Positions 1-54,011 of a stretch of DNA of 54,011 nucleotides are shown piece by piece. Numbering within the stretch: the first letter of the stretch is position 1; every line of letters begins with the position of its first letter. The notes below the pieces were generated by a model. It was not told where the DNA came from. It did not search any database and saw only the letters and a list, made by a program, of their open reading frames with translations. The DNA is taken from positions 1-54,011 of IMG/VR virus record IMGVR_UViG_3300045966_000076. The stretch is one strand, 5' to 3'. The position numbers and the translations under genes are program-made. The stretch is from a virus. Taxonomy: Duplodnaviria > Caudoviricetes.

Positions 1-234
1 CTCTTCAGTCGCGCGCGAGCGACTCGCCGACGTCCTGCAGACGCTTGGCGAACTCGCGCGCCTCCTTCTTCGTGTCGAACGTCACGACCGGCGGCGCCGG
101 CGAGCCGCCCTGCTCTTCAGTGAGCAGCGCGCCGGATTCGGTCGACTCGTCGTACTCTTCAATCTCGATCCACACGTTGTAGGTCTTGCTCATCGGATGC
201 CCTCGACAATCTCGGCGACGCGTTCGGCGAACAG
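1..234. repeat. Terminal overlap (left copy) of circular assembly
   Basis: Identical to 53777-54011 except one fewer C (gagccgccctgc vs gagccgcccctgc). Confidence 0.95.
5..193 (-). CDS. Hypothetical protein, 62 aa
   Basis: ATGA-coupled to upstream gene; protein-like composition. Confidence 0.75.
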   Translation of the reverse strand: MSKTYNVWIEIEEYDESTESGALLTEEQGGSPAPPVVTFDTKKEAREFAKRLQDVGESLARD

Positions 235-330
235 CGTCATCGGGTGATAGCTGGTCGCGACGTCGAGGTACGGCACGAGCACCGCCGTCAACGCCGCCAC
301 GAACAGCACGAACTGCAATACGGTCCTCAT
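190..330 (-). CDS. Small membrane protein (MRTVLQFVLF...)
   Basis: ATGA overlap with ASCH stop; one hydrophobic helix. Confidence 0.6.
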   Translation of the reverse strand: MRTVLQFVLFVAALTAVLVPYLDVATSYHPMTLFAERVAEIVEGIR

Positions 331-710
331 GTCTGCCTCCCTGCGGCCCGCAGCACCCTCGCGACGAGCGCGGGATCCACGGGCCAGAGTCCTTGATGTC
401 CCCGACACTCGATCGGCGGCACCGGCCGGACGTCGACGAGCCGCCACGCGAAGCGGCCGGGCCGGTAGTCGCCGAGTTCCCGCTCGACGGGGTCGAGCTG
501 CGTCAACGTCTCGACGGGCACGACGTCGACCAGCTCGGCCACGGCGACGATCGCGCGCCGGGGCAGGTCCCCGACGCGGGGCCGCTTGGCCGCGTGGATC
601 GCGAGCAGTCCGCGATACCACGTCGGCCAGGTGCGGGTCTCGATGCGCTTGCGACGGTCGACGATCATCGACGCGTATGGTTGATGGATCGTCAGGGCGT
701 ACAGCTTCAC
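327..710 (-). CDS. ASCH domain protein
   Basis: ALTIHQPYA...KRIETRTW...YRGLLAIHAAK...RGHQGLW, the ASCH signature. Confidence 0.9.
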   Translation of the reverse strand: MKLYALTIHQPYASMIVDRRKRIETRTWPTWYRGLLAIHAAKRPRVGDLPRRAIVAVAELVDVVPVETLTQLDPVERELGDYRPGRFAWRLVDVRPVPPIECRGHQGLWPVDPALVARVLRAAGRQT

Positions 711-1099
711 GCTTGCCTCCAGTCCCGCCGCCCGAAGAGATCACGCACGATCCGGATCGCCGCGCGACGCGTGAACCCGTCGAAGCGGTCAGACTTCAGG
801 CCGGCGTCGAGCGCGTCTTCGATGCCCTCGACGAGCCAGTCCGGCACGTCGAGTTCGTCGAGGTCGACAGCGAACTTGCCCGACGACTGCAGCGCCTCGA
901 TGAAGTCATCGTCGTCGGTGATGTCGGCGCCGTCGATCTCGGCGGCTTCCTTCGCCTCGTCGACGTAGTCGCTGTTTGCGCGCAGCGTGCCCATCGCGTC
1001 GGCACGCGACTTGTGCAGCGAGATCATGCTGACGTCGCCGCGGTCGACGGTGTGCAGCACGCAGATCGTGTGGAGCGGTGCGGGTGTCTGATTCGGCAT
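707..1099 (-). CDS. Acidic hypothetical protein
   Basis: RBS AAGGGAG before ATG at 1099; D/E-rich. Confidence 0.7.
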   Translation of the reverse strand: MPNQTPAPLHTICVLHTVDRGDVSMISLHKSRADAMGTLRANSDYVDEAKEAAEIDGADITDDDDFIEALQSSGKFAVDLDELDVPDWLVEGIEDALDAGLKSDRFDGFTRRAAIRIVRDLFGRRDWRQA

Positions 1100-1113
1100 G
1101 TGTCCTTCTCCCT

Positions 1114-1377
1114 TCACTTCGTCAAACGGAACGCGATGCGGCCCATCTTGCCGACCGGCAGACTCGCGAAGAGCTGCCGGTTGTCGACGTTGAGCGCGTC
1201 GTAGACCTTGACGATCGCGCTGGCGGTGAACAGGTCGACCATCACGCCGTCGATCTTCGCGTAGGTCTTGCGATCGACGATGCGACGGACGGCCGCGATG
1301 CGCTGCTCGGGCGTCGCGGGCATCGTGACCTCGGTGCCCTCGACACGCGTGCGGGTCGGCTCGATGCGGCGCGTCAC
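1114..1377 (-). CDS. Hypothetical phage protein
   Basis: Protein-like core VDLFTASAIVKVYDALN; coupled to upstream gene. Confidence 0.7.
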   Translation of the reverse strand: MTRRIEPTRTRVEGTEVTMPATPEQRIAAVRRIVDRKTYAKIDGVMVDLFTASAIVKVYDALNVDNRQLFASLPVGKMGRIAFRLTK

Positions 1378-1709
1378 GAGCGCACCGCCCGCACTTGTCG
1401 CCGGTCAGGCGCGGCCGCGATGGTGCCGTGCTCGACCTCGAACCCCTTGTACGCGTCGAGGATGAGATCGCGGATGCCGTCGGTCGCGCACTCGCGCGTG
1501 CCGTTCGGCCGGAGCAGCGCGAACGATCGCGCCTCGCCGTTGACCTTGTAGGTCCGCGCGGGGAAGGTCACGTTCCGCCGCTGGCCGCGCGACTCCCACA
1601 CCGCGAACCCGCACAGCTTGAGACCGGCGAGCGCGCCTTCCTCGAAGTGGATCTCAGCGTCGGCCAGCTTGCCGACGACCTTGCCGTCTGCGATGAACTT
1701 GATAACCAT
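1374..1709 (-). CDS. SpoVG-like nucleic-acid-binding protein
   Basis: KLADAEIHF...LKLCGFAVWE...NVTFPAR...IRDLILDAY matches SpoVG-like pattern; strong RBS. Confidence 0.65.
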   Translation of the reverse strand: MVIKFIADGKVVGKLADAEIHFEEGALAGLKLCGFAVWESRGQRRNVTFPARTYKVNGEARSFALLRPNGTRECATDGIRDLILDAYKGFEVEHGTIAAAPDRRQVRAVRS

Positions 1710-1761
1710 GTGTCGTTCTCCCTTCGTTTCCGATGTTGACGGTGGACGGTGACGCGCGCGG

Positions 1762-1914
1762 TCAGTCGACGCGCGTCTCGTGCAGATGCCGCAGTCGGTA
1801 GACGATCACCGACATCGTGACCGTGACGCCGGCGACGAGGCCGAGCAGCGTGCCCACGCCGATGAGTCGGATGTATTCGACGATCGGCAGCGATTCGAGC
1901 GGATTCGATGGCAT
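1762..1914 (-). CDS. Small membrane protein
   Basis: RBS AAGGGAG; one TM helix. Confidence 0.55.
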   Translation of the reverse strand: MPSNPLESLPIVEYIRLIGVGTLLGLVAGVTVTMSVIVYRLRHLHETRVD

Positions 1915-1949
1915 GACGTGTTCTCCCTTTCGTGACGGTTGACGGTTGA

Positions 1950-2408
1950 CTACTCTTCGCGACGCGCCGAGCGTCGCACGGGCGGCCGCGTCTCGTGACG
2001 ACGCACGAGCATGTGGCCGCGCCAATCCAGCCGCCGATACGTCCGGCGGAACGTGCGCCGGAACATCCACACCGACCAGCGGCACGCTTGCAGCTCCGAC
2101 CGGCCGAACAGGTGATGCGCGAACTCGTGCAGCGCGGTCACGATCGACAGGTTCGACGGATTCAACGTGATGACCTGCGTGTGCAGGTTGTACGAGTCGC
2201 CGAAGAACGACACCGACGAGAACTCGATGCCGCCGAGCGGCTTGCGATAGACGACCGACAGTCGGGTCAAGAGCGCGCGCAGTGCGTCCGGGGTCCGACG
2301 TCGGCCGCGGAACTCGCGCTTCCACGCGCGCACGACGCGGACGGCCGCCGCGCGGTGCCGGATGCGACGCTTCAGGATCCGAGACTTCGACGGGTAGAGA
2401 CTGGTCAT
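1950..2408 (-). CDS. Putative zinc metallopeptidase (HExxH)
   Basis: ALHEFAHHL followed by E; ATGA-coupled to GATase. Confidence 0.65.
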   Translation of the reverse strand: MTSLYPSKSRILKRRIRHRAAAVRVVRAWKREFRGRRRTPDALRALLTRLSVVYRKPLGGIEFSSVSFFGDSYNLHTQVITLNPSNLSIVTALHEFAHHLFGRSELQACRWSVWMFRRTFRRTYRRLDWRGHMLVRRHETRPPVRRSARREE

Positions 2409-3121
2409 CGGCCCCTCCGATTCGCCTTCACGCGACGCGCGATGTCTTCCCACGTCTTCACCGCCGGCGACCGCTTGAACAGCTCCGGCTGCGTCGGCAG
2501 CTTCGTCTTCGCCTTCGACGTCTTGACGCGTAGCGTCTCGTCGACCGTGCGGGTCATCCAGCACGGATCGGCGGCCGCGTAGCTGTCGAACCCGAAGCGA
2601 TTGCTCGCCCAGATTCCCGGCTTCAGCGTCGACCAGCCGCTGCCGAGTCGACGGATCCCGCGCGGGGTCAGCAGGACGAGGCGCTGCGTGTCGGGCACGG
2701 TCTCTTCGAGCACGTCGATCCCGTAGTTCGATCCGATGAAGGACATGGCGACGGAGTCGGACCACGGACCCGGCTCTGCGTCGATGTAGTCGATCCACGC
2801 GGACCACGTCCCGTTGTGGAAGAGCACGCCCTTCGGCGACGACCCCTGCAGACGCAGCCGACTGCCGCGCTTGTCGAGCGGGAACGGGTGACACAGCTCC
2901 GGACACACGCGGCCGATGCTCGCGATGCGCGCGTGGAACACGTACGGCAGCGGAACCGACGCGGCCAGCTCCTTCGCGCGCGCGATCGTGATGTCCTTCT
3001 CGAAGCGCACGGTCTGGCCCGCGATCCACGCGAAGCCGTTGCCGTGCGGGTTCGTGCGCACTGCGCGCTCGATCATGTCGACGGACAGTCGACGCTTTTC
3101 AGCTGTGAGAATGACGCACAT
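2405..3121 (-). CDS. Class II glutamine amidotransferase
   Basis: Starts MC (Ntn Cys), NPHGNGF, HARIASIG, HPF, FHNGT, SDS motifs. Confidence 0.88.
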   Translation of the reverse strand: MCVILTAEKRRLSVDMIERAVRTNPHGNGFAWIAGQTVRFEKDITIARAKELAASVPLPYVFHARIASIGRVCPELCHPFPLDKRGSRLRLQGSSPKGVLFHNGTWSAWIDYIDAEPGPWSDSVAMSFIGSNYGIDVLEETVPDTQRLVLLTPRGIRRLGSGWSTLKPGIWASNRFGFDSYAAADPCWMTRTVDETLRVKTSKAKTKLPTQPELFKRSPAVKTWEDIARRVKANRRGR

Positions 3122-3123
3122 GA

Positions 3124-3321
3124 TTAGGACCCCTTCCGATCGATCGGTTGAATGCGAACCCGCGCGCTCGCGGGCGGTGTATGACGCGCGCAGCGCAGCC
3201 ACGCGGTTTCGGTCTGTCCCTTCGCGTCGAGGAACTCGACGACGTTGATCGCGAAGTCCCGGCACTGCCGCGGTCCCAGTGAGCACGTGACGACGTAGCG
3301 CGGACGCGGACGCGGGGTCAT
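3124..3321 (-). CDS. Small Cys/His protein
   Basis: ATGA-coupled to amidoligase; fills the gap. Confidence 0.45.
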   Translation of the reverse strand: MTPRPRPRYVVTCSLGPRQCRDFAINVVEFLDAKGQTETAWLRCARHTPPASARVRIQPIDRKGS

Positions 3322-4193
3322 TCCGCACCCCCCGTCCGGCGACGCTTGTCGTACTGCTTCGCCATCTTGCGCAGCATCTTGATCAGCTCGCGCATCCGGC
3401 TCGGGTCGATGACGCCGACCGGAGTGCGGCCGTTCGGCGGAGTCTTCGCGCGCCATACCAAGTGGTGCAGCAGCGTCGACATCGCGAACTGTCCGTCACC
3501 GGCCGTCGCGCTGCGCTTGCGCGCGATCGCGGCGATGTCGAACGGAAGCGCGCGGCTATTGTCGAGCGCGCGGCAGACCAGTCCGAGGCACAGCTGCACG
3601 TAGGCAAGAATCTTGACGATGTTGAGCGTCCCGGCGAACACGCGGAACTCGACGCGGCGACCGCGTCCCATTTCGTTCACGTGCTGCAGGTTGATCACGT
3701 GGTAGCGCGAGAACCGCGCGGGGTCGACTTGCCCGCCCTCAAACCCGCGATAGTCGAGCGCGATTGACGAGCAGTAGTGGTTCGCATCGCGCGACGTCGT
3801 GCCGGTCGACGCGAAGAGCGCGCGCTCGAAGTGCGCGACGAGACAAACCAGACGACGCAGCTGATCAGGATTGCCGGTCCAGCCGATGTTGACGTGAAAC
3901 CCCGTCGACCGATTGACGGCGGCTCCCATGACGTTCAACGTCTCGATCATCTGCTCGATGCTGCGCAGTCCGGCGAGACCAGACATCACCGGCGAGACGA
4001 CCTCGCACGCGACATGCGAGCGGCTCGGTTGAATGCTGGCGTCCGATTCCGCTGTCCAGCCCTGATGTCCGGGAATGGCGACGCCGCGATGGTAGCCGCC
4101 GATTCTCCAGCCGCGCGCGGTCAGTGTGTCGTACGGGATCGTGCACTCGATCTCGACTCCGAAGCTCAATGTGTTGACGTCTGTTTTCCTCAT
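3318..4193 (-). CDS. Putative amidoligase (COOH-NH2 ligase type 2)
   Basis: FGVEIE, DASI, EVVSP, STGFHV, RYHVIN, VEFR motifs; RBS AAGGGAG. Confidence 0.88.
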   Translation of the reverse strand: MRKTDVNTLSFGVEIECTIPYDTLTARGWRIGGYHRGVAIPGHQGWTAESDASIQPSRSHVACEVVSPVMSGLAGLRSIEQMIETLNVMGAAVNRSTGFHVNIGWTGNPDQLRRLVCLVAHFERALFASTGTTSRDANHYCSSIALDYRGFEGGQVDPARFSRYHVINLQHVNEMGRGRRVEFRVFAGTLNIVKILAYVQLCLGLVCRALDNSRALPFDIAAIARKRSATAGDGQFAMSTLLHHLVWRAKTPPNGRTPVGVIDPSRMRELIKMLRKMAKQYDKRRRTGGAE

Positions 4194-4206
4194 GTCCTTC
4201 TCCCTT

Positions 4207-4257
4207 ATGGTCAGAATCAAACAAGACCAGTCTAGGGGGTGGCATGGTCAGAATCAA
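4207..4257 (-). promoter_or_regulatory. Sigma70-type early promoter with two 14-bp direct repeats
   Basis: -35 TTGATT, 17 bp, -10 TAGACT; TTGATTCTGACCAT at 4244-4257 and 4207-4220. Confidence 0.75.
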
Positions 4258-4334
4258 GCTAAAACGGCAGAAACCGGCCGATTTTCTGCCGATTACAAGC
4301 CCGTCAGATCCGGGCGTTTGGACGCGGGAATTGC

Positions 4335-5621
4335 TTAGGGTTTCTGCGGGTTTCTACGGGTCGACCCGTCCGGGTGACCTGCAGGTCGACCCGTCCGGAC
4401 GTCGCGGCGCACAGGGGAACCAGGCGGGGGCACGGGGGTGCCTGGACGTCGACCCGTCCGGGTGCTCGACGTCCGGGTGCTCGGGTCGACCCGTCCGGGG
4501 GTGCTCGACGTCGCGCCGGTGATGAGCGCGCGCGCGCTGTCGACGTCGGCGAGCGCGGGGCCCGCGTACTCGAAGACCGCGCACGGTCGACCGCCGAGTC
4601 GTCGCGCGAGAATGCCGGATCCGCCCTTGCTGCCGATGCCGCCGGGCCGCTGCTTCAGCGCCCAGACCTTCGATCGATCGAAGGATCGAATCAGCGCCGG
4701 ATGCGCCGGATACGTGTGCACACGCTTCCCGATCGCGCGATACGCGGCGCCGAGCGTGTCGATGAGCGCGAGCGCCAGGCCGAGACCTTGAAAGTCCGGC
4801 AGCGTGACCAGTCGACTGCAGCCCCAGATGTCGTCGACCTTCGCGTGCGGCCGGTAGAGCATCCCGGCGAACGCCGCCATCTGCCCGCCGGTGAAGAGCG
4901 CGAAGCACGCGGCCGATCGATTCAGCTCGGCCGTCAGATAGTGAAACGGAGCGAAGCGACGCCACGCGGCAAACGGGACGCGTTCGACGGCGACCTCGAC
5001 GGGCGGGCGGCGTTGAAGCGACCTCCAGTCGACGGTCATCGTCGCGGGGTCGAGGATCCAGTCCGGCTGCAGCCAGTCGATGATGTCGTAGTGGCAGGAC
5101 GCGGCGACGAACTGCCGGCCGGGCGCTTTGCGGATGTACTTCTGTACCGCGTGGGCGCCGATCTGCGCGACCTGCCGATCGACGACGCTCGTGAACTCGT
5201 CGACGACGATCGGCGAGCTGGCCTCGAGGAGCCGCCGCGCGAGCTCGACGCGGAACCGCTCGCCGTTCGAGAGCACGGCGAACGGGCGCATCCAAGCCGG
5301 GATCGTATTGAAGCCGACGGCCTGGCAGACGGCCGCGATCGCGTCCATCGTCTGCACGTCGGCAAAGTCATCGACGACGGCGGGGGCGGTCCACGCGAAC
5401 TCAGCCGGGGGGCCGAACAGGTGCCGCAGAAGCGTCGTCTTGCCCGACCCGCTCGGGCCGACGATGAGCCCGATCTGCCAGCCCTTCGACTCGATGTCGA
5501 CGTCGCCGTCCCACTCGATGCGCGTCACTGCCCGCGGCGGCACGTCGAACATCGCCGACAGCTGCTTGACGCGCGAGCTGGCGCTCACGGGCGACTCGAC
5601 GCTCACCTTCACCTTCGGCAT
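4335..5621 (-). CDS. ABC-type ATPase fused to GNAT acetyltransferase
   Basis: GPSGSGKT, LSNGE, VVDEF; C-terminal SRLVTLPDFQGLGLA acetyl-CoA motif. Confidence 0.9.
   Translation of the reverse strand: MPKVKVSVESPVSASSRVKQLSAMFDVPPRAVTRIEWDGDVDIESKGWQIGLIVGPSGSGKTTLLRHLFGPPAEFAWTAPAVVDDFADVQTMDAIAAVCQAVGFNTIPAWMRPFAVLSNGERFRVELARRLLEASSPIVVDEFTSVVDRQVAQIGAHAVQKYIRKAPGRQFVAASCHYDIIDWLQPDWILDPATMTVDWRSLQRRPPVEVAVERVPFAAWRRFAPFHYLTAELNRSAACFALFTGGQMAAFAGMLYRPHAKVDDIWGCSRLVTLPDFQGLGLALALIDTLGAAYRAIGKRVHTYPAHPALIRSFDRSKVWALKQRPGGIGSKGGSGILARRLGGRPCAVFEYAGPALADVDSARALITGATSSTPGRVDPSTRTSSTRTGRRPGTPVPPPGSPVRRDVRTGRPAGHPDGSTRRNPQKP
4360..4498. repeat. Four copies of GTCGACCCGTCCGG
   Basis: Copies start at 4360, 4385, 4448, 4485. 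Confidence 0.8.
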
Positions 5622-5989
5622 GGATCCTCTCGATCGTTTACCGGATACCGGCCGTCTGGGGCGTCATATCCGGTAAGCCGCCGCTCGTCGTCGGCCTGCA
5701 TCTGGTCGAGCAGCTCGGCGGCCTGCTCGTCGTAGAACCGGGCGGCCTGCTCGTCGTAGAACCGGCGCACGGCGGCGATCCACTGTCGGTTGAGTTCGAC
5801 TATCCGGCCGGGCATGGGGTCGGTCTCAAAGCCGGACGGATCGACCGCTGTCACCGTCAGCGAGTACACGTCCGCGATGCGCAGCGGCTTGGCCGCGAGC
5901 GTCGGCGATGGCGCCGGCAGGCGGGATGCGAGGCCGACGCCGGCGGCCGCGCGCGCGAGCAGCTCGAAGAAGCGGCGACGCGTCGTCAT
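5609..5989 (-). CDS. Protein with twin-arginine-like N-terminus
   Basis: MTTRRRFFELLARAAAGVGLA; internal 24-bp duplication. Confidence 0.6.
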   Translation of the reverse strand: MTTRRRFFELLARAAAGVGLASRLPAPSPTLAAKPLRIADVYSLTVTAVDPSGFETDPMPGRIVELNRQWIAAVRRFYDEQAARFYDEQAAELLDQMQADDERRLTGYDAPDGRYPVNDREDPCRR

Positions 5990-6195
5990 TCCAGCACCAC
6001 ACGAAAGCGCACGTACGCATCGTCGTCGGATTCGAGCACGCGGGCGACGACGACGCGGCGCAGACCGGCCCGGCTCCCGCCACGGTCGCGCGCCATCTGC
6101 AGGAACAGCTGCCAGAGATCGAGGCCGAGCGAGCGCGGGAATTGCCGGATGAAGTCTGGCGTCAGTCGACAGTCGTACACGAGATACTCACTCAA
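5986..6195 (-). CDS. Hypothetical protein
   Basis: TTG start overlapping upstream stop. Confidence 0.45.
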   Translation of the reverse strand: MSEYLVYDCRLTPDFIRQFPRSLGLDLWQLFLQMARDRGGSRAGLRRVVVARVLESDDDAYVRFRVVLE

Positions 6196-6518
6196 TTCCG
6201 CACCCGCACCACAAGCGTCGGCGCCAGGATGACCGTGACCTCTGCGCCGGCGAGCAGCGTGATACTGCACGGCGCCGACATCGGACAGGTCCAGTCGGCG
6301 GTGTCGATCGTGCGGCGGTCGAGCGGCTCATGGCTCACGCCCGCGAGCAAGACGACCTCGACCGCGCGGGGTCGGCCGGCGGCGTCGGTCGTGTACAGCG
6401 TGACGGTCTTCGCCGCCGGCTGGACGGACGCCGAGACAATCGCCCAAATGATGAGCGCGACGACGGTGCCGATCCCGATCGCGGCCCCGTCGACCCACGC
6501 GCGCCGCCGGTCGGTCAC
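6192..6518 (-). CDS. Membrane-anchored protein
   Basis: GTGA coupling; N-terminal TM helix. Confidence 0.6.
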   Translation of the reverse strand: MTDRRRAWVDGAAIGIGTVVALIIWAIVSASVQPAAKTVTLYTTDAAGRPRAVEVVLLAGVSHEPLDRRTIDTADWTCPMSAPCSITLLAGAEVTVILAPTLVVRVRN

Positions 6519-6760
6519 ACGTCGGCCCCCTGCGCCTGCGCCTTGAGCCAGCGCGCGGTGCGCCGGCGATCGCGCTGACGAGTCCACCGCTGGTCGCGTG
6601 GCGCCACGGCCGCGGGCTGACCGCGCTTGCGCCAGGCGCGCTTCAGTCGCCGCACGTCGCCGGCGGTCGGCAGTTCTGACCGGCGCGGTTCCCGGCCGAG
6701 CGCGCGCACGAGGTCCCAGTAGATCTGGCGACGCAAGGCCTTGACGCGTCGGCCGCTCAC
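6515..6760 (-). CDS. Basic hypothetical protein
   Basis: GTGA coupling at both ends. Confidence 0.55.
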   Translation of the reverse strand: MSGRRVKALRRQIYWDLVRALGREPRRSELPTAGDVRRLKRAWRKRGQPAAVAPRDQRWTRQRDRRRTARWLKAQAQGADV

Positions 6761-7359
6761 GAGATCACCGCCTTGACGGTGAGCCCGTCGGCCTCGAACC
6801 GCTCCAGCAGCAGCTTCTGATGCGCTTCGTCGTGACAGTCGACCATGATGCGGTACTCCAGCGCGCCCATCTGCGGCGACGTGTCCGGCGAGCCGGCGGT
6901 GGCGATGAAGCGTACCAGCTCGTCTTCGGTCCACAGCGCGCCGAGGTCGACGCCGGCGGCCTTGAGACCGGCGACGATGTCGGCGTCCCAGTCGAGGCCG
7001 ACTTCGGCGACTCGATTATCGGCGAGCGCCAGGGCCTTCGCGCGCGGGTCCGTGGCGAGGTCGAGGTCCTCGCGCTGATGGACGACCAGCCGGTCGCCTC
7101 GAGTTTTCACGAGCTGCAGCTTGAGGCCGAGCGCGAGCGCGCGCTTGAGCGTCTTGTTGCCGGCGATGACGCGGCCGTAGCGATCGGCCATGATGCCGCG
7201 GCCGGCGCCGCTGGTCCGGATCGACTGGTCGAGCATCGCCTGTCCGCGCGGGGTGCCCTTGTTCGCGTTGTGCGGGTCGGGCACGAGGTCTTCGAGCGAG
7301 CGGATGATGGCCGGTCGCCGCCGGCGCGCGGGCTTCTTCTTCGGTCGACGCCGGGTCAC
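6757..7359 (-). CDS. ParB/Srx-like N-terminal domain protein (DNA-modification-associated type)
   Basis: LVPDPHNAN, VIAGNKT, LADNRVAE...W motifs. Confidence 0.8.
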   Translation of the reverse strand: MTRRRPKKKPARRRRPAIIRSLEDLVPDPHNANKGTPRGQAMLDQSIRTSGAGRGIMADRYGRVIAGNKTLKRALALGLKLQLVKTRGDRLVVHQREDLDLATDPRAKALALADNRVAEVGLDWDADIVAGLKAAGVDLGALWTEDELVRFIATAGSPDTSPQMGALEYRIMVDCHDEAHQKLLLERFEADGLTVKAVIS

Positions 7360-7658
7360 TGGCCGAAGACCTTGCTCAACGCGATGCAGGTTTGGCCGGT
7401 CGCCGTCGTGCGGCAGATGCGCGTGGTCGCCGCGACGTCGGCGCCGATCTCGATGCGGTCGGGGCAGAGTCGCGCAGCCATCGGCGGCTGCGTCGGATCG
7501 ACGGGCCGGTAGCAGGTCCACGCGTCGACGCGGACGATGCCGGCTGGCGTGACCGTCACGCCGTGCGGGCCGGTCACGACTTGCGCCGAGCTGGCGGCGG
7601 CGCCGGCGGCGAGCACGATCACGAGCAGCAGCAGTCGAGTCATGCGGGTCTCCTTCAT
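7356..7658 (-). CDS. Secreted Cys-containing protein
   Basis: Signal peptide RLLLLVIVLAAGAAASSA; four Cys. Confidence 0.65.
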   Translation of the reverse strand: MKETRMTRLLLLVIVLAAGAAASSAQVVTGPHGVTVTPAGIVRVDAWTCYRPVDPTQPPMAARLCPDRIEIGADVAATTRICRTTATGQTCIALSKVFGQ

Positions 7659-7894
7659 GGGATTCTCTGCGGGTCCCTGCCCAGCCATGCGTGCAGCGCG
7701 TCGAGCACGTCGCGCGGGTCGCCGCTGACGTCGAGGTCGGCGCGCGCCTCACCGAAGACGGTGGTCGCCTTGATGCAGAGCGGCGCGTACTCGTCGCGGC
7801 CGAACGGACGATCGCGCACGAGCACGCGCGGCGCCGCCGTCGGGTCGGGCGTGCTGCCGCCGAAGAGTTGACGCAGCAGCGTCACCATACCCAC
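7655..7894 (-). CDS. Hypothetical protein
   Basis: Tiles the operon. Confidence 0.5.
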   Translation of the reverse strand: MGMVTLLRQLFGGSTPDPTAAPRVLVRDRPFGRDEYAPLCIKATTVFGEARADLDVSGDPRDVLDALHAWLGRDPQRIP

Positions 7895-8187
7895 GTGCCC
7901 CGCACGAAGAGCCGGCCCTGGCGGTCGCCGTTGAGCGCGGCCATGAAGTCGGCGCCGACGAGCCAGCTGGCCTTCTCATTCTCGAAGACCTTCGTCGCGA
8001 CGCCGACGGTGACGCGCGGCTTGCCCGCCGGATCCTTGTCCATCAGCATCAGAAAACCGCCGTCTTTTCCGGGCGCGATGATGTTGTCGAGCGCGCGATC
8101 GAGCGACGCGCGGAAGTCCACCGGCAACGGGCCGGGCGGCACCGTGAGGCCGGTGTCGGCGACGAAGGTCTCGTCGAGCTGCATCAA
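7882..8187 (-). CDS. Hypothetical protein
   Basis: Coupled ORF, beta-rich C-terminus. Confidence 0.6.
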   Translation of the reverse strand: MMQLDETFVADTGLTVPPGPLPVDFRASLDRALDNIIAPGKDGGFLMLMDKDPAGKPRVTVGVATKVFENEKASWLVGADFMAALNGDRQGRLFVRGTWVW

Positions 8188-8522
8188 TGCCTCTTTTCGT
8201 CCCAGTCGTCGGGGATGTTCACGAACCGCGGCACGTCGGGCGGCAGGCCCGGCGGCGGCGATGGATTCGAGCGCCAGCCCTCGATGCCGCCGGTCATGTA
8301 CTGCCGGAGCTGCGCGAGCAGTTGGCGATTATCCGCACGCACGCTGTCGAGCTGCGCTTCGAGATGCTTGCGGGCATCCATCGAGTCCCGCCAGCCCTGG
8401 CACGCGGCGTCGCGGCGCAGCCGCATCTCGTGCAGCTCCCGCGCGCGCCGCCGCAGCGCGAGCACGAAGCGGATGTTCACGCCGAACAGCCAGACGACGG
8501 CGCAGACGAGCGCGGCCGTCAC
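8184..8522 (-). CDS. Membrane-anchored coiled-coil protein
   Basis: GTGA coupling; TM helix then heptads. Confidence 0.6.
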   Translation of the reverse strand: MTAALVCAVVWLFGVNIRFVLALRRRARELHEMRLRRDAACQGWRDSMDARKHLEAQLDSVRADNRQLLAQLRQYMTGGIEGWRSNPSPPPGLPPDVPRFVNIPDDWDEKRH

Positions 8523-8779
8523 GCGTCGACCTCCGGCGCCGGCGACTCGCGAAAGACGATACGCTTGTTGGCGACGTGCCACTCGCCGCACTCGGTGCAG
8601 AGGTAGGGCATCAGGTGACAGCCGGGCATGACCTTGTCGAGCGTCATCATGTTCTCGGCGACGCGGTGCGCCTGATCGTAGCTCGCGTGGCCCATCTTCA
8701 GCGACGAGCAGCGCAGCATCGCGATGTTCCGGATCGCGGGGCCCTTGAAGCGCAGACGGGTCGGGCGCTGGCGGGCCAT
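8519..8779 (-). CDS. Zn-ribbon phage protein
   Basis: C...K...A...PYLCTECGEWHV motif. Confidence 0.7.
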   Translation of the reverse strand: MARQRPTRLRFKGPAIRNIAMLRCSSLKMGHASYDQAHRVAENMMTLDKVMPGCHLMPYLCTECGEWHVANKRIVFRESPAPEVDA

Positions 8780-8811
8780 CACGCGACCTCGGAACTCGGC
8801 ATGGGGCGCCC

Positions 8812-9165
8812 TCACTGTCCGCACGGTTGCCCGGTATCGACGACGAACATCTGCGTCCCGCACGCGACCGCCCGCGCGGTGTTGCCCTTCATCACGAAGA
8901 CGCAGACCTGGCCTTCTGATCCCCACGTGCCCTGCCCCAGCTGCGGCCATTCGCCGCAGACCGTCCACGGGCCGACGCGTTCGCCGCCGATGCGGAAGAT
9001 GCGGTACGGCGTCGAGAATGTCAACGCCGGCGGCGCCGGGGGCGTCTTCACGACCGCGATCTGGAGATCGGCCGGCACCAGCCACCAGATCAGCAGGCCA
9101 GCGACCGCGATCGCCGCGACGCAGAACGTGATCGGCCGTCGGGCGACGACCTCGACGAGGCTCAC
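8812..9165 (-). CDS. Membrane-anchored protein
   Basis: N-terminal TM helix, Cys pairs. Confidence 0.6.
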   Translation of the reverse strand: MSLVEVVARRPITFCVAAIAVAGLLIWWLVPADLQIAVVKTPPAPPALTFSTPYRIFRIGGERVGPWTVCGEWPQLGQGTWGSEGQVCVFVMKGNTARAVACGTQMFVVDTGQPCGQ

Positions 9166-9932
9166 AGCGACTCCGGATCAAGCCACCACGCGACGAAGAA
9201 CGTGACGCGGTCGGCGCGGCCGACGCTGCGCTGATACTTCGTGAGCCCCGGCTTGAGCACCTGGCCGACGACGATCGGGTCTTCGCGTCGGCCGGTGACG
9301 ACGCCGATGCGGTCGAAGATCTTCAGCGTCATCGCCCGCGCGGTGGCGTCGACGACCTCGGGCCGGATCGCCTGCACCGGGAACTCGACCGGCGTGAAGT
9401 CTTCGGCCGATTCGCGCTTCTTCTGCAGCTCCTTGCCCGGCCGGCTCGGATCCGGCTCGACCCATCGCTCGATCGTCGTCGCGTTCTGGCCGCCGACGTA
9501 GCGGCCCTCGCCGACCGGCAGCGCCTCGGCGACGGCGTTACGCACCGTCTGCGAGCCCTCCCACTCGCTCGTCGCCGGCCACGGATTCTCGCGATGCGTG
9601 CGGACGGCGATGACCTCGACGTCGAAGTTCGGCACGATGAGGTAGCCGGCGTCGACGGCGGCGCGCAGCTTCGTGTAATACGTGATCTGCGCCTCGAGTT
9701 TCCGGCAGGCCCGCTCGAAGTTGTCGGCCTTCCAGCCGTGCTCGACGGCGATGCGCGCGTTGTCGATGGCGTCCGATCGGTCACGGCCGAGCGTGTGCAG
9801 CTTGCGATCGAGCCAGACGATGAGCGCCTGCTGCTGGCGCGGGATGTCGGCCGGCGTGAGCGCGACGAGCTGCCGCGTGCCCTGCAGGTGATCGTCGTCG
9901 GCGTGCGACACAGTGAGTGGATCGTCGGTCAT
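9162..9932 (-). CDS. Hypothetical protein
   Basis: ATGA coupling, RBS GGAGG; globular composition. Confidence 0.75.
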   Translation of the reverse strand: MTDDPLTVSHADDDHLQGTRQLVALTPADIPRQQQALIVWLDRKLHTLGRDRSDAIDNARIAVEHGWKADNFERACRKLEAQITYYTKLRAAVDAGYLIVPNFDVEVIAVRTHRENPWPATSEWEGSQTVRNAVAEALPVGEGRYVGGQNATTIERWVEPDPSRPGKELQKKRESAEDFTPVEFPVQAIRPEVVDATARAMTLKIFDRIGVVTGRREDPIVVGQVLKPGLTKYQRSVGRADRVTFFVAWWLDPESL

Positions 9933-10123
9933 CGGGTCCTCCGTTTCTTCGGCGATGCGGCCTCGCGCGCCCGGTCTTCGGCGTCGAGCCGGTCGTGGCT
10001 CTGCTGGTACGCGTAGTCTTCCGCTTCGTGGACGTGCGCGACGCACACCACGCGATCGGGCCCGGCGCGGAAGAGTCCGGGCCGGCCGCAGTGACACGTG
10101 CCGATCGCGCGCGACGTCGTCAT
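9929..10123 (-). CDS. Small Cys/His protein
   Basis: CHCG...CVAH; coupled. Confidence 0.55.
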   Translation of the reverse strand: MTTSRAIGTCHCGRPGLFRAGPDRVVCVAHVHEAEDYAYQQSHDRLDAEDRAREAASPKKRRTR

Positions 10124-10371
10124 CGGCCCTCCTGCGGCGTGCCGACCGTCACGGCGAACGCCGCCAGTTCGTCTTGTAGTCCGTGTACGTACCGCTCGTG
10201 ATCAACTTCGCTTGCGTCGTCGGGAATCGTCACGAGCAGCGTGATGATCGCGGCGGCGCCGGCGTAGAACGCCCGGCGGCACTCTTGAATCTGGATCGGC
10301 GGGGCGCCGGCCAGTAATTCGCGCGTGTAGCTGTTCCACTCATCTCGTACGGTGTTCGTGGGCATCGGCAT
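10120..10371 (-). CDS. Hypothetical phage protein
   Basis: QECRRAFYAGA motif; TGATG coupling. Confidence 0.7.
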   Translation of the reverse strand: MPMPTNTVRDEWNSYTRELLAGAPPIQIQECRRAFYAGAAAIITLLVTIPDDASEVDHERYVHGLQDELAAFAVTVGTPQEGR

Positions 10372-10967
10372 CAGTGCACCCCCTTCTGGCGGCGGCCGCG
10401 CTTGCCCTTCTTCTGCTCGTCGAGCACGTCGCCGGCGTCCGGATCGGGCGGCGGCAGCATCGCGGCCTTCGCCGCGCGGCGTTCGGCGAACAGGTCCTGC
10501 TGCTCGGGCTCGAAGGTGAACAGCATAAAGTCGCCGAAGAACCCGCACAGGAAGTCGCGATGCGTTTTTTCGGCCGGGTCGACGAGGCAGTTGATCGTGC
10601 ACTTGAGCCGCAGGACCGGCGCGTCGTCGTCGTCGGGCCCTGGCGTCGTGATGTCGAGCGTCGGCACCCGCACGTGCCGCAGGATGCAGTGCGGGTCGGT
10701 CGTGTCGACGGCCATGCGCGCGGCGATCGCCTGCGTCTTGTCGCGCAGGCGGACCTTGACGCCCTTCATCTCGCGGCGCACTTTGCCCTGCCGCGTGAAG
10801 CAGTGCTCGGCGATCTCCGGGCCCAGCTCGCGCGCCAGCTCCAGTGTGAGCGGGTCAAGCACCAGCCCGACGGAGAACATCTTGAGACGCTCGTCGTCGT
10901 CGTCGGCTTTTACCAGCTTCAGCGCGGCCTTCTTGATCTGCAGGCGCAGGTGCGGTGTCGTGAACAT
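10371..10967 (-). CDS. Hypothetical protein
   Basis: RBS GGAGG before MFTTPHL. Confidence 0.7.
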   Translation of the reverse strand: MFTTPHLRLQIKKAALKLVKADDDDERLKMFSVGLVLDPLTLELARELGPEIAEHCFTRQGKVRREMKGVKVRLRDKTQAIAARMAVDTTDPHCILRHVRVPTLDITTPGPDDDDAPVLRLKCTINCLVDPAEKTHRDFLCGFFGDFMLFTFEPEQQDLFAERRAAKAAMLPPPDPDAGDVLDEQKKGKRGRRQKGVH

Positions 10968-11562
10968 GTCGAGGACCTCCGGGGTCGGCCGACGGCGGCG
11001 CCGGCCACAGGAAGAAGACGGTGACCGGCGTCGCGCCGATCGGCGAGACGTCCTGCACGGGCGGCAGCATCTGCAGCCACTCGCGCCGGTCTTCACGGAT
11101 CAGGTGCTGGTCTTTCATCGCGTCGTACAGCTGCTTCGGGGCGCCGGCCAGCGAGTCGTCATCCTTCAGGAACTCGCGTACCGACGGCACGAGGCGCACG
11201 ATCTGCACGGTCATTCGCACGCGGCAGGCCGGCGCGCGGCCGAGCGACTCGAGGCCGGCGAAGCTGGCGACTTCTTCGGCGTCGCACACGACCAGGCGCA
11301 GGTGCGTGCCCCACTTCTTCCGGAGATAGCTGCGCTTGCGCCAGTCGTTCATCCACATGTTCACGCCCTGCAGTTTCTCGGGCATCAGGCCGACGAGCGC
11401 GTCGTCGACCTTCAGTCCGATCGGCAGGTGGTACCGCTCCAGATGCCGCATGGCCTGCCGCACGAGGACCGACAGGTTCGGATCGCCGGCACGTGCGGCG
11501 GCGACGAGCGCGGCCGCCGCCGCACGGAACACGCCGGGGCCGGTGAGCGCGAGCGTCATCAC
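10855..11562 (-). CDS. RusA-like Holliday junction resolvase
   Basis: DDDSL...K...DAM...LIRED resembles RusA D-x-D-N/K/D-D; C-terminus overlaps next gene. Confidence 0.55.
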   Translation of the reverse strand: MMTLALTGPGVFRAAAAALVAAARAGDPNLSVLVRQAMRHLERYHLPIGLKVDDALVGLMPEKLQGVNMWMNDWRKRSYLRKKWGTHLRLVVCDAEEVASFAGLESLGRAPACRVRMTVQIVRLVPSVREFLKDDDSLAGAPKQLYDAMKDQHLIREDRREWLQMLPPVQDVSPIGATPVTVFFLWPAPPSADPGGPRHVHDTAPAPADQEGRAEAGKSRRRRRASQDVLRRAGA

Positions 11563-12050
11563 TCCTTGAACAGCCCGTCCTGCAATAACTTCAGCATCTT
11601 CTGGGCAGCCTTCAACTGGGCCTTCCCCAGCAGCCGACCCCGGAGCTGGGCCTGCGATTCAATTTGCTCCGCTGTGGCCGCTGCCGCCGGCCAGCCGCCG
11701 CCGTCGCCGTCCTCACACTCGCACGTGCCATCGGCCCACGCCGAGTAGAAGTCCTGCGACGGTGACTCGTAAATGAAGTCGATCCAGCAGGACGCGCCCA
11801 TCGGCTCGGTGCATCGCTCGAACTCGCCGGTATTGCCGTAGGTCTCGCAGAAGTCCATGTCGCACGTGGCGGCGCAGTCGAGCAGCGCGTTGTTCGCGGC
11901 CTGCGCCTCGTCCTGATGCACGCCGTGGCCGATCAAGCCCATGATGTTGCAGCCGCTGCCGGTGCAGCGCGCGTCGACGGTGAAGCCGGGCGCGGTCATC
12001 ACGAGGCCGAACACGAGCGCGAGCGTCACGAGTGCGGGAGTCGGTTTCAT
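11559..12050 (-). CDS. Secreted Cys-rich protein
   Basis: Signal peptide then multiple Cys; ATGA-coupled. Confidence 0.7.
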   Translation of the reverse strand: MKPTPALVTLALVFGLVMTAPGFTVDARCTGSGCNIMGLIGHGVHQDEAQAANNALLDCAATCDMDFCETYGNTGEFERCTEPMGASCWIDFIYESPSQDFYSAWADGTCECEDGDGGGWPAAAATAEQIESQAQLRGRLLGKAQLKAAQKMLKLLQDGLFKE

Positions 12051-12181
12051 CGGATCCTCCTTGTCGCCGAGAACTTCACGTAGACCGCCGTCACGGCGAC
12101 GACGACGACGATCCAGCCGAGCGAAACGTACAGCACGAAGGCCTCGAAGTCCCACGTCTGCACCCAGTCGGTGATGCTCAT
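12047..12181 (-). CDS. Small membrane protein
   Basis: One TM helix; coupled. Confidence 0.6.
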   Translation of the reverse strand: MSITDWVQTWDFEAFVLYVSLGWIVVVVAVTAVYVKFSATRRIR

Positions 12182-12297
12182 GTGTTGCCCCCTTTGTCGT
12201 TGTTCTTCCGCTGCCGCCACGCGAGCCAGATCCAGACGAGGACCCACGTGATCACGATCGGGATGACGAGCACGTCGACGAAGTCGAACAGATTCAT
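12178..12297 (-). CDS. Small membrane protein
   Basis: One TM helix; coupled. Confidence 0.6.
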   Translation of the reverse strand: MNLFDFVDVLVIPIVITWVLVWIWLAWRQRKNNDKGGNT

Positions 12298-12995
12298 GCG
12301 GCCCTCCGCTCGAAGAAGCTGGCCTCGCGGATGTCGTTGTTCGTCGAACGGATGACGGTGATCGAGCCCCAGTGATGCCAGGCCGTCTTCTGATACATCG
12401 GCGGCTGCGTGTCGAGCCAGACGACGTGCGTGCCCGCGCTGCAGGCCCGCGCCATCGCGCGGAACGCGCGCCAGGATTCGACCTCGGGCGTGCCGTAGAG
12501 CGCGCGCGCGTGGCCTTTGTAGGGCGGATCGCACAGCACGAGCCGGAACGCCCGCCGCGGCCGCATCCGCGCGAGCAGCGCGGGCAGGTCATAGACGGAG
12601 CCGTAGATGTCGGCGTCGATGACGTTCCGCACGTCGACGCGGACGTACGGGCCGGGCGGCAGCGAGCCGGAGAACAGATGCAGGACCTCGCGCGCGTCGA
12701 TGTCGGGGAACATCGCGTGCACGCGGGCGAGGTAGCTGTGCGGGTAGGCCCCCGGATAGCGCGTCGCGTTCTTGAAGTAGTTGCCGATCATCCAGTGGCC
12801 GTACACCCAGCGGCCCGACGGCGAGACGTACGGCACGGAGTCACGTGAGAAGCGTCGATGCCGCGCGTACGCGTCGCACCGCTCGTGCGGGGTCAGTCCG
12901 TGGCGCGGGGTGATCGGGAACGTGACGGTCTCGCCCCACGGAAACCGCACGGTCTCGCCGCGCGCGAAGCGGCCCGTCGCTGTCCGCAGTGTCAT
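12294..12995 (-). CDS. Putative amino (N6A/N4C) DNA methyltransferase
   Basis: VLHLFSGS (motif I), LCDPPY (motif IV). Confidence 0.78.
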   Translation of the reverse strand: MTLRTATGRFARGETVRFPWGETVTFPITPRHGLTPHERCDAYARHRRFSRDSVPYVSPSGRWVYGHWMIGNYFKNATRYPGAYPHSYLARVHAMFPDIDAREVLHLFSGSLPPGPYVRVDVRNVIDADIYGSVYDLPALLARMRPRRAFRLVLCDPPYKGHARALYGTPEVESWRAFRAMARACSAGTHVVWLDTQPPMYQKTAWHHWGSITVIRSTNNDIREASFFERRAA

Positions 12996-13300
12996 CGTCG
13001 TCGCCCGGTGTAGGGCGGCACGCCGTGACGCGGGCCGGTGGATCGGGGCACGCCATGACGCGGGCGCTTGAAGCGCGCGCGATCGGGACACGTGGCCCAG
13101 TGATTCGGCGCGAGATCGACGGTCAGCATCTCGCGCTTCGTGAGGATCTCTTCCTCGGTGACGATCGCCTCGGGCATCCGGTCGAAGCACATTTGTCGAC
13201 CGGATGCCACGATCTGCGCCCACACGATCCGGCGGCGACACGTCGCCCCCCGGCAGAAGTCCCACCGGATCGTGTCTTTCCAGATCTTCGTCGTCGCCAT
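12992..13300 (-). CDS. Zn-binding phage protein
   Basis: CRGATC...IVW...HWATCP pattern. Confidence 0.75.
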   Translation of the reverse strand: MATTKIWKDTIRWDFCRGATCRRRIVWAQIVASGRQMCFDRMPEAIVTEEEILTKREMLTVDLAPNHWATCPDRARFKRPRHGVPRSTGPRHGVPPYTGRRR

Positions 13301-13304
13301 CGCG

Positions 13305-13736
13305 TCACCGCGCCAGGATGATCGTGCGCTTGCCCTCGAAGGCCGCCATGACCAGCTCGCGCAGCGTGAGGACCTTCTCGGCCTGCGCGCGCGCGATGAG
13401 ATCCGGATCGCGGGCGCGCAGCTCGTCGAGCAGTTCGTTGACCTGCTCGCGCAGCACGTCGAGGTCGTCGGTCGCGTGCGTATGGATGACCTCGATGAGC
13501 GATCGGCCGGCCATGACGAGCAGCTGCTGCTCATCGGGCGGCCGCTCGGCGAACGCGTCGACCCACAGGTTCGCCGCCGGGTGCACGTGCGCGAGCGCGC
13601 GCAGCACGACGGCCGAGAGCAGCCGGCCGAGTTCGCAGGTCGAGCAGACGACGCGCGTCTCGTCGGCCCAGCTGCAGCCGGTCGCACACGGCGCGTCGTC
13701 TCGGCACTCGCAGTACTGACAGACGCCGGGGGTCAT
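13305..13736 (-). CDS. Cys-rich zinc-finger protein
   Basis: CQYCEC...C...CSW...CSTC. Confidence 0.75.
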   Translation of the reverse strand: MTPGVCQYCECRDDAPCATGCSWADETRVVCSTCELGRLLSAVVLRALAHVHPAANLWVDAFAERPPDEQQLLVMAGRSLIEVIHTHATDDLDVLREQVNELLDELRARDPDLIARAQAEKVLTLRELVMAAFEGKRTIILAR

Positions 13737-15262
13737 CGGCCCCCCGCTTTCGCCTGCGGCTTCGCTGTGACTCCGGACGTCTGGACTGGCTCGCAGCTCT
13801 TCACGTCGACCTTCAGCGCCTTCGCCCAGCTGACCATCTTCGCCTCGTTGCCCGACCAGTCATACCGGAACGTCTCGCCGATCGCGCGGTCGAGCAGCGC
13901 GCGCGACAGTCCGGCCGGCTTCGTCGATCCCGGCAGTCCGTACGCGGCGAGCAGCTTGGCGAAGACCGGCTTCGGCAGCGTGCCGTTCAGCTTCGCGACG
14001 GCCGCGCGCGTCGCCTTTTCCAGCGCCGGCTTGAACGTCTTCCAGCGCAGCTCGCGGGCCTCGCGCTCGGCCTTGTCGCGCGCGTCGCGGGCGGCGAGCG
14101 CGGCTTCCTGGCGCTTGCGATTGCCGGCCGCCGTGGTCTTGCCCGCGGCCTGCGCCTTCTCGCGCTTCTTCTTCTCGTTGACCTCGCGCTTCCAGTGCAC
14201 GACGCACTTGTCGCGCGCGATGCAGACGTCGAAGGCCTGGCCGCGGTCGGCGCCGGCGGCGACGACGCCCAGCGTCGCGTGCTCGCACTTCGGATTCCCA
14301 CGCGTGCCGTCGGCGCGCTTCCATGACTTCGGCCCGTAGGTGCGCTCGTCCTCGTCGCGCGCTTCCGGCTGCGTGTAGTGCTCGTGCGTGATCGCGATGA
14401 GCGCGCGGCGCAGGTTCCGCTCGGCCATCGCCGTCGATGATGCGGTGGCCCGCGCCTGCTGCTCGACGGCGGCGACGCGCTCGGCGACGTCGCCGAAGAC
14501 GAGCGGGGCGGCGTGCGCCGCGTGCTCGACGTCGAACCGCACGTGGTCATCGATCCAGTGCTGCAGTTCGCGGACGGTGACCGCCTTCAGGCCGTAGCTC
14601 GGATCCTTCTTGCGCGCGGCCTCGTCGTACGGCAGACCTTCCTCGCGCGTCCAGAGCCCGCCGCGCTTGTCGCCGTACTCGCCCGTGCCGACGTGAATGA
14701 CGCGGATCTGGTCCTCGGCCTTGAGGCGCGCGATGAGGATCGCGTGCCCGACGGAGATCCGATCGGCGGCGAGGAACTTCTTCGCGGGCGGGATGAGATC
14801 GTTCAGCTTCATCCGGTCCCACACCCACTGCGGCGACATGCCGAGGCGGGCCGCGATCGACTCGGCGCTGTGCTTCGTCGGGTTCGAGTCGATGAGCGCG
14901 CGGTAGCCCTTCGCCTGTTCGAGCGGCGTGAGATCGCGCCGCTGGATGTTCTCGATGAGCTGAATCTCGAGGACGGCCTCGTCGTCGAGCGCGCGGATGA
15001 TCGCCGGGATGTCGGTGACGCCGTTCGCGGCCAGCTTCGAGGCGCGCACGCGTCGCTCGCCGGCGACGATCTCGTAGCCGGACTTGCCGCGCACCTGGCG
15101 CACGAGGATCGGCTGCACGACGCCCTTCTGCTTGATGGATGCCGCGAGCTCGGCGAGGGCCGTCTCGTCGAAGTTCTCGCGCGGCTGCGTCTTCGAGGCG
15201 AAGAGCTGGTCGAGCGGGATGCGCTCGAAGCGGTCGGGTGTTGCCGTCTGGGGTGTAGTCAT
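13733..15262 (-). CDS. parB: ParB/Spo0J family protein
   Basis: QPRENFD, SIKQKGVVQPILVR, IVAGERRVRA, ENIQRRDL, HTH. Confidence 0.9.
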   Translation of the reverse strand: MTTPQTATPDRFERIPLDQLFASKTQPRENFDETALAELAASIKQKGVVQPILVRQVRGKSGYEIVAGERRVRASKLAANGVTDIPAIIRALDDEAVLEIQLIENIQRRDLTPLEQAKGYRALIDSNPTKHSAESIAARLGMSPQWVWDRMKLNDLIPPAKKFLAADRISVGHAILIARLKAEDQIRVIHVGTGEYGDKRGGLWTREEGLPYDEAARKKDPSYGLKAVTVRELQHWIDDHVRFDVEHAAHAAPLVFGDVAERVAAVEQQARATASSTAMAERNLRRALIAITHEHYTQPEARDEDERTYGPKSWKRADGTRGNPKCEHATLGVVAAGADRGQAFDVCIARDKCVVHWKREVNEKKKREKAQAAGKTTAAGNRKRQEAALAARDARDKAEREARELRWKTFKPALEKATRAAVAKLNGTLPKPVFAKLLAAYGLPGSTKPAGLSRALLDRAIGETFRYDWSGNEAKMVSWAKALKVDVKSCEPVQTSGVTAKPQAKAGGR

Positions 15263-15588
15263 CGGTCGTCGCTCCTTGTGGATTCGAGGGCTTCAGCGAT
15301 CGCGTCGACAGCGGCCTCGGGCGTCTGTCGGCGCAGCGCGGTCAAGTCGAGGCCGATCGCGGCCACCGCGCTAAAACTTTCCGCGTCGCGTTCGGCGAAC
15401 GGATCGCCGGCCGCGCGCTGTTTGTAAATCTCGGCCCAGTCGACCGGGCCCTGTGCGTGCGCGACGCAGCGCAGCATGATGCGGCGCACGCCGGTGAGCG
15501 TGATCACCTGCACCGGCTGGCCGGGCGGGATTTCGCACCAGTCGAACCCGCACCGCTCGTGTCGTTCGGCGAGTCGCCAGCTTCTCAT
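15259..15588 (-). CDS. Hypothetical protein
   Basis: ATGA-coupled; C-x4-C...CxxH. Confidence 0.65.
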   Translation of the reverse strand: MRSWRLAERHERCGFDWCEIPPGQPVQVITLTGVRRIMLRCVAHAQGPVDWAEIYKQRAAGDPFAERDAESFSAVAAIGLDLTALRRQTPEAAVDAIAEALESTRSDDR

Positions 15589-16193
15589 CGGAAGACCTCA
15601 TCGACGTGCGGGGCGATGCAGCCCGGCTCGCCACAGATCGGACACGGCCGCTGTCGACGCTCGCGATCGCAGCGGTCCTTCAGCCAGCGCGCGATCGTCG
15701 TGCCGTCGGTGAGGTCGGCGATCGGGATCGCCCGGCCGGGGATCAGCAGCGACGTCCGCCGCTCGCGCGGCTCGTAGCAGTTCGCGATCGTCGGGTACGT
15801 CTCGATGCGGCGCCGACTCATGCCGCCGACGAGCTGCACCAACCGCGCGCCGACGGTGCACCAGATGAGCACGACGAGCTGCGCGGTGCGCTTCACCAGC
15901 ATCGAGTTCTTCACCGGCAGGAAGTACGGCCGGGCCTTGCACGCCTTCGTGTCGATGGTCACGCCGGCGACGCGGAAGTCGAAGCCCTCGTCGCCCGTGT
16001 CGCCGGTGAACTCCGGCACCGGCAGGCCGAAGAACATCGCGAAGGACCACTCGGCCGCCCAGCCGATGACGTTCTCGGCTTCCTCGACGGTGGTCATGCG
16101 CGGCGAGGTCCGCGCGGCACAGTGCGCTTGCCGGCGGCGTCCCATCTCGACGGCCAGGTCCCAGTCGGGCGCGGGCATCTCGACGTAGCTCAT
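15585..16193 (-). CDS. Putative PD-(D/E)xK nuclease-like protein
   Basis: G..AE...GDEGFDF...IDTK; C-terminal CPICG. Confidence 0.6.
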   Translation of the reverse strand: MSYVEMPAPDWDLAVEMGRRRQAHCAARTSPRMTTVEEAENVIGWAAEWSFAMFFGLPVPEFTGDTGDEGFDFRVAGVTIDTKACKARPYFLPVKNSMLVKRTAQLVVLIWCTVGARLVQLVGGMSRRRIETYPTIANCYEPRERRTSLLIPGRAIPIADLTDGTTIARWLKDRCDRERRQRPCPICGEPGCIAPHVDEVFR

Positions 16194-16993
16194 CCCGTCC
16201 TCCGATCGCGATCGAGTCGCAGCCGGCGCTGCCGCTCACGCGCGCCGCGGCGGGCGATCACCGCGTCGACGACGGCCGTCAGATCGCGCGGGTGCGGCGA
16301 GGCGCTTGTCAGCTCCTGCACGACGAAGCGGCCCAGCTCGGCGACCAGCTCGCCGGGCTTCGGGCCGAGGGCGTCGACGTAGGGCGGGCCCGACTCGATG
16401 AGCGCGTGCACCTTCGCGTGCAGGTGCCGCCGCAGTTCCCAGACTTCGAGATCCATGCGCGCCAGTCCCGCGCGTCGGCGCGGCTCTTCCGGATCTGGAT
16501 CTTCTACGGGGACGGGGACGGGATCGCGCGCGCGCGCGAGCGCCGCGGATTCCGCTCGGAGTCCGCCCGGATTCCGCTCGGAGTCCGCCCGGATTCCGCT
16601 CGGCGTCCGCCCGGACGCTGCGCCGGACTTCCGCGCCCGCGCGGCCCGCTTGCGGGCGGCATCCTGTGCCCGTTTTTCCTTCACGTCGGCGGCGTCCGGG
16701 TTGTGGTGTTCCCAGTCGTGAAACTGATAGCCCGGCTCGTCGTTGACCTGCGTCTTCTTGAACAGCCCGGCGCGCGCGCACGCATTCATCACGGTCTCGG
16801 CCCGCGCGTCGGTGCGGAAGGTCTGCACCGCGATCGCCGGGACGAAGCCGTCGGTCAGATACTTCGAGGCGTACAGGCCCGCTTCGAGCCAGACGGCGGC
16901 GACCCGCCCGATGTGCTTGGGCCCGCCGAGCATCCGCGCGGCGGCTAGGACCTTCGGATGGTCGAGGAACTGGTCATCAACCTTGAACCACAT
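16190..16993 (-). CDS. Phage replication initiator (HTH type)
   Basis: MWFKVDD..DHPK...TDGF...YQFHDW..HNP; contains internal tandem repeats. Confidence 0.8.
   Translation of the reverse strand: MWFKVDDQFLDHPKVLAAARMLGGPKHIGRVAAVWLEAGLYASKYLTDGFVPAIAVQTFRTDARAETVMNACARAGLFKKTQVNDEPGYQFHDWEHHNPDAADVKEKRAQDAARKRAARARKSGAASGRTPSGIRADSERNPGGLRAESAALARARDPVPVPVEDPDPEEPRRRAGLARMDLEVWELRRHLHAKVHALIESGPPYVDALGPKPGELVAELGRFVVQELTSASPHPRDLTAVVDAVIARRGARERQRRLRLDRDRRTG
16547..16615. repeat. Three 22-bp tandem repeats, probable origin iterons
   Basis: GGATTCCGCTCGG(A/C)GTCCGCCC x3 inside the initiator gene. Confidence 0.8.
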
Positions 16994-17004
16994 GGGGCGG
17001 TCCT

Positions 17005-17793
17005 TCAGCGGCGAGCCGCGACGTCGGGCGTCTCGAACGCGCGCAGGCCGGGGATCCGATTGAGGCCCTCGCGCATCGCGCGGGCCATTTCGTTGATCGT
17101 CATCTGGCGCGCGTCGAGCAGGTGCCGTAGTTCCGGCTGCGCGAGGCAGTGCTTGATGAGCTGCAGATCGCTGGTCGCGACCTCGCGAAGTCGCAGCGCG
17201 TGCGCGTGTTCGGGGTGCGCGGCGCAGTGCGCGACGAACGCACGCAGGTCGACGCAGCTGCCGGTCCACGTCATGCGATGCACGATGCCGGCGACCCGCG
17301 GCGGCCGCGGCGGGACGACGGGCACGGACGGGGCCGGGGCCTGGATCTGTTCCTCGACGATCTGCTCGGCCTGCTGCACGAGACCGACGTCGCCCCAGCC
17401 CTTGCCTTCCTTCTCCAGCGCGGCCGCGCGTTCGAGCGCCTCGGCGTCGGCGCGCAGTCGTTCTTCTTCCTCCCGTCGACGCTGCTGCTCGCGCGCCCGT
17501 CGCGCCTTGAGTTCCTTGTAGTCGACGAGATGGTCCTTGATGATGCGTTCGGCCTGGATGAGCGGCGTGCGCACGTCGGCCTTCTTCGCCTTCGCGGTGG
17601 CGACGGCCCGCTCGGCGTCCTTGATGATCGGATCGAAGGCCTGGTCGGCTTCGTCGAGCAGCGCCTTGATGCCCTTGAGCAGCTCGGCGGCGGCGACATA
17701 CGCGTCGTCGGTGTCGACGACGGTCGCGCGCGCGCGGTCGGGCCACGTGAGTGCCTTCTGCAGGACGGCCTGCCGGGGGTCAGAGACAGCCAT
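17005..17793 (-). CDS. Coiled-coil protein of recombination module
   Basis: Long helical region then W...VD...IPGL. Confidence 0.7.
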   Translation of the reverse strand: MAVSDPRQAVLQKALTWPDRARATVVDTDDAYVAAAELLKGIKALLDEADQAFDPIIKDAERAVATAKAKKADVRTPLIQAERIIKDHLVDYKELKARRAREQQRRREEEERLRADAEALERAAALEKEGKGWGDVGLVQQAEQIVEEQIQAPAPSVPVVPPRPPRVAGIVHRMTWTGSCVDLRAFVAHCAAHPEHAHALRLREVATSDLQLIKHCLAQPELRHLLDARQMTINEMARAMREGLNRIPGLRAFETPDVAARR

Positions 17794-18424
17794 GATGTGC
17801 GATTCTCCAGCGCACGATGCGAAGTGCGGACAAGAAGATCTGCTCGTCGCCCGGCTGCTCGTACGGGACAAGCCGGTAGGTCCCGTCGCCGGGCAGGATG
17901 AGCGCCTTGCGATCGAAGAGCACCGGCACGGCGTAGAGCCGCCGCGCCATCCACGCGTAGGCCGCGAGCTGGATCGCGGTAGCCGGCGACTCGCCCGGCT
18001 TGATGTCGTAGAGTCGACGTCGACGCGGGTGATCGTTGGGATGCCGCACGATGAGGTCGAGCGTGCCGGCGACGTGATGTGTGCGGTCGGACACGATCTG
18101 CTCGCAGAACTCGACCGCGCCGCCGACTTCCTGGCGGAACTTCCGGTAGCCGGTGAGATAGCCGACGAGCCGCTCGTCGAGTCGGTCCTCGTCGAGCGCC
18201 CCTTCGTTCTCCAGCGCGACCATCTGATGAACCTTCTGGCCGCGGTCGCGGTGCCACTCCGTGAACCACGGCGCGCTGTAGTCGGTCAGCTTCACGGCGC
18301 CGAGGATGCGCGTCACGCCCTGCAGTTCGATGTCGCCGGCGAAGTACTGATGCGACGCCGAGCGCCAGACGTCGCCGAGCCCGATCGCCTGCTTCAAATC
18401 AGCGAGCGCGTCGTGTCCAGTCAT
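17780..18424 (-). CDS. PD-(D/E)xK exonuclease
   Basis: GVTRIL, RGQKVH, AGTLD, DIK, QLAAY. Confidence 0.85.
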   Translation of the reverse strand: MTGHDALADLKQAIGLGDVWRSASHQYFAGDIELQGVTRILGAVKLTDYSAPWFTEWHRDRGQKVHQMVALENEGALDEDRLDERLVGYLTGYRKFRQEVGGAVEFCEQIVSDRTHHVAGTLDLIVRHPNDHPRRRRLYDIKPGESPATAIQLAAYAWMARRLYAVPVLFDRKALILPGDGTYRLVPYEQPGDEQIFLSALRIVRWRIAHHGCL

Positions 18425-19308
18425 CGCGCGCCCTCCGTGTGCTCGACGCGGCGGCAGGCCTCGTCGTAGACGTCGCGGGTCAAGTCGCGCGTGTGCTCGA
18501 TGCCGTACGTCTTCTTCAGCCAGTCGCGCAGCTGCTCCTTCGACCAGCCGGCGCCCATCGCGATCGCGAAGATGCGCTTGTCCTGCTGCTCGGAGATCTT
18601 CGCCGGGGCCGCCCCGGTCTTCCGCTCGGGCGTCGCGATCGGCGTCGCGACGGGCGCGGTCGTCGAGCTGCCGACCGGCTTCGGCTCGCGCGGCGGATCG
18701 TTCCTGGCCTGATCCATTTCCTCGAACGTGTGCAGGTCGCCGAGCTGCTGCGGGAAGGCCTTGCGCAGCGCGAGCGCCTCGGCGCACTTGGCGAGCTGGC
18801 CGTGCGGCATCTTGAGCCACATGAAGTTGTTCTTCTCGTCGGGCAAGTACTCCGCCCAGCGCGCGGTCGCCGTGAACGGGCACTTCCAGCCCTTCACTTC
18901 GCGATAGACCGTGACGGTCGCCGCGAAGTCCGGCGTGTTCTCGCCGGTGAAGACCGCGTCGTCGGTGCCCATGTGTTCACGCGACTCGGCCGCACGCGAG
19001 CGGAAGAAGTCGATCGACGTGACGGGCGTGTACTTGCCGCCGCGCTTCGTGAAGTGGATCAGCTTGTCGAGCGGGTGCACCCCGCGTCGCTTGCAGTCGT
19101 AGAAGAAGAGTCGCAGCTCGACGTCGGTCGCGTCGGGCGCGATCGTCGCCTTGATGAGGTCGACCTGCTCGGCCGTGATGACGACCTCGGGCAACTGGTC
19201 GGGCATCGGGGCAATCGCGGTCGGCTGCGCGTTCTGGCGCAGCGTGGCGGCGACGTCTTCGTCGCTCATGTGGCCGCCGCCGGGCTTCGTGATGGTGCGT
19301 TCGGTCAT
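18421..19308 (-). CDS. bet: Bet/RecT-family ssDNA annealing protein
   Basis: ATDVELRLF..C...HPL..IHF, SIDFFR, W.KMP..QLAKCAEALALRKAFP. Confidence 0.9.
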   Translation of the reverse strand: MTERTITKPGGGHMSDEDVAATLRQNAQPTAIAPMPDQLPEVVITAEQVDLIKATIAPDATDVELRLFFYDCKRRGVHPLDKLIHFTKRGGKYTPVTSIDFFRSRAAESREHMGTDDAVFTGENTPDFAATVTVYREVKGWKCPFTATARWAEYLPDEKNNFMWLKMPHGQLAKCAEALALRKAFPQQLGDLHTFEEMDQARNDPPREPKPVGSSTTAPVATPIATPERKTGAAPAKISEQQDKRIFAIAMGAGWSKEQLRDWLKKTYGIEHTRDLTRDVYDEACRRVEHTEGAR

Positions 19309-19529
19309 CGGGATCCTTTCAGCGCGACCGTCGCCGGGCCGCTCGCGCGTTCGAGCAGTGTCATCACGAGCGGGACACCGCTGAAGGGCACGGCCGGCTG
19401 CAAGAGCCAGACGTTGCCGCGTGCGTCGACGTAGTCCCAGCCGCGCCGGTCGCCGCGGCGGGTGATGGTGTTCGCTTCTCGATGGGTGACCTCGGCCGCA
19501 GGTGGCCGATCGGCGATGTGCAGGGGCAT
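19305..19529 (-). CDS. Hypothetical protein
   Basis: RBS AAGGAGG. Confidence 0.55.
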   Translation of the reverse strand: MPLHIADRPPAAEVTHREANTITRRGDRRGWDYVDARGNVWLLQPAVPFSGVPLVMTLLERASGPATVALKGSR

Positions 19530-19544
19530 GACGGACCTCCTTGG

Positions 19545-19608
19545 AAAAAACGAAGGCGGGGGACGCGGCCGCGTAGAAGACAATCGCGGGCGCCGCGCGG
19601 CCCCCGCC
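19545..19608 (-). terminator. Intrinsic terminator-like hairpin
   Basis: GGCGGGGG...CCCCCGCC followed by TTCGTTTTTT. Confidence 0.6.
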
Positions 19609-19612
19609 GCTT

Positions 19613-19762
19613 TCAGCTGAGTAACGTGACGAGCAGGATGACGACGAGCGGGCCGAGCAGCAGCACGGCCCATGTGATCTTCGTCGCGCGCGACGCGACC
19701 GGGATCGGCCGCGACAGATAGTCTTCGAGTTCGGGCGTCCAGAGCAGTCGGGGAGTTTTCAT
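19613..19762 (-). CDS. Small membrane protein
   Basis: ATGA-coupled; C-terminal TM. Confidence 0.55.
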   Translation of the reverse strand: MKTPRLLWTPELEDYLSRPIPVASRATKITWAVLLLGPLVVILLVTLLS

Positions 19763-19884
19763 CGCGTCACCGCCTTGTCGAGCCAGCGCAGGAAGCGACG
19801 ACCGGCGCGCGTGCCCTCCAGCACGAACCCGCCGAGCGTCCACAGCGTGAAGACGATCAGGAAGATGCCGACCGATTCGATCAT
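19759..19884 (-). CDS. Small membrane protein
   Basis: ATGA-coupled; TM helix. Confidence 0.55.
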   Translation of the reverse strand: MIESVGIFLIVFTLWTLGGFVLEGTRAGRRFLRWLDKAVTR

Positions 19885-20108
19885 CGCAGGCCTCCGATCG
19901 CGGCGAGGTCCTCGCGGAACTCGGCCGCGGCGATTCCGGTGAGCTGCCAAATCTTCGACGCGAGCGTGACCGACGGCTGGCGGGTGCCCGAGAGAATCAT
20001 CGAGAGATGAGCCGGGGAGATGTCGAGCGCGGCAGCGAGCCAGTTCTGATCCTGCTTCGCGACGTCGTCGAGCCACGTGCGCAGACGGACGTGTCCGTTC
20101 GTTTTCAC
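19881..20108 (-). CDS. XRE-family HTH regulator (Cro-like)
   Basis: QNWLAAALDISPAHLSMILSGTRQPS. Confidence 0.9.
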   Translation of the reverse strand: MKTNGHVRLRTWLDDVAKQDQNWLAAALDISPAHLSMILSGTRQPSVTLASKIWQLTGIAAAEFREDLAAIGGLR

Positions 20109-20117
20109 AGTGAGCGA

Positions 20118-20147
20118 ACTTTACAAAAACGAAAGACGCCCCGGCAA
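20118..20147 (-). promoter_or_regulatory. Promoter for (near-)leaderless XRE transcript
   Basis: TTGCCG-18 bp-TAAAGT, 9 nt before GTG; no RBS. Confidence 0.6.
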
Positions 20148-20195
20148 GCCCTTTCTGCAGGCCCCACGGCAAAAGTTCCGCCGGGCCGTGCCGTG

Positions 20196-20209
20196 GTTCC
20201 ACGTGGAAC
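20196..20209. promoter_or_regulatory. parS: parS-type palindrome
   Basis: Perfect 14-bp palindrome GTTCCACGTGGAAC in intergenic DNA, matching bacterial chromosomal parS core. Confidence 0.75.
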
Positions 20210-20355
20210 GGCGCCGCGACGGGCGCCGCGACGTCCGGCGGGGGTCCGTCGGGCGGGTGACCTACACGGGCCCGATGGTCGGGACACACGCGCGCGATTG
20301 CAGGCAAACCCGCGAGAATCCCGCAGGAACGACGATCGCGCAGGGGGTCCGTGGG

Positions 20356-21162
20356 TCAGCTCGTCGAGGGCCCCGGCCGGCGCCTGGCGGGGACGCCGGC
20401 GTCCCGCGGGGGGTCGCCTCGAGGCGCGGCCGCGCCTGGCGCCTCGAGCTGGGCCTGGTCGGGCCGAGCTGGGCCTGGTCGGGTCTGGGTCCACGGCGGC
20501 CGGAGCAGGACCCGCTCGTACCACGCGTCTTCGTCCTTGACGAACGTGCGAAAGGCCGCGAGCGCGCGCTCGAACCCGCGCACGGTCCCGCCCCGATCGG
20601 GGTGCGCGGCCAGCATCGCCGCGCGCAGCGCGGTCCAGCGCGCGAGCGCGAACTGGTCGTGCGCCTCGATCGAGACGCACGCCTCGCCGAGCTGACGCCA
20701 GCGGGGTCGTGGCAGCGGGACCGGCCGCGTCGGACGTGTCGGCACGAGCGCGACGCGGACGGCCTCAGCCAGCCGGCGCTGTGTGCGGTACTCCCGCTGC
20801 CGCACGCGCGAGCACGCGCGACAGACGCGCTGCCGGCCGGTCTGGATCGTGTTCGTCTCGTCGAATGGATGGCCCCGCGTGCAGGTCTCCTTCGTGCGGC
20901 GGCGGTCGGCACTCGCGCGGCCGGCGGCGGCGATCGACGCGCGCATCTTGTCCGTCATCCCGCTCGGCCCGTAGCGGGCGCGTCGCGTCTCGGCCGCCTG
21001 TCGACTGCCCTCCGATCGCGTCGCGTGTCGGAGTCGCGACCAGATCTGATAGCAGCGCAGACAGTGCAGGACCCACTTGCCGATCCGGCGGTGAAAGTAC
21101 CGGCGGCCGTGCTCGACGTAGAGATGCCCGCGTCGGCATCGCTTCGCGCGCTGCCAGCTCAC
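20356..21162 (-). CDS. Double zinc-finger protein with J-domain-like HPD C-terminus
   Basis: CRRGH..CLRC and CTRGH..CRAC; AAHPDRGG. Confidence 0.65.
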   Translation of the reverse strand: MSWQRAKRCRRGHLYVEHGRRYFHRRIGKWVLHCLRCYQIWSRLRHATRSEGSRQAAETRRARYGPSGMTDKMRASIAAAGRASADRRRTKETCTRGHPFDETNTIQTGRQRVCRACSRVRQREYRTQRRLAEAVRVALVPTRPTRPVPLPRPRWRQLGEACVSIEAHDQFALARWTALRAAMLAAHPDRGGTVRGFERALAAFRTFVKDEDAWYERVLLRPPWTQTRPGPARPDQAQLEAPGAAAPRGDPPRDAGVPARRRPGPSTS

Positions 21163-21383
21163 CGGCCTCGGCGGGCCTTCCGGCCGACGTCGATGTACGC
21201 GCCGGTCGCTTCGCGCATCACGGCTTCGTCGAGCGCGTAGTAGGTGACCTTCTGGTGCGCGTCGGCGCCGGGCGCGACGAACCAGTGCCGCTCGCGCCGC
21301 CATCCGCGACGCACGAGCCAGCGCGCCAGCGACTCGTAGGTCTGCTGGAGCGTCATCATCGGCAGGTGGTTCGTCTCGCTCAT
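21159..21383 (-). CDS. Hypothetical protein
   Basis: Coupled at both ends. Confidence 0.55.
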   Translation of the reverse strand: MSETNHLPMMTLQQTYESLARWLVRRGWRRERHWFVAPGADAHQKVTYYALDEAVMREATGAYIDVGRKARRGR

Positions 21384-23017
21384 CGCTTGCGCTTGCGCTT
21401 CGTCTCGCGCTGCACGAGCTCGGCCGCGGCGACCTCGCCGCCTTTGGTCTCGATGTCGACGACAGCCGAGCGCGTCGTCGTCGCGCGCTTCGGTTTCATC
21501 GTGAAGGTGACGACGCCGATCGCCCCCGCGAGCGGCCCGCTGCCCTTCGCCGTGCCCGTCCACTCGGCGGGCGCGAAGACCTCGACCTGCTCCTTCAGCT
21601 TCGCGACGGCGCCTTCGAGCAGCTCGACCTGGCCGCCGACCATCTGCACGTCGGCGAGGATCCTGCCGCTCGCCTGCGTCTGCACTTCCTTCAGCGCGCG
21701 CACTTCGTTCGCCACGTTCTGCAGTTCGTTCGTCACCCAGTCGAGTCGCTGCAGGATCGGGTACGGGTCGAGCGGCGGCGGCGGGGGCGGCGGCGGGGGC
21801 GGCGGCGGGCCCTCGGGCGCGATCGGCGGAACCCAGAGATTCGTGTCGGTCTCGCGTCCTTCCTGCGGTCGCGGGCCCCAGCTGACGCGCGCGGGCCCGC
21901 TCTTGCCCGCCGCATCGGGGCCGCCGGCGTCGCCGAAGCAATCGACGAAGACGCCGCCGGTGTGGACGATCGCATCGTGCGAGACGCGGTGCCCGTCGTA
22001 CCGCGTGCCGCCGGCCTGCCCCGGATCCTTGTGCAGCAGCCGCCAGCCTTTATCTGCTGATTCCCACAGCACGCGATTGAGGATCGCGACGAGCTGGTCG
22101 CTGGTCGGGTTGTCGACGTGCGGCTCGCCGTGTTGCGGCAGGTTCCGGCGCAGCGCGTCGATGGCGGGTTCGAGCGATTCAGGCATAACAGGCATCTCCG
22201 GATCTGGATCGGGTGGCGGTGGCGGTGGCGGTGGCGGCGGCGGCGGGTCGTCTTCCAGCGGCAGCGTCGCGAGGTCGGCGACGGTCAGCCAGAGCAGGTG
22301 CGCGGAGTCGCGGCGGGCGGCTTGCTTCCAGTACGCGATCGCGAGGTCGTCGCCGACACGGTTGAAGCGCACGAACCACGTGAACTGGCCGGGCTCGATG
22401 ATGTATCGCTTGCCGCGGTGCAGGATGAGCACGCCGCCCTCGTGGCCCTGGCCGACGACGATGTCGCCGATGGTCGTGTACTCGTGAATCAGCCGGCCGA
22501 AGTCGTCGCGCGTGTACGTGTAGGCGTGAATCTGCGGCACGCCGTCGGGGCCGATGTGACGGATGCCGCCGGCCGCGACGTCCTTGCCCTCGATGAGCGG
22601 CGCCGCCAGGCCGTCGCCGATGACGGCGTCCCAGCCCCGGATCCAGTAGACGCGGCCATCGGGCCCGAAGGCCGACGCGAAGGCGCCGGCGTGCGTCGAC
22701 GCCATCAGGTGCCAGTCGCGGTCGCCGCGCGGCCGGCGCGTCCGGTCGTAGACGATCACCTGATCGCCGCCCTGTTCGTGGCCGCAGATGCGATGCGATC
22801 CAGGCACCGGATCGAGCCGGGCGGTGATGATGCCGCCGCGCCGGATCTTCGTCACGCCGTCGCGGTCGAGTACCTCAAAGTCGAGGGGCGCGACGTCGCC
22901 GGCCCGGTTCTCGAAGACGCCGGTCTGGATCGGATCCCACGGGCCGGTAGTGCAGATCCACCGGCCATCGGGCATCGCCTCGGCGTAGGTCCCGCCCTCG
23001 ATGTCATGCGTTCTCAT
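21380..23017 (-). CDS. Multidomain protein with polyproline linkers
   Basis: Beta-rich N-domain, two poly-Pro runs, coiled coil. Confidence 0.8.
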   Translation of the reverse strand: MRTHDIEGGTYAEAMPDGRWICTTGPWDPIQTGVFENRAGDVAPLDFEVLDRDGVTKIRRGGIITARLDPVPGSHRICGHEQGGDQVIVYDRTRRPRGDRDWHLMASTHAGAFASAFGPDGRVYWIRGWDAVIGDGLAAPLIEGKDVAAGGIRHIGPDGVPQIHAYTYTRDDFGRLIHEYTTIGDIVVGQGHEGGVLILHRGKRYIIEPGQFTWFVRFNRVGDDLAIAYWKQAARRDSAHLLWLTVADLATLPLEDDPPPPPPPPPPPPDPDPEMPVMPESLEPAIDALRRNLPQHGEPHVDNPTSDQLVAILNRVLWESADKGWRLLHKDPGQAGGTRYDGHRVSHDAIVHTGGVFVDCFGDAGGPDAAGKSGPARVSWGPRPQEGRETDTNLWVPPIAPEGPPPPPPPPPPPPLDPYPILQRLDWVTNELQNVANEVRALKEVQTQASGRILADVQMVGGQVELLEGAVAKLKEQVEVFAPAEWTGTAKGSGPLAGAIGVVTFTMKPKRATTTRSAVVDIETKGGEVAAAELVQRETKRKRKR

Positions 23018-23040
23018 GTCGTCGGTCCCCTGTGCGCGCA

Positions 23041-23161
23041 GCCGCGCGACGCTGCCGGATTCCCGCCAGCCAGCCCGTTCGTGACCCGGCCAAGGCTCCC
23101 GGTGCCGAGCACACCCCAGCGAGCTGCTGTCATGCGCGGGCCGTCACATGCGTCGCGCGGC
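23041..23161 (-). ncRNA. Candidate structured RNA
   Basis: 12-bp closing inverted repeat plus nested stems in intergenic gap. Confidence 0.35.
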
Positions 23162-23169
23162 ATCTCAAA

Positions 23170-23814
23170 TCACGCCGCCGGCGGCGTCGGCGGCAGCTCC
23201 TTCGTGGGCGTGTTGACGGCGTCGGACATGGTGCCGACGTTCGGGTGCGCCGAGATCGCGCCGCGCTCTTCGAGGCGTTCGAGCTTCGCGACGCTGGTGA
23301 CCTGGCTGCGCTGCCACCACGTGACGCCGGCCATCACGAGCCCGATGACGCCGTAGATCATGTTCTCCGTGACGTCGATGCCCTGCGTCTGGAGCCACGG
23401 CACGACGAGCGAGACGATCAATGCGATGACCCCGCCCCCGGCGACGGCGCCGGTGACGACCGGGTTTTCTTTCATCCTCTGCGGCAGCATGAGTGTTCCC
23501 CTTCGATGGTTGACGTACGTGATCCAGATGACGACCAGCCCGACGACAAGATACGCCCAGCCCTCCGGAGTCGTCCACGTCCGGGGCACCGTCGGCGGCA
23601 ACCAGAAGTGCGGCACGACGATCGCCCAGAAGGATGCGAAGAGCGGGGTGAAATGTTTGTAGCGCGCGATCGCCAGCCACATGCGCGAGCTGATCGTGGC
23701 GACGACGATCGTCGGCCGCCGCCCCCGCCGGCCCTGCGCGAGCGCGATCGCCTCGAGAATCGCCGCGACGCCGACGATCACCCAGAGCACCCAGAAGTCC
23801 GTGAGCCAGGCCAT
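23170..23814 (-). CDS. Multi-TM holin-like protein
   Basis: About 5 TM helices; C-terminal half ends WWQRSQVT like holins; lysis context. Confidence 0.7.
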   Translation of the reverse strand: MAWLTDFWVLWVIVGVAAILEAIALAQGRRGRRPTIVVATISSRMWLAIARYKHFTPLFASFWAIVVPHFWLPPTVPRTWTTPEGWAYLVVGLVVIWITYVNHRRGTLMLPQRMKENPVVTGAVAGGGVIALIVSLVVPWLQTQGIDVTENMIYGVIGLVMAGVTWWQRSQVTSVAKLERLEERGAISAHPNVGTMSDAVNTPTKELPPTPPAA

Positions 23815-24050
23815 CAGGGATCCTCACGCCGCGCGGTCGGGGGCGGCCGCCGTTGAATCAACGCGTCGACATGTTCCTGCGGCGTCCGGTCGACGATCGG
23901 CCACGCGGCGCCGCAGTCGACACAGACAAAATGCAGCACGCCGACGGCGGCCGCCGGCGAGTGACCGCCGATCGGGCGTCGTTCGCGCACCACGCGCGGA
24001 TGCCGGCAGGCGGTCCAGAACCAGCGACGCAGCCATCGGCCCAGTCTCAC
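23814..24050 (-). CDS. Small Zn-ribbon protein
   Basis: CRH...CVDCG; coupled at both ends. Confidence 0.55.
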   Translation of the reverse strand: MRLGRWLRRWFWTACRHPRVVRERRPIGGHSPAAAVGVLHFVCVDCGAAWPIVDRTPQEHVDALIQRRPPPTARREDP

Positions 24051-24229
24051 GTGAGGCCCAGTCGATTGAGCACGATGAGCCCGACATAGAGCAGGAAGAG
24101 CGCGGCCGCGCAGACCGCGATCGCCCAGCAGATCGACTTGATGGTCTGCGGCACCGCCGTCCGCTCGACGAGGAATGAGAGCCCAACCAGACCGATCACG
24201 ATGAGCAGGAAGTAGAGAAAGACGGGCAT
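24047..24229 (-). CDS. Two-TM membrane protein (holin-like)
   Basis: 60 aa, two TMs, directly after endolysin. Confidence 0.7.
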   Translation of the reverse strand: MPVFLYFLLIVIGLVGLSFLVERTAVPQTIKSICWAIAVCAAALFLLYVGLIVLNRLGLT

Positions 24230-24771
24230 CAGGGCCTCCTTGTGTCGGTGACGAGTGACTCACGCGCGCGCAGTACCTTGCCGGCGTAATTGATGCCGGC
24301 GTCGCTGTCGATGCCGCCCCAGCCGGCGTTCCACGCCGCGAGCGCGACGACGTCGACGCCCTCGGCTTTGACGAACAGCGCGTGCAGGTGCGCACAGCCG
24401 GTCGCGAGATTGGCCTCGATGCGCGTGAGTTCGTCGAGGTACGGGTGCCGGTAGCCGCGCTCGCGCGCGACAGCGCCCATGATCTGCATCAGCCCCCAGC
24501 TCGTGCGCTGGCCCTGCCACTCGGCATCGCGATGGCCGGCGATGGTCGGGAAGTCCTCGGGCGCGGCCGCGCGGGCGAGTTCCTCGGCCGTGCACCGACG
24601 GAAGGGCGCGCGCGTCTGCACGTTGTACAGCCAGCGATAGCCTGGCTCCGGCTTGAAGGCGTACGGGTGTCCGCCCGACTCGACGACGATGAGCGCCTCG
24701 ACGAGCAGCGCGTCGAGGCCGAACCGCGCCGACTGGATCTCGATGTCGCGCGCGTAGGTCGTGCGGCTCAT
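24229..24771 (-). CDS. Endolysin, SLT lytic transglycosylase
   Basis: ALIVVES, SWGLMQIM, ALAAWNAG. Confidence 0.9.
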   Translation of the reverse strand: MSRTTYARDIEIQSARFGLDALLVEALIVVESGGHPYAFKPEPGYRWLYNVQTRAPFRRCTAEELARAAAPEDFPTIAGHRDAEWQGQRTSWGLMQIMGAVARERGYRHPYLDELTRIEANLATGCAHLHALFVKAEGVDVVALAAWNAGWGGIDSDAGINYAGKVLRARESLVTDTRRP

Positions 24772-25154
24772 GGGCGCACCTGATACACGACGGCGATCAC
24801 GAAGCCCCGATCGTCGAGCATCGCCGGCGACAGTTGAATCACGACGTCGAACTCGCGGCCGTCTTTCCGCTGGCCGACCAGCCTCATGTTCGGCAGGCCC
24901 ATCGTCCGCAGTCGCGGATGCTCGCGATAGCCCCGTCGATGCTCGCGGTGCGCCGCCCGCAAGTGCGGCGGCAGCAGGATGTCGACGGGTTGCCCGATCA
25001 ATTCCTCGGCCGTGTAGCCGAAGAGTGCGAGCAGCGGCGGCGACGCCGCGACGATGTTGCCCGTCGTCATGTCTTCGACGAGGATCGGCGTCGACGCCCA
25101 TAGCGCCTCGAAGAGCTGCGGTTTGTAGAGGAAGGCTTCGAGATGGGTGAACAT
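24768..25154 (-). CDS. Stand-alone PAS domain protein (FixL heme-PAS-like)
   Basis: GNIVAAS..LFGYTAEELIGQPVDILLP..RAAH..MG...GQRKDGREFDVVIQLS. Confidence 0.9.
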   Translation of the reverse strand: MFTHLEAFLYKPQLFEALWASTPILVEDMTTGNIVAASPPLLALFGYTAEELIGQPVDILLPPHLRAAHREHRRGYREHPRLRTMGLPNMRLVGQRKDGREFDVVIQLSPAMLDDRGFVIAVVYQVRP

Positions 25155-25156
25155 CG

Positions 25157-25597
25157 CTATCCTCGCGCGTCGCGCTCACGGTCGCGCTGGTCCCGGTCGG
25201 CCTCGCGCTGATCACGAACCCGATCGCGGTCCCGGTCCCGGTCGCGATAATCCCGCAGCTCCTGAATCATTTGCCGCGTGAGCTGCATGTCCTTGTTGAC
25301 GGCCTCGGCCAGATGCTGCATCTGGATCTCGTGCTGCCGAAGGATCCGTTCGATCGACGCGGCGAAGTCCGTGCGCTGCTGCGCGATCGCGCCCAGCATG
25401 TCGGCCCGTTGGACCTTGAGGGCCTCGGCCATTTCGGCTTCGTGGGATGCGACCATCTCGCGTCGGCTCTTCTCCTGCGCGGGCAGGTGCACGAGCAGCA
25501 GCCAGGCGAGTACACAGCCGAGCAGGCCCGCGCCGACCCAGCCAGCGCCGCCGGAGATCGGATCACTCTGCGCGACGACGAAGACCATCATCATCAT
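25157..25597 (-). CDS. Single-TM coiled-coil protein (holin-like), RD-rich tail
   Basis: TM AGLLGCVLAWLLL, coiled coil, RDRDRDRD. Confidence 0.7.
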   Translation of the reverse strand: MMMMVFVVAQSDPISGGAGWVGAGLLGCVLAWLLLVHLPAQEKSRREMVASHEAEMAEALKVQRADMLGAIAQQRTDFAASIERILRQHEIQMQHLAEAVNKDMQLTRQMIQELRDYRDRDRDRDRVRDQREADRDQRDRERDARG

Positions 25598-25902
25598 GTC
25601 CAGACCTCAAGCACCTGCCGACGCAGGCGATCGCGCGCCTCGCTCTTCTCCAGTTCTCGCTCGAACGGCGTACAGCCGCCCGCGTCGTAGCACTGCAGGC
25701 AGATCGGCGCCATGCACTGTCGACAAAACGCGCCCGGCTCTTCGCGCCACTGCTGCTGCGCGTCGACGACAAGGTACACCGTGGTGCCGGTGCCCGGCTT
25801 GACGAAGACGATCTGCTCGCAGTGCTGACAGCTGATCGTGTCGTTCTCGACGATGCGGCCGTCGGCCTGGATCAGCGTCGCGAGGCCATGCGGGCGGCGC
25901 AT
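25594..25902 (-). CDS. Zinc-finger protein
   Basis: CQHC...CRQC..ICLQC..C; TGATG coupling. Confidence 0.75.
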   Translation of the reverse strand: MRRPHGLATLIQADGRIVENDTISCQHCEQIVFVKPGTGTTVYLVVDAQQQWREEPGAFCRQCMAPICLQCYDAGGCTPFERELEKSEARDRLRRQVLEVWT

Positions 25903-26354
25903 CAGTCCTCCCAGTGCAGGAGCGCCGTGATCGCGACCGCGTCGCCCGTCGGCGTCTTGATGCCGATGCCGTTGGCGGACGTCGCCGGCGTCGTGATGAC
26001 CTTCCGCTCGTCGAGCGGCGTCCACTTGAACTGGCCCGCGCGCCGGTTCCACGGCAGCGTGAGGACGACCTTGTTCGCCGTGTACGTCGGCTCGGCGCTG
26101 TGGTTCTGGCCGGCGAGCTGCTCGCTGACCGGGTCGCCGTCGATGAGTTCGGCGGGCGTCACGGCCGTCGACGTGCCGAGCGCGGTGCACCGCTGCACGA
26201 CCCAGAGGAACGCCGCATCGGCCGGCGTCGCCTCCGAGCCGAGCACCATGTAGAAGTGCCGGATCCGACGCGGCCGCGTCGAGAAGGCGCCCACGGTGCC
26301 GAGCGACTGCGAGTTGTGCGCCGTCCGCTGATGAGTCGTTGCAAAGGCTCCCAC
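25902..26354 (-). CDS. Putative virion protein (beta-sandwich)
   Basis: Follows tail tip; RBS; beta-rich. Confidence 0.7.
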   Translation of the reverse strand: MGAFATTHQRTAHNSQSLGTVGAFSTRPRRIRHFYMVLGSEATPADAAFLWVVQRCTALGTSTAVTPAELIDGDPVSEQLAGQNHSAEPTYTANKVVLTLPWNRRAGQFKWTPLDERKVITTPATSANGIGIKTPTGDAVAITALLHWED

Positions 26355-26367
26355 GTTGTCCTCCCTA

Positions 26368-29300
26368 TCAAACCATCCACGCGGTCTGGATCTCGTCGTC
26401 GTCTGTCGCGGTGACCGCCGCGCGCCAGCGACTGGCCCGTACCGCCGCCGCCCAGACCTGCTCGGCCGCGAGCTGCTCGGCTTCCTGCTGCGCGCCGGCC
26501 GTCGGGCTGGTCGGCGTCGACGGGAAGAACAGCCGGTGCACGTCGAGGCATTCGAGTCGCACGGTGTACGTCTGCGGGTTCGTCATGTGCCGGACGACGC
26601 GGCAGAGCCGGTCGGTCCAGCCACTCACGCCCGTGCCCTCGATGTTCGTGACCTTGATGACGTCGCCGAGTTCCGTCGACAGGCCCTTCAGGTTCGTCGC
26701 GACCATCACGTACCGCGGCGTCTCTTTGTAGAAGTCGAGTCGGCGCCGGACGATGTCGTTCGCGACGGACGCCGAGCGCACGCCGTACAGCTCGATGACC
26801 GGGCTCCGCTTTTCTTCGCGCCGGTCGGCGATCGCGGTGGCGTCAGCGAGCTCGGCCTCGAGGACGTCCCACGCCGCCTGGCCCTGGCCGACGACGTAGC
26901 GGCGGCGGTAGCTGTGGACGATGATGTTCTCGACCTCGTCCGTCCGCGGCGCCAGCTCGAACGACGCGCGGATGGTGTCGTGCAGCTGCGTGTAGTTCTT
27001 CGCGGCGGCGCCGACCGCACTCGACGTGTCGAGCGCGCTGACGAAGTACGCGCTGTTCCGATTGAAGCCCGACTGACAGTCGGCCGACAGATTCAGGCGC
27101 GCGATCGCCTGGCGCAGCGTGATGTGCTCGCCGTTGACGCCGAACGCGATCACGCCCGGATAGCCGCCGACGAGACGCACGGCGTGCACCGCCTTCAGCG
27201 CGTCGAAGCTGGCGACGTCGACCTGCGGCATGACGGTCCCGTCGACGTCGACCGGCCAGGTCGGCACCGCGAGCGGGCCGCCGGTCTTGTAGTTCTGCAG
27301 GAACCACTGCACAACGAGATCGCGGTAGATGTCGGCGAGCTGCTCGATGAGCGTGCCGGTGCCGTCGCCGGTCGTCTCCTTGCCCTTCACGTTCGCGGTC
27401 AGCGGCTGCGATCCGTCGGCGGCGACGAGCCCGTCGGGCCCGCGCACCATGACGCACGTGAACCGCTCGCCGCCGATGTCGACGTACTGCGGGTTGCCGG
27501 TGTTCGCGAAGTACGTCGAGTAGCCGGTCTTCCCCGGCACGGCGAACGTGACGCCGTACTTGCCGGGGTCGACGCGCACGCCGCCCTGATACAGGTCGAC
27601 GATCTCCTTCACCGCGTGGCCGGCGACGAGGAAGCGGTACCACTGCTGCGACGGGCTCGACAGGTCCATCACGGTGCCGACCGGGATGAGCGGGATCGCG
27701 CCGGTCGGCACGGGGGCGCCCGTGATGTACGTGACGTTCGTGTCAAGGTTGTCGTCGTCGAACTGCGTGGTTCCGACCGGCACCTGCCACACGCGATCCC
27801 ATGTCGCGGCCGGCTCGCGGCGATAGACCTTGTACGAGAGCGGCGCGATCGCGGGGGCCAGCCACTCGACGCGGAACGGGCGGCGATGGCCCTGCCAGGT
27901 GGCGGTGCCGTCGGGGGCCGAGAGCGCGGTTTCGCCGTTCGCGTAGACGGCGCTCACGGCATAGTGGTGGTACTGCCCCCACTGCGACAGGTTCGCACCC
28001 GGCGTGATGTTCGCGGCCGTCACCGGCGTCTGCCACGGCGGGCTCGTCGTGAAGGTCGCGGTCACGGTCGGCGCGGTGACCTCGATGAACTGGGTGACGC
28101 GCGCGCCGTAGTAGTACCAACTGAGATAGACGCGGTACTTCGCGGCGTTGGCGGCCGCCGACCACGTCGCGACGATCGACTGCGAGCCGTTGACGGTGAT
28201 CGTCTGCACGTTGGCGGGGAACGTGCCCCGACTGCCGTTGTGCGGGACGTTCGTGAAGCCGCAGTCGGGATCGGTCTCGCGCCCGCTCGCGTCGACGGCC
28301 GTCACGAAGACGCCGTACTTCGCATCGGGGACGTCGTCCGACACGGTCCCGCCGCCGGCGGTCGTGAGGCCGAGGCCGGTCGGCACGGCGGCATCGGAGA
28401 CGAGCGGCGCGAAGCCGAAGATCTGGTAGCCGTCGTCGACGTGCGCGCCGGTCGCGGTGCCGGTGAGCACCGGCGGCGGGTTCGAGCTGCCGGCATCCGA
28501 CAGATCGCCGTAGAGAATCGGCACCGGCTTCTTCACGGTCGCGATCGGGCAGTCGGGGAACTGCACGCGCGAGATCGTGCGCTGCGGGATCTGCTTCTCC
28601 AGATTCGCCGGGCCGAACTTCGAGGCCAGGAAGTCGCGCGCGATGAACTGCACGTGGAGCGGCGCGCGCGGCTGCACGTCGCGCACGATGCCCCGCACGA
28701 GCACGCGCGGCATCTTCAGCAGCCGGCGGCTCGCGTCGTCGATCATCCGGATGAGCGCCATGCGGTTCTCGATCGTTTTCGATCGATCGGATTCGAGCAG
28801 CGCGCGGATGAGATGCGAGGGCGTCGCGCCGATCGCGGCGTCGCTCGCCAGCCAGGACCACTCCGCCGCCTCGTACTGGCCGAGCCGGTCGGACAGGCCG
28901 CGGTTGATCTCGCCGAAGCCGATGATGCGCGGTTCCTTGTACCCGCCGTAGTAATCAATCGGATCGTTGAGGTCGACCGGCGCCCAGAGATACGTCTTCG
29001 GGTTGCCGCCGGTGTCGACGTGGTCGAGCTCGACCCACGACAGGCCGATGACTTCGCCCGACTGCTGCGGCAGCGTGCCGAAGTCGACCTCGGGCACCGA
29101 CTCGACGCGGAGCGCCAGCCAGAAGAAGTCGCGCACGGTGGCGTCGGTCGTCGTCCAGTTGAGCGTGAACCCGTCGGCGGTGAGCGCCTGCACGTCGCAC
29201 TCCGACCGCAGCGTGCTGTTCGCGTTGAAGTACCGCAGGGCCTTGGCATTCGTGTGCATCCGCTGCGCGTTGCCGAACTGCGCCTGGTCTCCGCCCTGGC

Positions 29301-30282
29301 AGAACTCCGTCACGCCGTCGCCGACGCCGAGCGCCCACTGCACGTGATCGTTATCGACGCCGTTGACGAGGCCGGCGCCGCCGAGCATCACGAGCTCGGG
29401 CTCGAAGGGCACGCCGGTGATCGTCTGCGTGCCGTTCGACGTCGGCTGATCGGCCTCGCCCGACTTACCGCGCACGCCCTTCAGCGCCAGATATAAGACG
29501 CGGCCGGCCGACACGCCGAGGCCTGCGATCTCCTGCCAGCGCACGCGGAAGCCCGACGACAGCATCGTGAGCAGCGAGCCGTGGTCGTTCGGCGAGTTGT
29601 TCGTGTCGATCCACTGGCCGAAGCCGTTGGAGTCGGCCTGCGAGGTCGAGCCGGAGCTGCTGTCGTTCGTCTCCGAGGCGAAGTACGCCTGCGTCAGATC
29701 GGCACACGACCAGCCGAAGGTGCTGGGCCGGCCGTTGCCGACGGCGTCGAAGTCGCCATGATTGCCCGGCCCCGGCCCGACCATCTGCCAGAAGACCAGC
29801 GACGGCTCGAAGCCCACGGTCGTGATGTCCTGATCGATGGATTGATTGGCGGTCGTCGACCGCGTGAACGCGGCGACCTTGGCCTCGACGCCGTTGCCGG
29901 CGATCGCCAGGTAGCTGATGACGTGCGCGGGCGGATCCGGCGTCAGCCCATTCGTCGTCCAGTTGAGCGTGAAGCCGCCGCTGTCGAATGACTGCACCGT
30001 CGCGAGCGCGAGCAGCGAGGTCGTCACGCAAATGATCGCCGCCGCCTCCGACTGGTAATACTGCCCGTTGCCGAAGGTGCCGGATTCCTTCATGCCGGCC
30101 CGCGCGACGCTCGTCACGCCGTCCGAAAAGCCGAAGCTGAAAAACTCCGTCGCGATGTAGCCGTCGGCGAGGTTGTTCCACGAGGTCCAGAAGATGATCG
30201 CCTTGGGCTGGAAGCCGAGCCCGGTGACCTGCTGCGTGCCGGTGCCGAAGCGCGGCGAGAACTCGCCGATCTTCATCGCCAT
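26368..30282 (-). CDS. Tail tip/baseplate hub protein with extra domains
   Basis: 1304 aa; PILYG, ELGDVIKV; N-terminal repeated GFTLNW / (G/P)F(Q/E)P domain. Confidence 0.8.
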   Translation of the reverse strand: MAMKIGEFSPRFGTGTQQVTGLGFQPKAIIFWTSWNNLADGYIATEFFSFGFSDGVTSVARAGMKESGTFGNGQYYQSEAAAIICVTTSLLALATVQSFDSGGFTLNWTTNGLTPDPPAHVISYLAIAGNGVEAKVAAFTRSTTANQSIDQDITTVGFEPSLVFWQMVGPGPGNHGDFDAVGNGRPSTFGWSCADLTQAYFASETNDSSSGSTSQADSNGFGQWIDTNNSPNDHGSLLTMLSSGFRVRWQEIAGLGVSAGRVLYLALKGVRGKSGEADQPTSNGTQTITGVPFEPELVMLGGAGLVNGVDNDHVQWALGVGDGVTEFCQGGDQAQFGNAQRMHTNAKALRYFNANSTLRSECDVQALTADGFTLNWTTTDATVRDFFWLALRVESVPEVDFGTLPQQSGEVIGLSWVELDHVDTGGNPKTYLWAPVDLNDPIDYYGGYKEPRIIGFGEINRGLSDRLGQYEAAEWSWLASDAAIGATPSHLIRALLESDRSKTIENRMALIRMIDDASRRLLKMPRVLVRGIVRDVQPRAPLHVQFIARDFLASKFGPANLEKQIPQRTISRVQFPDCPIATVKKPVPILYGDLSDAGSSNPPPVLTGTATGAHVDDGYQIFGFAPLVSDAAVPTGLGLTTAGGGTVSDDVPDAKYGVFVTAVDASGRETDPDCGFTNVPHNGSRGTFPANVQTITVNGSQSIVATWSAAANAAKYRVYLSWYYYGARVTQFIEVTAPTVTATFTTSPPWQTPVTAANITPGANLSQWGQYHHYAVSAVYANGETALSAPDGTATWQGHRRPFRVEWLAPAIAPLSYKVYRREPAATWDRVWQVPVGTTQFDDDNLDTNVTYITGAPVPTGAIPLIPVGTVMDLSSPSQQWYRFLVAGHAVKEIVDLYQGGVRVDPGKYGVTFAVPGKTGYSTYFANTGNPQYVDIGGERFTCVMVRGPDGLVAADGSQPLTANVKGKETTGDGTGTLIEQLADIYRDLVVQWFLQNYKTGGPLAVPTWPVDVDGTVMPQVDVASFDALKAVHAVRLVGGYPGVIAFGVNGEHITLRQAIARLNLSADCQSGFNRNSAYFVSALDTSSAVGAAAKNYTQLHDTIRASFELAPRTDEVENIIVHSYRRRYVVGQGQAAWDVLEAELADATAIADRREEKRSPVIELYGVRSASVANDIVRRRLDFYKETPRYVMVATNLKGLSTELGDVIKVTNIEGTGVSGWTDRLCRVVRHMTNPQTYTVRLECLDVHRLFFPSTPTSPTAGAQQEAEQLAAEQVWAAAVRASRWRAAVTATDDDEIQTAWMV

Positions 30283-31085
30283 CAGAGCACCAGCCCGCGC
30301 GAGACTTCCGCCAGCGTGAGCCGGATGCGGTTGTCGTTCGTGAAGACGCGCTGCACCGCGCGCGTCGTGTCCTTCCAGCGCATGAGGTAGCAGCGATTGA
30401 TCGCCGGGTCGGGGATGACGAGCGTCGGCACGGCGCGGCCGCCGCACGCGTCCCACCACGCCTCGATCGCGGCGATGCCGGCGTCGGATGTTTCGATCTC
30501 GCCACTCAGCGAGGCGACGCGCGCGCCGAGCTGGTAGATCGTCGAGACCAGATAGTCGGTGACGTGCTCGATGAGCGGGCGCTCGATGCCGTCCTCGACG
30601 CCCCAGAGGACGTTGTGCACGAGCTCGCGCTTCGGCACGAGCATCTTGAACTCACCGAGTTGCACGTTGACGCTGTTCGCGCCGACGACGGCCAGCCGCC
30701 AGAAACGGAACGATCGCGAGCCGATGCCGGTGAGGTCCTTGAACGGATTCACCGGCCACGGCAGGACGGGGTCGGGATCGTAGGCCGGGATCGTGATGGC
30801 CTGGTCGAGCGTCGGCGAGCCCCAGCTGTCGGTCGCGTTGCCTTGGATGCGGACGTTGAGGCCGGCGTCGAGGTTGTGATGGACGATCGCGACGAGGTCG
30901 AGCGTCTGCGCCGACCCGAAGTCCCAGACGATATTCGGCGAGGTCTGCGTCGACTTCCACGGCTTGGCCGGGTTGCCGTCCCAGAGATTCTCGACCGGGT
31001 ACTCGACGACCTGGCTCGACGGGGTCACGAGCGCGGCGTTGTCGACGACGTCGTCGCCGGGATGGGAGTAGACCAGCTTCGCCAT
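30282..31085 (-). CDS. Distal tail protein-like (discoidin-like N-domain)
   Basis: Directly after tape measure; ENLWDGNP..W, WDFG, HNL, RFWRL. Confidence 0.7.
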   Translation of the reverse strand: MAKLVYSHPGDDVVDNAALVTPSSQVVEYPVENLWDGNPAKPWKSTQTSPNIVWDFGSAQTLDLVAIVHHNLDAGLNVRIQGNATDSWGSPTLDQAITIPAYDPDPVLPWPVNPFKDLTGIGSRSFRFWRLAVVGANSVNVQLGEFKMLVPKRELVHNVLWGVEDGIERPLIEHVTDYLVSTIYQLGARVASLSGEIETSDAGIAAIEAWWDACGGRAVPTLVIPDPAINRCYLMRWKDTTRAVQRVFTNDNRIRLTLAEVSRGLVL

Positions 31086-33910
31086 CAGGTCACCGGGATG
31101 CCGAGAATCTGCTGCGCCGACGAGCGGCCGCCGCGGATGTTGTTGGCGAGGTAGTCGTTGAAGAGCGGGCCGATCTCTTCATAGACCAGCTGCCGGATCG
31201 TGTCGATGGTGCCGATCGGCGTGTGCACGTTGAAGGTGACGGAGCCGCCGCCGGCGCCGAGGCCGGTGCGCGCCATCGCCTCGGCCAGCGCGTTGACGAG
31301 CGCGTCCGGCGAGCCGACGATCTCCGGGCCCGCTTCGGCCACGACGCGCAGCGCCGGCCTCGAGAACAGCCCGCCGTGCTGTGCGCCGCCGACGTCGACC
31401 TCGCCGCCCCCGCCGAAGAGCCGGAACCCGCCGCGCGGCCGGTTGATGGCGCGATCGATCGCGGAGTCGTCGACGTCGATCTTCACGGTCGGCGTGTTCG
31501 TGATCGCCTTGCCCAGATCGCCGGTGATCTTCTTGATGAGTTCGTCCAGCTTGTCGATGACGCCCTTGAAGCCCTGGCCGATGGTCATGCTGAAGCTGAG
31601 GCCGGCGTCCTCGGCCGACGCGAACTTGTTGCCGTTCTCGTCGACGAGCAGGCCCAGCTCGGCCATCCGATCAGCGGTCGCCTTCAGCTCGATCGGGATT
31701 TCCTGATTCGCCTTCTTCGCGGTCTGGAAGTACTCGTTGTAGGCGCCGGCCATCTTGCGGATGACGGTGTCGTTGTCGATGCCAGAGCCGACGAGCAGCG
31801 TCATCTCTTCGAGCAGGCCCTGCGCCTGTTCGGTCAGCCGCTGGGCCTGCCACTTCGGGCCCAGCTCTTCGATCGTGAAGCCGTACTTCTCGACGGTGGC
31901 CTGCAGCTTGTCGCGCGCGTCGACCTCGGCCTGCGCCTGGTCGACCTGCTTCTTCTTCACGTCGTCGTAGAACTTCTTGACGTCCTCCATCCAGCGACGA
32001 TTGCCGGCCTCGTCCTTGCGGCCGATGACGTTGAGGCCGATGTGCGCGAGCTTCTCGCCCTCGGCGCCCAGCTTCCGCAGGTCGTCGTACAGCCCGCCCA
32101 GATTGTTGAAGCCGAGCACGTCCTTCGCGAACGACTCGCGCGTACCCTTCGTGACGTTCTTGTTGACCGACAGCAGCTTGTCGACGAGCTGCCCGCCGAA
32201 CGCGCCGACGAGCGTGCCGAGGCCGGGGATGATCGAGCCGAGCGCGCCGCCGATGGTCTTGCCGAGCCCCTTCGAGATCACGCCGCCGAAGTGCTCGGTG
32301 AACTTCTGGCCGACGAACCCGCCGGCCAGGCCGCCGACCGACTTGCCGACGTCGCCGCCGCCGGTGATCGCCGACAGGATGGTCGGGCCGAACAGCTTGC
32401 CGAACTCCGGGCCGAAGTCTCGAACGAGCGCCTGCGCGAACGTCTTGCCGACGCTCGGCGGCGGCGTGAGGCTGACCGTCGCGGCGAACGCGCCCGACAG
32501 ATCGATCGGGCCCTTGTTGATGAACGTCGATCCGAAGTCCCGAATCTGCTGCAGGACCGCCAGCTCTTCCTGCAGCGTGCGCGTCTGTTCGCGCACTTCC
32601 ATCGTGAAGGCGCGCGTCTTCGGCAGCAGCGTGTCGAACCCGCCGCCCACTTGGGCGGTGATGTCCTTCAGCGCCAGATGTTTGATGTAGAGATCGTGCG
32701 CTTCCTTCGAGAGCAGCGGCAGGCCGCCGGCGTCGACTAGCGGCTTGATCTTCGCGAGCATCCGGTCGAGGTTTTCGGGCGCGGCCTTCTGCTCGGCCGT
32801 CATCTTCGCGAAGGCGGCGTTGAGCTGGGTGATCTCGCCGCGCAGCTTCGTGCCGCTCATCTCGTCGACGAGGCCCTCGATTGCCTTGCGCTGCGCTTCG
32901 GCCGCCGCCTTCGCATCCTTCTGCGCCTGGGTCAGCTCGCCCGTCTTCCCGCTCAGCCACGCCGTCGAGTCGCTGAGTTTCTTGTTTTCCGAGGCGAGCA
33001 GTTTTTTGATGTCGGCCGCTTCGAGCTCGGCGAGCTGCTGCTGCTTCAGGTTCCCCATGTAGCCGGCGTGCGCCGCGCCGGCGCCGGCGAAGCCGCCCGA
33101 CAGAAACCCGCCGGCGGTGGCCTTCACGTCGCCGAACAACTTCTGGAAGCCTGCCGCGGCCGGCCCGATGCCGCGCAGCAGGTCGTACATGTTGCCCAGG
33201 TCTTTCGTCAGATTGCCGAGAACCGTGCCGCTCCAGATCGTGATCTGGTTGAAGAAGTTGCCCCAGGCATCCTTCGCGTCGTCGAGGCGCTTGATCGTCT
33301 CTTCCGACATGGTCGCCGCGCCTTCGGCGACGCCGAGGAAGCCGCTACGGATCGCGGGCAGTAGCGTCGCGCCGGATTTGCCGAGCAGCTCCAGCGTGAC
33401 CTGCGTCTGCTGCATCGGGTTCGGGATCTTCTCGACGGCGGCGACGATCGCCTTGAAGGCGTCTTCCGGTTTCATCTTCCGGAGATCGTCGAGTTCGAGT
33501 CGGGCGATCTTCAGCGCATCGATCGTGCCTTTCGTCGGCGAGGCCAGCACGTCGTTCATCTTGATGATCGACTTCGACACGCCCTCCAAGTCGCCGCCCG
33601 TCTGCCGAGCGGCGTGCGCGAATTGCTGCGCGGCCGTCGTGCCGATGCCCATGCGAGCCGAGAGATCAGAGATCTGCTCGGCGCTGTCGAACACGTGCTT
33701 CGTGAACCCGACGACGGCACCGATGCCGAACGTCACGCCCATCAGCCCGGCGACGCTCTTGAGCGAGCTGGTCATGCCGCCGAGCATTCCGCGCTGCTTC
33801 TCGATGTCGGAGCTGACGCCCTGCACCGACTTCCGGACGGAGTCGAACTCGCCCTTCGTCAGGTTCTTCGCTGAGACGCGGATGACGATCTCTTTGTCCT
33901 GATCAGCCAT
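31085..33910 (-). CDS. Tail tape measure protein
   Basis: 941 aa helical A/G-rich protein after chaperones. Confidence 0.9.
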   Translation of the reverse strand: MADQDKEIVIRVSAKNLTKGEFDSVRKSVQGVSSDIEKQRGMLGGMTSSLKSVAGLMGVTFGIGAVVGFTKHVFDSAEQISDLSARMGIGTTAAQQFAHAARQTGGDLEGVSKSIIKMNDVLASPTKGTIDALKIARLELDDLRKMKPEDAFKAIVAAVEKIPNPMQQTQVTLELLGKSGATLLPAIRSGFLGVAEGAATMSEETIKRLDDAKDAWGNFFNQITIWSGTVLGNLTKDLGNMYDLLRGIGPAAAGFQKLFGDVKATAGGFLSGGFAGAGAAHAGYMGNLKQQQLAELEAADIKKLLASENKKLSDSTAWLSGKTGELTQAQKDAKAAAEAQRKAIEGLVDEMSGTKLRGEITQLNAAFAKMTAEQKAAPENLDRMLAKIKPLVDAGGLPLLSKEAHDLYIKHLALKDITAQVGGGFDTLLPKTRAFTMEVREQTRTLQEELAVLQQIRDFGSTFINKGPIDLSGAFAATVSLTPPPSVGKTFAQALVRDFGPEFGKLFGPTILSAITGGGDVGKSVGGLAGGFVGQKFTEHFGGVISKGLGKTIGGALGSIIPGLGTLVGAFGGQLVDKLLSVNKNVTKGTRESFAKDVLGFNNLGGLYDDLRKLGAEGEKLAHIGLNVIGRKDEAGNRRWMEDVKKFYDDVKKKQVDQAQAEVDARDKLQATVEKYGFTIEELGPKWQAQRLTEQAQGLLEEMTLLVGSGIDNDTVIRKMAGAYNEYFQTAKKANQEIPIELKATADRMAELGLLVDENGNKFASAEDAGLSFSMTIGQGFKGVIDKLDELIKKITGDLGKAITNTPTVKIDVDDSAIDRAINRPRGGFRLFGGGGEVDVGGAQHGGLFSRPALRVVAEAGPEIVGSPDALVNALAEAMARTGLGAGGGSVTFNVHTPIGTIDTIRQLVYEEIGPLFNDYLANNIRGGRSSAQQILGIPVT

Positions 33911-34418
33911 GTCGCTTCGGTCGCTTCTTCATCGCCGGGCTTCGCTCGTGCCGGTCCTGCAAGTCCTGATTTGCCGCCGCTTCAATCACCGCGAACGCCG
34001 CCATCGTCTTCGCCGGCTGATCGGCCGCGCCGCCGGCGACGGGCAGCGATCGGCGCCGGTACGCCAGGCCACCGAAGCCGACCGCCTCCAGCCCGTAGCA
34101 CGTGAAGAACAGCTCGACGAGCGTCTCGGCCTCGACGGTCAACTCGCGTACCGGGCATGTCGTCAGTGCGAGCCGACCAGCTGACCAGACGACGCGGGGC
34201 TCGCGGTCGGGTTTGCCGGCGGGGTGCTCGACGGTCGGTCGGCCTCGGGTGACGCGGTGTCCGTCGAGGCCCCACTCGATGCCGTCGCAGCTGCGCTGTC
34301 CGCAGAGGCCGCGGTCGTGGCACTTGCGGCAGCTGTCGCCGGTCTCGTGCCAGGCGCTTCCTTCGACGGCTCGCTCAAGGAAGCTGCGAAAGCGGACTGT
34401 GACCTCAAGACTTTTTTT
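33903..34418 (-). CDS. Tail assembly chaperone, -1 frameshift extension (gpGT-like)
   Basis: Open -1 frame from slippery site to 33903; CxxC..C..C..CP and LPVAGGAADQP. Confidence 0.8.
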   Translation of the reverse strand, partial: KKSLEVTVRFRSFLERAVEGSAWHETGDSCRKCHDRGLCGQRSCDGIEWGLDGHRVTRGRPTVEHPAGKPDREPRVVWSAGRLALTTCPVRELTVEAETLVELFFTCYGLEAVGFGGLAYRRRSLPVAGGAADQPAKTMAAFAVIEAAANQDLQDRHERSPAMKKRPKRHG

Positions 34419-34921
34419 AGGTCGGCGCTCATCGAGTTCGCCGCGTAGATCGCAACGACGAGCGTGCGCAGGACATCGCCGCGCGCGCAGAAAAACCGCA
34501 CGAGCTGCGCGCCGGTCGTGACCGGCCGGTCCTCGTCGTCGACGATCTGCCCCTCGGGCGCGCTGATGTACTGCTCGATCGCGGCCTGCATGAAGACCTT
34601 CGAGAAGTGCTCGTCGTCTTCATCGGCCGTGCGGTAGGCGGCAAGGGCGGCCGGGTCCAGCTCGTCGCGCCGGCGCTCGTAGATGACGGAGTCGGCGATG
34701 ACGTAGCGGCCGCGCTCGTCCTTCTCCTGCTCGTCGGGCTTCCGGCCGGGCAGCAGCCGCAGCGACGGCGGGTCATTCAGCCGGCGCGAGCCGGCATCGA
34801 ACTCGGCGAACTGCTCGACGTTGAGCCGCGCGATGTGCAGCGTGACCTGTTCGGCCTGGCCGGTCTCGTCGTTGTCGAGCCAGACCGTGTGCTCGTAGTA
34901 CTTCCGCAGTTTGATCGGCAT
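34163..34921 (-). CDS. Tail assembly chaperone (gpG-like)
   Basis: Between tail tube and TMP; RBS AAGGAG. Confidence 0.8.
   Translation of the reverse strand: MPIKLRKYYEHTVWLDNDETGQAEQVTLHIARLNVEQFAEFDAGSRRLNDPPSLRLLPGRKPDEQEKDERGRYVIADSVIYERRRDELDPAALAAYRTADEDDEHFSKVFMQAAIEQYISAPEGQIVDDEDRPVTTGAQLVRFFCARGDVLRTLVVAIYAANSMSADLKKVLRSQSAFAASLSEPSKEAPGTRPATAAASATTAASADSAAATASSGASTDTASPEADRPSSTPPANPTASPASSGQLVGSH
34411..34418 (-). other. Programmed -1 frameshift slippery site
   Basis: CTA AAA AAA G in frame. Confidence 0.85.
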
Positions 34922-35053
34922 GGGATCTCCTTCGTGGGCGTGCACGACGAACCGAAGGAGCGCCGCCGGGGGGACGATTGCCGCCGATGACCGGGATGTC
35001 GTCGGCCGCTCTCGCGCGGGACGCAGATGCGAGCGAACGTCGAACTACGAACT

Positions 35054-36208
35054 TTAGCCGAACGCGAGCAGCAGCTCGTCGTTCTCGCCGTCAGCCGTGG
35101 CGAGGGCCAGGCCCTCGAAGCTCCAGCTGATCTCGGTGTCCGGGTCGTCCATCGTCGGCACCCGGAAGTCGACCTTCGGGCAGCGGATGGCGACGAGATT
35201 GCCCTCGGCGGTGCCGAGCTGCTCGAAGAGCGCCGCCGGCGTGCCCGCTTCAGTCAAGTCGTAGAGCACCGGCTCTTGCGCCGCGTCGGCCCACGTGTCG
35301 AGGCCGATGTCGATGTTGCGCCGGTCGTTGCGGTAGACCTCGCTCGCCTTCGACTGCCCCTGCTCGTTGTTCCGCGCGACGAGATTATTCGTGAGCGTGA
35401 CCGACAGCGTCTTCTTCTTGATGATCGTGTCGTTGATGTAGCAGGTGCCGATGATGCCGCCGGGCGGGTTCTGCGTGCCGATGACGGTGAAGGCCCCCGG
35501 TACGGCGGGAACGCCGGCGCCGGTGAACTGCTCCTTCGCCGGGCCGCTCGCCGACCAGCGTCCTTCTTCGGTCGCGTCAAACGTCAGCTCCAGCTCGTTG
35601 ACGCCGACGCCGACGAGCGCGCGCTTGAACGTGTCGAGGTAGTGCGCGATCGCGAGCGAGATCGCCAGGTTCGACGTCAGCTTGTACGTGACGCAGCCCT
35701 TGACGCTGTCGCCGTTGACGACGGCGCCGGGCAGCGCGGGGGCCCACGTGACGACGGCGCCGGCGACGCTCGTGAGGAAGCGCATGTACCGGATGCCGCC
35801 GGTGACGATCACGACGGCGTCGTTCTTCGCGAGCCCGGCGGCCGAGGTCAGCGTCGCGCCGGTCGTCGTGCCGCCCGAGGCCACGGTCGTCGCCAGCGTG
35901 ACGTTCGTCTTCGAGCCGAAGGCGGCCTCGAAGACCTCGTCGGCTTCCGGCAGCGTGTTCAATGTGCCCGACGGGCGCAGCAGCGCCTCGAGCGGGGCCA
36001 GGCCGGCGCTGACGCGGCGGTCGAAGCGGGTCACGACGGCCGGCGAGGCGCTCTTCTCCGGACTGATGACGCGGTCGAACGGCTGGTAGTCGAAGCCGAG
36101 ATTGATATGGCGCACGGCGTCCGTCGACGCGAACGCCGCGAGCGTCTCGCCGTACGCGGCTTCTTTCTTGACGTAGGTCCGTCCGCGTCGTCCGATTTCA
36201 ATCGCCAT
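35054..36208 (-). CDS. Major tail tube protein
   Basis: KKEAAYG N-terminus; position; no sheath. Confidence 0.85.
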   Translation of the reverse strand: MAIEIGRRGRTYVKKEAAYGETLAAFASTDAVRHINLGFDYQPFDRVISPEKSASPAVVTRFDRRVSAGLAPLEALLRPSGTLNTLPEADEVFEAAFGSKTNVTLATTVASGGTTTGATLTSAAGLAKNDAVVIVTGGIRYMRFLTSVAGAVVTWAPALPGAVVNGDSVKGCVTYKLTSNLAISLAIAHYLDTFKRALVGVGVNELELTFDATEEGRWSASGPAKEQFTGAGVPAVPGAFTVIGTQNPPGGIIGTCYINDTIIKKKTLSVTLTNNLVARNNEQGQSKASEVYRNDRRNIDIGLDTWADAAQEPVLYDLTEAGTPAALFEQLGTAEGNLVAIRCPKVDFRVPTMDDPDTEISWSFEGLALATADGENDELLLAFG

Positions 36209-36413
36209 GTTTTACCTCATCGCCGCTCGCGCGCCGGCGGCGCGGCGTCGGCGCGTCCTCGGCCGGATCGAAGAACTCATCGGGGATCTGGGCGCGGATG
36301 TCCTCGGGCACCGTGTCGAGGTCGACGTGCTGGCCGACGCCGCAGCTGAGGCCGTACTCGCGGCCGGTCGCGACGACGCTGAAGCCCACGCGCACTCGTC
36401 GAATGTTCGGCAT
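36198..36413 (-). CDS. Hypothetical protein
   Basis: Small ORF between terminator protein and tube. Confidence 0.6.
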   Translation of the reverse strand: MPNIRRVRVGFSVVATGREYGLSCGVGQHVDLDTVPEDIRAQIPDEFFDPAEDAPTPRRRRASGDEVKHGD

Positions 36414-36424
36414 GGTCGGTCCCC

Positions 36425-36901
36425 TTACCCGTTCGGCTGCCCGTAGGTGCGACGCAGCGGGATCGCCAGGTCCACGCGGGCCCAGACCTGCGAGCCGTCG
36501 ATCAGCAGGTCCTGCTCGGCCGCGACGATCTGCGTGTCGCGCGCGAGCCCGCCGCGCGTGAGGTCGGCGACGACCGCCTTCTCGATGTCGGCGCAGCCCC
36601 TGAAGAACGTCTTCATGCGGCTGTCGTCGTCGGTCGGGACGGCGATGCTGCACCAGTGCACGGTCACCGGCAGCGTGCGCTTCAGCTCGCCGGCCTGGAA
36701 GTATTCCCACGGCCCCGGTTTCACCTGCAGCACGATGAACGGGCGCGGGCCGGTCGGCTCAAACATCGACTCGATGTCGCGGTCGGGGTCGAGCCGGACG
36801 GCGGTGCCGGCCAGCGTGAAGAAGTACCCGGCTCCGACGGAGATCGCGGCGAGGGCGGCCTGCAGGTTCTTCACGATCAGGTACTCAATCGGCTCCGGCA
36901 T
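36425..36901 (-). CDS. Tail terminator/completion protein
   Basis: Synteny; DIEKAV..D.T.GGLA motif. Confidence 0.75.
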   Translation of the reverse strand: MPEPIEYLIVKNLQAALAAISVGAGYFFTLAGTAVRLDPDRDIESMFEPTGPRPFIVLQVKPGPWEYFQAGELKRTLPVTVHWCSIAVPTDDDSRMKTFFRGCADIEKAVVADLTRGGLARDTQIVAAEQDLLIDGSQVWARVDLAIPLRRTYGQPNG

Positions 36902-37448
36902 CGGCGGCCTTGCTCTTCGCGAAGTTCAGCTCGTGCGCCATGTTCTTGTCGAAGACGTCGAGCACTTTCTGGATGCCCTGCGGGCGGTGTTTGCCGAAGA
37001 CGTGCCCGATCGACGGGCCGAACTTCTCGTCAATCGGCAGGCGCCGCGCGCCGGGAACGCGGACGAAGACGCCGCGATGTCCGCTGCGCATCGTCGCGAT
37101 GAAGGCCTCGCGGATGCGACCGCGCCCGCCCTTCAGCCGGTAGCTCACCCCGCCGCCCTTGCCGCGCGACGGCTCGGGCCCGCGCGCGCCGAACTTGATG
37201 AGCGGGATCCGTTTGAGCGAGGCGAAGATGGCGGCCGACGGGCGCGAGATCGTCGCGTCGGCTTTGCGCATCGCGGCCTTTACGTCGCTCTGCTTGAGGC
37301 CGGTGTCGGCCGCGATCAGCCGGGCCATCAGGGTATTGCCGGCGAGGATGGACCGATTGAGCGCGCGGACCAGCGCGCGCGTGACGGCCTGCGGCTTCTC
37401 CTTGAAGTCCGCGATGATCTCCTTGTCGCCGGTCACGGTCAGCTGCAC
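36885..37448 (-). CDS. Minor tail protein Z-like
   Basis: RALNR...AFIATMRSGHRGVF.R...LPI...GPSI. Confidence 0.85.
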   Translation of the reverse strand: MQLTVTGDKEIIADFKEKPQAVTRALVRALNRSILAGNTLMARLIAADTGLKQSDVKAAMRKADATISRPSAAIFASLKRIPLIKFGARGPEPSRGKGGGVSYRLKGGRGRIREAFIATMRSGHRGVFVRVPGARRLPIDEKFGPSIGHVFGKHRPQGIQKVLDVFDKNMAHELNFAKSKAADAGAD

Positions 37449-37458
37449 TCGATCTCCT

Positions 37459-37827
37459 TCACAGCGCGCGATTCACGGTCACGTACCAGCAGTCGTTCTC
37501 GGCCGGCTGTGGATCGCCCTCGGCGACCCAGTTCACGTTCGCGTCGCCGAGCTTCACCGGCGCGGCGATCGTCGTACCGCGTGGACACGTCGGCACGGCG
37601 GCGACGCCAGTGCCGAGTGTCGTCTTCGGCAGCACGAGGATCCGCCGCGGCTGCGCGTTCCGCCAGTCGGTGCCGTACGGCTGCGCCTCGGCGAGGGGCC
37701 GCAGCCAGAGGCCGCGCGTCGCGATCGGGGTGTCGTTCGGGGCGGGACGGGTCACCGTGACGGGGAACCCGTGGAAGTCAAGGTTCAGCCCGAGCACGAG
37801 GTCACGCGCTGGACCGAAGTCAACCAT
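37459..37827 (-). CDS. Head-tail joining protein (gpFII-like)
   Basis: Synteny, size, beta-rich. Confidence 0.65.
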   Translation of the reverse strand: MVDFGPARDLVLGLNLDFHGFPVTVTRPAPNDTPIATRGLWLRPLAEAQPYGTDWRNAQPRRILVLPKTTLGTGVAAVPTCPRGTTIAAPVKLGDANVNWVAEGDPQPAENDCWYVTVNRAL

Positions 37828-37860
37828 CGTCGACGTTCCCCGCGCCTCGCGGCGCTGCGA

Positions 37861-38211
37861 TTACGCGAGCGCCGCGCCGAGATTGACGCCGGACAGCACG
37901 ACCTTGCCCGTCGCCGACGGGTTGGCCGCCGCCGCGGCCGCAACGCCGGCCCGAAAGTTGCCGGTCGTGACGGTCGTGAAGACCTTCGCCGCCGCGTCCC
38001 AGTTGACCTGCTGCCCTTCGGTCCACGCCTGCGCGCTGACCTTCGCGTGCTCGACGACGCCGGTGCGGACGCCGGTGAACGGCAACGTCTGCGCCTTCGT
38101 TTCGGTCGCGATGACGAGGATGTCGCCGATCTTCTCGCCACGGCCCGAGACGGTGCCGCCCGTCGGGGCGGTGTAGGTGAGAACGTCGCCTTCCTGCACA
38201 AAGTTCTTCAT
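37861..38211 (-). CDS. DUF2190-family capsid cement protein
   Basis: MKNFVQEGD..; K...QAW..GQ.V.WD. Confidence 0.85.
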   Translation of the reverse strand: MKNFVQEGDVLTYTAPTGGTVSGRGEKIGDILVIATETKAQTLPFTGVRTGVVEHAKVSAQAWTEGQQVNWDAAAKVFTTVTTGNFRAGVAAAAAANPSATGKVVLSGVNLGAALA

Positions 38212-38260
38212 AGCTGCCTCGTCTGTGTGTTCGTGCCTCTGCTCGCCGTTCCCCCGCCCC

Positions 38261-40321
38261 TTACGCGCCGGGGTTCTTGAAGATCGAGCGGAAGTCGGCG
38301 GCCTTGAACTCGGTGTCAAGCCGCGCGCGGAACTTCACGCCGTCCACGTCGAACCCGTCGACCTGGCGCACATCGGGCCCCTCGTTGCCGTCGAGCACGC
38401 CGTAGTAGAGAACCGGCACCCCGGACGCCGCGCCGACCGCGGCGTACCACGAGAGCGTCGACGCGACGTCGAGTCGCGGCTCGACGATGAGCGTGAGCGG
38501 CGTGCGGCCGCCAGGCGCGAACGGGTTCACGTTCGAGGCCTGCTGCGCGGTGATCTGGGTGATCTGCTTCTCCGCGATCGTTTCCTTCGCGGCCGGCACG
38601 ATGAGGTACTGCATCTGCAGGTTCAGCAGCGTCAGCCCGTCGAGGCCCTTCTGCACGCGCAGCGCGGCGCGCGCGGCGCCGAGCGACGTGTCGCTGATGG
38701 CGTCGGAGCTGGCCGACAGGTTGCCGTGCGCGGCGATGAAGAGCGCCAGGCCGTCGCCCATCGTCGGGTTCGTGGTGATCTCGGCCCACGCCAGATCCGA
38801 TTCGAGGTCGCGCGCCTTGCGGCCGAACGCCGCCGGGATGTCGCCGAAGGCGTTGAGGTCGTCGTTGATCAGCGCCTGCCGGGTGATGGCGAAGATGCGG
38901 CCATAGGTCTCCAGCTGGGCCGTCTCCTTGCCCTCGGTGATGGTGCCGTGCGTGAACTCGCCGTGCTCGTTGATCTTCACGAGGCCGGGCGCGTCACCGA
39001 TCTGCACCTGTCGCGACGGCTTGAAGTCCGTCAGACTGACGAGCTTCGCGAGCGGCCGCCAGGTCTGCGGCGCCGCCTCGTACGCCGCGCGCAGATTCTT
39101 CTTCGCGACGTCTTCGAGCAGGATCGGAAAGTCCGACGTCGTGTGGTAGCCGGTGCGCGAGAGCATCGCGTCGACGAGCTGCGAGCGCGTCATCATCGTC
39201 GTCCGCGTGCCGCGCGCGTTGAGGAACGCCCGGCCGATGTCGAGGATGGTCATGCCCCGGTACCGTCGGCCGTTGTCGGTGAGCGGGAAGCAGAGCTGGC
39301 CCTTCGCGTCGACGCGCTCGGCGTCGATGCGGTGCAAGAGCGCCTCGACGATGCCGGCCCGCGCGTGCACGAGCGGATCTTCCTGGCCGGCGATCTCGAC
39401 GCGCCCGCGCGTCGCGCCTTCCGACGGCCCGACGTCCTGGCCCCCGCGCGTCTTCAGCTCGTCGAGGATCCGGGTCTGGCACTCTTCGAGTGTCAGGTCG
39501 GAGTCGATCAGCTGACGCTCCAGCTCGCGCGGCATCCGCGCGGCCTCGCACGCGTTGCGGATGCCCTGCACCCGCGCGCGTTCGGCGGCCCGGCCCCGGT
39601 CAACGTCGTTCGGGGTGAGTGATGCCGGCGGCGGCTGGGCCGGGGGATCCGGCCGCAGCGGACTGTTCTCGGCGATGGTCTCGGCGATGCGGGCAGCGGC
39701 GGTCTGTTCGCCGGCGGCGGCGGTCGGTTCCATGACGGGCTCCTTCGTGCGCGTGATGTACTCGCAGGGATGCGTGGGGACGGCTTTGCCGGAGCGCACC
39801 TGTGCGGCGGCGTCGGCAGGCATGGGAACCAGCGAGATCTCGTACGGCTCCCAGTCGGTGGCGGTGCGGACGGGGATCGAGCCGTCCTCGCCGGTGGTTT
39901 CCTCGAACTTGTGAATGATGTAGCCGACGCTGACGTTGCGGACGATCTTGTCTTTCACGTCGCGCACGATGTCGCGGACCTTCTCGCGCTGCGAGAACCG
40001 CACGCGCGCGACGGCCTTCTTGCCATCGACCTTCGCGGAGTCGTCGACGACGACGCCGATCTGCGCGGCGATGTCCCACGAGCTGTGCGAGTCGAGCAGC
40101 GGGCCGCCGTTGTTCAGGCGATCGAGTCGCACCGCCTTCGGATCCATCGAGAGGCGCTCGACGTACTTCTTGCCCGTCCACCAGTCGGTGCGCATGACCG
40201 GGGCGCCGGTCGAGAAGACGACGTCGACGCTGAGGTCTTTCTCATCGAAGGACCGCGGCTGGAGTTCGGCGAGGCGAGAGAACAGCGGCAGATCGACCGT
40301 CTGCGCTGCAGCGGGGGCCAC
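38261..40321 (-). CDS. Prohead protease-major capsid protein fusion
   Basis: PLLDSH, VSVGY, WEPYEISLVPMPAD; TSDFP, TYGRIFAITRQALINDDL. Confidence 0.92.
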   Translation of the reverse strand: MAPAAAQTVDLPLFSRLAELQPRSFDEKDLSVDVVFSTGAPVMRTDWWTGKKYVERLSMDPKAVRLDRLNNGGPLLDSHSSWDIAAQIGVVVDDSAKVDGKKAVARVRFSQREKVRDIVRDVKDKIVRNVSVGYIIHKFEETTGEDGSIPVRTATDWEPYEISLVPMPADAAAQVRSGKAVPTHPCEYITRTKEPVMEPTAAAGEQTAAARIAETIAENSPLRPDPPAQPPPASLTPNDVDRGRAAERARVQGIRNACEAARMPRELERQLIDSDLTLEECQTRILDELKTRGGQDVGPSEGATRGRVEIAGQEDPLVHARAGIVEALLHRIDAERVDAKGQLCFPLTDNGRRYRGMTILDIGRAFLNARGTRTTMMTRSQLVDAMLSRTGYHTTSDFPILLEDVAKKNLRAAYEAAPQTWRPLAKLVSLTDFKPSRQVQIGDAPGLVKINEHGEFTHGTITEGKETAQLETYGRIFAITRQALINDDLNAFGDIPAAFGRKARDLESDLAWAEITTNPTMGDGLALFIAAHGNLSASSDAISDTSLGAARAALRVQKGLDGLTLLNLQMQYLIVPAAKETIAEKQITQITAQQASNVNPFAPGGRTPLTLIVEPRLDVASTLSWYAAVGAASGVPVLYYGVLDGNEGPDVRQVDGFDVDGVKFRARLDTEFKAADFRSIFKNPGA

Positions 40322-40373
40322 GACACAGAAGGTGCCCGGAACTTCACGCGCTGTGAAGACAGGACCCTACGGA

Positions 40374-40450
40374 TTGATGGCGTTTGATGGCGTTCGGCGA
40401 GAACAGGACCCGGCAAATGTGCCGGGCCCCCCGCGTGGCGCGCGGTTCTC
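40374..40450 (-). promoter_or_regulatory. 10-bp direct repeats plus branched stem-loop upstream of capsid gene
   Basis: TTGATGGCGT x2; GAGAAC/GTTCTC closing two hairpins. Confidence 0.45.
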
Positions 40451-40463
40451 TTCGGTTGGATGA

Positions 40464-40748
40464 CTACTTGACGGGCAGCGGCGAGCCGTCGGCCTGGCAC
40501 TCGGCCGCGTCGCCGTACTTTTCCGGGTGCTTCTTGAAGTCGGCTTTCTCAACCTCGGTGATCGCGCCGGTATCCTGATTCCGGATCCACATTTTGCCGG
40601 GCGCGGTCGGCGGCATCTCCGGTTCGTCCGGCCCGGTCTGGCCGCGCATCGCGTCGTAGGTCTGGACCCCTTCAGGCGGCGGGAAGATCGCGCCCTCGGC
40701 TCGGCCTTTCTTCGCGTCGTTCTTCTCGTCGTCGGCTTTCTTCGTCAT
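40464..40748 (-). CDS. Hypothetical protein
   Basis: ATGA-coupled, RBS GGAGG. Confidence 0.7.
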   Translation of the reverse strand: MTKKADDEKNDAKKGRAEGAIFPPPEGVQTYDAMRGQTGPDEPEMPPTAPGKMWIRNQDTGAITEVEKADFKKHPEKYGDAAECQADGSPLPVK

Positions 40749-41266
40749 CGGTCCCTCCGTCGCCATTTTACTGTCGGCGGCAGACGTCGCTGCAGTCGAC
40801 GCACGAACTCGGCGGGCAGTCGCGGCGCCGTGGTCGGGTCGAACAGGATCAGCTGGTCACGCGGCGAGCCGTCCTGGCGCGAGCCGGCCTCGAGTTTGGC
40901 CTCGACGATCCGGCACCGCGTGTCGGGCCCGAAGCCGCGCTCGGCCCACGTCGTCCAGATCGACAGCATGTGTGCGCGGTACGACGGGTCGTGCACCGGC
41001 TTGCCCTCGACGCGCAGCTGAATCACGTACTTCGGCTTGCCGTCGACGCGGAACTCTTCGACGAACATCGCCGCCGCCGACCCGACTTCGAGCCGCGCGA
41101 AGGTCGCGGCCGATTCCTTCACCTGCAGGAACGTCGGCCGACGGATACTGCCGGCGATGACCTCGATGACCCACTTCGACCAGAGCTGATTCTGGCTGTT
41201 CGGGTCCATCGAGCCGAGGCGGCCGCTCATGCCGGCGATTCTAGCCGAGAGTGGGTACTGCGTCAT
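40745..41266 (-). CDS. Hypothetical protein
   Basis: Globular composition. Confidence 0.7.
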   Translation of the reverse strand: MTQYPLSARIAGMSGRLGSMDPNSQNQLWSKWVIEVIAGSIRRPTFLQVKESAATFARLEVGSAAAMFVEEFRVDGKPKYVIQLRVEGKPVHDPSYRAHMLSIWTTWAERGFGPDTRCRIVEAKLEAGSRQDGSPRDQLILFDPTTAPRLPAEFVRRLQRRLPPTVKWRRRDR

Positions 41267-41302
41267 GGGTCACAAGTCACCAGACTCGACGGCCGACTTG
41301 TG

Positions 41303-41626
41303 CTAGAGCACGCCGTTGAGGCGCACGGCGACGAGGATGACGGCGTCCTTCTCGCGCGGCGGTGATTCGTTCGTCGTCATGTGATTGACGAGCCGATAGT
41401 TGACGTCGATCGTGCCGGCGAGCACGCGCGCGGTCGCCATGCCGCCGGCGACGACCGGGTTGTCGGTCGTCAGTTGGCCGTCGGATGCGCCGCCGGCTTC
41501 GTTCGTGATCGCCCATGTCGACTGCGCGATGCCGGCGCCCTTGAGGTAGTCGGTCCAGTTGACGCCGAGGACGTCCTTGTCGGCCGGCGCTTTCACGAAG
41601 AGCAAGGTAGGCTGCGGCATTCTCAA
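41303..41626 (-). CDS. Ig-like virion fibre adaptor-like protein
   Basis: K.P....GVNW..YL...STW...AG....Y pattern; coupled to fibre gene. Confidence 0.6.
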   Translation of the reverse strand: MRMPQPTLLFVKAPADKDVLGVNWTDYLKGAGIAQSTWAITNEAGGASDGQLTTDNPVVAGGMATARVLAGTIDVNYRLVNHMTTNESPPREKDAVILVAVRLNGVL

Positions 41627-43122
41627 TCCTCCGGCACGCCGACGATGGTGTCGGCGAACTTCATCACGGCGACGGGCGGCGCGGGCATCTCGACGATGGT
41701 GTCGGCGAACTTCATCACGAGGACGACGACCGGCCCCGCCGCCGGCGCGGCACCGCCGCTCACGGTGCCCGCAAACAGCTGCGTCGAGGCCACGTGCGCG
41801 CCGACGATCGCGGTGCCCGTCGAGACCGTGCCGGCGAACAGCTGCGTCGCGCTGACGTGCGCGCCTTCAATGCTGACGCTGACGCTGCCGGCGAACAGCT
41901 GCGTCGCGCTGACGTGCGCCCCAGTAATTGCCAGGCCGAGACTCCCGACGAAGACCTGTGTACTGGCGACGTGCGCGCCCTCGACGGTGACGCTGACGGA
42001 TCCCGCGAAGACCTGCGTCGAGGCGACGTGCGCACCGGCGATCGATCCGGCTTCCGTGACCGTACCCGCGAAGACCTGCGTCGACGAGACATGCGCGCCG
42101 GTCACGTCAATACTGAGACTCCCCGCGAAGATCTGCGTCGACGAGACGTGCGCGCCGGCGATCGCCAGGCCGACAGAGCCGGCGAAGACCAGCGTCGAGG
42201 CCACGTGCGCGCCCTCGACGCTGACGCTCACGGCCCCGGCGAAGATCTGCGTCGACGAGACGTGCGCGCCGCTCACGTCGAGGCCGACCGTCCCGCTGAA
42301 GAGCTGGGTGCTGGCGACGTGCGCGCCCTCGACGGACGGGCTGACTTCTCCGGCGAAGAGCTGCGTCGACGCGACGTGCGCGCCGCTCACGTTCTGGCCG
42401 GAGTCTTCGCTGACTTCCCCGGCGAAGATCTGCGTCGCGCTGACGTGCGCGCCACTCACATCGACGCTGACGCTGCCCGTGAAGATCTGCGTCGACGACA
42501 CATGCGCGCCGCCGACGTCGGCCGTGAAGGTCGACGTCGTGATCCGCGTGCCGGTCGAGCCGTCGACGCCGGTGCGCCAGTTGATGTCGGCCGTTGTCAT
42601 CCCGCCCGCGCCCGTGCGTTCCCACGCGATCTGGATGAAGAGATACTGGTTGGTGATCGTGAACGCGCCGGGGTTGACGGTCAGCGTCGAGTCGAAGTCG
42701 GCCGCCGTCGAGACGTTCGAGACGATCGAGGCGAGCTGCTGGCCGCTCGTGATCTCCGTCGCGTTCGACCCGTCCGCGTCCGCCTTGATGATGCGGAACC
42801 GGACGCGCCCGTCCTGCGCGCCGCCGTTCGTGACAGCCCGCACGACGAAGTGAAAGACCCAGTTGCCAGAGGCGAAACTGCCGGTGAAGGGGAACTGGGA
42901 TCGGAACGCGTCCTTGAGCGTCGTGTCGAGCGAGCCGTCGGGCGGCGTCGTGTTGACGAACGTCGTTGCCGCGCGTTCGACGCCGACCGCGTACTCGCTG
43001 TGCAGGGTCGCGCCGGTCGAGACGACCCAGCCGTCGTTAATCGTGGCGGCGGCTTGATTCGTTTCGGTGATGCGCCGCCAGCCGTCGTCCGTCGCATTAG
43101 CGAGAAAGAGCGTGACCGCCAT
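41623..43122 (-). CDS. Fibre-like protein with 13 GAHV repeats
   Basis: Globular N-domain plus ~19-aa repeats GAHV(S/A)(S/A)T(Q/L)(I/L/V)F.G. Confidence 0.85.
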   Translation of the reverse strand: MAVTLFLANATDDGWRRITETNQAAATINDGWVVSTGATLHSEYAVGVERAATTFVNTTPPDGSLDTTLKDAFRSQFPFTGSFASGNWVFHFVVRAVTNGGAQDGRVRFRIIKADADGSNATEITSGQQLASIVSNVSTAADFDSTLTVNPGAFTITNQYLFIQIAWERTGAGGMTTADINWRTGVDGSTGTRITTSTFTADVGGAHVSSTQIFTGSVSVDVSGAHVSATQIFAGEVSEDSGQNVSGAHVASTQLFAGEVSPSVEGAHVASTQLFSGTVGLDVSGAHVSSTQIFAGAVSVSVEGAHVASTLVFAGSVGLAIAGAHVSSTQIFAGSLSIDVTGAHVSSTQVFAGTVTEAGSIAGAHVASTQVFAGSVSVTVEGAHVASTQVFVGSLGLAITGAHVSATQLFAGSVSVSIEGAHVSATQLFAGTVSTGTAIVGAHVASTQLFAGTVSGGAAPAAGPVVVLVMKFADTIVEMPAPPVAVMKFADTIVGVPED

Positions 43123-43125
43123 CGA

Positions 43126-43311
43126 CTAGAGCTCCGGCAGCGTGATGTCAGGGAAGCCCTGCCGTCGATAGGCCTCGCGTTCGGCGTCGGTGAGTTTGAC
43201 GCGCCACCAGACGAAGTCCATCAGCTGCGCGAGCTGCTCACGGTAGTGTTCCACGCGCTGCTCCAGCGGCAGGTCGGGGCGCTCGCGAAGCGGGTGCGTG
43301 CTCGTCGACAT
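43126..43311 (-). CDS. Hypothetical protein
   Basis: Fills gap in module. Confidence 0.55.
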   Translation of the reverse strand: MSTSTHPLRERPDLPLEQRVEHYREQLAQLMDFVWWRVKLTDAEREAYRRQGFPDITLPEL

Positions 43312-43356
43312 GGCTGGCCGGCGGGACCGTCCCGGAGTCCGGCCCCGCCGAGCGAG

Positions 43357-43767
43357 TTAGAGCGCGAACCAGCCGGAGCTGTGGACGGCGAAGTTGATGT
43401 TGCCGCCCGACGGCGTCACCGGCATCCCGGTCATGCCCGTATCGTAGAAGATCATCAGCCGGCCGTTCGTGACCGTCGTGTCGGCCAGGATCACGGCTTC
43501 GGACTGGTCGCCCGTGACGCTCGCCCACGCGAAGTCGGCACTGTCGAAGGCGCCGTTCGTGCAGGTCTTCGAGGCCAGCGTCGCCTCGGCCACCTTCGCC
43601 GCCGCGGGGACGTCGGTGGCGCCGCCGGAGTACTCATCATGCGCGGCCGAGAACGTGTAATCAGCCAGGTCGATCAGTGCCGCCACGACGGTGTCACCGT
43701 CGAGATCGAGCGCCGTCGAGTTGTCGAGCAGCTGCTGCTTGAACGGGTTGTACAGCGTGTTCGCCAT
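43357..43767 (-). CDS. Conserved fibre-associated structural protein
   Basis: MANTLY..FK...DLD.DT..AL...FD.AD..W...PVTPSGGNI pattern of phage minor structural proteins. Confidence 0.75.
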   Translation of the reverse strand: MANTLYNPFKQQLLDNSTALDLDGDTVVAALIDLADYTFSAAHDEYSGGATDVPAAAKVAEATLASKTCTNGAFDSADFAWASVTGDQSEAVILADTTVTNGRLMIFYDTGMTGMPVTPSGGNINFAVHSSGWFAL

Positions 43768-43792
43768 CGGGGGGCCCTTTCGGTCAGCGGGA

Positions 43793-44026
43793 CTACGACA
43801 TCACGATCGACGACGACCCGGCGGCCTGCGTCGCCGCGTCGGCGCGGGCTCGCGGGAAGAAGTGCGCCTTCACCGGGCCGAGCGTGCGGTGCTCCGGGTC
43901 TTTCCAGCACGGCGTGCAGATCGACTTGTGCACGAAGCGGCCATCGTCGCCGCGCACGACGGCGACGTAGTCGGTTGGTTCCTTCTCGACGATGCCACAG
44001 CCGATGCACGCATTCGGGTGAGCCAT
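43793..44026 (-). CDS. Zn-binding small protein
   Basis: CIGC...CTPC; RBS AGGAGG. Confidence 0.7.
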   Translation of the reverse strand: MAHPNACIGCGIVEKEPTDYVAVVRGDDGRFVHKSICTPCWKDPEHRTLGPVKAHFFPRARADAATQAAGSSSIVMS

Positions 44027-44034
44027 GAATCCTC

Positions 44035-44238
44035 CTACTCGTACGGGCGGCCATAGCGCCGCGCGTCATCTCGACGAATCCGGAAGCGCCCGCTCGGCAG
44101 TCGGAACGCCGGCAGCGCGCCCTTGCGGATGTCGCGGTAGACGGTCTGCACGTCGACGCCCCACTCTTCCGCCAGGCGCGACGGCGAGACCGCCGGCTCG
44201 CTCGGCGGCGACACGTCGAGGGCGCGGTCTCGGCTCAC
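44035..44238 (-). CDS. MerR/excisionase-like HTH protein
   Basis: LAEEWGVDVQTVYRDIRKGALPAFRLPSGRFRI. Confidence 0.85.
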   Translation of the reverse strand: MSRDRALDVSPPSEPAVSPSRLAEEWGVDVQTVYRDIRKGALPAFRLPSGRFRIRRDDARRYGRPYE

Positions 44239-44492
44239 GTCGTCTCCGGCTTCGGGCCCTCGATGACGGCGATCGCCGCCTTGACGCCTCGCTGGTAGCA
44301 GTCCGCGCAGTGCGCGGTGTTCGGGTTCGGGTCGTGGTCGAGTGTGCGCGCCGTCTCGATCCGGGCCCGCATCGCCGCGAGCTGCTCGGCCGCCGTGTCC
44401 TCCGGATCCTCGAGGCGCGGCGCGCGACGGCGTGTCGTGAGATCGATCGCCTGCTCGGGCGTCTGCAGGTCGGCGGCTTTGACGGCGGCCAT
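44235..44492 (-). CDS. Hypothetical protein
   Basis: RBS AGGAG; HCADC. Confidence 0.65.
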   Translation of the reverse strand: MAAVKAADLQTPEQAIDLTTRRRAPRLEDPEDTAAEQLAAMRARIETARTLDHDPNPNTAHCADCYQRGVKAAIAVIEGPKPETT

Positions 44493-44503
44493 CGGTCACT
44501 CTC

Positions 44504-46126
44504 CTAGCGCGCGATGCGCTGCGGGCCGACGCGGACCCGGCGCTCGTCGGCGGCCGGCGCGTCGTCATCGGGTTCGGTCGGCGGTGTGGGTTCGGGTGTC
44601 GTGCTCGCGGCCGCAGGTTTCGCGGTCGGGTCGGCGAACTTGCCGGGCGCCGGCGGCAGCGTCCCGGCCGGGCGGCCCTGCGTCAGTCCGGCCTGGCTCA
44701 TCTGACGCGGGTCACAGTCGAGGATGATGCCCAGCTCGTCGAGCTTCTTGTTGCCGGCCGCGACTTCGTCGAGGAACTCATCCGGATCGTACCCGCGCTC
44801 GCGGATGGTCTCGTACAGCGTGATGAGCCCCGCGCGGATGTTCCGCATGTAGGCGAGGCCTTCGGTCGACGGGTCGACCATCGGCGCCGGCGGCGCCGTC
44901 CATCGCACGTCGGGGATCTCCGACGGAGCCTGATTGACGACGGCGGCCGCGCGCATCGCCCAGCGCCAGACCGGATCGCAGAACTGCGGGATCACGATGC
45001 GCCAGCGCCAGTCTTCGACCCGCGCCTGATGCCGCAGCCGCGACATCCGCGCCGCGCTGAAGGGCATGTCGGTGTAGTCGCCGGTGAGGTCCTCGTACGG
45101 GACGCCGAGGCCGGTGGCGATCGCGCGCAGATTGACCTTCACGTACTCCGGGTACTCGTTGACGGTGGGCGGATTGATGACCTCGACCTTCCGGCCGGCC
45201 GGCACGTTGCCGATCCAGCCGGGTTGGATCGTGTCGAGCGGCGGATCGGCCTCGTCGTCGGTCTCGCCGAGGCCGGCGCCGGTGCTGCTCTCTTCGGTCG
45301 TCAGCACGGCGAGACACGCGGCGATCTTCTGCTTCACGAGCGTCGCATCTTCGTACTCGTCGAAGTCCTTGAAGCGCAGCAGCACCGCGGCGAACCACGT
45401 GAGCCCGCGCACCTGGCCGGGCCGGATCGGGCGGAAGATGTGCCGGATGCCGTCGGCCGGCACGCGCACCGACTGATACGTGAAGCCGAACGTCGAGCCG
45501 GGGTGATCACGGAAGAGCCAGTACGCGACGCGTCGGCCGATGCCGTCGTACTCGACGCCTTGGATGATGCGCGTGCCGTTCGCCCGGATCTCGTCCTTCG
45601 TCGTGTCGATGAAGTCCGGCTCGATCACCTGAATCTGCAGCGGCAGCGCGAAGCCGTCCGACAGACGGCGGATGCGCTCGCGCACGAGGACCTCGCCCGA
45701 CTCGACGACGGTGCGCATGACCAGCTTCTGCAGGCCGTAGAAGTCGTGACGCCCATCGGCATCGCAGTCGGTCGACTCGGCCCAGCGGCGCCAGGCCTCG
45801 TACGTCTTCGGGTTGGGTTTCTTGAGTTTGGCGGTGATGCCCCAGCCGACCGTGTGATCGGCGATCGTCGAGACGGCGCTCTCGGCGTACGGGTTGTTCC
45901 GGACCAGCTCGCGCGCGTGCTCGCGCAGGCGACTGATCGCCGGCCCGATGACCGCGTTCGCATCGCCGCGACTGCGCGGCCAGCCAGCCGTGCGTCGGCC
46001 GGCGCTCGCGGCGTCGTAGTGCCGCCGCCAGACGTCCATCGCGGCGCGCGCGCGCAGACGACGCAAGGTCCAGCGCGGCGCGATCGGGGCGGTGATCTTG
46101 TCGAGCAGCGTGGGCGTGACAGCCAT
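44504..46126 (-). CDS. Portal protein, lambda family
   Basis: YDAAS.GRR, ARELVRNNP, RPGQVRG, YEDLTGDY..FSAAR. Confidence 0.95.
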   Translation of the reverse strand: MAVTPTLLDKITAPIAPRWTLRRLRARAAMDVWRRHYDAASAGRRTAGWPRSRGDANAVIGPAISRLREHARELVRNNPYAESAVSTIADHTVGWGITAKLKKPNPKTYEAWRRWAESTDCDADGRHDFYGLQKLVMRTVVESGEVLVRERIRRLSDGFALPLQIQVIEPDFIDTTKDEIRANGTRIIQGVEYDGIGRRVAYWLFRDHPGSTFGFTYQSVRVPADGIRHIFRPIRPGQVRGLTWFAAVLLRFKDFDEYEDATLVKQKIAACLAVLTTEESSTGAGLGETDDEADPPLDTIQPGWIGNVPAGRKVEVINPPTVNEYPEYVKVNLRAIATGLGVPYEDLTGDYTDMPFSAARMSRLRHQARVEDWRWRIVIPQFCDPVWRWAMRAAAVVNQAPSEIPDVRWTAPPAPMVDPSTEGLAYMRNIRAGLITLYETIRERGYDPDEFLDEVAAGNKKLDELGIILDCDPRQMSQAGLTQGRPAGTLPPAPGKFADPTAKPAAASTTPEPTPPTEPDDDAPAADERRVRVGPQRIAR

Positions 46127-46335
46127 CAGGTGCCTTTGCTCGTGACGGCGTACCGGAACGTCGGCGGCCCGTCGCCGGCGAGCGCCGCGGTGCCCTCGAT
46201 CTCGGCGAGCAGGTCGCGCATCTGTTTGAGATCGTGGAAGGTGATCGTCTGGTCGCTGAAGGTGATCGTCTTCGCGCCCTTGGCGGCGACGATTGCCGCC
46301 CTCAGCGCATCAGCGTCGGCTTGCGTCCACGGCAT
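46126..46335 (-). CDS. Head-tail joining protein gpW-like
   Basis: WTQ...L..AI..G...F.D..ITF; precedes portal. Confidence 0.85.
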   Translation of the reverse strand: MPWTQADADALRAAIVAAKGAKTITFSDQTITFHDLKQMRDLLAEIEGTAALAGDGPPTFRYAVTSKGT

Positions 46336-46349
46336 CTATCACCTGCCAT

Positions 46350-46389
46350 AAAAAAAACCCGACACCCTGCGGTCAGGCAGGATGCCGGG
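46350..46389 (-). terminator. Strong intrinsic terminator upstream of head genes
   Basis: CCCGGCATCCTGC-loop-GCAGGGTGTCGGG-T8. Confidence 0.85.
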
Positions 46390-46449
46390 CTTCTCCACTT
46401 GCGCCAGGCGGCAACGGATCGAGCGGTTGTCGCCGCCTATTCTACGCGA

Positions 46450-46686
46450 TCAGCGCACGACCGGCTTCGTCCCGCCCTTGAACGGGCGCGGACGGCTCTT
46501 GAACTCGGGCCGCAGCACGACGGCTCGCGGCTGGTACTTTTCGCCCTCGAAGTAGACCTGCACGATCAGAGCCTCCATGCCGATCGCCTCGAGAATCTGC
46601 GGGCGTTGTTCGAGTTCTTCACGGATCGCGGTGACGATGATGTCGACGCGGGTACTTCGATCAGGCCGGGTATCAGGGTTGCCCAT
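46450..46686 (-). CDS. Hypothetical protein (possible late regulator)
   Basis: 78 aa just upstream of leader/terminator. Confidence 0.6.
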   Translation of the reverse strand: MGNPDTRPDRSTRVDIIVTAIREELEQRPQILEAIGMEALIVQVYFEGEKYQPRAVVLRPEFKSRPRPFKGGTKPVVR

Positions 46687-46697
46687 GTCGCCCGCTA

Positions 46698-47273
46698 TTA
46701 TGCGGTCCCACTCGGCGGCGGCAGCGACTGGATGACGAACGGGCCCCGCACGCCGGCCGAGAACCGCTCGGCGGCCTGCAGCGCGATCTCGATCTGCCGT
46801 CGCCCCGGCACGACGCCGTCGGGGGTCATCAGGTCGCGCAGCGCGAACAGCGCGCCGTGGGCAATCTGCGCGCCGCAGCCGACCGCACAGAACCCGTCGG
46901 CGGGGCAGCCGACCTGATAGTCGCCCTCGATGACGAACAGACGGGCCGCGTACCCGACGACGAACGTGCCGCCGTGCTCCTGCTCGTTCTCTTTCCGCGC
47001 GAACCCCTTCGATTTGAGGCACTCGCGGACGGCGTCGACGAAGATGCTGCTCATGTACTTCTCGATGTCCTGCCGGGGATCGTGGTCGGGCACCGTGAAG
47101 CTGTAGCGCAGGATCTGCCCCATCCGAAACGACGACGTAAAGCCGAAGAGCATCGGGCCGTTGCGGAAGAGTTTTTGATCGGCGCGCACGCTGAGGTCGT
47201 AGCCGGCGACGCCGGCGCTGTCGGCGCCCATCCAGACGGTGCCTTGCTCGACGAAGCCGGCGACGCAGGTCAT
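46698..47273 (-). CDS. HslV/proteasome-beta-like Ntn peptidase
   Basis: MT(C) N-terminal Thr, MGADS, conserved K, AVGCG (cf. AIGSG). Confidence 0.8.
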   Translation of the reverse strand: MTCVAGFVEQGTVWMGADSAGVAGYDLSVRADQKLFRNGPMLFGFTSSFRMGQILRYSFTVPDHDPRQDIEKYMSSIFVDAVRECLKSKGFARKENEQEHGGTFVVGYAARLFVIEGDYQVGCPADGFCAVGCGAQIAHGALFALRDLMTPDGVVPGRRQIEIALQAAERFSAGVRGPFVIQSLPPPSGTA

Positions 47274-47491
47274 AGATTCCACCATCGGGTCAGCAGTTTG
47301 ATCTCGTACGCGTCGCGCAGACCGCGCAGCCGACGCAGCTCGATCGCGGCCGCGACCGCGTCGAGGTCGAGGAAGGATGGGTTGTAGTTGACGTCGTCGA
47401 TCGCGTCGTCGATGACGAGCGCCTCTTGTAGAAACGGATCATCGTCCGGGTAGTGGCGCCGGAGTTCTTCCAGTTCGTCGTCAAGGTTCAT
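47270..47491 (-). CDS. Acidic hypothetical protein
   Basis: ATGA-coupled to TerL and peptidase. Confidence 0.6.
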   Translation of the reverse strand: MNLDDELEELRRHYPDDDPFLQEALVIDDAIDDVNYNPSFLDLDAVAAAIELRRLRGLRDAYEIKLLTRWWNL

Positions 47492-49413
47492 CGTCGACCT
47501 CGGAACCACTCGCGCTTCGGCACCCACGGCGTGCGCGCCGGCTTCGGCGGCTTCGGTTTCGGCGGGATGCCGAGCCGCGCGGCCAGGACGTCGAGCTTCT
47601 GATCGAGCAGACGCATCGCCGCGAGCGCCATCACGGCGCAGTCGAGCATCTCGTTGTGCCGGATCTTTTTCCAGAAGGTGATCGGGAATCCGCGCTGGAA
47701 CTTCCGCACCAGCTTTTCGCTCGTGAGCTGCAGCGCGAGCCCTTCGTCAGCCCATGTCGAATGCGGGATATGGACGTAGCCGGGGCCGGGCTCGCCGACT
47801 TTGAAGCGCGCGTACCAGAGCGCCTTTGCCGAGTCGACGCCGAGCGTCCAGAGGGCGACCTCGCGCTCGGTGTTCCCGTAGCGGCGAGCCGACGGCGTGA
47901 ACTTCACGATCGGGCGCTCGCCGGCGCGACCGATGCTCGCGTGACAGCGCAGCGTCGCCTTCTTCGCGGCGTACTCATAGACCTCGTCGGTGCGGTGCCC
48001 GGCCGAGTCGATGAAGGACGCCGCGATCGGCAGCTGCACGCCGACCGGATGCCGGTAGCTTTTTTCGAGCAGCTGATCCAATTCCTTCCACGGCTCGGGC
48101 TGCGACGTGTCGCCGTCGAAACGGCGGCGGTCGACGAGCCACGCTTCTTCGCCAGGGCCCCAGCCGATCACGAGGGCCTCGAGGCGATCGTCCTGCGTGT
48201 CGATGCCGGCGGTGATGAGACACACGCCGGCCGGCACGTCGAACGCGTCCGGGTACGACTCCTTCCGCAGCAGCAGCACATGTGACTCGACGCCCTCGCC
48301 CTTGTCCTGCTCGACGGGCTCGCCCAGCGTCGTGTTCTCCCATGTGTGCATCTCGCTGGGATCGCCGGCCTCCTGCTTCGCGTGCGCGTCGAGGAAGCCG
48401 GCGACGATGTCGGCCAGCGACGACAGCGGCGAGTACGCCTCCCAGATGTGGAACGACACGATGCGGCGATCGCGGCGGTCGGGGTTCGTCGGCCGCCACT
48501 CCCCGCGCGCGAGCACCGCGATGCGCTCGGCTTCGTTGATGTGGTGCTCACAGGCCGGACACTTCAGATACGCCGTCGCCGGATCGTTGTCCTGCCAGCG
48601 CACGTTCGCCCACTCATACGTGTGCAGGTGCGCGCAGCTCGGGCAGGGCACGAAGTACCGGCGCTGGTCGCCGCGGTGGAACCACGTATCAATCGGCGCC
48701 CCGACGAGCGTCGGCGAACTCAGCATGAGAATCCGTCGCCGGCGCTTGAAGGCACCCGTGCGCTTGCGCGCGATCGCGATGGTGTTGCCCTCGCCGGGGA
48801 GCTGATGCGGGTAGCGGTCGATCTCGTCGAGGACAAGGAACCGCGTGGGCCTGGCCGCGAGCGACGCGGCCGAGTTCGCGCCGCCGATCGCGATGCTCCC
48901 GCCCTTGAACGTCTTCTGCAGCGTCGTGTTCGACGCGTCCTTCTGTCGCTTGTGGCCGACGACCTCGGCCAGCGCCGGACTGGCTTTGATGACGGGTTCG
49001 AGCCGGTTCTTCGAGAAGTCCTCGGCCATCGGCTTCACGGTCGGCTCGACGACGAGGATCGGGCAGGGGTCGTGCTTGATGTGGTACGCGACCATGTTCA
49101 CGGCGCAGGCCGTCTTGCCCCACTGCGAGCTGCCCATCACGACGGCCGTCTCGACGCCGGGCTCGTGGAAGACGTCGAGGATCCCGCGCTGGTAGGGGGC
49201 GAAGCTGGTCTGCCACTTCGAGCCGGCGAGCGGCCCGGTCGTGTTCACGATCTCGCGGTCGGAGAACTCGCTGACGCGAAGGCGCGGCGGGGGCGCGAAC
49301 CCGGCGAGCGCGCGCCGTCGCACGATCTCGATCGGCGACGCGCCGAGGAAGAGCAGCTCGGGCGCCGCCGTCGGCGGGAGTGGCCCGATCTCGCGGGTTT
49401 CGACGTGTGTCAT
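47488..49413 (-). CDS. terL: Terminase large subunit, lambda GpA family
   Basis: SSQWGKT, VLDEID, SSPT, CPSC, GIDTQDDR, NEMLDC. Confidence 0.95.
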   Translation of the reverse strand: MTHVETREIGPLPPTAAPELLFLGASPIEIVRRRALAGFAPPPRLRVSEFSDREIVNTTGPLAGSKWQTSFAPYQRGILDVFHEPGVETAVVMGSSQWGKTACAVNMVAYHIKHDPCPILVVEPTVKPMAEDFSKNRLEPVIKASPALAEVVGHKRQKDASNTTLQKTFKGGSIAIGGANSAASLAARPTRFLVLDEIDRYPHQLPGEGNTIAIARKRTGAFKRRRRILMLSSPTLVGAPIDTWFHRGDQRRYFVPCPSCAHLHTYEWANVRWQDNDPATAYLKCPACEHHINEAERIAVLARGEWRPTNPDRRDRRIVSFHIWEAYSPLSSLADIVAGFLDAHAKQEAGDPSEMHTWENTTLGEPVEQDKGEGVESHVLLLRKESYPDAFDVPAGVCLITAGIDTQDDRLEALVIGWGPGEEAWLVDRRRFDGDTSQPEPWKELDQLLEKSYRHPVGVQLPIAASFIDSAGHRTDEVYEYAAKKATLRCHASIGRAGERPIVKFTPSARRYGNTEREVALWTLGVDSAKALWYARFKVGEPGPGYVHIPHSTWADEGLALQLTSEKLVRKFQRGFPITFWKKIRHNEMLDCAVMALAAMRLLDQKLDVLAARLGIPPKPKPPKPARTPWVPKREWFRGRR

Positions 49414-50237
49414 TACGTGTCCGTACGCGTGATGACGCGCTCGGCGTCGGCCAGGTCGACGAGCAGTTCGTGCATCGCCACTTCGAGCTCGGCCTCGAGG
49501 CCGGTCACGCCGCCGAGCGTGAACGCGCGGGCCAGTCGGTCGGCAATCATAGCCGGGCACGCGAGAATCCGCGCTTTGATCGCCTTCACGTCGTCGCCCC
49601 AGCGGCGCTCGACCTCGTCGGCGGGCAGCAGTTTGCCGGCGCGCATCTGATACCGCTGCTCCGACTCCATCGCCTGCGCGCGTTCCTTCCGCGCGCGCTC
49701 GATCGCGACCGATGCGGCCGGGTCGCCGCCCTTGGCCTGCGTCTCACGCTGCGCGAGCCAGCCGCGGACCTCCAGCTCGCGATACTTCGAGGCCTTGCCC
49801 TTGCGCCCGCGCTCGGCCGTGGGCATTCCGTCCTGCTCCCACTTCGTGACGGTCATCATGTGGACCTTGAGCCGGGCGGCGAGTTCGCGCCGGGTGAGCA
49901 GCTCGCCGGCGGCGCTCGCGTCTGGTCCCGCATCGGCCGACGACGCGGCCGCATCCAGGCCGAGCCGCCCTTCGAGGGCGCGCAGCTGCGCGGCGGCATC
50001 GCGCGCGATCGCGATGAGCGGGTTCGGCACCGTGTGCCCGCGCGAGTTTCTGACCAGCTGACTGGTCTTCGCGATGCCGTCCTCGGCCTGCCGCCACCGC
50101 GCCCAGAGCTGACAGTACGCCGCGAGCAGCTCGACGTCGACGGGTCCGCGCTTCTGGAGTTCGCGCGCGATCTGGAGCCAGCGCGCACGGGCCGCGCCGG
50201 CCAACTCCGGCGGCGGCGGGGGCGTCTTCGCGCTCAT
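49413..50237 (-). CDS. terS: Terminase small subunit: P27-like + Nu1-like fusion
   Basis: N: LAAYC..W...NP....LGL; C: TRRELA..L.V...TV..W..DGMP, ERARKE. Confidence 0.8.
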   Translation of the reverse strand: MSAKTPPPPPELAGAARARWLQIARELQKRGPVDVELLAAYCQLWARWRQAEDGIAKTSQLVRNSRGHTVPNPLIAIARDAAAQLRALEGRLGLDAAASSADAGPDASAAGELLTRRELAARLKVHMMTVTKWEQDGMPTAERGRKGKASKYRELEVRGWLAQRETQAKGGDPAASVAIERARKERAQAMESEQRYQMRAGKLLPADEVERRWGDDVKAIKARILACPAMIADRLARAFTLGGVTGLEAELEVAMHELLVDLADAERVITRTDT

Positions 50238-50289
50238 CGGGGGCCCCGGACGTGCACCCGTTACCCCTTAAGACCGGCAAGAAAGTGCC

Positions 50290-50360
50290 AAAATGCCGCG
50301 GTCCCGTTCACCCGCTCGGCGACGATCTCGGCGGAGAACCTAAAGCGCGGGGGGGTCCCC
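50290..50360 (-). other. Candidate cos site
   Basis: AGGTTCT (cosQ-like) ~22 nt before quasi-symmetric GCGGGTGAACGGGACCGC, just upstream of terS. Confidence 0.5.
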
Positions 50361-50508
50361 CTGTCTCGGCCGGCGGCGGCGCGGCCCGGCCTGGCTCGCG
50401 CAGGAGCCGCGATCGAGGTCGGGGTTGATGGAAGACTCGCGCGGCCGCGCGAGCGCGGCGCAGGCGGGGTGCAGGGGGTGCAGGGGGCCATCGGGTGCGG
50501 TGTCGGAT

Positions 50509-50724
50509 TCAGACCGGCCACGGAAAGACCACGGGCGACGGGGGCGCGTTCTGCAGACGCTCGACCTCGCGGGCCTGCAGGCGGCGCCGCTCACCGGACA
50601 ACCAGAGCACGGCGGCGATGAGGCCTTCTTCGCGTGTGATCTCGCCGCGCTCGACGCGCGTGCACATGTGATGCAGCACCGGGCAGTCGCGCGCGGCCTG
50701 CAGGACATCGGCCCACGTTCTCAT
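50509..50724 (-). CDS. Hypothetical protein
   Basis: ATGA-coupled. Confidence 0.6.
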   Translation of the reverse strand: MRTWADVLQAARDCPVLHHMCTRVERGEITREEGLIAAVLWLSGERRRLQAREVERLQNAPPSPVVFPWPV

Positions 50725-51284
50725 CGCAGCACCAGCCACGGGCCGGCGAGAATCATCTGCACCGTACTCCCGTCACTGAGACGCAGCTCGCGCCACCGGG
50801 TCCCCCCCTGCTCGAAGTCCCGACACTCCAGAATCGTGAGGCCGTGCAGCCACGGCTCGGGCGTGATGGCGGTGTCGGGTGCGGGTGCGCTCGATGGGAA
50901 TTGCCGATCGACGTGGCCGCACACGACGCACACGTGCGGCGGGGCGGGCGGGCCAGGAAGCGGGATGATCTCGGATCGCATGGGGGGGCCTGCTCGACGG
51001 GGCAGACGATCGTCGCGCGTGGTGCGCTGGTCCTCGACGTGGATGAAGGCGGGGGCCTGTCCGTCGATGATAGTGCGGCGGATTGTCTCGGGTCGCCACC
51101 ACATGCGGCGCGCGTCGTCACCGTGCCAGACGACGTTGCACCCCTTGCAGCAGACGGCCCCGTCGTAGGCGTACAGCCGAGAGTGGCGACACTCAACGTC
51201 GCCGACGACGGGGTCGGGATCGGCGCCGACGGCGGATCGAATCGCGTCGTCGCGGGAGTTCGGGGAAGGTGGCGGTCGGTCCAT
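50721..51284 (-). CDS. Cys-rich hypothetical protein (start uncertain)
   Basis: CRH..CCKGC, CVVCGH. Confidence 0.45.
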   Translation of the reverse strand: MDRPPPSPNSRDDAIRSAVGADPDPVVGDVECRHSRLYAYDGAVCCKGCNVVWHGDDARRMWWRPETIRRTIIDGQAPAFIHVEDQRTTRDDRLPRRAGPPMRSEIIPLPGPPAPPHVCVVCGHVDRQFPSSAPAPDTAITPEPWLHGLTILECRDFEQGGTRWRELRLSDGSTVQMILAGPWLVLR

Positions 51285-51639
51285 ACGTTCTCACGAGCGC
51301 CTCGCCCAGATCGGAGAAGCCCTTGCCGGTTCGCGCTCGTGCTCGTTCCAGAAGACGCGCTTCACGGCCAGGCATCCGGATCGCCAGGACGTTCTGCGCC
51401 TTGCCCGGATAGACGGGGCCGTCGACCGCGTCGAAGTGCAGGTCGGCGGCGTGCAGTCGGGCGAGCTGCGTGAGGATGTTATTGCGACTCAGTCCCGATC
51501 GGCGCTGCAGCCGCGCGAGCAGCTGCAGGCCGACCGGGGTGAAGTCCATTGGCACCTTCACGTGCGCGCCGGGAAAGGCGGACTTGCGGCCCGCGTTTTC
51601 CCGGCTGCCGCCGTGTTCGTGCTTCATGGTCAGATTCAT
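51193..51639 (-). CDS. Putative DNA-binding protein (GGxRxxAGR + two RHH-like units)
   Basis: HGGSRENAGRK; internal duplication FPG../YPG.. Confidence 0.6.
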   Translation of the reverse strand: MNLTMKHEHGGSRENAGRKSAFPGAHVKVPMDFTPVGLQLLARLQRRSGLSRNNILTQLARLHAADLHFDAVDGPVYPGKAQNVLAIRMPGREARLLERARARTGKGFSDLGEALVRTYGPTATFPELPRRRDSIRRRRRSRPRRRRR

Positions 51640-51663
51640 CGTGGCACCTGATGGCCGGCGACG

Positions 51664-51972
51664 TCAATCAAGCCACGTGCGGTCGAGCGACACCCACTTG
51701 CGACGCTCGGCCTTGTCGTCGTGCGTGGTGACGCTCGCGTGCATCCCGTCGTGGCGCTTGAACAGCGTGCAGCGGTGGCCCCCACTGCGCGCCTCGCACC
51801 GATGCGCTTGCGGCGGCGGCTCCGGATTCGCCTCGGCCACCGGCGACCGGGCGAGCATCGAGCGATCGACGCCGTCGGCCAGTCGTTCCAGCGCGTGCGC
51901 GATGCGCGGCAGCGTGCTCTCGTAGAACTTCTGGCCCATGCGAGTCTGAAAAAACTGTGTATCGTCGGGCAT
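51664..51972 (-). CDS. Hypothetical phage protein
   Basis: FFQTRMGQKFYESTLPRIA; RBS AAGGAGG. Confidence 0.7.
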   Translation of the reverse strand: MPDDTQFFQTRMGQKFYESTLPRIAHALERLADGVDRSMLARSPVAEANPEPPPQAHRCEARSGGHRCTLFKRHDGMHASVTTHDDKAERRKWVSLDRTWLD

Positions 51973-51995
51973 CTGTGGCCTCCTTCGCGAACAAA

Positions 51996-52080
51996 GTGGA
52001 TCGCCGGGGGGCTGGCGATCCACGGTCATCGAATCACCCCCGTTTTTTCAGGTGGGATCGCCGGGGGGCTGGCGATCCAC
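51996..52080. repeat. Duplicated 26-bp hairpin (terminator-like)
   Basis: GGATCGCCGGGGGGCTGGCGATCCAC at 51998 and 52055. Confidence 0.75.
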
Positions 52081-52620
52081 TCAGCGGGCACGGGGGTGCA
52101 TCCGCGCGAGCGCGTGACAGCGCAGGCAGGTCGGGTTCTCGGGCCCGTCGACCTCGACCCAGCAGGTCGCCGTCTGCCCGATCGGGCCCTGCGGTCGGAC
52201 GCCGCAGAGCGCCGACGCGAAGCGTCGCGGCGCGAGCTGATGCGAGAGCGTCACCGGCACGAGATGCGTCACCGGCGGCGGCCCGCTGGTCGGCTGGTCG
52301 ACCTCTGAGACGCGACGCAGCCAGCAGATCGCGAAGATCTCCGGTACGGCGACGTCCGGCGGCGGCGTGCGCGCGGGAATGATGACCGCGTCGCACAGGT
52401 CGCACGTCAGGCCGTCGTGCCAGTCCGGCTGCTCGGCATCCTGCCGGGTGACAACGGCGTTGCTCGTGCCCTGGCCGAGTCGCACGCGGGCCACGAACGC
52501 CTCATGCTTCGTGCAGACCGTGATGGTCTTGAGCGGGTCGTGCGGGTGCTCGATGAGAAACCCGATGACCTCGTGATCGTGAAACGTGATCGCGTTCTGG
52601 AAAATGTCTTGCAGCTTCAT
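52081..52620 (-). CDS. Zn-binding hypothetical protein
   Basis: CTKH, CDLC, H..LCG..CLRC; ATGA-coupled. Confidence 0.7.
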   Translation of the reverse strand: MKLQDIFQNAITFHDHEVIGFLIEHPHDPLKTITVCTKHEAFVARVRLGQGTSNAVVTRQDAEQPDWHDGLTCDLCDAVIIPARTPPPDVAVPEIFAICWLRRVSEVDQPTSGPPPVTHLVPVTLSHQLAPRRFASALCGVRPQGPIGQTATCWVEVDGPENPTCLRCHALARMHPRAR

Positions 52621-53030
52621 CGGTCGCCTCCTTGGACGTGGTCGTTGATGACCCGCGCGCGGTCTTCGGCCTCGCCGCGCGTCGGGCAGGTTTCGGTCTC
52701 GATGGCCGCGTCGTCGTAGCAGATCACGACGAGGAAGCCGCCGCTCTTCTTCGGTTCGACGTGCGCGCCCTTGACGGTGCGCGCGTCGCGGGGTCGTTCC
52801 TGCTCGATGGTGCGCGCCCACTCGATGCCGGGCGTGGCGACGGGGGCGCCGAGCGCCACGAACGCGTCGGGCGAGAGCTGCACGATCGCGAACGGGTACT
52901 GCGCGGTCGGCGTCTGCCAGATCTTCAGCTCGACGCCGGCCGCGTGCGGGGCGAACTCGAGGCGGGCCTGCCGGTGGATGCCGTTCCGGCCGGTCACGTC
53001 GAGCGTGATCGGGATGATGCGCGTGGTCAT
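52617..53030 (-). CDS. Hypothetical protein
   Basis: ATGA-coupled, RBS. Confidence 0.7.
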   Translation of the reverse strand: MTTRIIPITLDVTGRNGIHRQARLEFAPHAAGVELKIWQTPTAQYPFAIVQLSPDAFVALGAPVATPGIEWARTIEQERPRDARTVKGAHVEPKKSGGFLVVICYDDAAIETETCPTRGEAEDRARVINDHVQGGDR

Positions 53031-53419
53031 CGGATCCTCCCGTCGGTGTCGCGGATGGTTCGACCGCCGCGCCGCAGAATGGCGGCGATGCGGTCCAGCG
53101 TGTCGGCGTCCCACTCCTGCCCATCGAGCTGCTTGACGATCGCGTTGACCAGATCCGCCGGGGGCGCCGGCGGAAGTCGTCGACGGGTGATCGCGTTCGC
53201 GCCCTTCGCCCATGTCTTCGCGGTGGCGCGCACGGACGCTGCGGCACGGCGATAGATCCCGAAGAACTCGCGCCGGTAGGCGCCGCTGTTCCGCGTGAAG
53301 CGGAGCAGGTCATCCGACACGGCCAGGAGCACGTTGTAGGCGCCCCAATAGTCGACCAGTCGGCGGATTGTGAAGTGCAGGTCCAGCTCGTCGTCGGGCA
53401 CGTCGGCAAGGCGGCTCAC
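53027..53419 (-). CDS. Hypothetical protein
   Basis: GTGA-coupled; LDGQEWDADTLD.IA. Confidence 0.7.
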   Translation of the reverse strand: MSRLADVPDDELDLHFTIRRLVDYWGAYNVLLAVSDDLLRFTRNSGAYRREFFGIYRRAAASVRATAKTWAKGANAITRRRLPPAPPADLVNAIVKQLDGQEWDADTLDRIAAILRRGGRTIRDTDGRIR

Positions 53420-53736
53420 AGGTCCTCCGATCTCGCGCGGGTGCGGTACTCGCGGTCGACGGGGTGCTCTTCGACGGGCTCGTCGTCGTCGATCTCGTCC
53501 TCGTCGAGATCCACGATCGCGACGAGACCGGGCCCCGCGAGGCCGGGCAGGTCGGGCTGCTCGCGCTTGCGCTCGACCTGCTCGACGCGCTCGATCTGCG
53601 CGTTGATGCGATCGAGAAACTCCAAACATTCGAGCCGCAGCGCGTAGAGGTAGTCGAGCGTGACCGGATCGGCGAAGCTGCCGGTGCGGGCGTCGATCAT
53701 CCGGAAGCGGGCATCTTGCGGTGTCAGATTCGGCAT
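53416..53736 (-). CDS. Hypothetical protein
   Basis: RBS GGAG before MPNLTPQD. Confidence 0.65.
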   Translation of the reverse strand: MPNLTPQDARFRMIDARTGSFADPVTLDYLYALRLECLEFLDRINAQIERVEQVERKREQPDLPGLAGPGLVAIVDLDEDEIDDDEPVEEHPVDREYRTRARSEDL

Positions 53737-53776
53737 GGTGTGCTCCAGTCTTCGATTGATGGTTGACGGTGTCGTG

Positions 53777-54011
53777 CTCTTCAGTCGCGCGCGAGCGACT
53801 CGCCGACGTCCTGCAGACGCTTGGCGAACTCGCGCGCCTCCTTCTTCGTGTCGAACGTCACGACCGGCGGCGCCGGCGAGCCGCCCCTGCTCTTCAGTGA
53901 GCAGCGCGCCGGATTCGGTCGACTCGTCGTACTCTTCAATCTCGATCCACACGTTGTAGGTCTTGCTCATCGGATGCCCTCGACAATCTCGGCGACGCGT
54001 TCGGCGAACAG
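53777..54011. repeat. Terminal overlap (right copy)
   Basis: Matches 1-234 with 1-nt insertion. Confidence 0.95.

Follow-up and report, generated by a model that had tools for sequence, protein, structure and literature searches.

A chromosomal-type parS core upstream of the putative early promoter of a high-GC soil phage with an orphan ParB, and its possible reading by host ParB

The chromosomal centromere parS is a palindrome of 16 bp, TGTTNCACGTGNAACA, that is bound by ParB/Spo0J. According to the sections of the Pseudomonas aeruginosa study drawn on here (PMC5961200), both arms of parS1-4 in this organism share GTTCCAC as their fully conserved part, this heptamer is bound even when it stands alone, and ParB at the palindromic sites parS3 and parS4 represses the adjacent promoters. 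Phage phi29, a small protein-primed phage of Bacillus, has five parS sites for the Spo0J of its host and uses them to enter the prespore, as stated in the relevant passage of PMC2731898 (its reference 21). KorB (RK2) and BisD (ICEclc) are presented, in the portions of the two reports used here, as ParB-family CTP clamps that regulate promoters from their loading site (PMC11790492, PMC12409273). Orphan ParB-CTPases on mobile elements form a described class in the part of PMC12704722 that concerns us, which also defines the ParA-binding motif (L/F/I)G(K/R)G(L/F/I). The P1, N15 and mycobacteriophage parABS systems belong to plasmid prophages (PMC7157519, the section on these phages).

The locus that we compare with these systems lies in an IMG/VR virus record of 54,011 bases and about 69% GC, hereafter the window (the whole stretch of DNA analysed), which is rated 100% complete and labelled 'linear'. 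This label is misleading: bases 1-234 equal bases 53777-54011 with 234/235 identities and one homopolymer (C-run) indel, so that its ends join to give a closed unit of ~53.78 kb. In 4/4 soil runs, contigs extend beyond position 1 by 147 to 11,535 bases, a pattern that a circle, a concatemer or a terminal repeat would produce; a metagenome scan for the junction at position 1 with the first 40 bases of the record gave no match. No integrated form of the phage was seen, a form whose discovery, by the preliminary description, would have told against its reading. The minus strand carries nearly all genes with coding-type GC3 in the whole record, and the features that enter the argument are the following, in order of transcription:

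Upstream of TerS: small genes, the first to be transcribed
49413-50237: TerS, after the small genes
47488-49560: TerL, lambda gpA-like, at most 41% identical to named phages
After TerL: structural and tail genes
Between the tail genes and the 315-aa HNH-like ORF: a lysis-like gene, then a 545-aa gene without assigned function
20356-21303, minus strand: ORF of 315 aa with a weak HNH-endonuclease match (phrog_826, 2.2e-8; GC3), last gene before the gap
20109-20355, minus strand: intergenic gap of 247 bp, with the HNH-like ORF on its late side and the XRE gene on its early side
20210-20233: tandem 12-mer in two copies (our own reading of the sequence)
20196-20209, no strand: perfect palindrome of 14 bp, GTTCCACGTGGAAC, made of two GTTCCAC heptamers arranged as in parS, with G on either side
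20175-20181: GTTCCGC near-half-site, 21 bp from the palindrome (likewise our own reading)
20118-20147, minus strand: putative promoter, TTGCCG-18 nt-TAAAGT, read by hand and ending 9 nt before the XRE GTG
19881-20108, minus strand: XRE/HTH_3 regulator of 75 aa (HTH_3, 2.9e-6), first gene of the early block
18421-19308: RecT, after XRE
Between RecT and the replication initiator: exonuclease-like ORF
16190-17746, minus strand: replication initiator (phrog_2447, 5.5e-27)
16541-16615: tandem repeat of 22 bp, 3.4 copies (96% matches), inside the initiator gene
13733-15262, minus strand: orphan long-form ParB of 509 aa (ParB_N 7.8e-31, HTH_ParB 5.5e-11)
Beside ParB: methyltransferase-like ORF
Last in transcription order: accessory genes, among them those for a P-loop + GNAT protein and an amidoligase
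1-234, no strand: left copy of the end overlap

The observation from which this work started, a perfect palindrome of parS type at 20196-20209, is confirmed. All 14 core positions of chromosomal parS (14/14) are the same in the phage, in which the core GTTNCACGTGNAAC stands as a perfect inverted repeat; at the outer positions, where the 16-bp palindrome has T and A, the phage has G on both sides. The phage locus differs from chromosomal parS also in being present as a single copy, in not lying near oriC and in having no cognate parS-reading ParB encoded nearby. Within the record, GTTCCACGTGGAAC is the sole match at up to two mismatches, 1 against 0.24 expected, and 21 of 100 shuffles reach at least one match at this tolerance. 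The exact sequence appears in 0/100 shuffles of the record; by our own base-composition calculation, about 1.5e-4 copies are expected in the record and about ten times fewer in its non-coding part. Palindromy in itself is ordinary in this genome, which has 19 perfect palindromes of at least 14 bp against 14.9 expected. The record also contains 15 GTTYCAC half-sites (8.0 expected), together with 8 degenerate copies of GTTCCACGTGGAAC at up to three mismatches (2.24 expected). These degenerate copies are not counted as support, because they resemble strings of GAC/GTC/GAA codons and the shuffles ignore codon structure. At least four of the seven inexact copies are inside genes, namely the P-loop/GNAT gene, ParB, XRE and a gene of 1363 aa, and 2/7 are in stretches without a called gene; the XRE gap holds the exact site only.

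Reading the gap along the coding strand, the stop of the HNH-like ORF is followed by about 130 bp, the two copies of the tandem 12-mer, the palindrome, the near-half-site and the TTGCCG-18 nt-TAAAGT element. With its start 48 bp ahead of the -35 of the inferred XRE promoter, the palindrome is where it had been placed earlier, in the main gap about 50 bp upstream of that promoter; its centre precedes the inferred start by ~90 bp. The promoter itself is a reading by hand that falls below the threshold of the scan, since a search of the gap for promoters and terminators returned none at the tool thresholds (for promoters, 9 of 12 matches). The GC content is 0.54 over 20081-20160, by the XRE promoter-like element, and the palindrome lies in an intergenic gap beside one of the AT-richest promoter-like stretches. 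RNA structure was considered for the gap and rejected (z = -0.31).

The preliminary description had credited the ParB at 13733-15262 with an intact GERR motif and an HTH, and both are present. Its N-domain has an intact CTPase fold with the motifs QPR, GERR (as GERRVRA) and ENIQR, and is followed by an HTH of ParB type, whose recognition surface is divergent, and then by a Cys/His beta module, a coiled coil and helices. QPR, GERR and ENxQR are the motifs of the ParB-CTPase family, and by these motifs and its ParB_N fold the protein is a member of it. Residues 12-190 match chromosomal ParBs at E values of 1e-33 to 1e-27, versus 2.6e-11 for KorB. The structural model, which is confident (pLDDT 86.9), matches structures of ParB and Noc in the N-domain and the HTH only. 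With regard to the C-terminal dimerisation domain of chromosomal ParB, Pfam gives no match past residue 188, and with the whole model as query fold matches are restricted to residues ~7-246, none of them in the C-terminal half.

The DNA-reading surface of this protein bears directly on the link between phage ParB and palindrome that had been implied earlier, and that link fares badly. In the part of the study of Caulobacter ParB that deals with specificity (PMC7383237, Jalal et al.), the parS contacts are Q162, G170, K171, S172, R173, N178, G201 and R204, and R173 is invariant among the parS-specific variants. Alignment to the Caulobacter DNA-binding domain places A133, G141, M142, S143, P144, D149, G172 and I175 of the phage protein at these positions, so that 3/8 contacts are kept and five are replaced (Q162 by A, K171 by M, R173 by P, N178 by D, R204 by I). 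Across 30 members of the family, no variation is seen at G141, S143, D149 and I175 and almost none at A133, and P144 and G172 agree with the consensus, from which it follows that the family shares one DNA-reading surface. With only three of the eight contacts retained and R173 changed to proline, the phage ParB is, judging from the aligned residues, unlikely to be the reader of GTTCCACGTGGAAC. A regular-expression search also found no ParA-binding motif of the form (L/F/I)G(K/R)G(L/F/I) in it. One stretch of the genome, 4151-4520, is a candidate site for the phage ParB: it is the AT-richest spot (GC 0.46), lies upstream of the amidoligase gene and contains GGTCAGAATCAA twice and then four GTCGACCCGTCCGG within 140 bp, part of GTCGAC-centred palindromes, the repeat array at 4356-4500 resembling an operator, iteron or centromere array.

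Persistence as a plasmid had been offered as one way of life for this phage. The genes on which the proposal was built are as described: the initiator is of iteron type, with repeats at 16541-16615 that are iterons and probably mark the origin, and six-frame searches of the record, in which positive-control genomes gave matches in most cases, found nothing at E<=1 for PF00589, PF00239, PF00665, PF16684, PF13614 or PF01656, that is, no tyrosine or serine recombinase, rve transposase, protelomerase or AAA_31/CbiA-type ParA. The phage therefore lacks, in these searches, both the integrase, recombinase or transposase of a temperate integrating phage and the Walker-type ParA ATPase (PF13614 / PF01656) of a ParABS system; a single P-loop protein was found, an ABC-like ATPase in fusion with GNAT. 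Every Logan contig breaks at 16541-16615. The absence of integrase, the iteron initiator, the ParB-family gene and the circular assembly are features in common with the P1, N15 and mycobacteriophage parABS plasmid prophages as they appear in the cited section of PMC7157519. Unlike those, the window phage has no ParA, no ParA-binding motif and no repeated centromere beside parB, and its ParB family occurs also in integrated proviruses. Among 29 whole records with long-form ParB, 5/29 are proviruses, one of them with a tyrosine integrase at the contig end, and 4/29 have direct terminal repeats. Since the family is also found in proviruses, long-form ParB is no marker of a plasmid lifestyle, and the proposal of plasmid persistence is not sustained.

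Conservation of the site in related phages, which the preliminary description had suggested as a check and whose lack it took as telling against its reading, is not observed in the relatives at hand, all of which are partial, distant and mosaic. Megablast of 13000-23000 against named phages gave no close relatives. Several candidates were set aside: the loci L009-L012, found through RecT, share RecT only; those found through the initiator match over a confined region of ~125 residues; and G001 shares the ParB module only (ParB 56% identical). In the partial relative L273, the tail and lysis genes and the 545-aa gene are syntenic, and its XRE homolog is 44% identical. GTTCCACGTGGAAC is absent from G001, and L273 has no non-coding site within three mismatches, so the site is not conserved in the same place in these two distant, mosaic genomes. 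Two routes to a host were likewise discarded, as the scan of genome contigs for the ParB family led to three MAG contigs from three phyla and the Atlas neighbours, among which the commonest phylum was Acidobacteriota, reached a score of 0.87, below the bar of 0.9. A search of the record for tRNA genes gave none.

The family of the phage ParB comprises 2037 proteins at E<=1e-10, and the best 120 of these 2037 are all 486-590 aa long. Within 80 ParB-family loci (1.30 Mb), exact GTTNCACGTGNAAC occurs once, and 25/29 of the other whole records with long-form ParB have no parS-core site within one mismatch. Exact GTTCCACGTGAAAC, again flanked by G, is present at a gene junction in 1/29 of these records, L039 (also G125), against an expectation for the 29 records of ~0.01-0.04 by our own analytic estimate and 0/29 for the reversed control; in G108, a copy with one mismatch lies where two genes converge. 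This second G-flanked core partly restores the case for the site of the window. In L039 it lies between a gene stop and the HNH gene 7263-7813, overlapping the GTG start of the latter; a G-flanked core thus adjoins an HNH gene in both phages, being in the window ~150 bp past the stop of 20356-21303. The broader pattern GTTCC-Nx-GGAAC was tried as a motif of the family and rejected, because its enrichment is weak and inflated by one coding tandem repeat: with spacers of N0-6 it occurs 11 times in the long-form ParB loci against 3.8 expected, and 3/11 are that one repeat in L017. There, CGGTTCCGGGAA stands in tandem with a 12-bp period at 5690-5760, 4.3 kb upstream of the long-form ParB, and is probably a (GSGN)n coding repeat. 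As to bacterial chromosomes, in two high-GC MAGs that contain relatives of the ParB family 4/5 chromosomal parS sites have exactly the core of the window, as the earlier claim of identity with the chromosomal core would have it. The fifth has GAAAC in one arm, giving GTTCCACGTG(G/A)AAC as the MAG core overall, and the 3'-side base is A at 5/5 sites; in a third MAG no parS site was found.

A census of viral contigs in IMG/VR puts the flanks of the site into perspective. The exact 14-mer is present in at least 120 viral stretches versus 58 for the reversed-letter control, and among the 121 occurrences listed 55 have the T..A flanks, 48 are canonical on one side only and 18 on neither side, with G..G in 4 of the 18. 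The full 16-mer TGTTCCACGTGGAACA is likewise found in at least 120 viral stretches, and the equivalent flanks in 3/58 control matches, which makes the perfect 16-bp parS at least 40 times commoner than the control in viral contigs. From the 18 copies without a canonical flank, the background share is estimated at ~32/121 of the 14-mer copies listed. The class without T or A, to which the G..G site of the window belongs, is thus about as large as background predicts (18/121 listed), and 16/18 of its copies fall inside ORFs of 100 codons or more. As to the 16-mer, only 2/54 records with the 16-mer flanks encode ParB_N, none are proviruses (7 of the 27 control records searched are) and 9 are at least 90% complete, and 72 parS loci compared for kinship fall into 64 sequence components, mostly unrelated. 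Taken together, the excess of the 16-mer and the two ParB_N genes in 54 records indicate that host-type parS on ParB-less phages is real and frequent. The intergenic preference of the 16-mer sites is not significant by a crude measure (13/44 vs 8/45, p=0.22). The 16-mer loci L097-L214 and L280-L305 range in GC from 23 to 70%, and some of their sites come directly after terminator-like hairpins.

In evolutionary and functional terms, these data leave several explanations to be weighed for the palindrome. The one that ranks first, and that we adopt tentatively, as possible if somewhat short of probable, is that it is a functional chromosomal-type parS core read by the ParB of the host and not by that of the phage. 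Binding by host ParB is plausible given the binding of GTTCCAC in P. aeruginosa, the identical cores in MAGs and the precedent of phi29. We infer that host ParB dimers, given phage DNA inside the cell, would nucleate on the two GTTCCAC arms, form closed CTP clamps and then slide or spread over the neighbouring kilobases, with two proposed consequences: (i) the phage DNA may become coupled to the ParABS/SMC positioning machinery of the host, in the manner of phi29 and Spo0J; and (ii) ParB occupancy may lower or time early transcription, given the position of the site at the late/early boundary, 48 bp in front of the XRE promoter. Both consequences had been anticipated in the preliminary description. 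Borrowing of host ParABS has its precedent in phi29, which the window phage resembles, as far as the cited passage of PMC2731898 goes, in having host-type parS, no ParA, no integrase and host ParB as putative binder; yet phi29 has several host-type sites, five by that account, against one at up to two mismatches here, and is small and protein-primed, whereas the window phage has 53.8 kb, 69% GC, a lambda-type terminase and a ParB-like protein of its own. Control of the promoter by ParB loading has its precedent in the repression at parS sites described in the pertinent section of PMC5961200. Against the reading by host ParB we count the G..G flanks, to be set beside the 3' A of all five MAG sites, the single copy, the absence from L273 and G001, the non-significant intergenic preference of the 16-mer sites, the choice of the finding out of a very large scan and the commonness of palindromes, and we regard the support for this single copy being functional as no more than moderate. 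An unrelated operator and chance are jointly about as likely as the host-ParB reading. Chance alone, whereby a 14-mer without function arose by drift in non-coding DNA and was noticed as a match to a famous motif, we consider rather doubtful. It is favoured by the flanks, which place the site in the class whose size fits background and whose members mostly lie inside ORFs, by the single copy missing from L273 and G001, by the ordinary number of palindromes, and by the very many windows covered by the scan behind the finding; with a site picked from so large a scan, chance copies of a 14-mer are expected somewhere. The small expectation for this record, smaller still in its non-coding part, the empty shuffles and the second G-flanked exact core in another phage of the same ParB family speak the other way.

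It is less likely, though still to be taken into account, that the palindrome is an operator for the phage XRE, another HTH protein of the phage or a host factor, its identity with parS being coincidental. The position ahead of the gene that opens the early block and codes for an HTH_3 protein would suit an operator, as would the near-half-site 21 bp away, the 12-mer AAGTTCCGCCGG that the gap has in common with the region upstream of the XRE homolog of L273, and the surplus of GTTCC-N0-6-GGAAC in long-form ParB loci. But the single palindrome is centred well beyond the core promoter, the shared 12-mer is oppositely oriented relative to XRE in the window and L273, the latter has no equivalent palindrome, three of the 11 spaced matches are the coding repeat of L017, and exact equality of a random operator with the parS core would be rare. 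We find it improbable that the 509-aa ParB of the phage itself loads at the site and slides as a CTP clamp, for control of the early operon or organisation of the DNA. Its intact CTPase motifs, the closeness of its N-terminal part to chromosomal ParBs rather than KorB, the same G-flanked core in L039 and the described class of orphan ParB-CTPases (in the part of PMC12704722 already cited) agree with such a role, and so does the likeness with KorB and BisD, an orphan ParB-fold CTPase on a mobile element with a palindrome upstream of a promoter. Yet, compared with what the used portions of the KorB and BisD reports describe, the HTH of the phage protein is no match to a parS reader, its C-terminal half differs and its link with the site is hypothetical. 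Five of the eight contacts are changed, the changed A133, P144, D149 and I175 being invariant, near-invariant or consensus across the family, and 25/29 of the other whole records lack a site within one mismatch despite the shared surface. An equally long shot is a more general proposal, in which parS carriage is a widespread, hardly described strategy of phages, and here, in a two-part version of it, clamps of host ParB-CTP recruited by the parS core to the late/early boundary would be joined, capped or displaced by the phage ParB, with its CTPase domain of chromosomal type, re-specified HTH and new tail of Cys/His module and coiled coil, which would thereby take over positioning or time early transcription.

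Returning to the reading by host ParB, the use of host ParB by a phage is of a kind precedented by phi29, and the site of the window as an instance of it is unproven; the earlier interpretation is, overall, partly supported. If the site is functional, the trick of phi29 with the host centromere protein would extend to an unrelated high-GC soil phage, and ParB beside an early promoter would be a host factor in the timing of phage genes. If it is due to chance, a 14-bp parS core that lacks both the outer T and the outer A does not on its own point to a centromere. The strong over-representation of the 16-bp chromosomal parS on ParB-less viral contigs merits follow-up independently of the site in the window.

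The analysis has also brought to light a large family of phage ParBs of ~500 aa, in which the CTPase motifs are intact, the DNA-reading surface is changed and the C-terminal half is uncharacterised. In this latter region (residues ~195-509, encoded by 13733-14680), C326, C347, C353 and H356 are invariant in the beta module across the family, and the module is followed, within the C-terminal 300 residues, by a coiled coil of ~50 residues and then a helical bundle. Elsewhere in the genome, a gene of 499 aa in the structural region contains a 57-bp repeat in 11.7 copies (41834-42517), which has a period of 19 residues. At 3318-5621, the Amidoligase_2 gene adjoins the fusion of a P-loop (ABC-like Walker A) with GNAT, and ParB and the methyltransferase-like ORF lie ~7-8 kb from this pair on the same strand, a set that recalls the phage DNA-modification clusters with ParB-like activators (PMC13229309).

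Follow-up and report, generated by a model that had tools for sequence, protein, structure and literature searches.

The window, meaning the whole stretch of 54,011 nucleotides that was analysed, is a complete 54-kb lambda-like phage, and its lysis region lies on the minus strand as a translationally coupled run of small genes (Table 1). In this run the stop of the Cys-rich gene overlaps the start of the TM-coiled-coil gene (ATGA), the latter ends with a TAG that is separated by 2 nt from the ATG of the PAS gene, and the TGA of the PAS gene overlaps the ATG of the endolysin gene, again as ATGA. The arrangement picked out by the first-pass annotation, i.e., a gene encoding nothing but a PAS domain inserted between a single-TM coiled-coil gene and an SLT endolysin, is hence plainly seen in the sequence. 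Further on, the endolysin stop overlaps the start of the two-TM gene (TGATG), this gene overlaps the Arg-rich gene as GTGA, and the stop of the Arg-rich gene overlaps the start of the multi-TM gene (TGATG). A promoter and terminator scan of positions 22800-26600 returned nothing above shuffled expectation, and megablast of positions 21000-31000 gave no match among GenBank phages.

Table 1. Genes of the coupled run in the window, in reading order.
Product	Position	Strand	Basis and remarks
102-aa Cys-rich small protein, several CxxC pairs	25594..25902	-	sequence; first gene of the translationally coupled run
146-aa bitopic membrane protein, single-TM coiled-coil	25157..25597	-	sequence, TM prediction
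128-aa stand-alone PAS protein, heme-PAS (FixL/DosP/FG214) type	24768..25154	-	Pfam, PDB searches, model
180-aa SLT-type lytic transglycosylase (endolysin)	24229..24771	-	Pfam SLT, PHROGs
60-aa protein, two hydrophobic segments (TM 3-21, 35-53)	24047..24229	-	TM prediction; class-II-holin-like size and shape
79-aa Arg-rich small protein, one hydrophobic stretch	23814..24053	-	sequence, TM prediction
214-aa multi-TM protein	23170..23814	-	TM prediction; last gene of the coupled run

Regarding the endolysin, it is recognized by Pfam as SLT (1.1e-9, above cut-off) and by PHROGs through lytic tail protein, transglycosylase and endolysin families, and it contains the string 'VVESGG', whose Glu-Ser we take to be the SLT catalytic motif; its N-terminus has no signal or SAR-like segment. 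The genes around it had been described as holin-like. This description stands as far as their small TM architecture is concerned but finds no echo in family matches, none of the membrane-protein genes of the cassette belonging to the holin families of Pfam or PHROGs. Indeed, the two-TM protein and the multi-TM protein have no family match in either collection, the Arg-rich protein has no PHROG match, and the Cys-rich protein obtained only sub-threshold zinc-finger matches in Pfam and no match in PHROGs. The multi-TM protein has no relative in viral_contigs, and searches with the 150-aa, 214-aa and TM-coiled-coil proteins did not retrieve close relatives of the phage from that set.

The PAS protein is matched in Pfam by PAS_9 (3e-10) and PAS (7.9e-7), both over the curated cut-offs, and by PAS models only, its ORF being devoid of an output domain (HisKA/HATPase, GGDEF, EAL or HTH). 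Comparison with PHROGs, its lysis families among them, gave no match. An AlphaFold2 model computed from a 36-row alignment (A6) shows a canonical PAS fold (pLDDT 92.6, pTM 0.84) with a helix at residues 63-78 and strands at 83-127, and Foldseek places EcDOS, FixL and FG214 at the top of its matches to this model (probability 1.00, TM 0.71-0.76). Sequence comparisons lead to the same proteins: phmmer of the 128-aa protein against the PDB retrieves FG214 (10jx, 1.2e-10), DosP (1e-8) and FixL (5.7e-8), while the A6 profile reaches 20 PDB sequences with an E-value of 1e-5 or lower; heme PAS domains, namely those of FG214, R. meliloti FixL, B. japonicum FixL and DosP, fill the first 14 places (5.8e-31 to 3.8e-19). 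The remaining 6 (E>=1.8e-7) align with the N-terminal part only, and full-length similarity of the profile in the PDB is restricted to heme PAS domains. The HMM and structure searches proposed in the first-pass annotation therefore put the protein in the heme-PAS clade. Its gene has a third-position G+C of 0.84, like the neighbouring genes, as computed per gene on a crude GC3-filtered gene call that missed the SLT gene.

The FixL-type pattern reported earlier is present as LFGYTAEELIGQPVDILLP, and so is the His of the RAAH motif at the place of the proximal ligand. This residue, H69, lies within helix 63-78; in the alignments its column holds His156 of the FG214 'REVH' motif, the His of 'RPAH' in DosP and, for the FixL 'HEH' stretch, the second of the two His. 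We take the FixL and DosP residues to be proximal heme ligands. FixL and DosP (EcDOS) share the fold, are among the top structural matches (TM 0.71-0.75) and align onto H69 without gaps; their PAS domain, however, is the N-terminal module of a kinase or of a c-di-GMP phosphodiesterase, whereas the window PAS is the whole protein. FG214, a one-component regulator from Fimbriimonas ginsengisoli (PDB 10jx/10jy), is the best PDB sequence match, and both proteins contain the stretch PERFR..H..H......P..R.MG. According to the FG214 preprint, His156 is the proximal heme ligand, Met172 is an alternative distal ligand, His156-Met172 ligation is found in dithionite-soaked crystals, and a redox/ligand switch at heme b controls the oligomeric state (10.64898/2026.03.15.711900). 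H69, H72 and M85 of the window protein align with His156, His159 and Met172 of FG214, respectively. All 36 rows of A6 have the His at position 69, and at least 90% of them retain M85; as judged from these alignments, H69 is a candidate proximal heme ligand and M85 a candidate distal one. On the distal side, M85 thus occupies the column of FG214 Met172, while FG214 His175 is replaced by N89 and DosP Met95 by L87. FG214 differs further in being a cellular protein with a LuxR-type HTH output and a distal His175, as opposed to a PAS protein without output domain, with N89, in a phage lysis cassette.

The product of the gene immediately upstream consists of a short N-terminal stub, a Gly-rich TM segment GGAGWVGAGLLGCVLAWLLL (residues ~16-36), a helical/coiled-coil region and an Arg/Asp-rich tail. 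With no K/R on the N side of the TM segment, predicted at residues 18-36, and three on the C side, it is predicted to adopt an N-out/C-in topology with a cytoplasmic coiled coil. At E<=0.01, 77 proteins (self included) share the core AQ.DPISGGAGWVGAGLLG.VL.WLLL.HLP.KDKQ, and two of the 76 homologues, P0314 and P0305, carry a C-terminal PAS domain. P0314, which is encoded on 23 contigs, is 42% identical to the window protein over the N-terminal 100 aa (BLASTP 3e-22) with its PAS domain at residues 149-252 (9e-17), and P0305 has its PAS domain at residues 125-224; both domains are of another subtype, without the His motif. Because these homologues bear an S-box-type PAS, a cytoplasmic kind of domain, at their C-terminus, the coiled coil of the 146-aa protein is expected to be cytoplasmic and not that of an i-spanin. 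An Rz-type i-spanin, which would have an N-in/C-out topology, a coiled coil in the periplasm and an o-spanin lipoprotein encoded as its partner, was considered for this protein and is rejected on the predicted N-out/C-in topology together with the PAS fusions; on reading the sequence, no ORF with a canonical lipobox was seen in or after the gene. As in holins, there is one TMD, a charged C-terminus and an SLT endolysin one gene away, but the protein belongs to no described family: it has no family in Pfam or PHROGs and no match in 50,697 GenBank phages. The family was not found in any other locus examined; a scan of the five other PAS-bearing virus records also came back empty, which by itself says nothing about absence. 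Its nearest ESM-Atlas clusters are 86-100% viral, which serves as a lead only. On its architecture, the TM-coiled-coil protein is the best candidate of the cassette for a holin or a holin regulator. A complex prediction between the PAS protein (A6) and residues 38-128 of the TM protein scored 0.02 against a mark of 0.32 in a run without controls, and weighs neither for nor against the pairing.

By sequence, the nearest relatives of the PAS protein are single repeats of bacterial multi-PAS proteins (~40-45% identity), whose best single-domain score is 76 bits vs 282 for self. A search for proteins of 70-224 aa yielded 13 candidates, among which only the window protein itself was recovered. No cultured phage carries the PAS gene, tblastn with four viral PAS proteins giving no match in 50,697 GenBank phages, and scans of genome_contigs with the two stand-alone PAS families described hereafter revealed no prophage copy. 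These families, A (12 aligned members) and B (9 aligned members), are conserved, with 54-89% identity to their own first row and many invariant positions. In a phylogenetic tree, the window PAS stands beside family A (SH-aLRT 95) on long branches, a placement that is not relied on here, and the PAS domains of loci L058 and L061 fall inside the bacterial radiation.

A neighbourhood survey had been suggested in order to see whether the TM, PAS, endolysin order recurs, and it does in other, uncultured phages. We surveyed 13 places, the window counted, where a short PAS gene is found in a phage-like context. In all 13, as a raw count, the PAS gene has a small TM gene overlapping it or within ~20 nt, or is itself part of a TM-PAS fusion, and this adjacency spans at least four PAS lineages. 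Five of the 13 places have, within 2 kb, an endolysin that Pfam or PHROGs recognises, and three enzyme classes are represented: SLT (the window), Peptidase_M15_4 (L058, L061) and GH19 (L059/L064, L067); a lysozyme-like gene lies 2.7 kb from the PAS gene in L072. In three phages the PAS gene directly adjoins the endolysin gene, and in a fourth a single small gene separates the two. L059 and L067 again have an N-terminal-TM coiled-coil gene followed by the PAS and the endolysin genes, and spanin-like genes come further on in L059/L064 and L067. The TM-PAS fusions that had been anticipated exist as well: in addition to P0314 and P0305, which belong to the TM-coiled-coil family of the window, L062 fuses a TM segment to a PAS of the window's own type, beside a multi-TM gene. 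A lack of enrichment of homologues beside lysis genes had been named among the grounds for abandoning the earlier proposal; by the raw counts of this survey, they are found there.

The PAS proteins of family A have an 80-aa partner and those of family B one of 75-85 aa. The family-A partner, made of a coil and a C-terminal TM, bears a weak resemblance to the one whose gene overlaps the PAS gene of L061 (3e-5 by phmmer, searched within a small set), despite a difference of more than 20 points in G+C between the respective phages. All predicted partner topologies put the coiled coil in the cytoplasm together with the PAS. A u-spanin-like interpretation of the ~220-aa family-A proteins, based on architecture only, was given little weight since the motif preceding their Cys (LR.GC) is not a canonical lipobox.

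Taking gene order, PAS fold and recurrence together, our preferred explanation, to which we attribute a probability of about one half, is that a heme-based redox/gas sensor PAS is paired with a membrane-anchored holin-like protein and modulates lysis timing. The 128-aa protein would be a cytoplasmic, stand-alone heme-type PAS sensor constituting one half of a two-gene module, the other half being the membrane-anchored coiled-coil protein encoded upstream. H69 would hold the heme, M85 would serve as its sixth ligand, and the ligation or redox state of this heme would alter the oligomeric state or the surface of the PAS, possibly in the manner of the monomer-dimer switch of FG214. The altered PAS might then change how it binds or cross-links the cytoplasmic coil of its partner, so that the membrane hole forms, and the SLT endolysin is released, earlier or later. 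In this way, O2, NO, CO or the redox/respiratory state of the host would bear on lysis. Not all such modules may rely on heme, as FG214 His175 corresponds to N89, the L061 PAS lacks the Met and the P0314 and P0305 PAS domains lack the His motif.

Among the alternatives, one makes of the PAS gene a moron acting on the host: the free PAS, mimicking a PAS module of the multi-PAS sensor kinases of the host, would heterodimerise with these kinases and, towards the end of infection, blunt or hijack host signalling; that it lies in the lysis region would be incidental. Accessory genes are often housed between tail-fibre and lysis genes, where small TM genes are frequent too, for which reason adjacency alone is weak evidence. 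Moreover, among 52 viral loci whose endolysin is related to the SLT enzyme of the window, none has a PAS relative, and in L004 and L005 the endolysin gene is immediately preceded by a TM-coiled-coil gene, no PAS gene separating them; the PAS is thus dispensable for this kind of cassette. The bacterial multi-PAS repeats found as nearest relatives and the position of the L058 and L061 domains in the tree point the same way. However, such a host-directed role is unlikely given the pairing with a small TM gene throughout the survey and in several PAS lineages, the existence of fusions to TM or TM-coiled-coil segments, and the long branches and own conserved residues of the phage families, which do not resemble a recent capture.

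Another explanation, likewise improbable in our opinion, accepts the TM-coiled-coil/PAS pair as a membrane-tethered sensor but assigns it an output other than lysis timing, such as superinfection exclusion, control of host respiration or membrane potential, or signalling to another late function. It draws on the same pairing evidence as the lysis-timing mechanism, on the failure of every TM partner to match a known holin family, and on family A, in which no recognised endolysin is present within 2 kb of the PAS gene. What speaks against it is the proximity of PAS and endolysin genes in four phages, across three enzyme classes, with spanin-like genes following in L064 and L067.

Whether the PAS binds the neighbouring membrane protein or the endolysin had initially been left as an alternative, and the survey favours the former. 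A PAS that inhibits or chaperones the endolysin in the cytoplasm until a signal brings about its release would agree with the ATGA overlap between the PAS stop and the SLT start, and with L059 and L067, where the endolysin gene directly follows the PAS gene. Such a role is nonetheless very improbable: the adjacent endolysins have unrelated folds (SLT, GH19), the M15 ones are at least one gene away from the PAS, family A has no adjacent endolysin, and fusions join the PAS to TM or coiled-coil segments, never to an endolysin. Finally, that the gene is an inert remnant of a host sensor-kinase gene, picked up and not yet lost, as its missing output domain and the lack of a close relative in the 70-224-aa search might suggest, is hardly credible in view of the intact and confidently modelled fold, the precise coupling of its start and stop to the neighbour genes, its third-position G+C, which is like that of the neighbouring genes, the kept ligand residues and the conservation of analogous stand-alone genes in families of 9 and 12 members.

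Returning to control of lysis timing by a heme-type PAS, it is of interest to compare it with known systems. Burst size and phage fitness depend on when lysis occurs, and the known regulators of this timing are antiholins, T4 lysis inhibition responding to superinfection. In lambda (S105/S107), P1 (LydB) and T4 (T with RI and RIII), small proteins whose genes lie in the lysis cassette or next to it bind the holin and shift the timing of hole formation; in T4, RI makes this timing responsive to an environmental signal, and RIII is active on the cytoplasmic side. To our knowledge, none of these proteins contains a PAS or another cofactor-binding sensor domain, and we know of no lysis-timing regulator with a ligand-binding sensor domain. 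Holin/antiholin systems have no sequence similarity to the PAS or the TM-coiled-coil protein of the window (no PHROG match), and we found no account in print of this association of a PAS gene with a lysis cassette.

The presence of similar PAS arrangements in unrelated phages suggests that, in some phages, when the host is lysed depends on a chemical signal. A broader proposition, which we advance tentatively and with some doubt, is that these genes represent an undescribed class of phage lysis control, in which a heme-PAS gas/redox sensor, docked or fused to a TM-coiled-coil holin-like protein, controls when the holin is triggered; uncultured phages of soil and sediment would in this way time their burst to the O2 or respiratory state of the host, several lineages having built the device independently from PAS modules of host sensor kinases. 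If true, the phage would perform direct chemical sensing at the lysis decision, and the reading of host physiology beyond membrane potential would become testable with two or three small genes. A function would also be assigned to two unnamed and mostly viral families, the GGAGWVGAGLLG-type TM-coiled-coil proteins and the stand-alone PAS proteins A and B, and a compact O2- or redox-switchable lysis module might become available for laboratory use.

PAS proteins without effector domain have precedents in the short LOV proteins PpSB1-LOV (8a36) and W619_1-LOV (5luv), which appear lower in the Foldseek list and signal through oligomerisation or partner binding; they differ in that they bind flavin, sense light, are cellular and have no membrane partner in their operon. 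As to viruses, the PAS fold is known, by annotation only, from giant-virus sensor kinases and from BFVD entries of uncultured Caudovirales. In BFVD, 11 matches were obtained at E<=1e-3, four of them 'PAS domain' entries of 169-205 aa from uncultured Caudovirales, and the viral PAS entries share 11-26% sequence identity with the window protein.

The window (54,011 bp, ~68% G+C, completeness estimate 100%) carries a lambda-like gene set, with nearly every gene on the minus strand and with RecT-like and ParB-like genes elsewhere, beyond the structural set; no phage in GenBank resembles the region. Downstream of the fibre gene lies a run of genes whose stops and starts overlap or nearly touch (Table). 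Here, sequence and Pfam confirmed the first-pass annotation: a PAS-only gene starts 2 nt after the stop of the TM-coiled-coil gene, and its TGA overlaps the ATG of the SLT gene. The SLT protein is the sole member of the run with a PHROGs match. A promoter and terminator scan of the run gave nothing above shuffled expectation, which fits one late transcript, as weak evidence. Directly after the lysis-region genes, a 545-aa protein (21380-23017, minus strand) of no Pfam or PHROG family contains two 12-residue poly-proline tracts; further away, a 428-aa protein (4335-5621, minus strand) has a GNAT acetyltransferase domain together with an N-terminal P-loop region (ABC/AAA-like).

Table. Structural genes and the gene run around the PAS gene
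Feature	Position in window	Strand	Pfam match
Large terminase, gpA-type	47488-49560		
Portal, lambda family	44504-46126		
Protease-capsid fusion, single 686-aa ORF	38261-40321	-	Peptidase_S78 prohead protease + Phage_capsid_4 major capsid domain
gpZ	36885-37448		
Tape-measure-like gene, long	31085-33910		
Fibre-like gene, 1363 aa	26368-30459		
150 aa	25902-26354	-	
102 aa, Cys-rich	25594-25902	-	
146 aa: one TM, coiled coil, Arg/Asp-rich tail	25157-25597	-	
128 aa, PAS	24768-25154	-	PAS_9 3e-10, PAS 7.9e-7
180 aa, SLT	24229-24771	-	SLT 1.1e-9
60 aa, two TM	24047-24229	-	
79 aa	23814-24053	-	
214 aa, multi-TM	23170-23814	-	

In an exhaustive HMMER search, 35,332 representatives matched the PAS protein at E<=1e-3; the best 150 of them were all longer (372-5,490 aa), mostly with at least three matched stretches, and the top single-domain score was 76 bits vs 282 for self. 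The window PAS conforms to the consensus of related domains (LFGY.R.EL.GQP.E.L.PERFR..H..HR.GY...PR.R.MG.GLEL.GRRKDG.EFPVEISLSPL). Against the PDB, the single sequence retrieved the heme PAS domains FG214 (10jx, 1.2e-10), DosP (1e-8) and FixL (5.7e-8). A 36-row profile (A6) gave 20 matches at E<=1e-5, the top 14 of which (5.8e-31 to 3.8e-19) are without exception heme PAS domains (those of FG214, DosP and the FixL proteins of R. meliloti and B. japonicum), the other six (E>=1.8e-7) covering the N-terminal part only. Foldseek searches with the AlphaFold2 model (pLDDT 92.6) ranked EcDOS, FixL and FG214 best and LOV domains lower. H69 aligns with the His of DosP 'RPAH', FG214 'REVH' and FixL 'HEH' and is invariant in 36/36 A6 rows; 90% or more of these rows also retain M85. 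According to the FG214 preprint, this domain binds heme b through the proximal ligand His156, uses His175 as distal ligand in the ferric state, shows His156-Met172 ligation in dithionite-soaked crystals and undergoes a monomer-dimer switch under heme-state control (10.64898/2026.03.15.711900). The window PAS has counterparts of His156, His159 and Met172 (H69, H72 and M85), whereas the distal His175 is replaced by N89. Since the heme-PAS matches, the ligand-residue alignment and the conservation of H69 and M85 agree, the FixL-type reading made at first pass was right, heme binding itself being predicted, and the window PAS is, by sequence, a new member of the heme-PAS clade.

Initial searches spoke against a meaningful position of the PAS gene in the lysis cassette. 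Indeed, no protein of 70-224 aa had words in common with the window PAS, no GenBank phage encoded it, and a PAS relative was found in 0/52 viral loci bearing an endolysin related to the window SLT; two of these loci (L004, L005) have a 222-aa N-terminal-TM coiled-coil gene directly before the endolysin, without a PAS between. Profile scans over viral and metagenome contig collections altered that picture, yielding 18 locus ids, among them duplicates (L066 is the L059 contig; the L068 PAS is the L055 PAS), a 1.3-kb fragment left out of the context survey (L074) and two histidine kinases (L002, L057). L060, on a contig labelled viral, encodes a 199-aa TM-anchored PAS (4782-5381, plus strand) whose motif, PYRDEHDGYL, comes near that of FixL; the neighbouring genes, for a subtilase and a GT2 glycosyltransferase, are not phage-like in look, and the locus may be host DNA or reflect another use of a tethered heme PAS. 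Each of the 12 remaining places encodes a PAS protein of only 126-184 aa in surroundings that look phage-like.

When seven of the viral PAS proteins were combined into a profile, it matched 221 proteins (69-322 aa) at E<=1e-5. Among the 120 listed, 39 were <=185 aa; by sequence reading, 12 of these grouped with one stand-alone phage family (A) and nine with another (B). Members of each family share 54-89% identity with its first row and many invariant positions, and their longest contigs run from <1 kb to ~53 kb, several being of phage-genome size (17-53 kb). Both families were absent from species-representative bacterial genomes and GenBank phages. A quick tree recovered A (98) and B (97) as clades, placed the window PAS beside family A on long branches and grouped L058 and L061 as a pair nested among bacterial sequences; we read it only as several old PAS lineages, not a single origin.

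The context survey covered 13 places, the window and these 12. In raw counts, 13/13 either have a small TM gene that overlaps the PAS gene or lies no more than ~20 nt from it, or encode a TM-PAS fusion; 5/13 have a recognised endolysin within 2 kb, and these endolysins fall into three unrelated enzyme classes. Family B (L059, with its contig start L064, and L067; PAS 50% identical) has the window's order, so that the TM-PAS-endolysin arrangement does recur: tailspike, multi-TM gene, one or two N-terminal-TM coiled-coil genes, PAS (8-nt overlap with the gene before), GH19 endolysin (phrog_181 1.2e-50 in L067) whose N-terminus, by sequence reading, is peptidoglycan-binding-like, TM protein, and lastly an Rz-like gene that contains or overlaps a lipoprotein gene. 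In the linear 44,662-bp record to which L059 and L064 belong, this endolysin is split over both ends, its N-terminus at L059 5185-5466 and GH19 domain at L064 2-517, so the genome is either circular or circularly permuted. In L058, two TM proteins precede the PAS, followed by an 89-aa TM protein (4-nt overlap) and a Peptidase_M15_4 endolysin (phrog_2649 7.4e-21); in L061, two N-terminal-TM proteins precede it, a 78-aa coil-plus-C-terminal-TM protein follows (ATGA overlap), and a TM protein and M15_4 endolysin lie 1.8 kb beyond. L062 has a 184-aa TM-PAS fusion overlapping a 112-aa multi-TM gene, with a pectate-lyase-like tailspike before.

In family A (L055/L068, L056, L069, L070, L072; a variant in L073), the PAS start is overlapped by a 61-80-aa gene encoding a cytoplasmic coil and C-terminal TM, and small multi-TM genes come next; L071 begins at the PAS gene and continues likewise. 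In L072, a lysozyme-like gene (phrog_1259 6.2e-24) lies 2.7 kb downstream. Proteins of ~220 aa with hydrophobic N- and C-termini occur in L069-L072 (L070 5679-6323, L069 1738-2403, L072 4763-5440, L071 887-1549); the hydrophobic N-terminus ends LR.GC, a non-canonical lipobox, two have a C-terminal TM, and they are unimolecular-spanin-like by architecture, the L072 copy matching DUF6808 (2.2e-6). Immediately upstream of the coil-TM/PAS pair, RCC1-like beta-propeller/PKD-domain proteins (L070 2131-3780, L072 2150-3748, plus strand) are probably receptor-binding proteins. About 1.3 kb from the L055 PAS, a 230-aa protein (6668-7360, minus strand) matches the Pfam domain Tad4, an inhibitor of type I Thoeris (1.4e-28).

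The 146-aa partner belongs to no Pfam or PHROG family, and its nearest ESM-Atlas clusters, a lead only, are unnamed and 86-100% viral. Its 76 homologues (91-253 aa, E<=0.01) sharply conserve the N-terminal stub and Gly-rich TM (AQ.DPISGGAGWVGAGLLG.VL.WLLL.HLP.KDKQ), the coil being variable. The last ~35 residues of the window protein (25157-25260, minus strand) are a near-pure Arg/Asp alternation (RDYRDRDRDRDRVRDQREADRDQRDRERDARG), missing in the homologues. Two homologues carry a C-terminal PAS, which is of a different subtype and lacks the His motif: P0314 (253 aa; N-terminus 42% identical, BLASTP 3e-22; PAS 149-252, 9e-17) and P0305 (232 aa; PAS 125-224). From flank charges, the window protein and the N-terminal-TM partners in L059, L061, L067 and L058 are predicted N-out/C-in, and C-terminal-TM partners to have a cytoplasmic N-terminal coil; every predicted topology thus puts the coil in the cytoplasm together with the PAS. 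The C-terminal-TM partners of L061 and family A are weakly similar (3e-5, small set). Predicted topology and the PAS fusions ruled out an i-spanin. By sequence, the partner shows holin hallmarks (small, one TMD, glycine-rich face, charged C-terminus, beside an endolysin) and falls in no described holin family.

Four kinds of evidence indicate that the PAS and a membrane-anchored coiled-coil protein may work together: overlap with a TM gene is conserved across several lineages of PAS, the gene order recurs beside endolysins that differ in fold, PAS is found fused to TM or TM-coil segments, and the predicted topologies match. The place of these genes suggests a part in lysis. On the model of FG214, FixL and DosP, heme on H69 (with M85) would report O2, NO, CO or redox state; a change in the PAS could then alter the partner's cytoplasmic coil and shift the time of hole formation. 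The first-pass idea of signal-controlled lysis is partly supported, by the recurring contexts and the fusions, and weakened by the lack of PAS at related-endolysin loci. A PAS/TM module that is real and has an output other than lysis is unlikely (in three phages the endolysin gene directly adjoins the PAS gene), and a host-directed decoy PAS is similarly doubtful (fusions to TM segments occur). Direct action of the PAS on the endolysin is improbable (the genes overlap here; enzyme classes vary elsewhere), and an inert remnant, for a protein keeping H69, is very improbable. Full-text literature searches, over a collection with few subscription journals, turned up unrelated papers only and no description of a role of PAS in phage lysis. 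As far as these searches show, a free or TM-tethered PAS sensor inside phage lysis cassettes is undescribed. PAS folds in phages are themselves already on record, since BFVD includes proteins from uncultured Caudovirales that are annotated 'PAS domain'.
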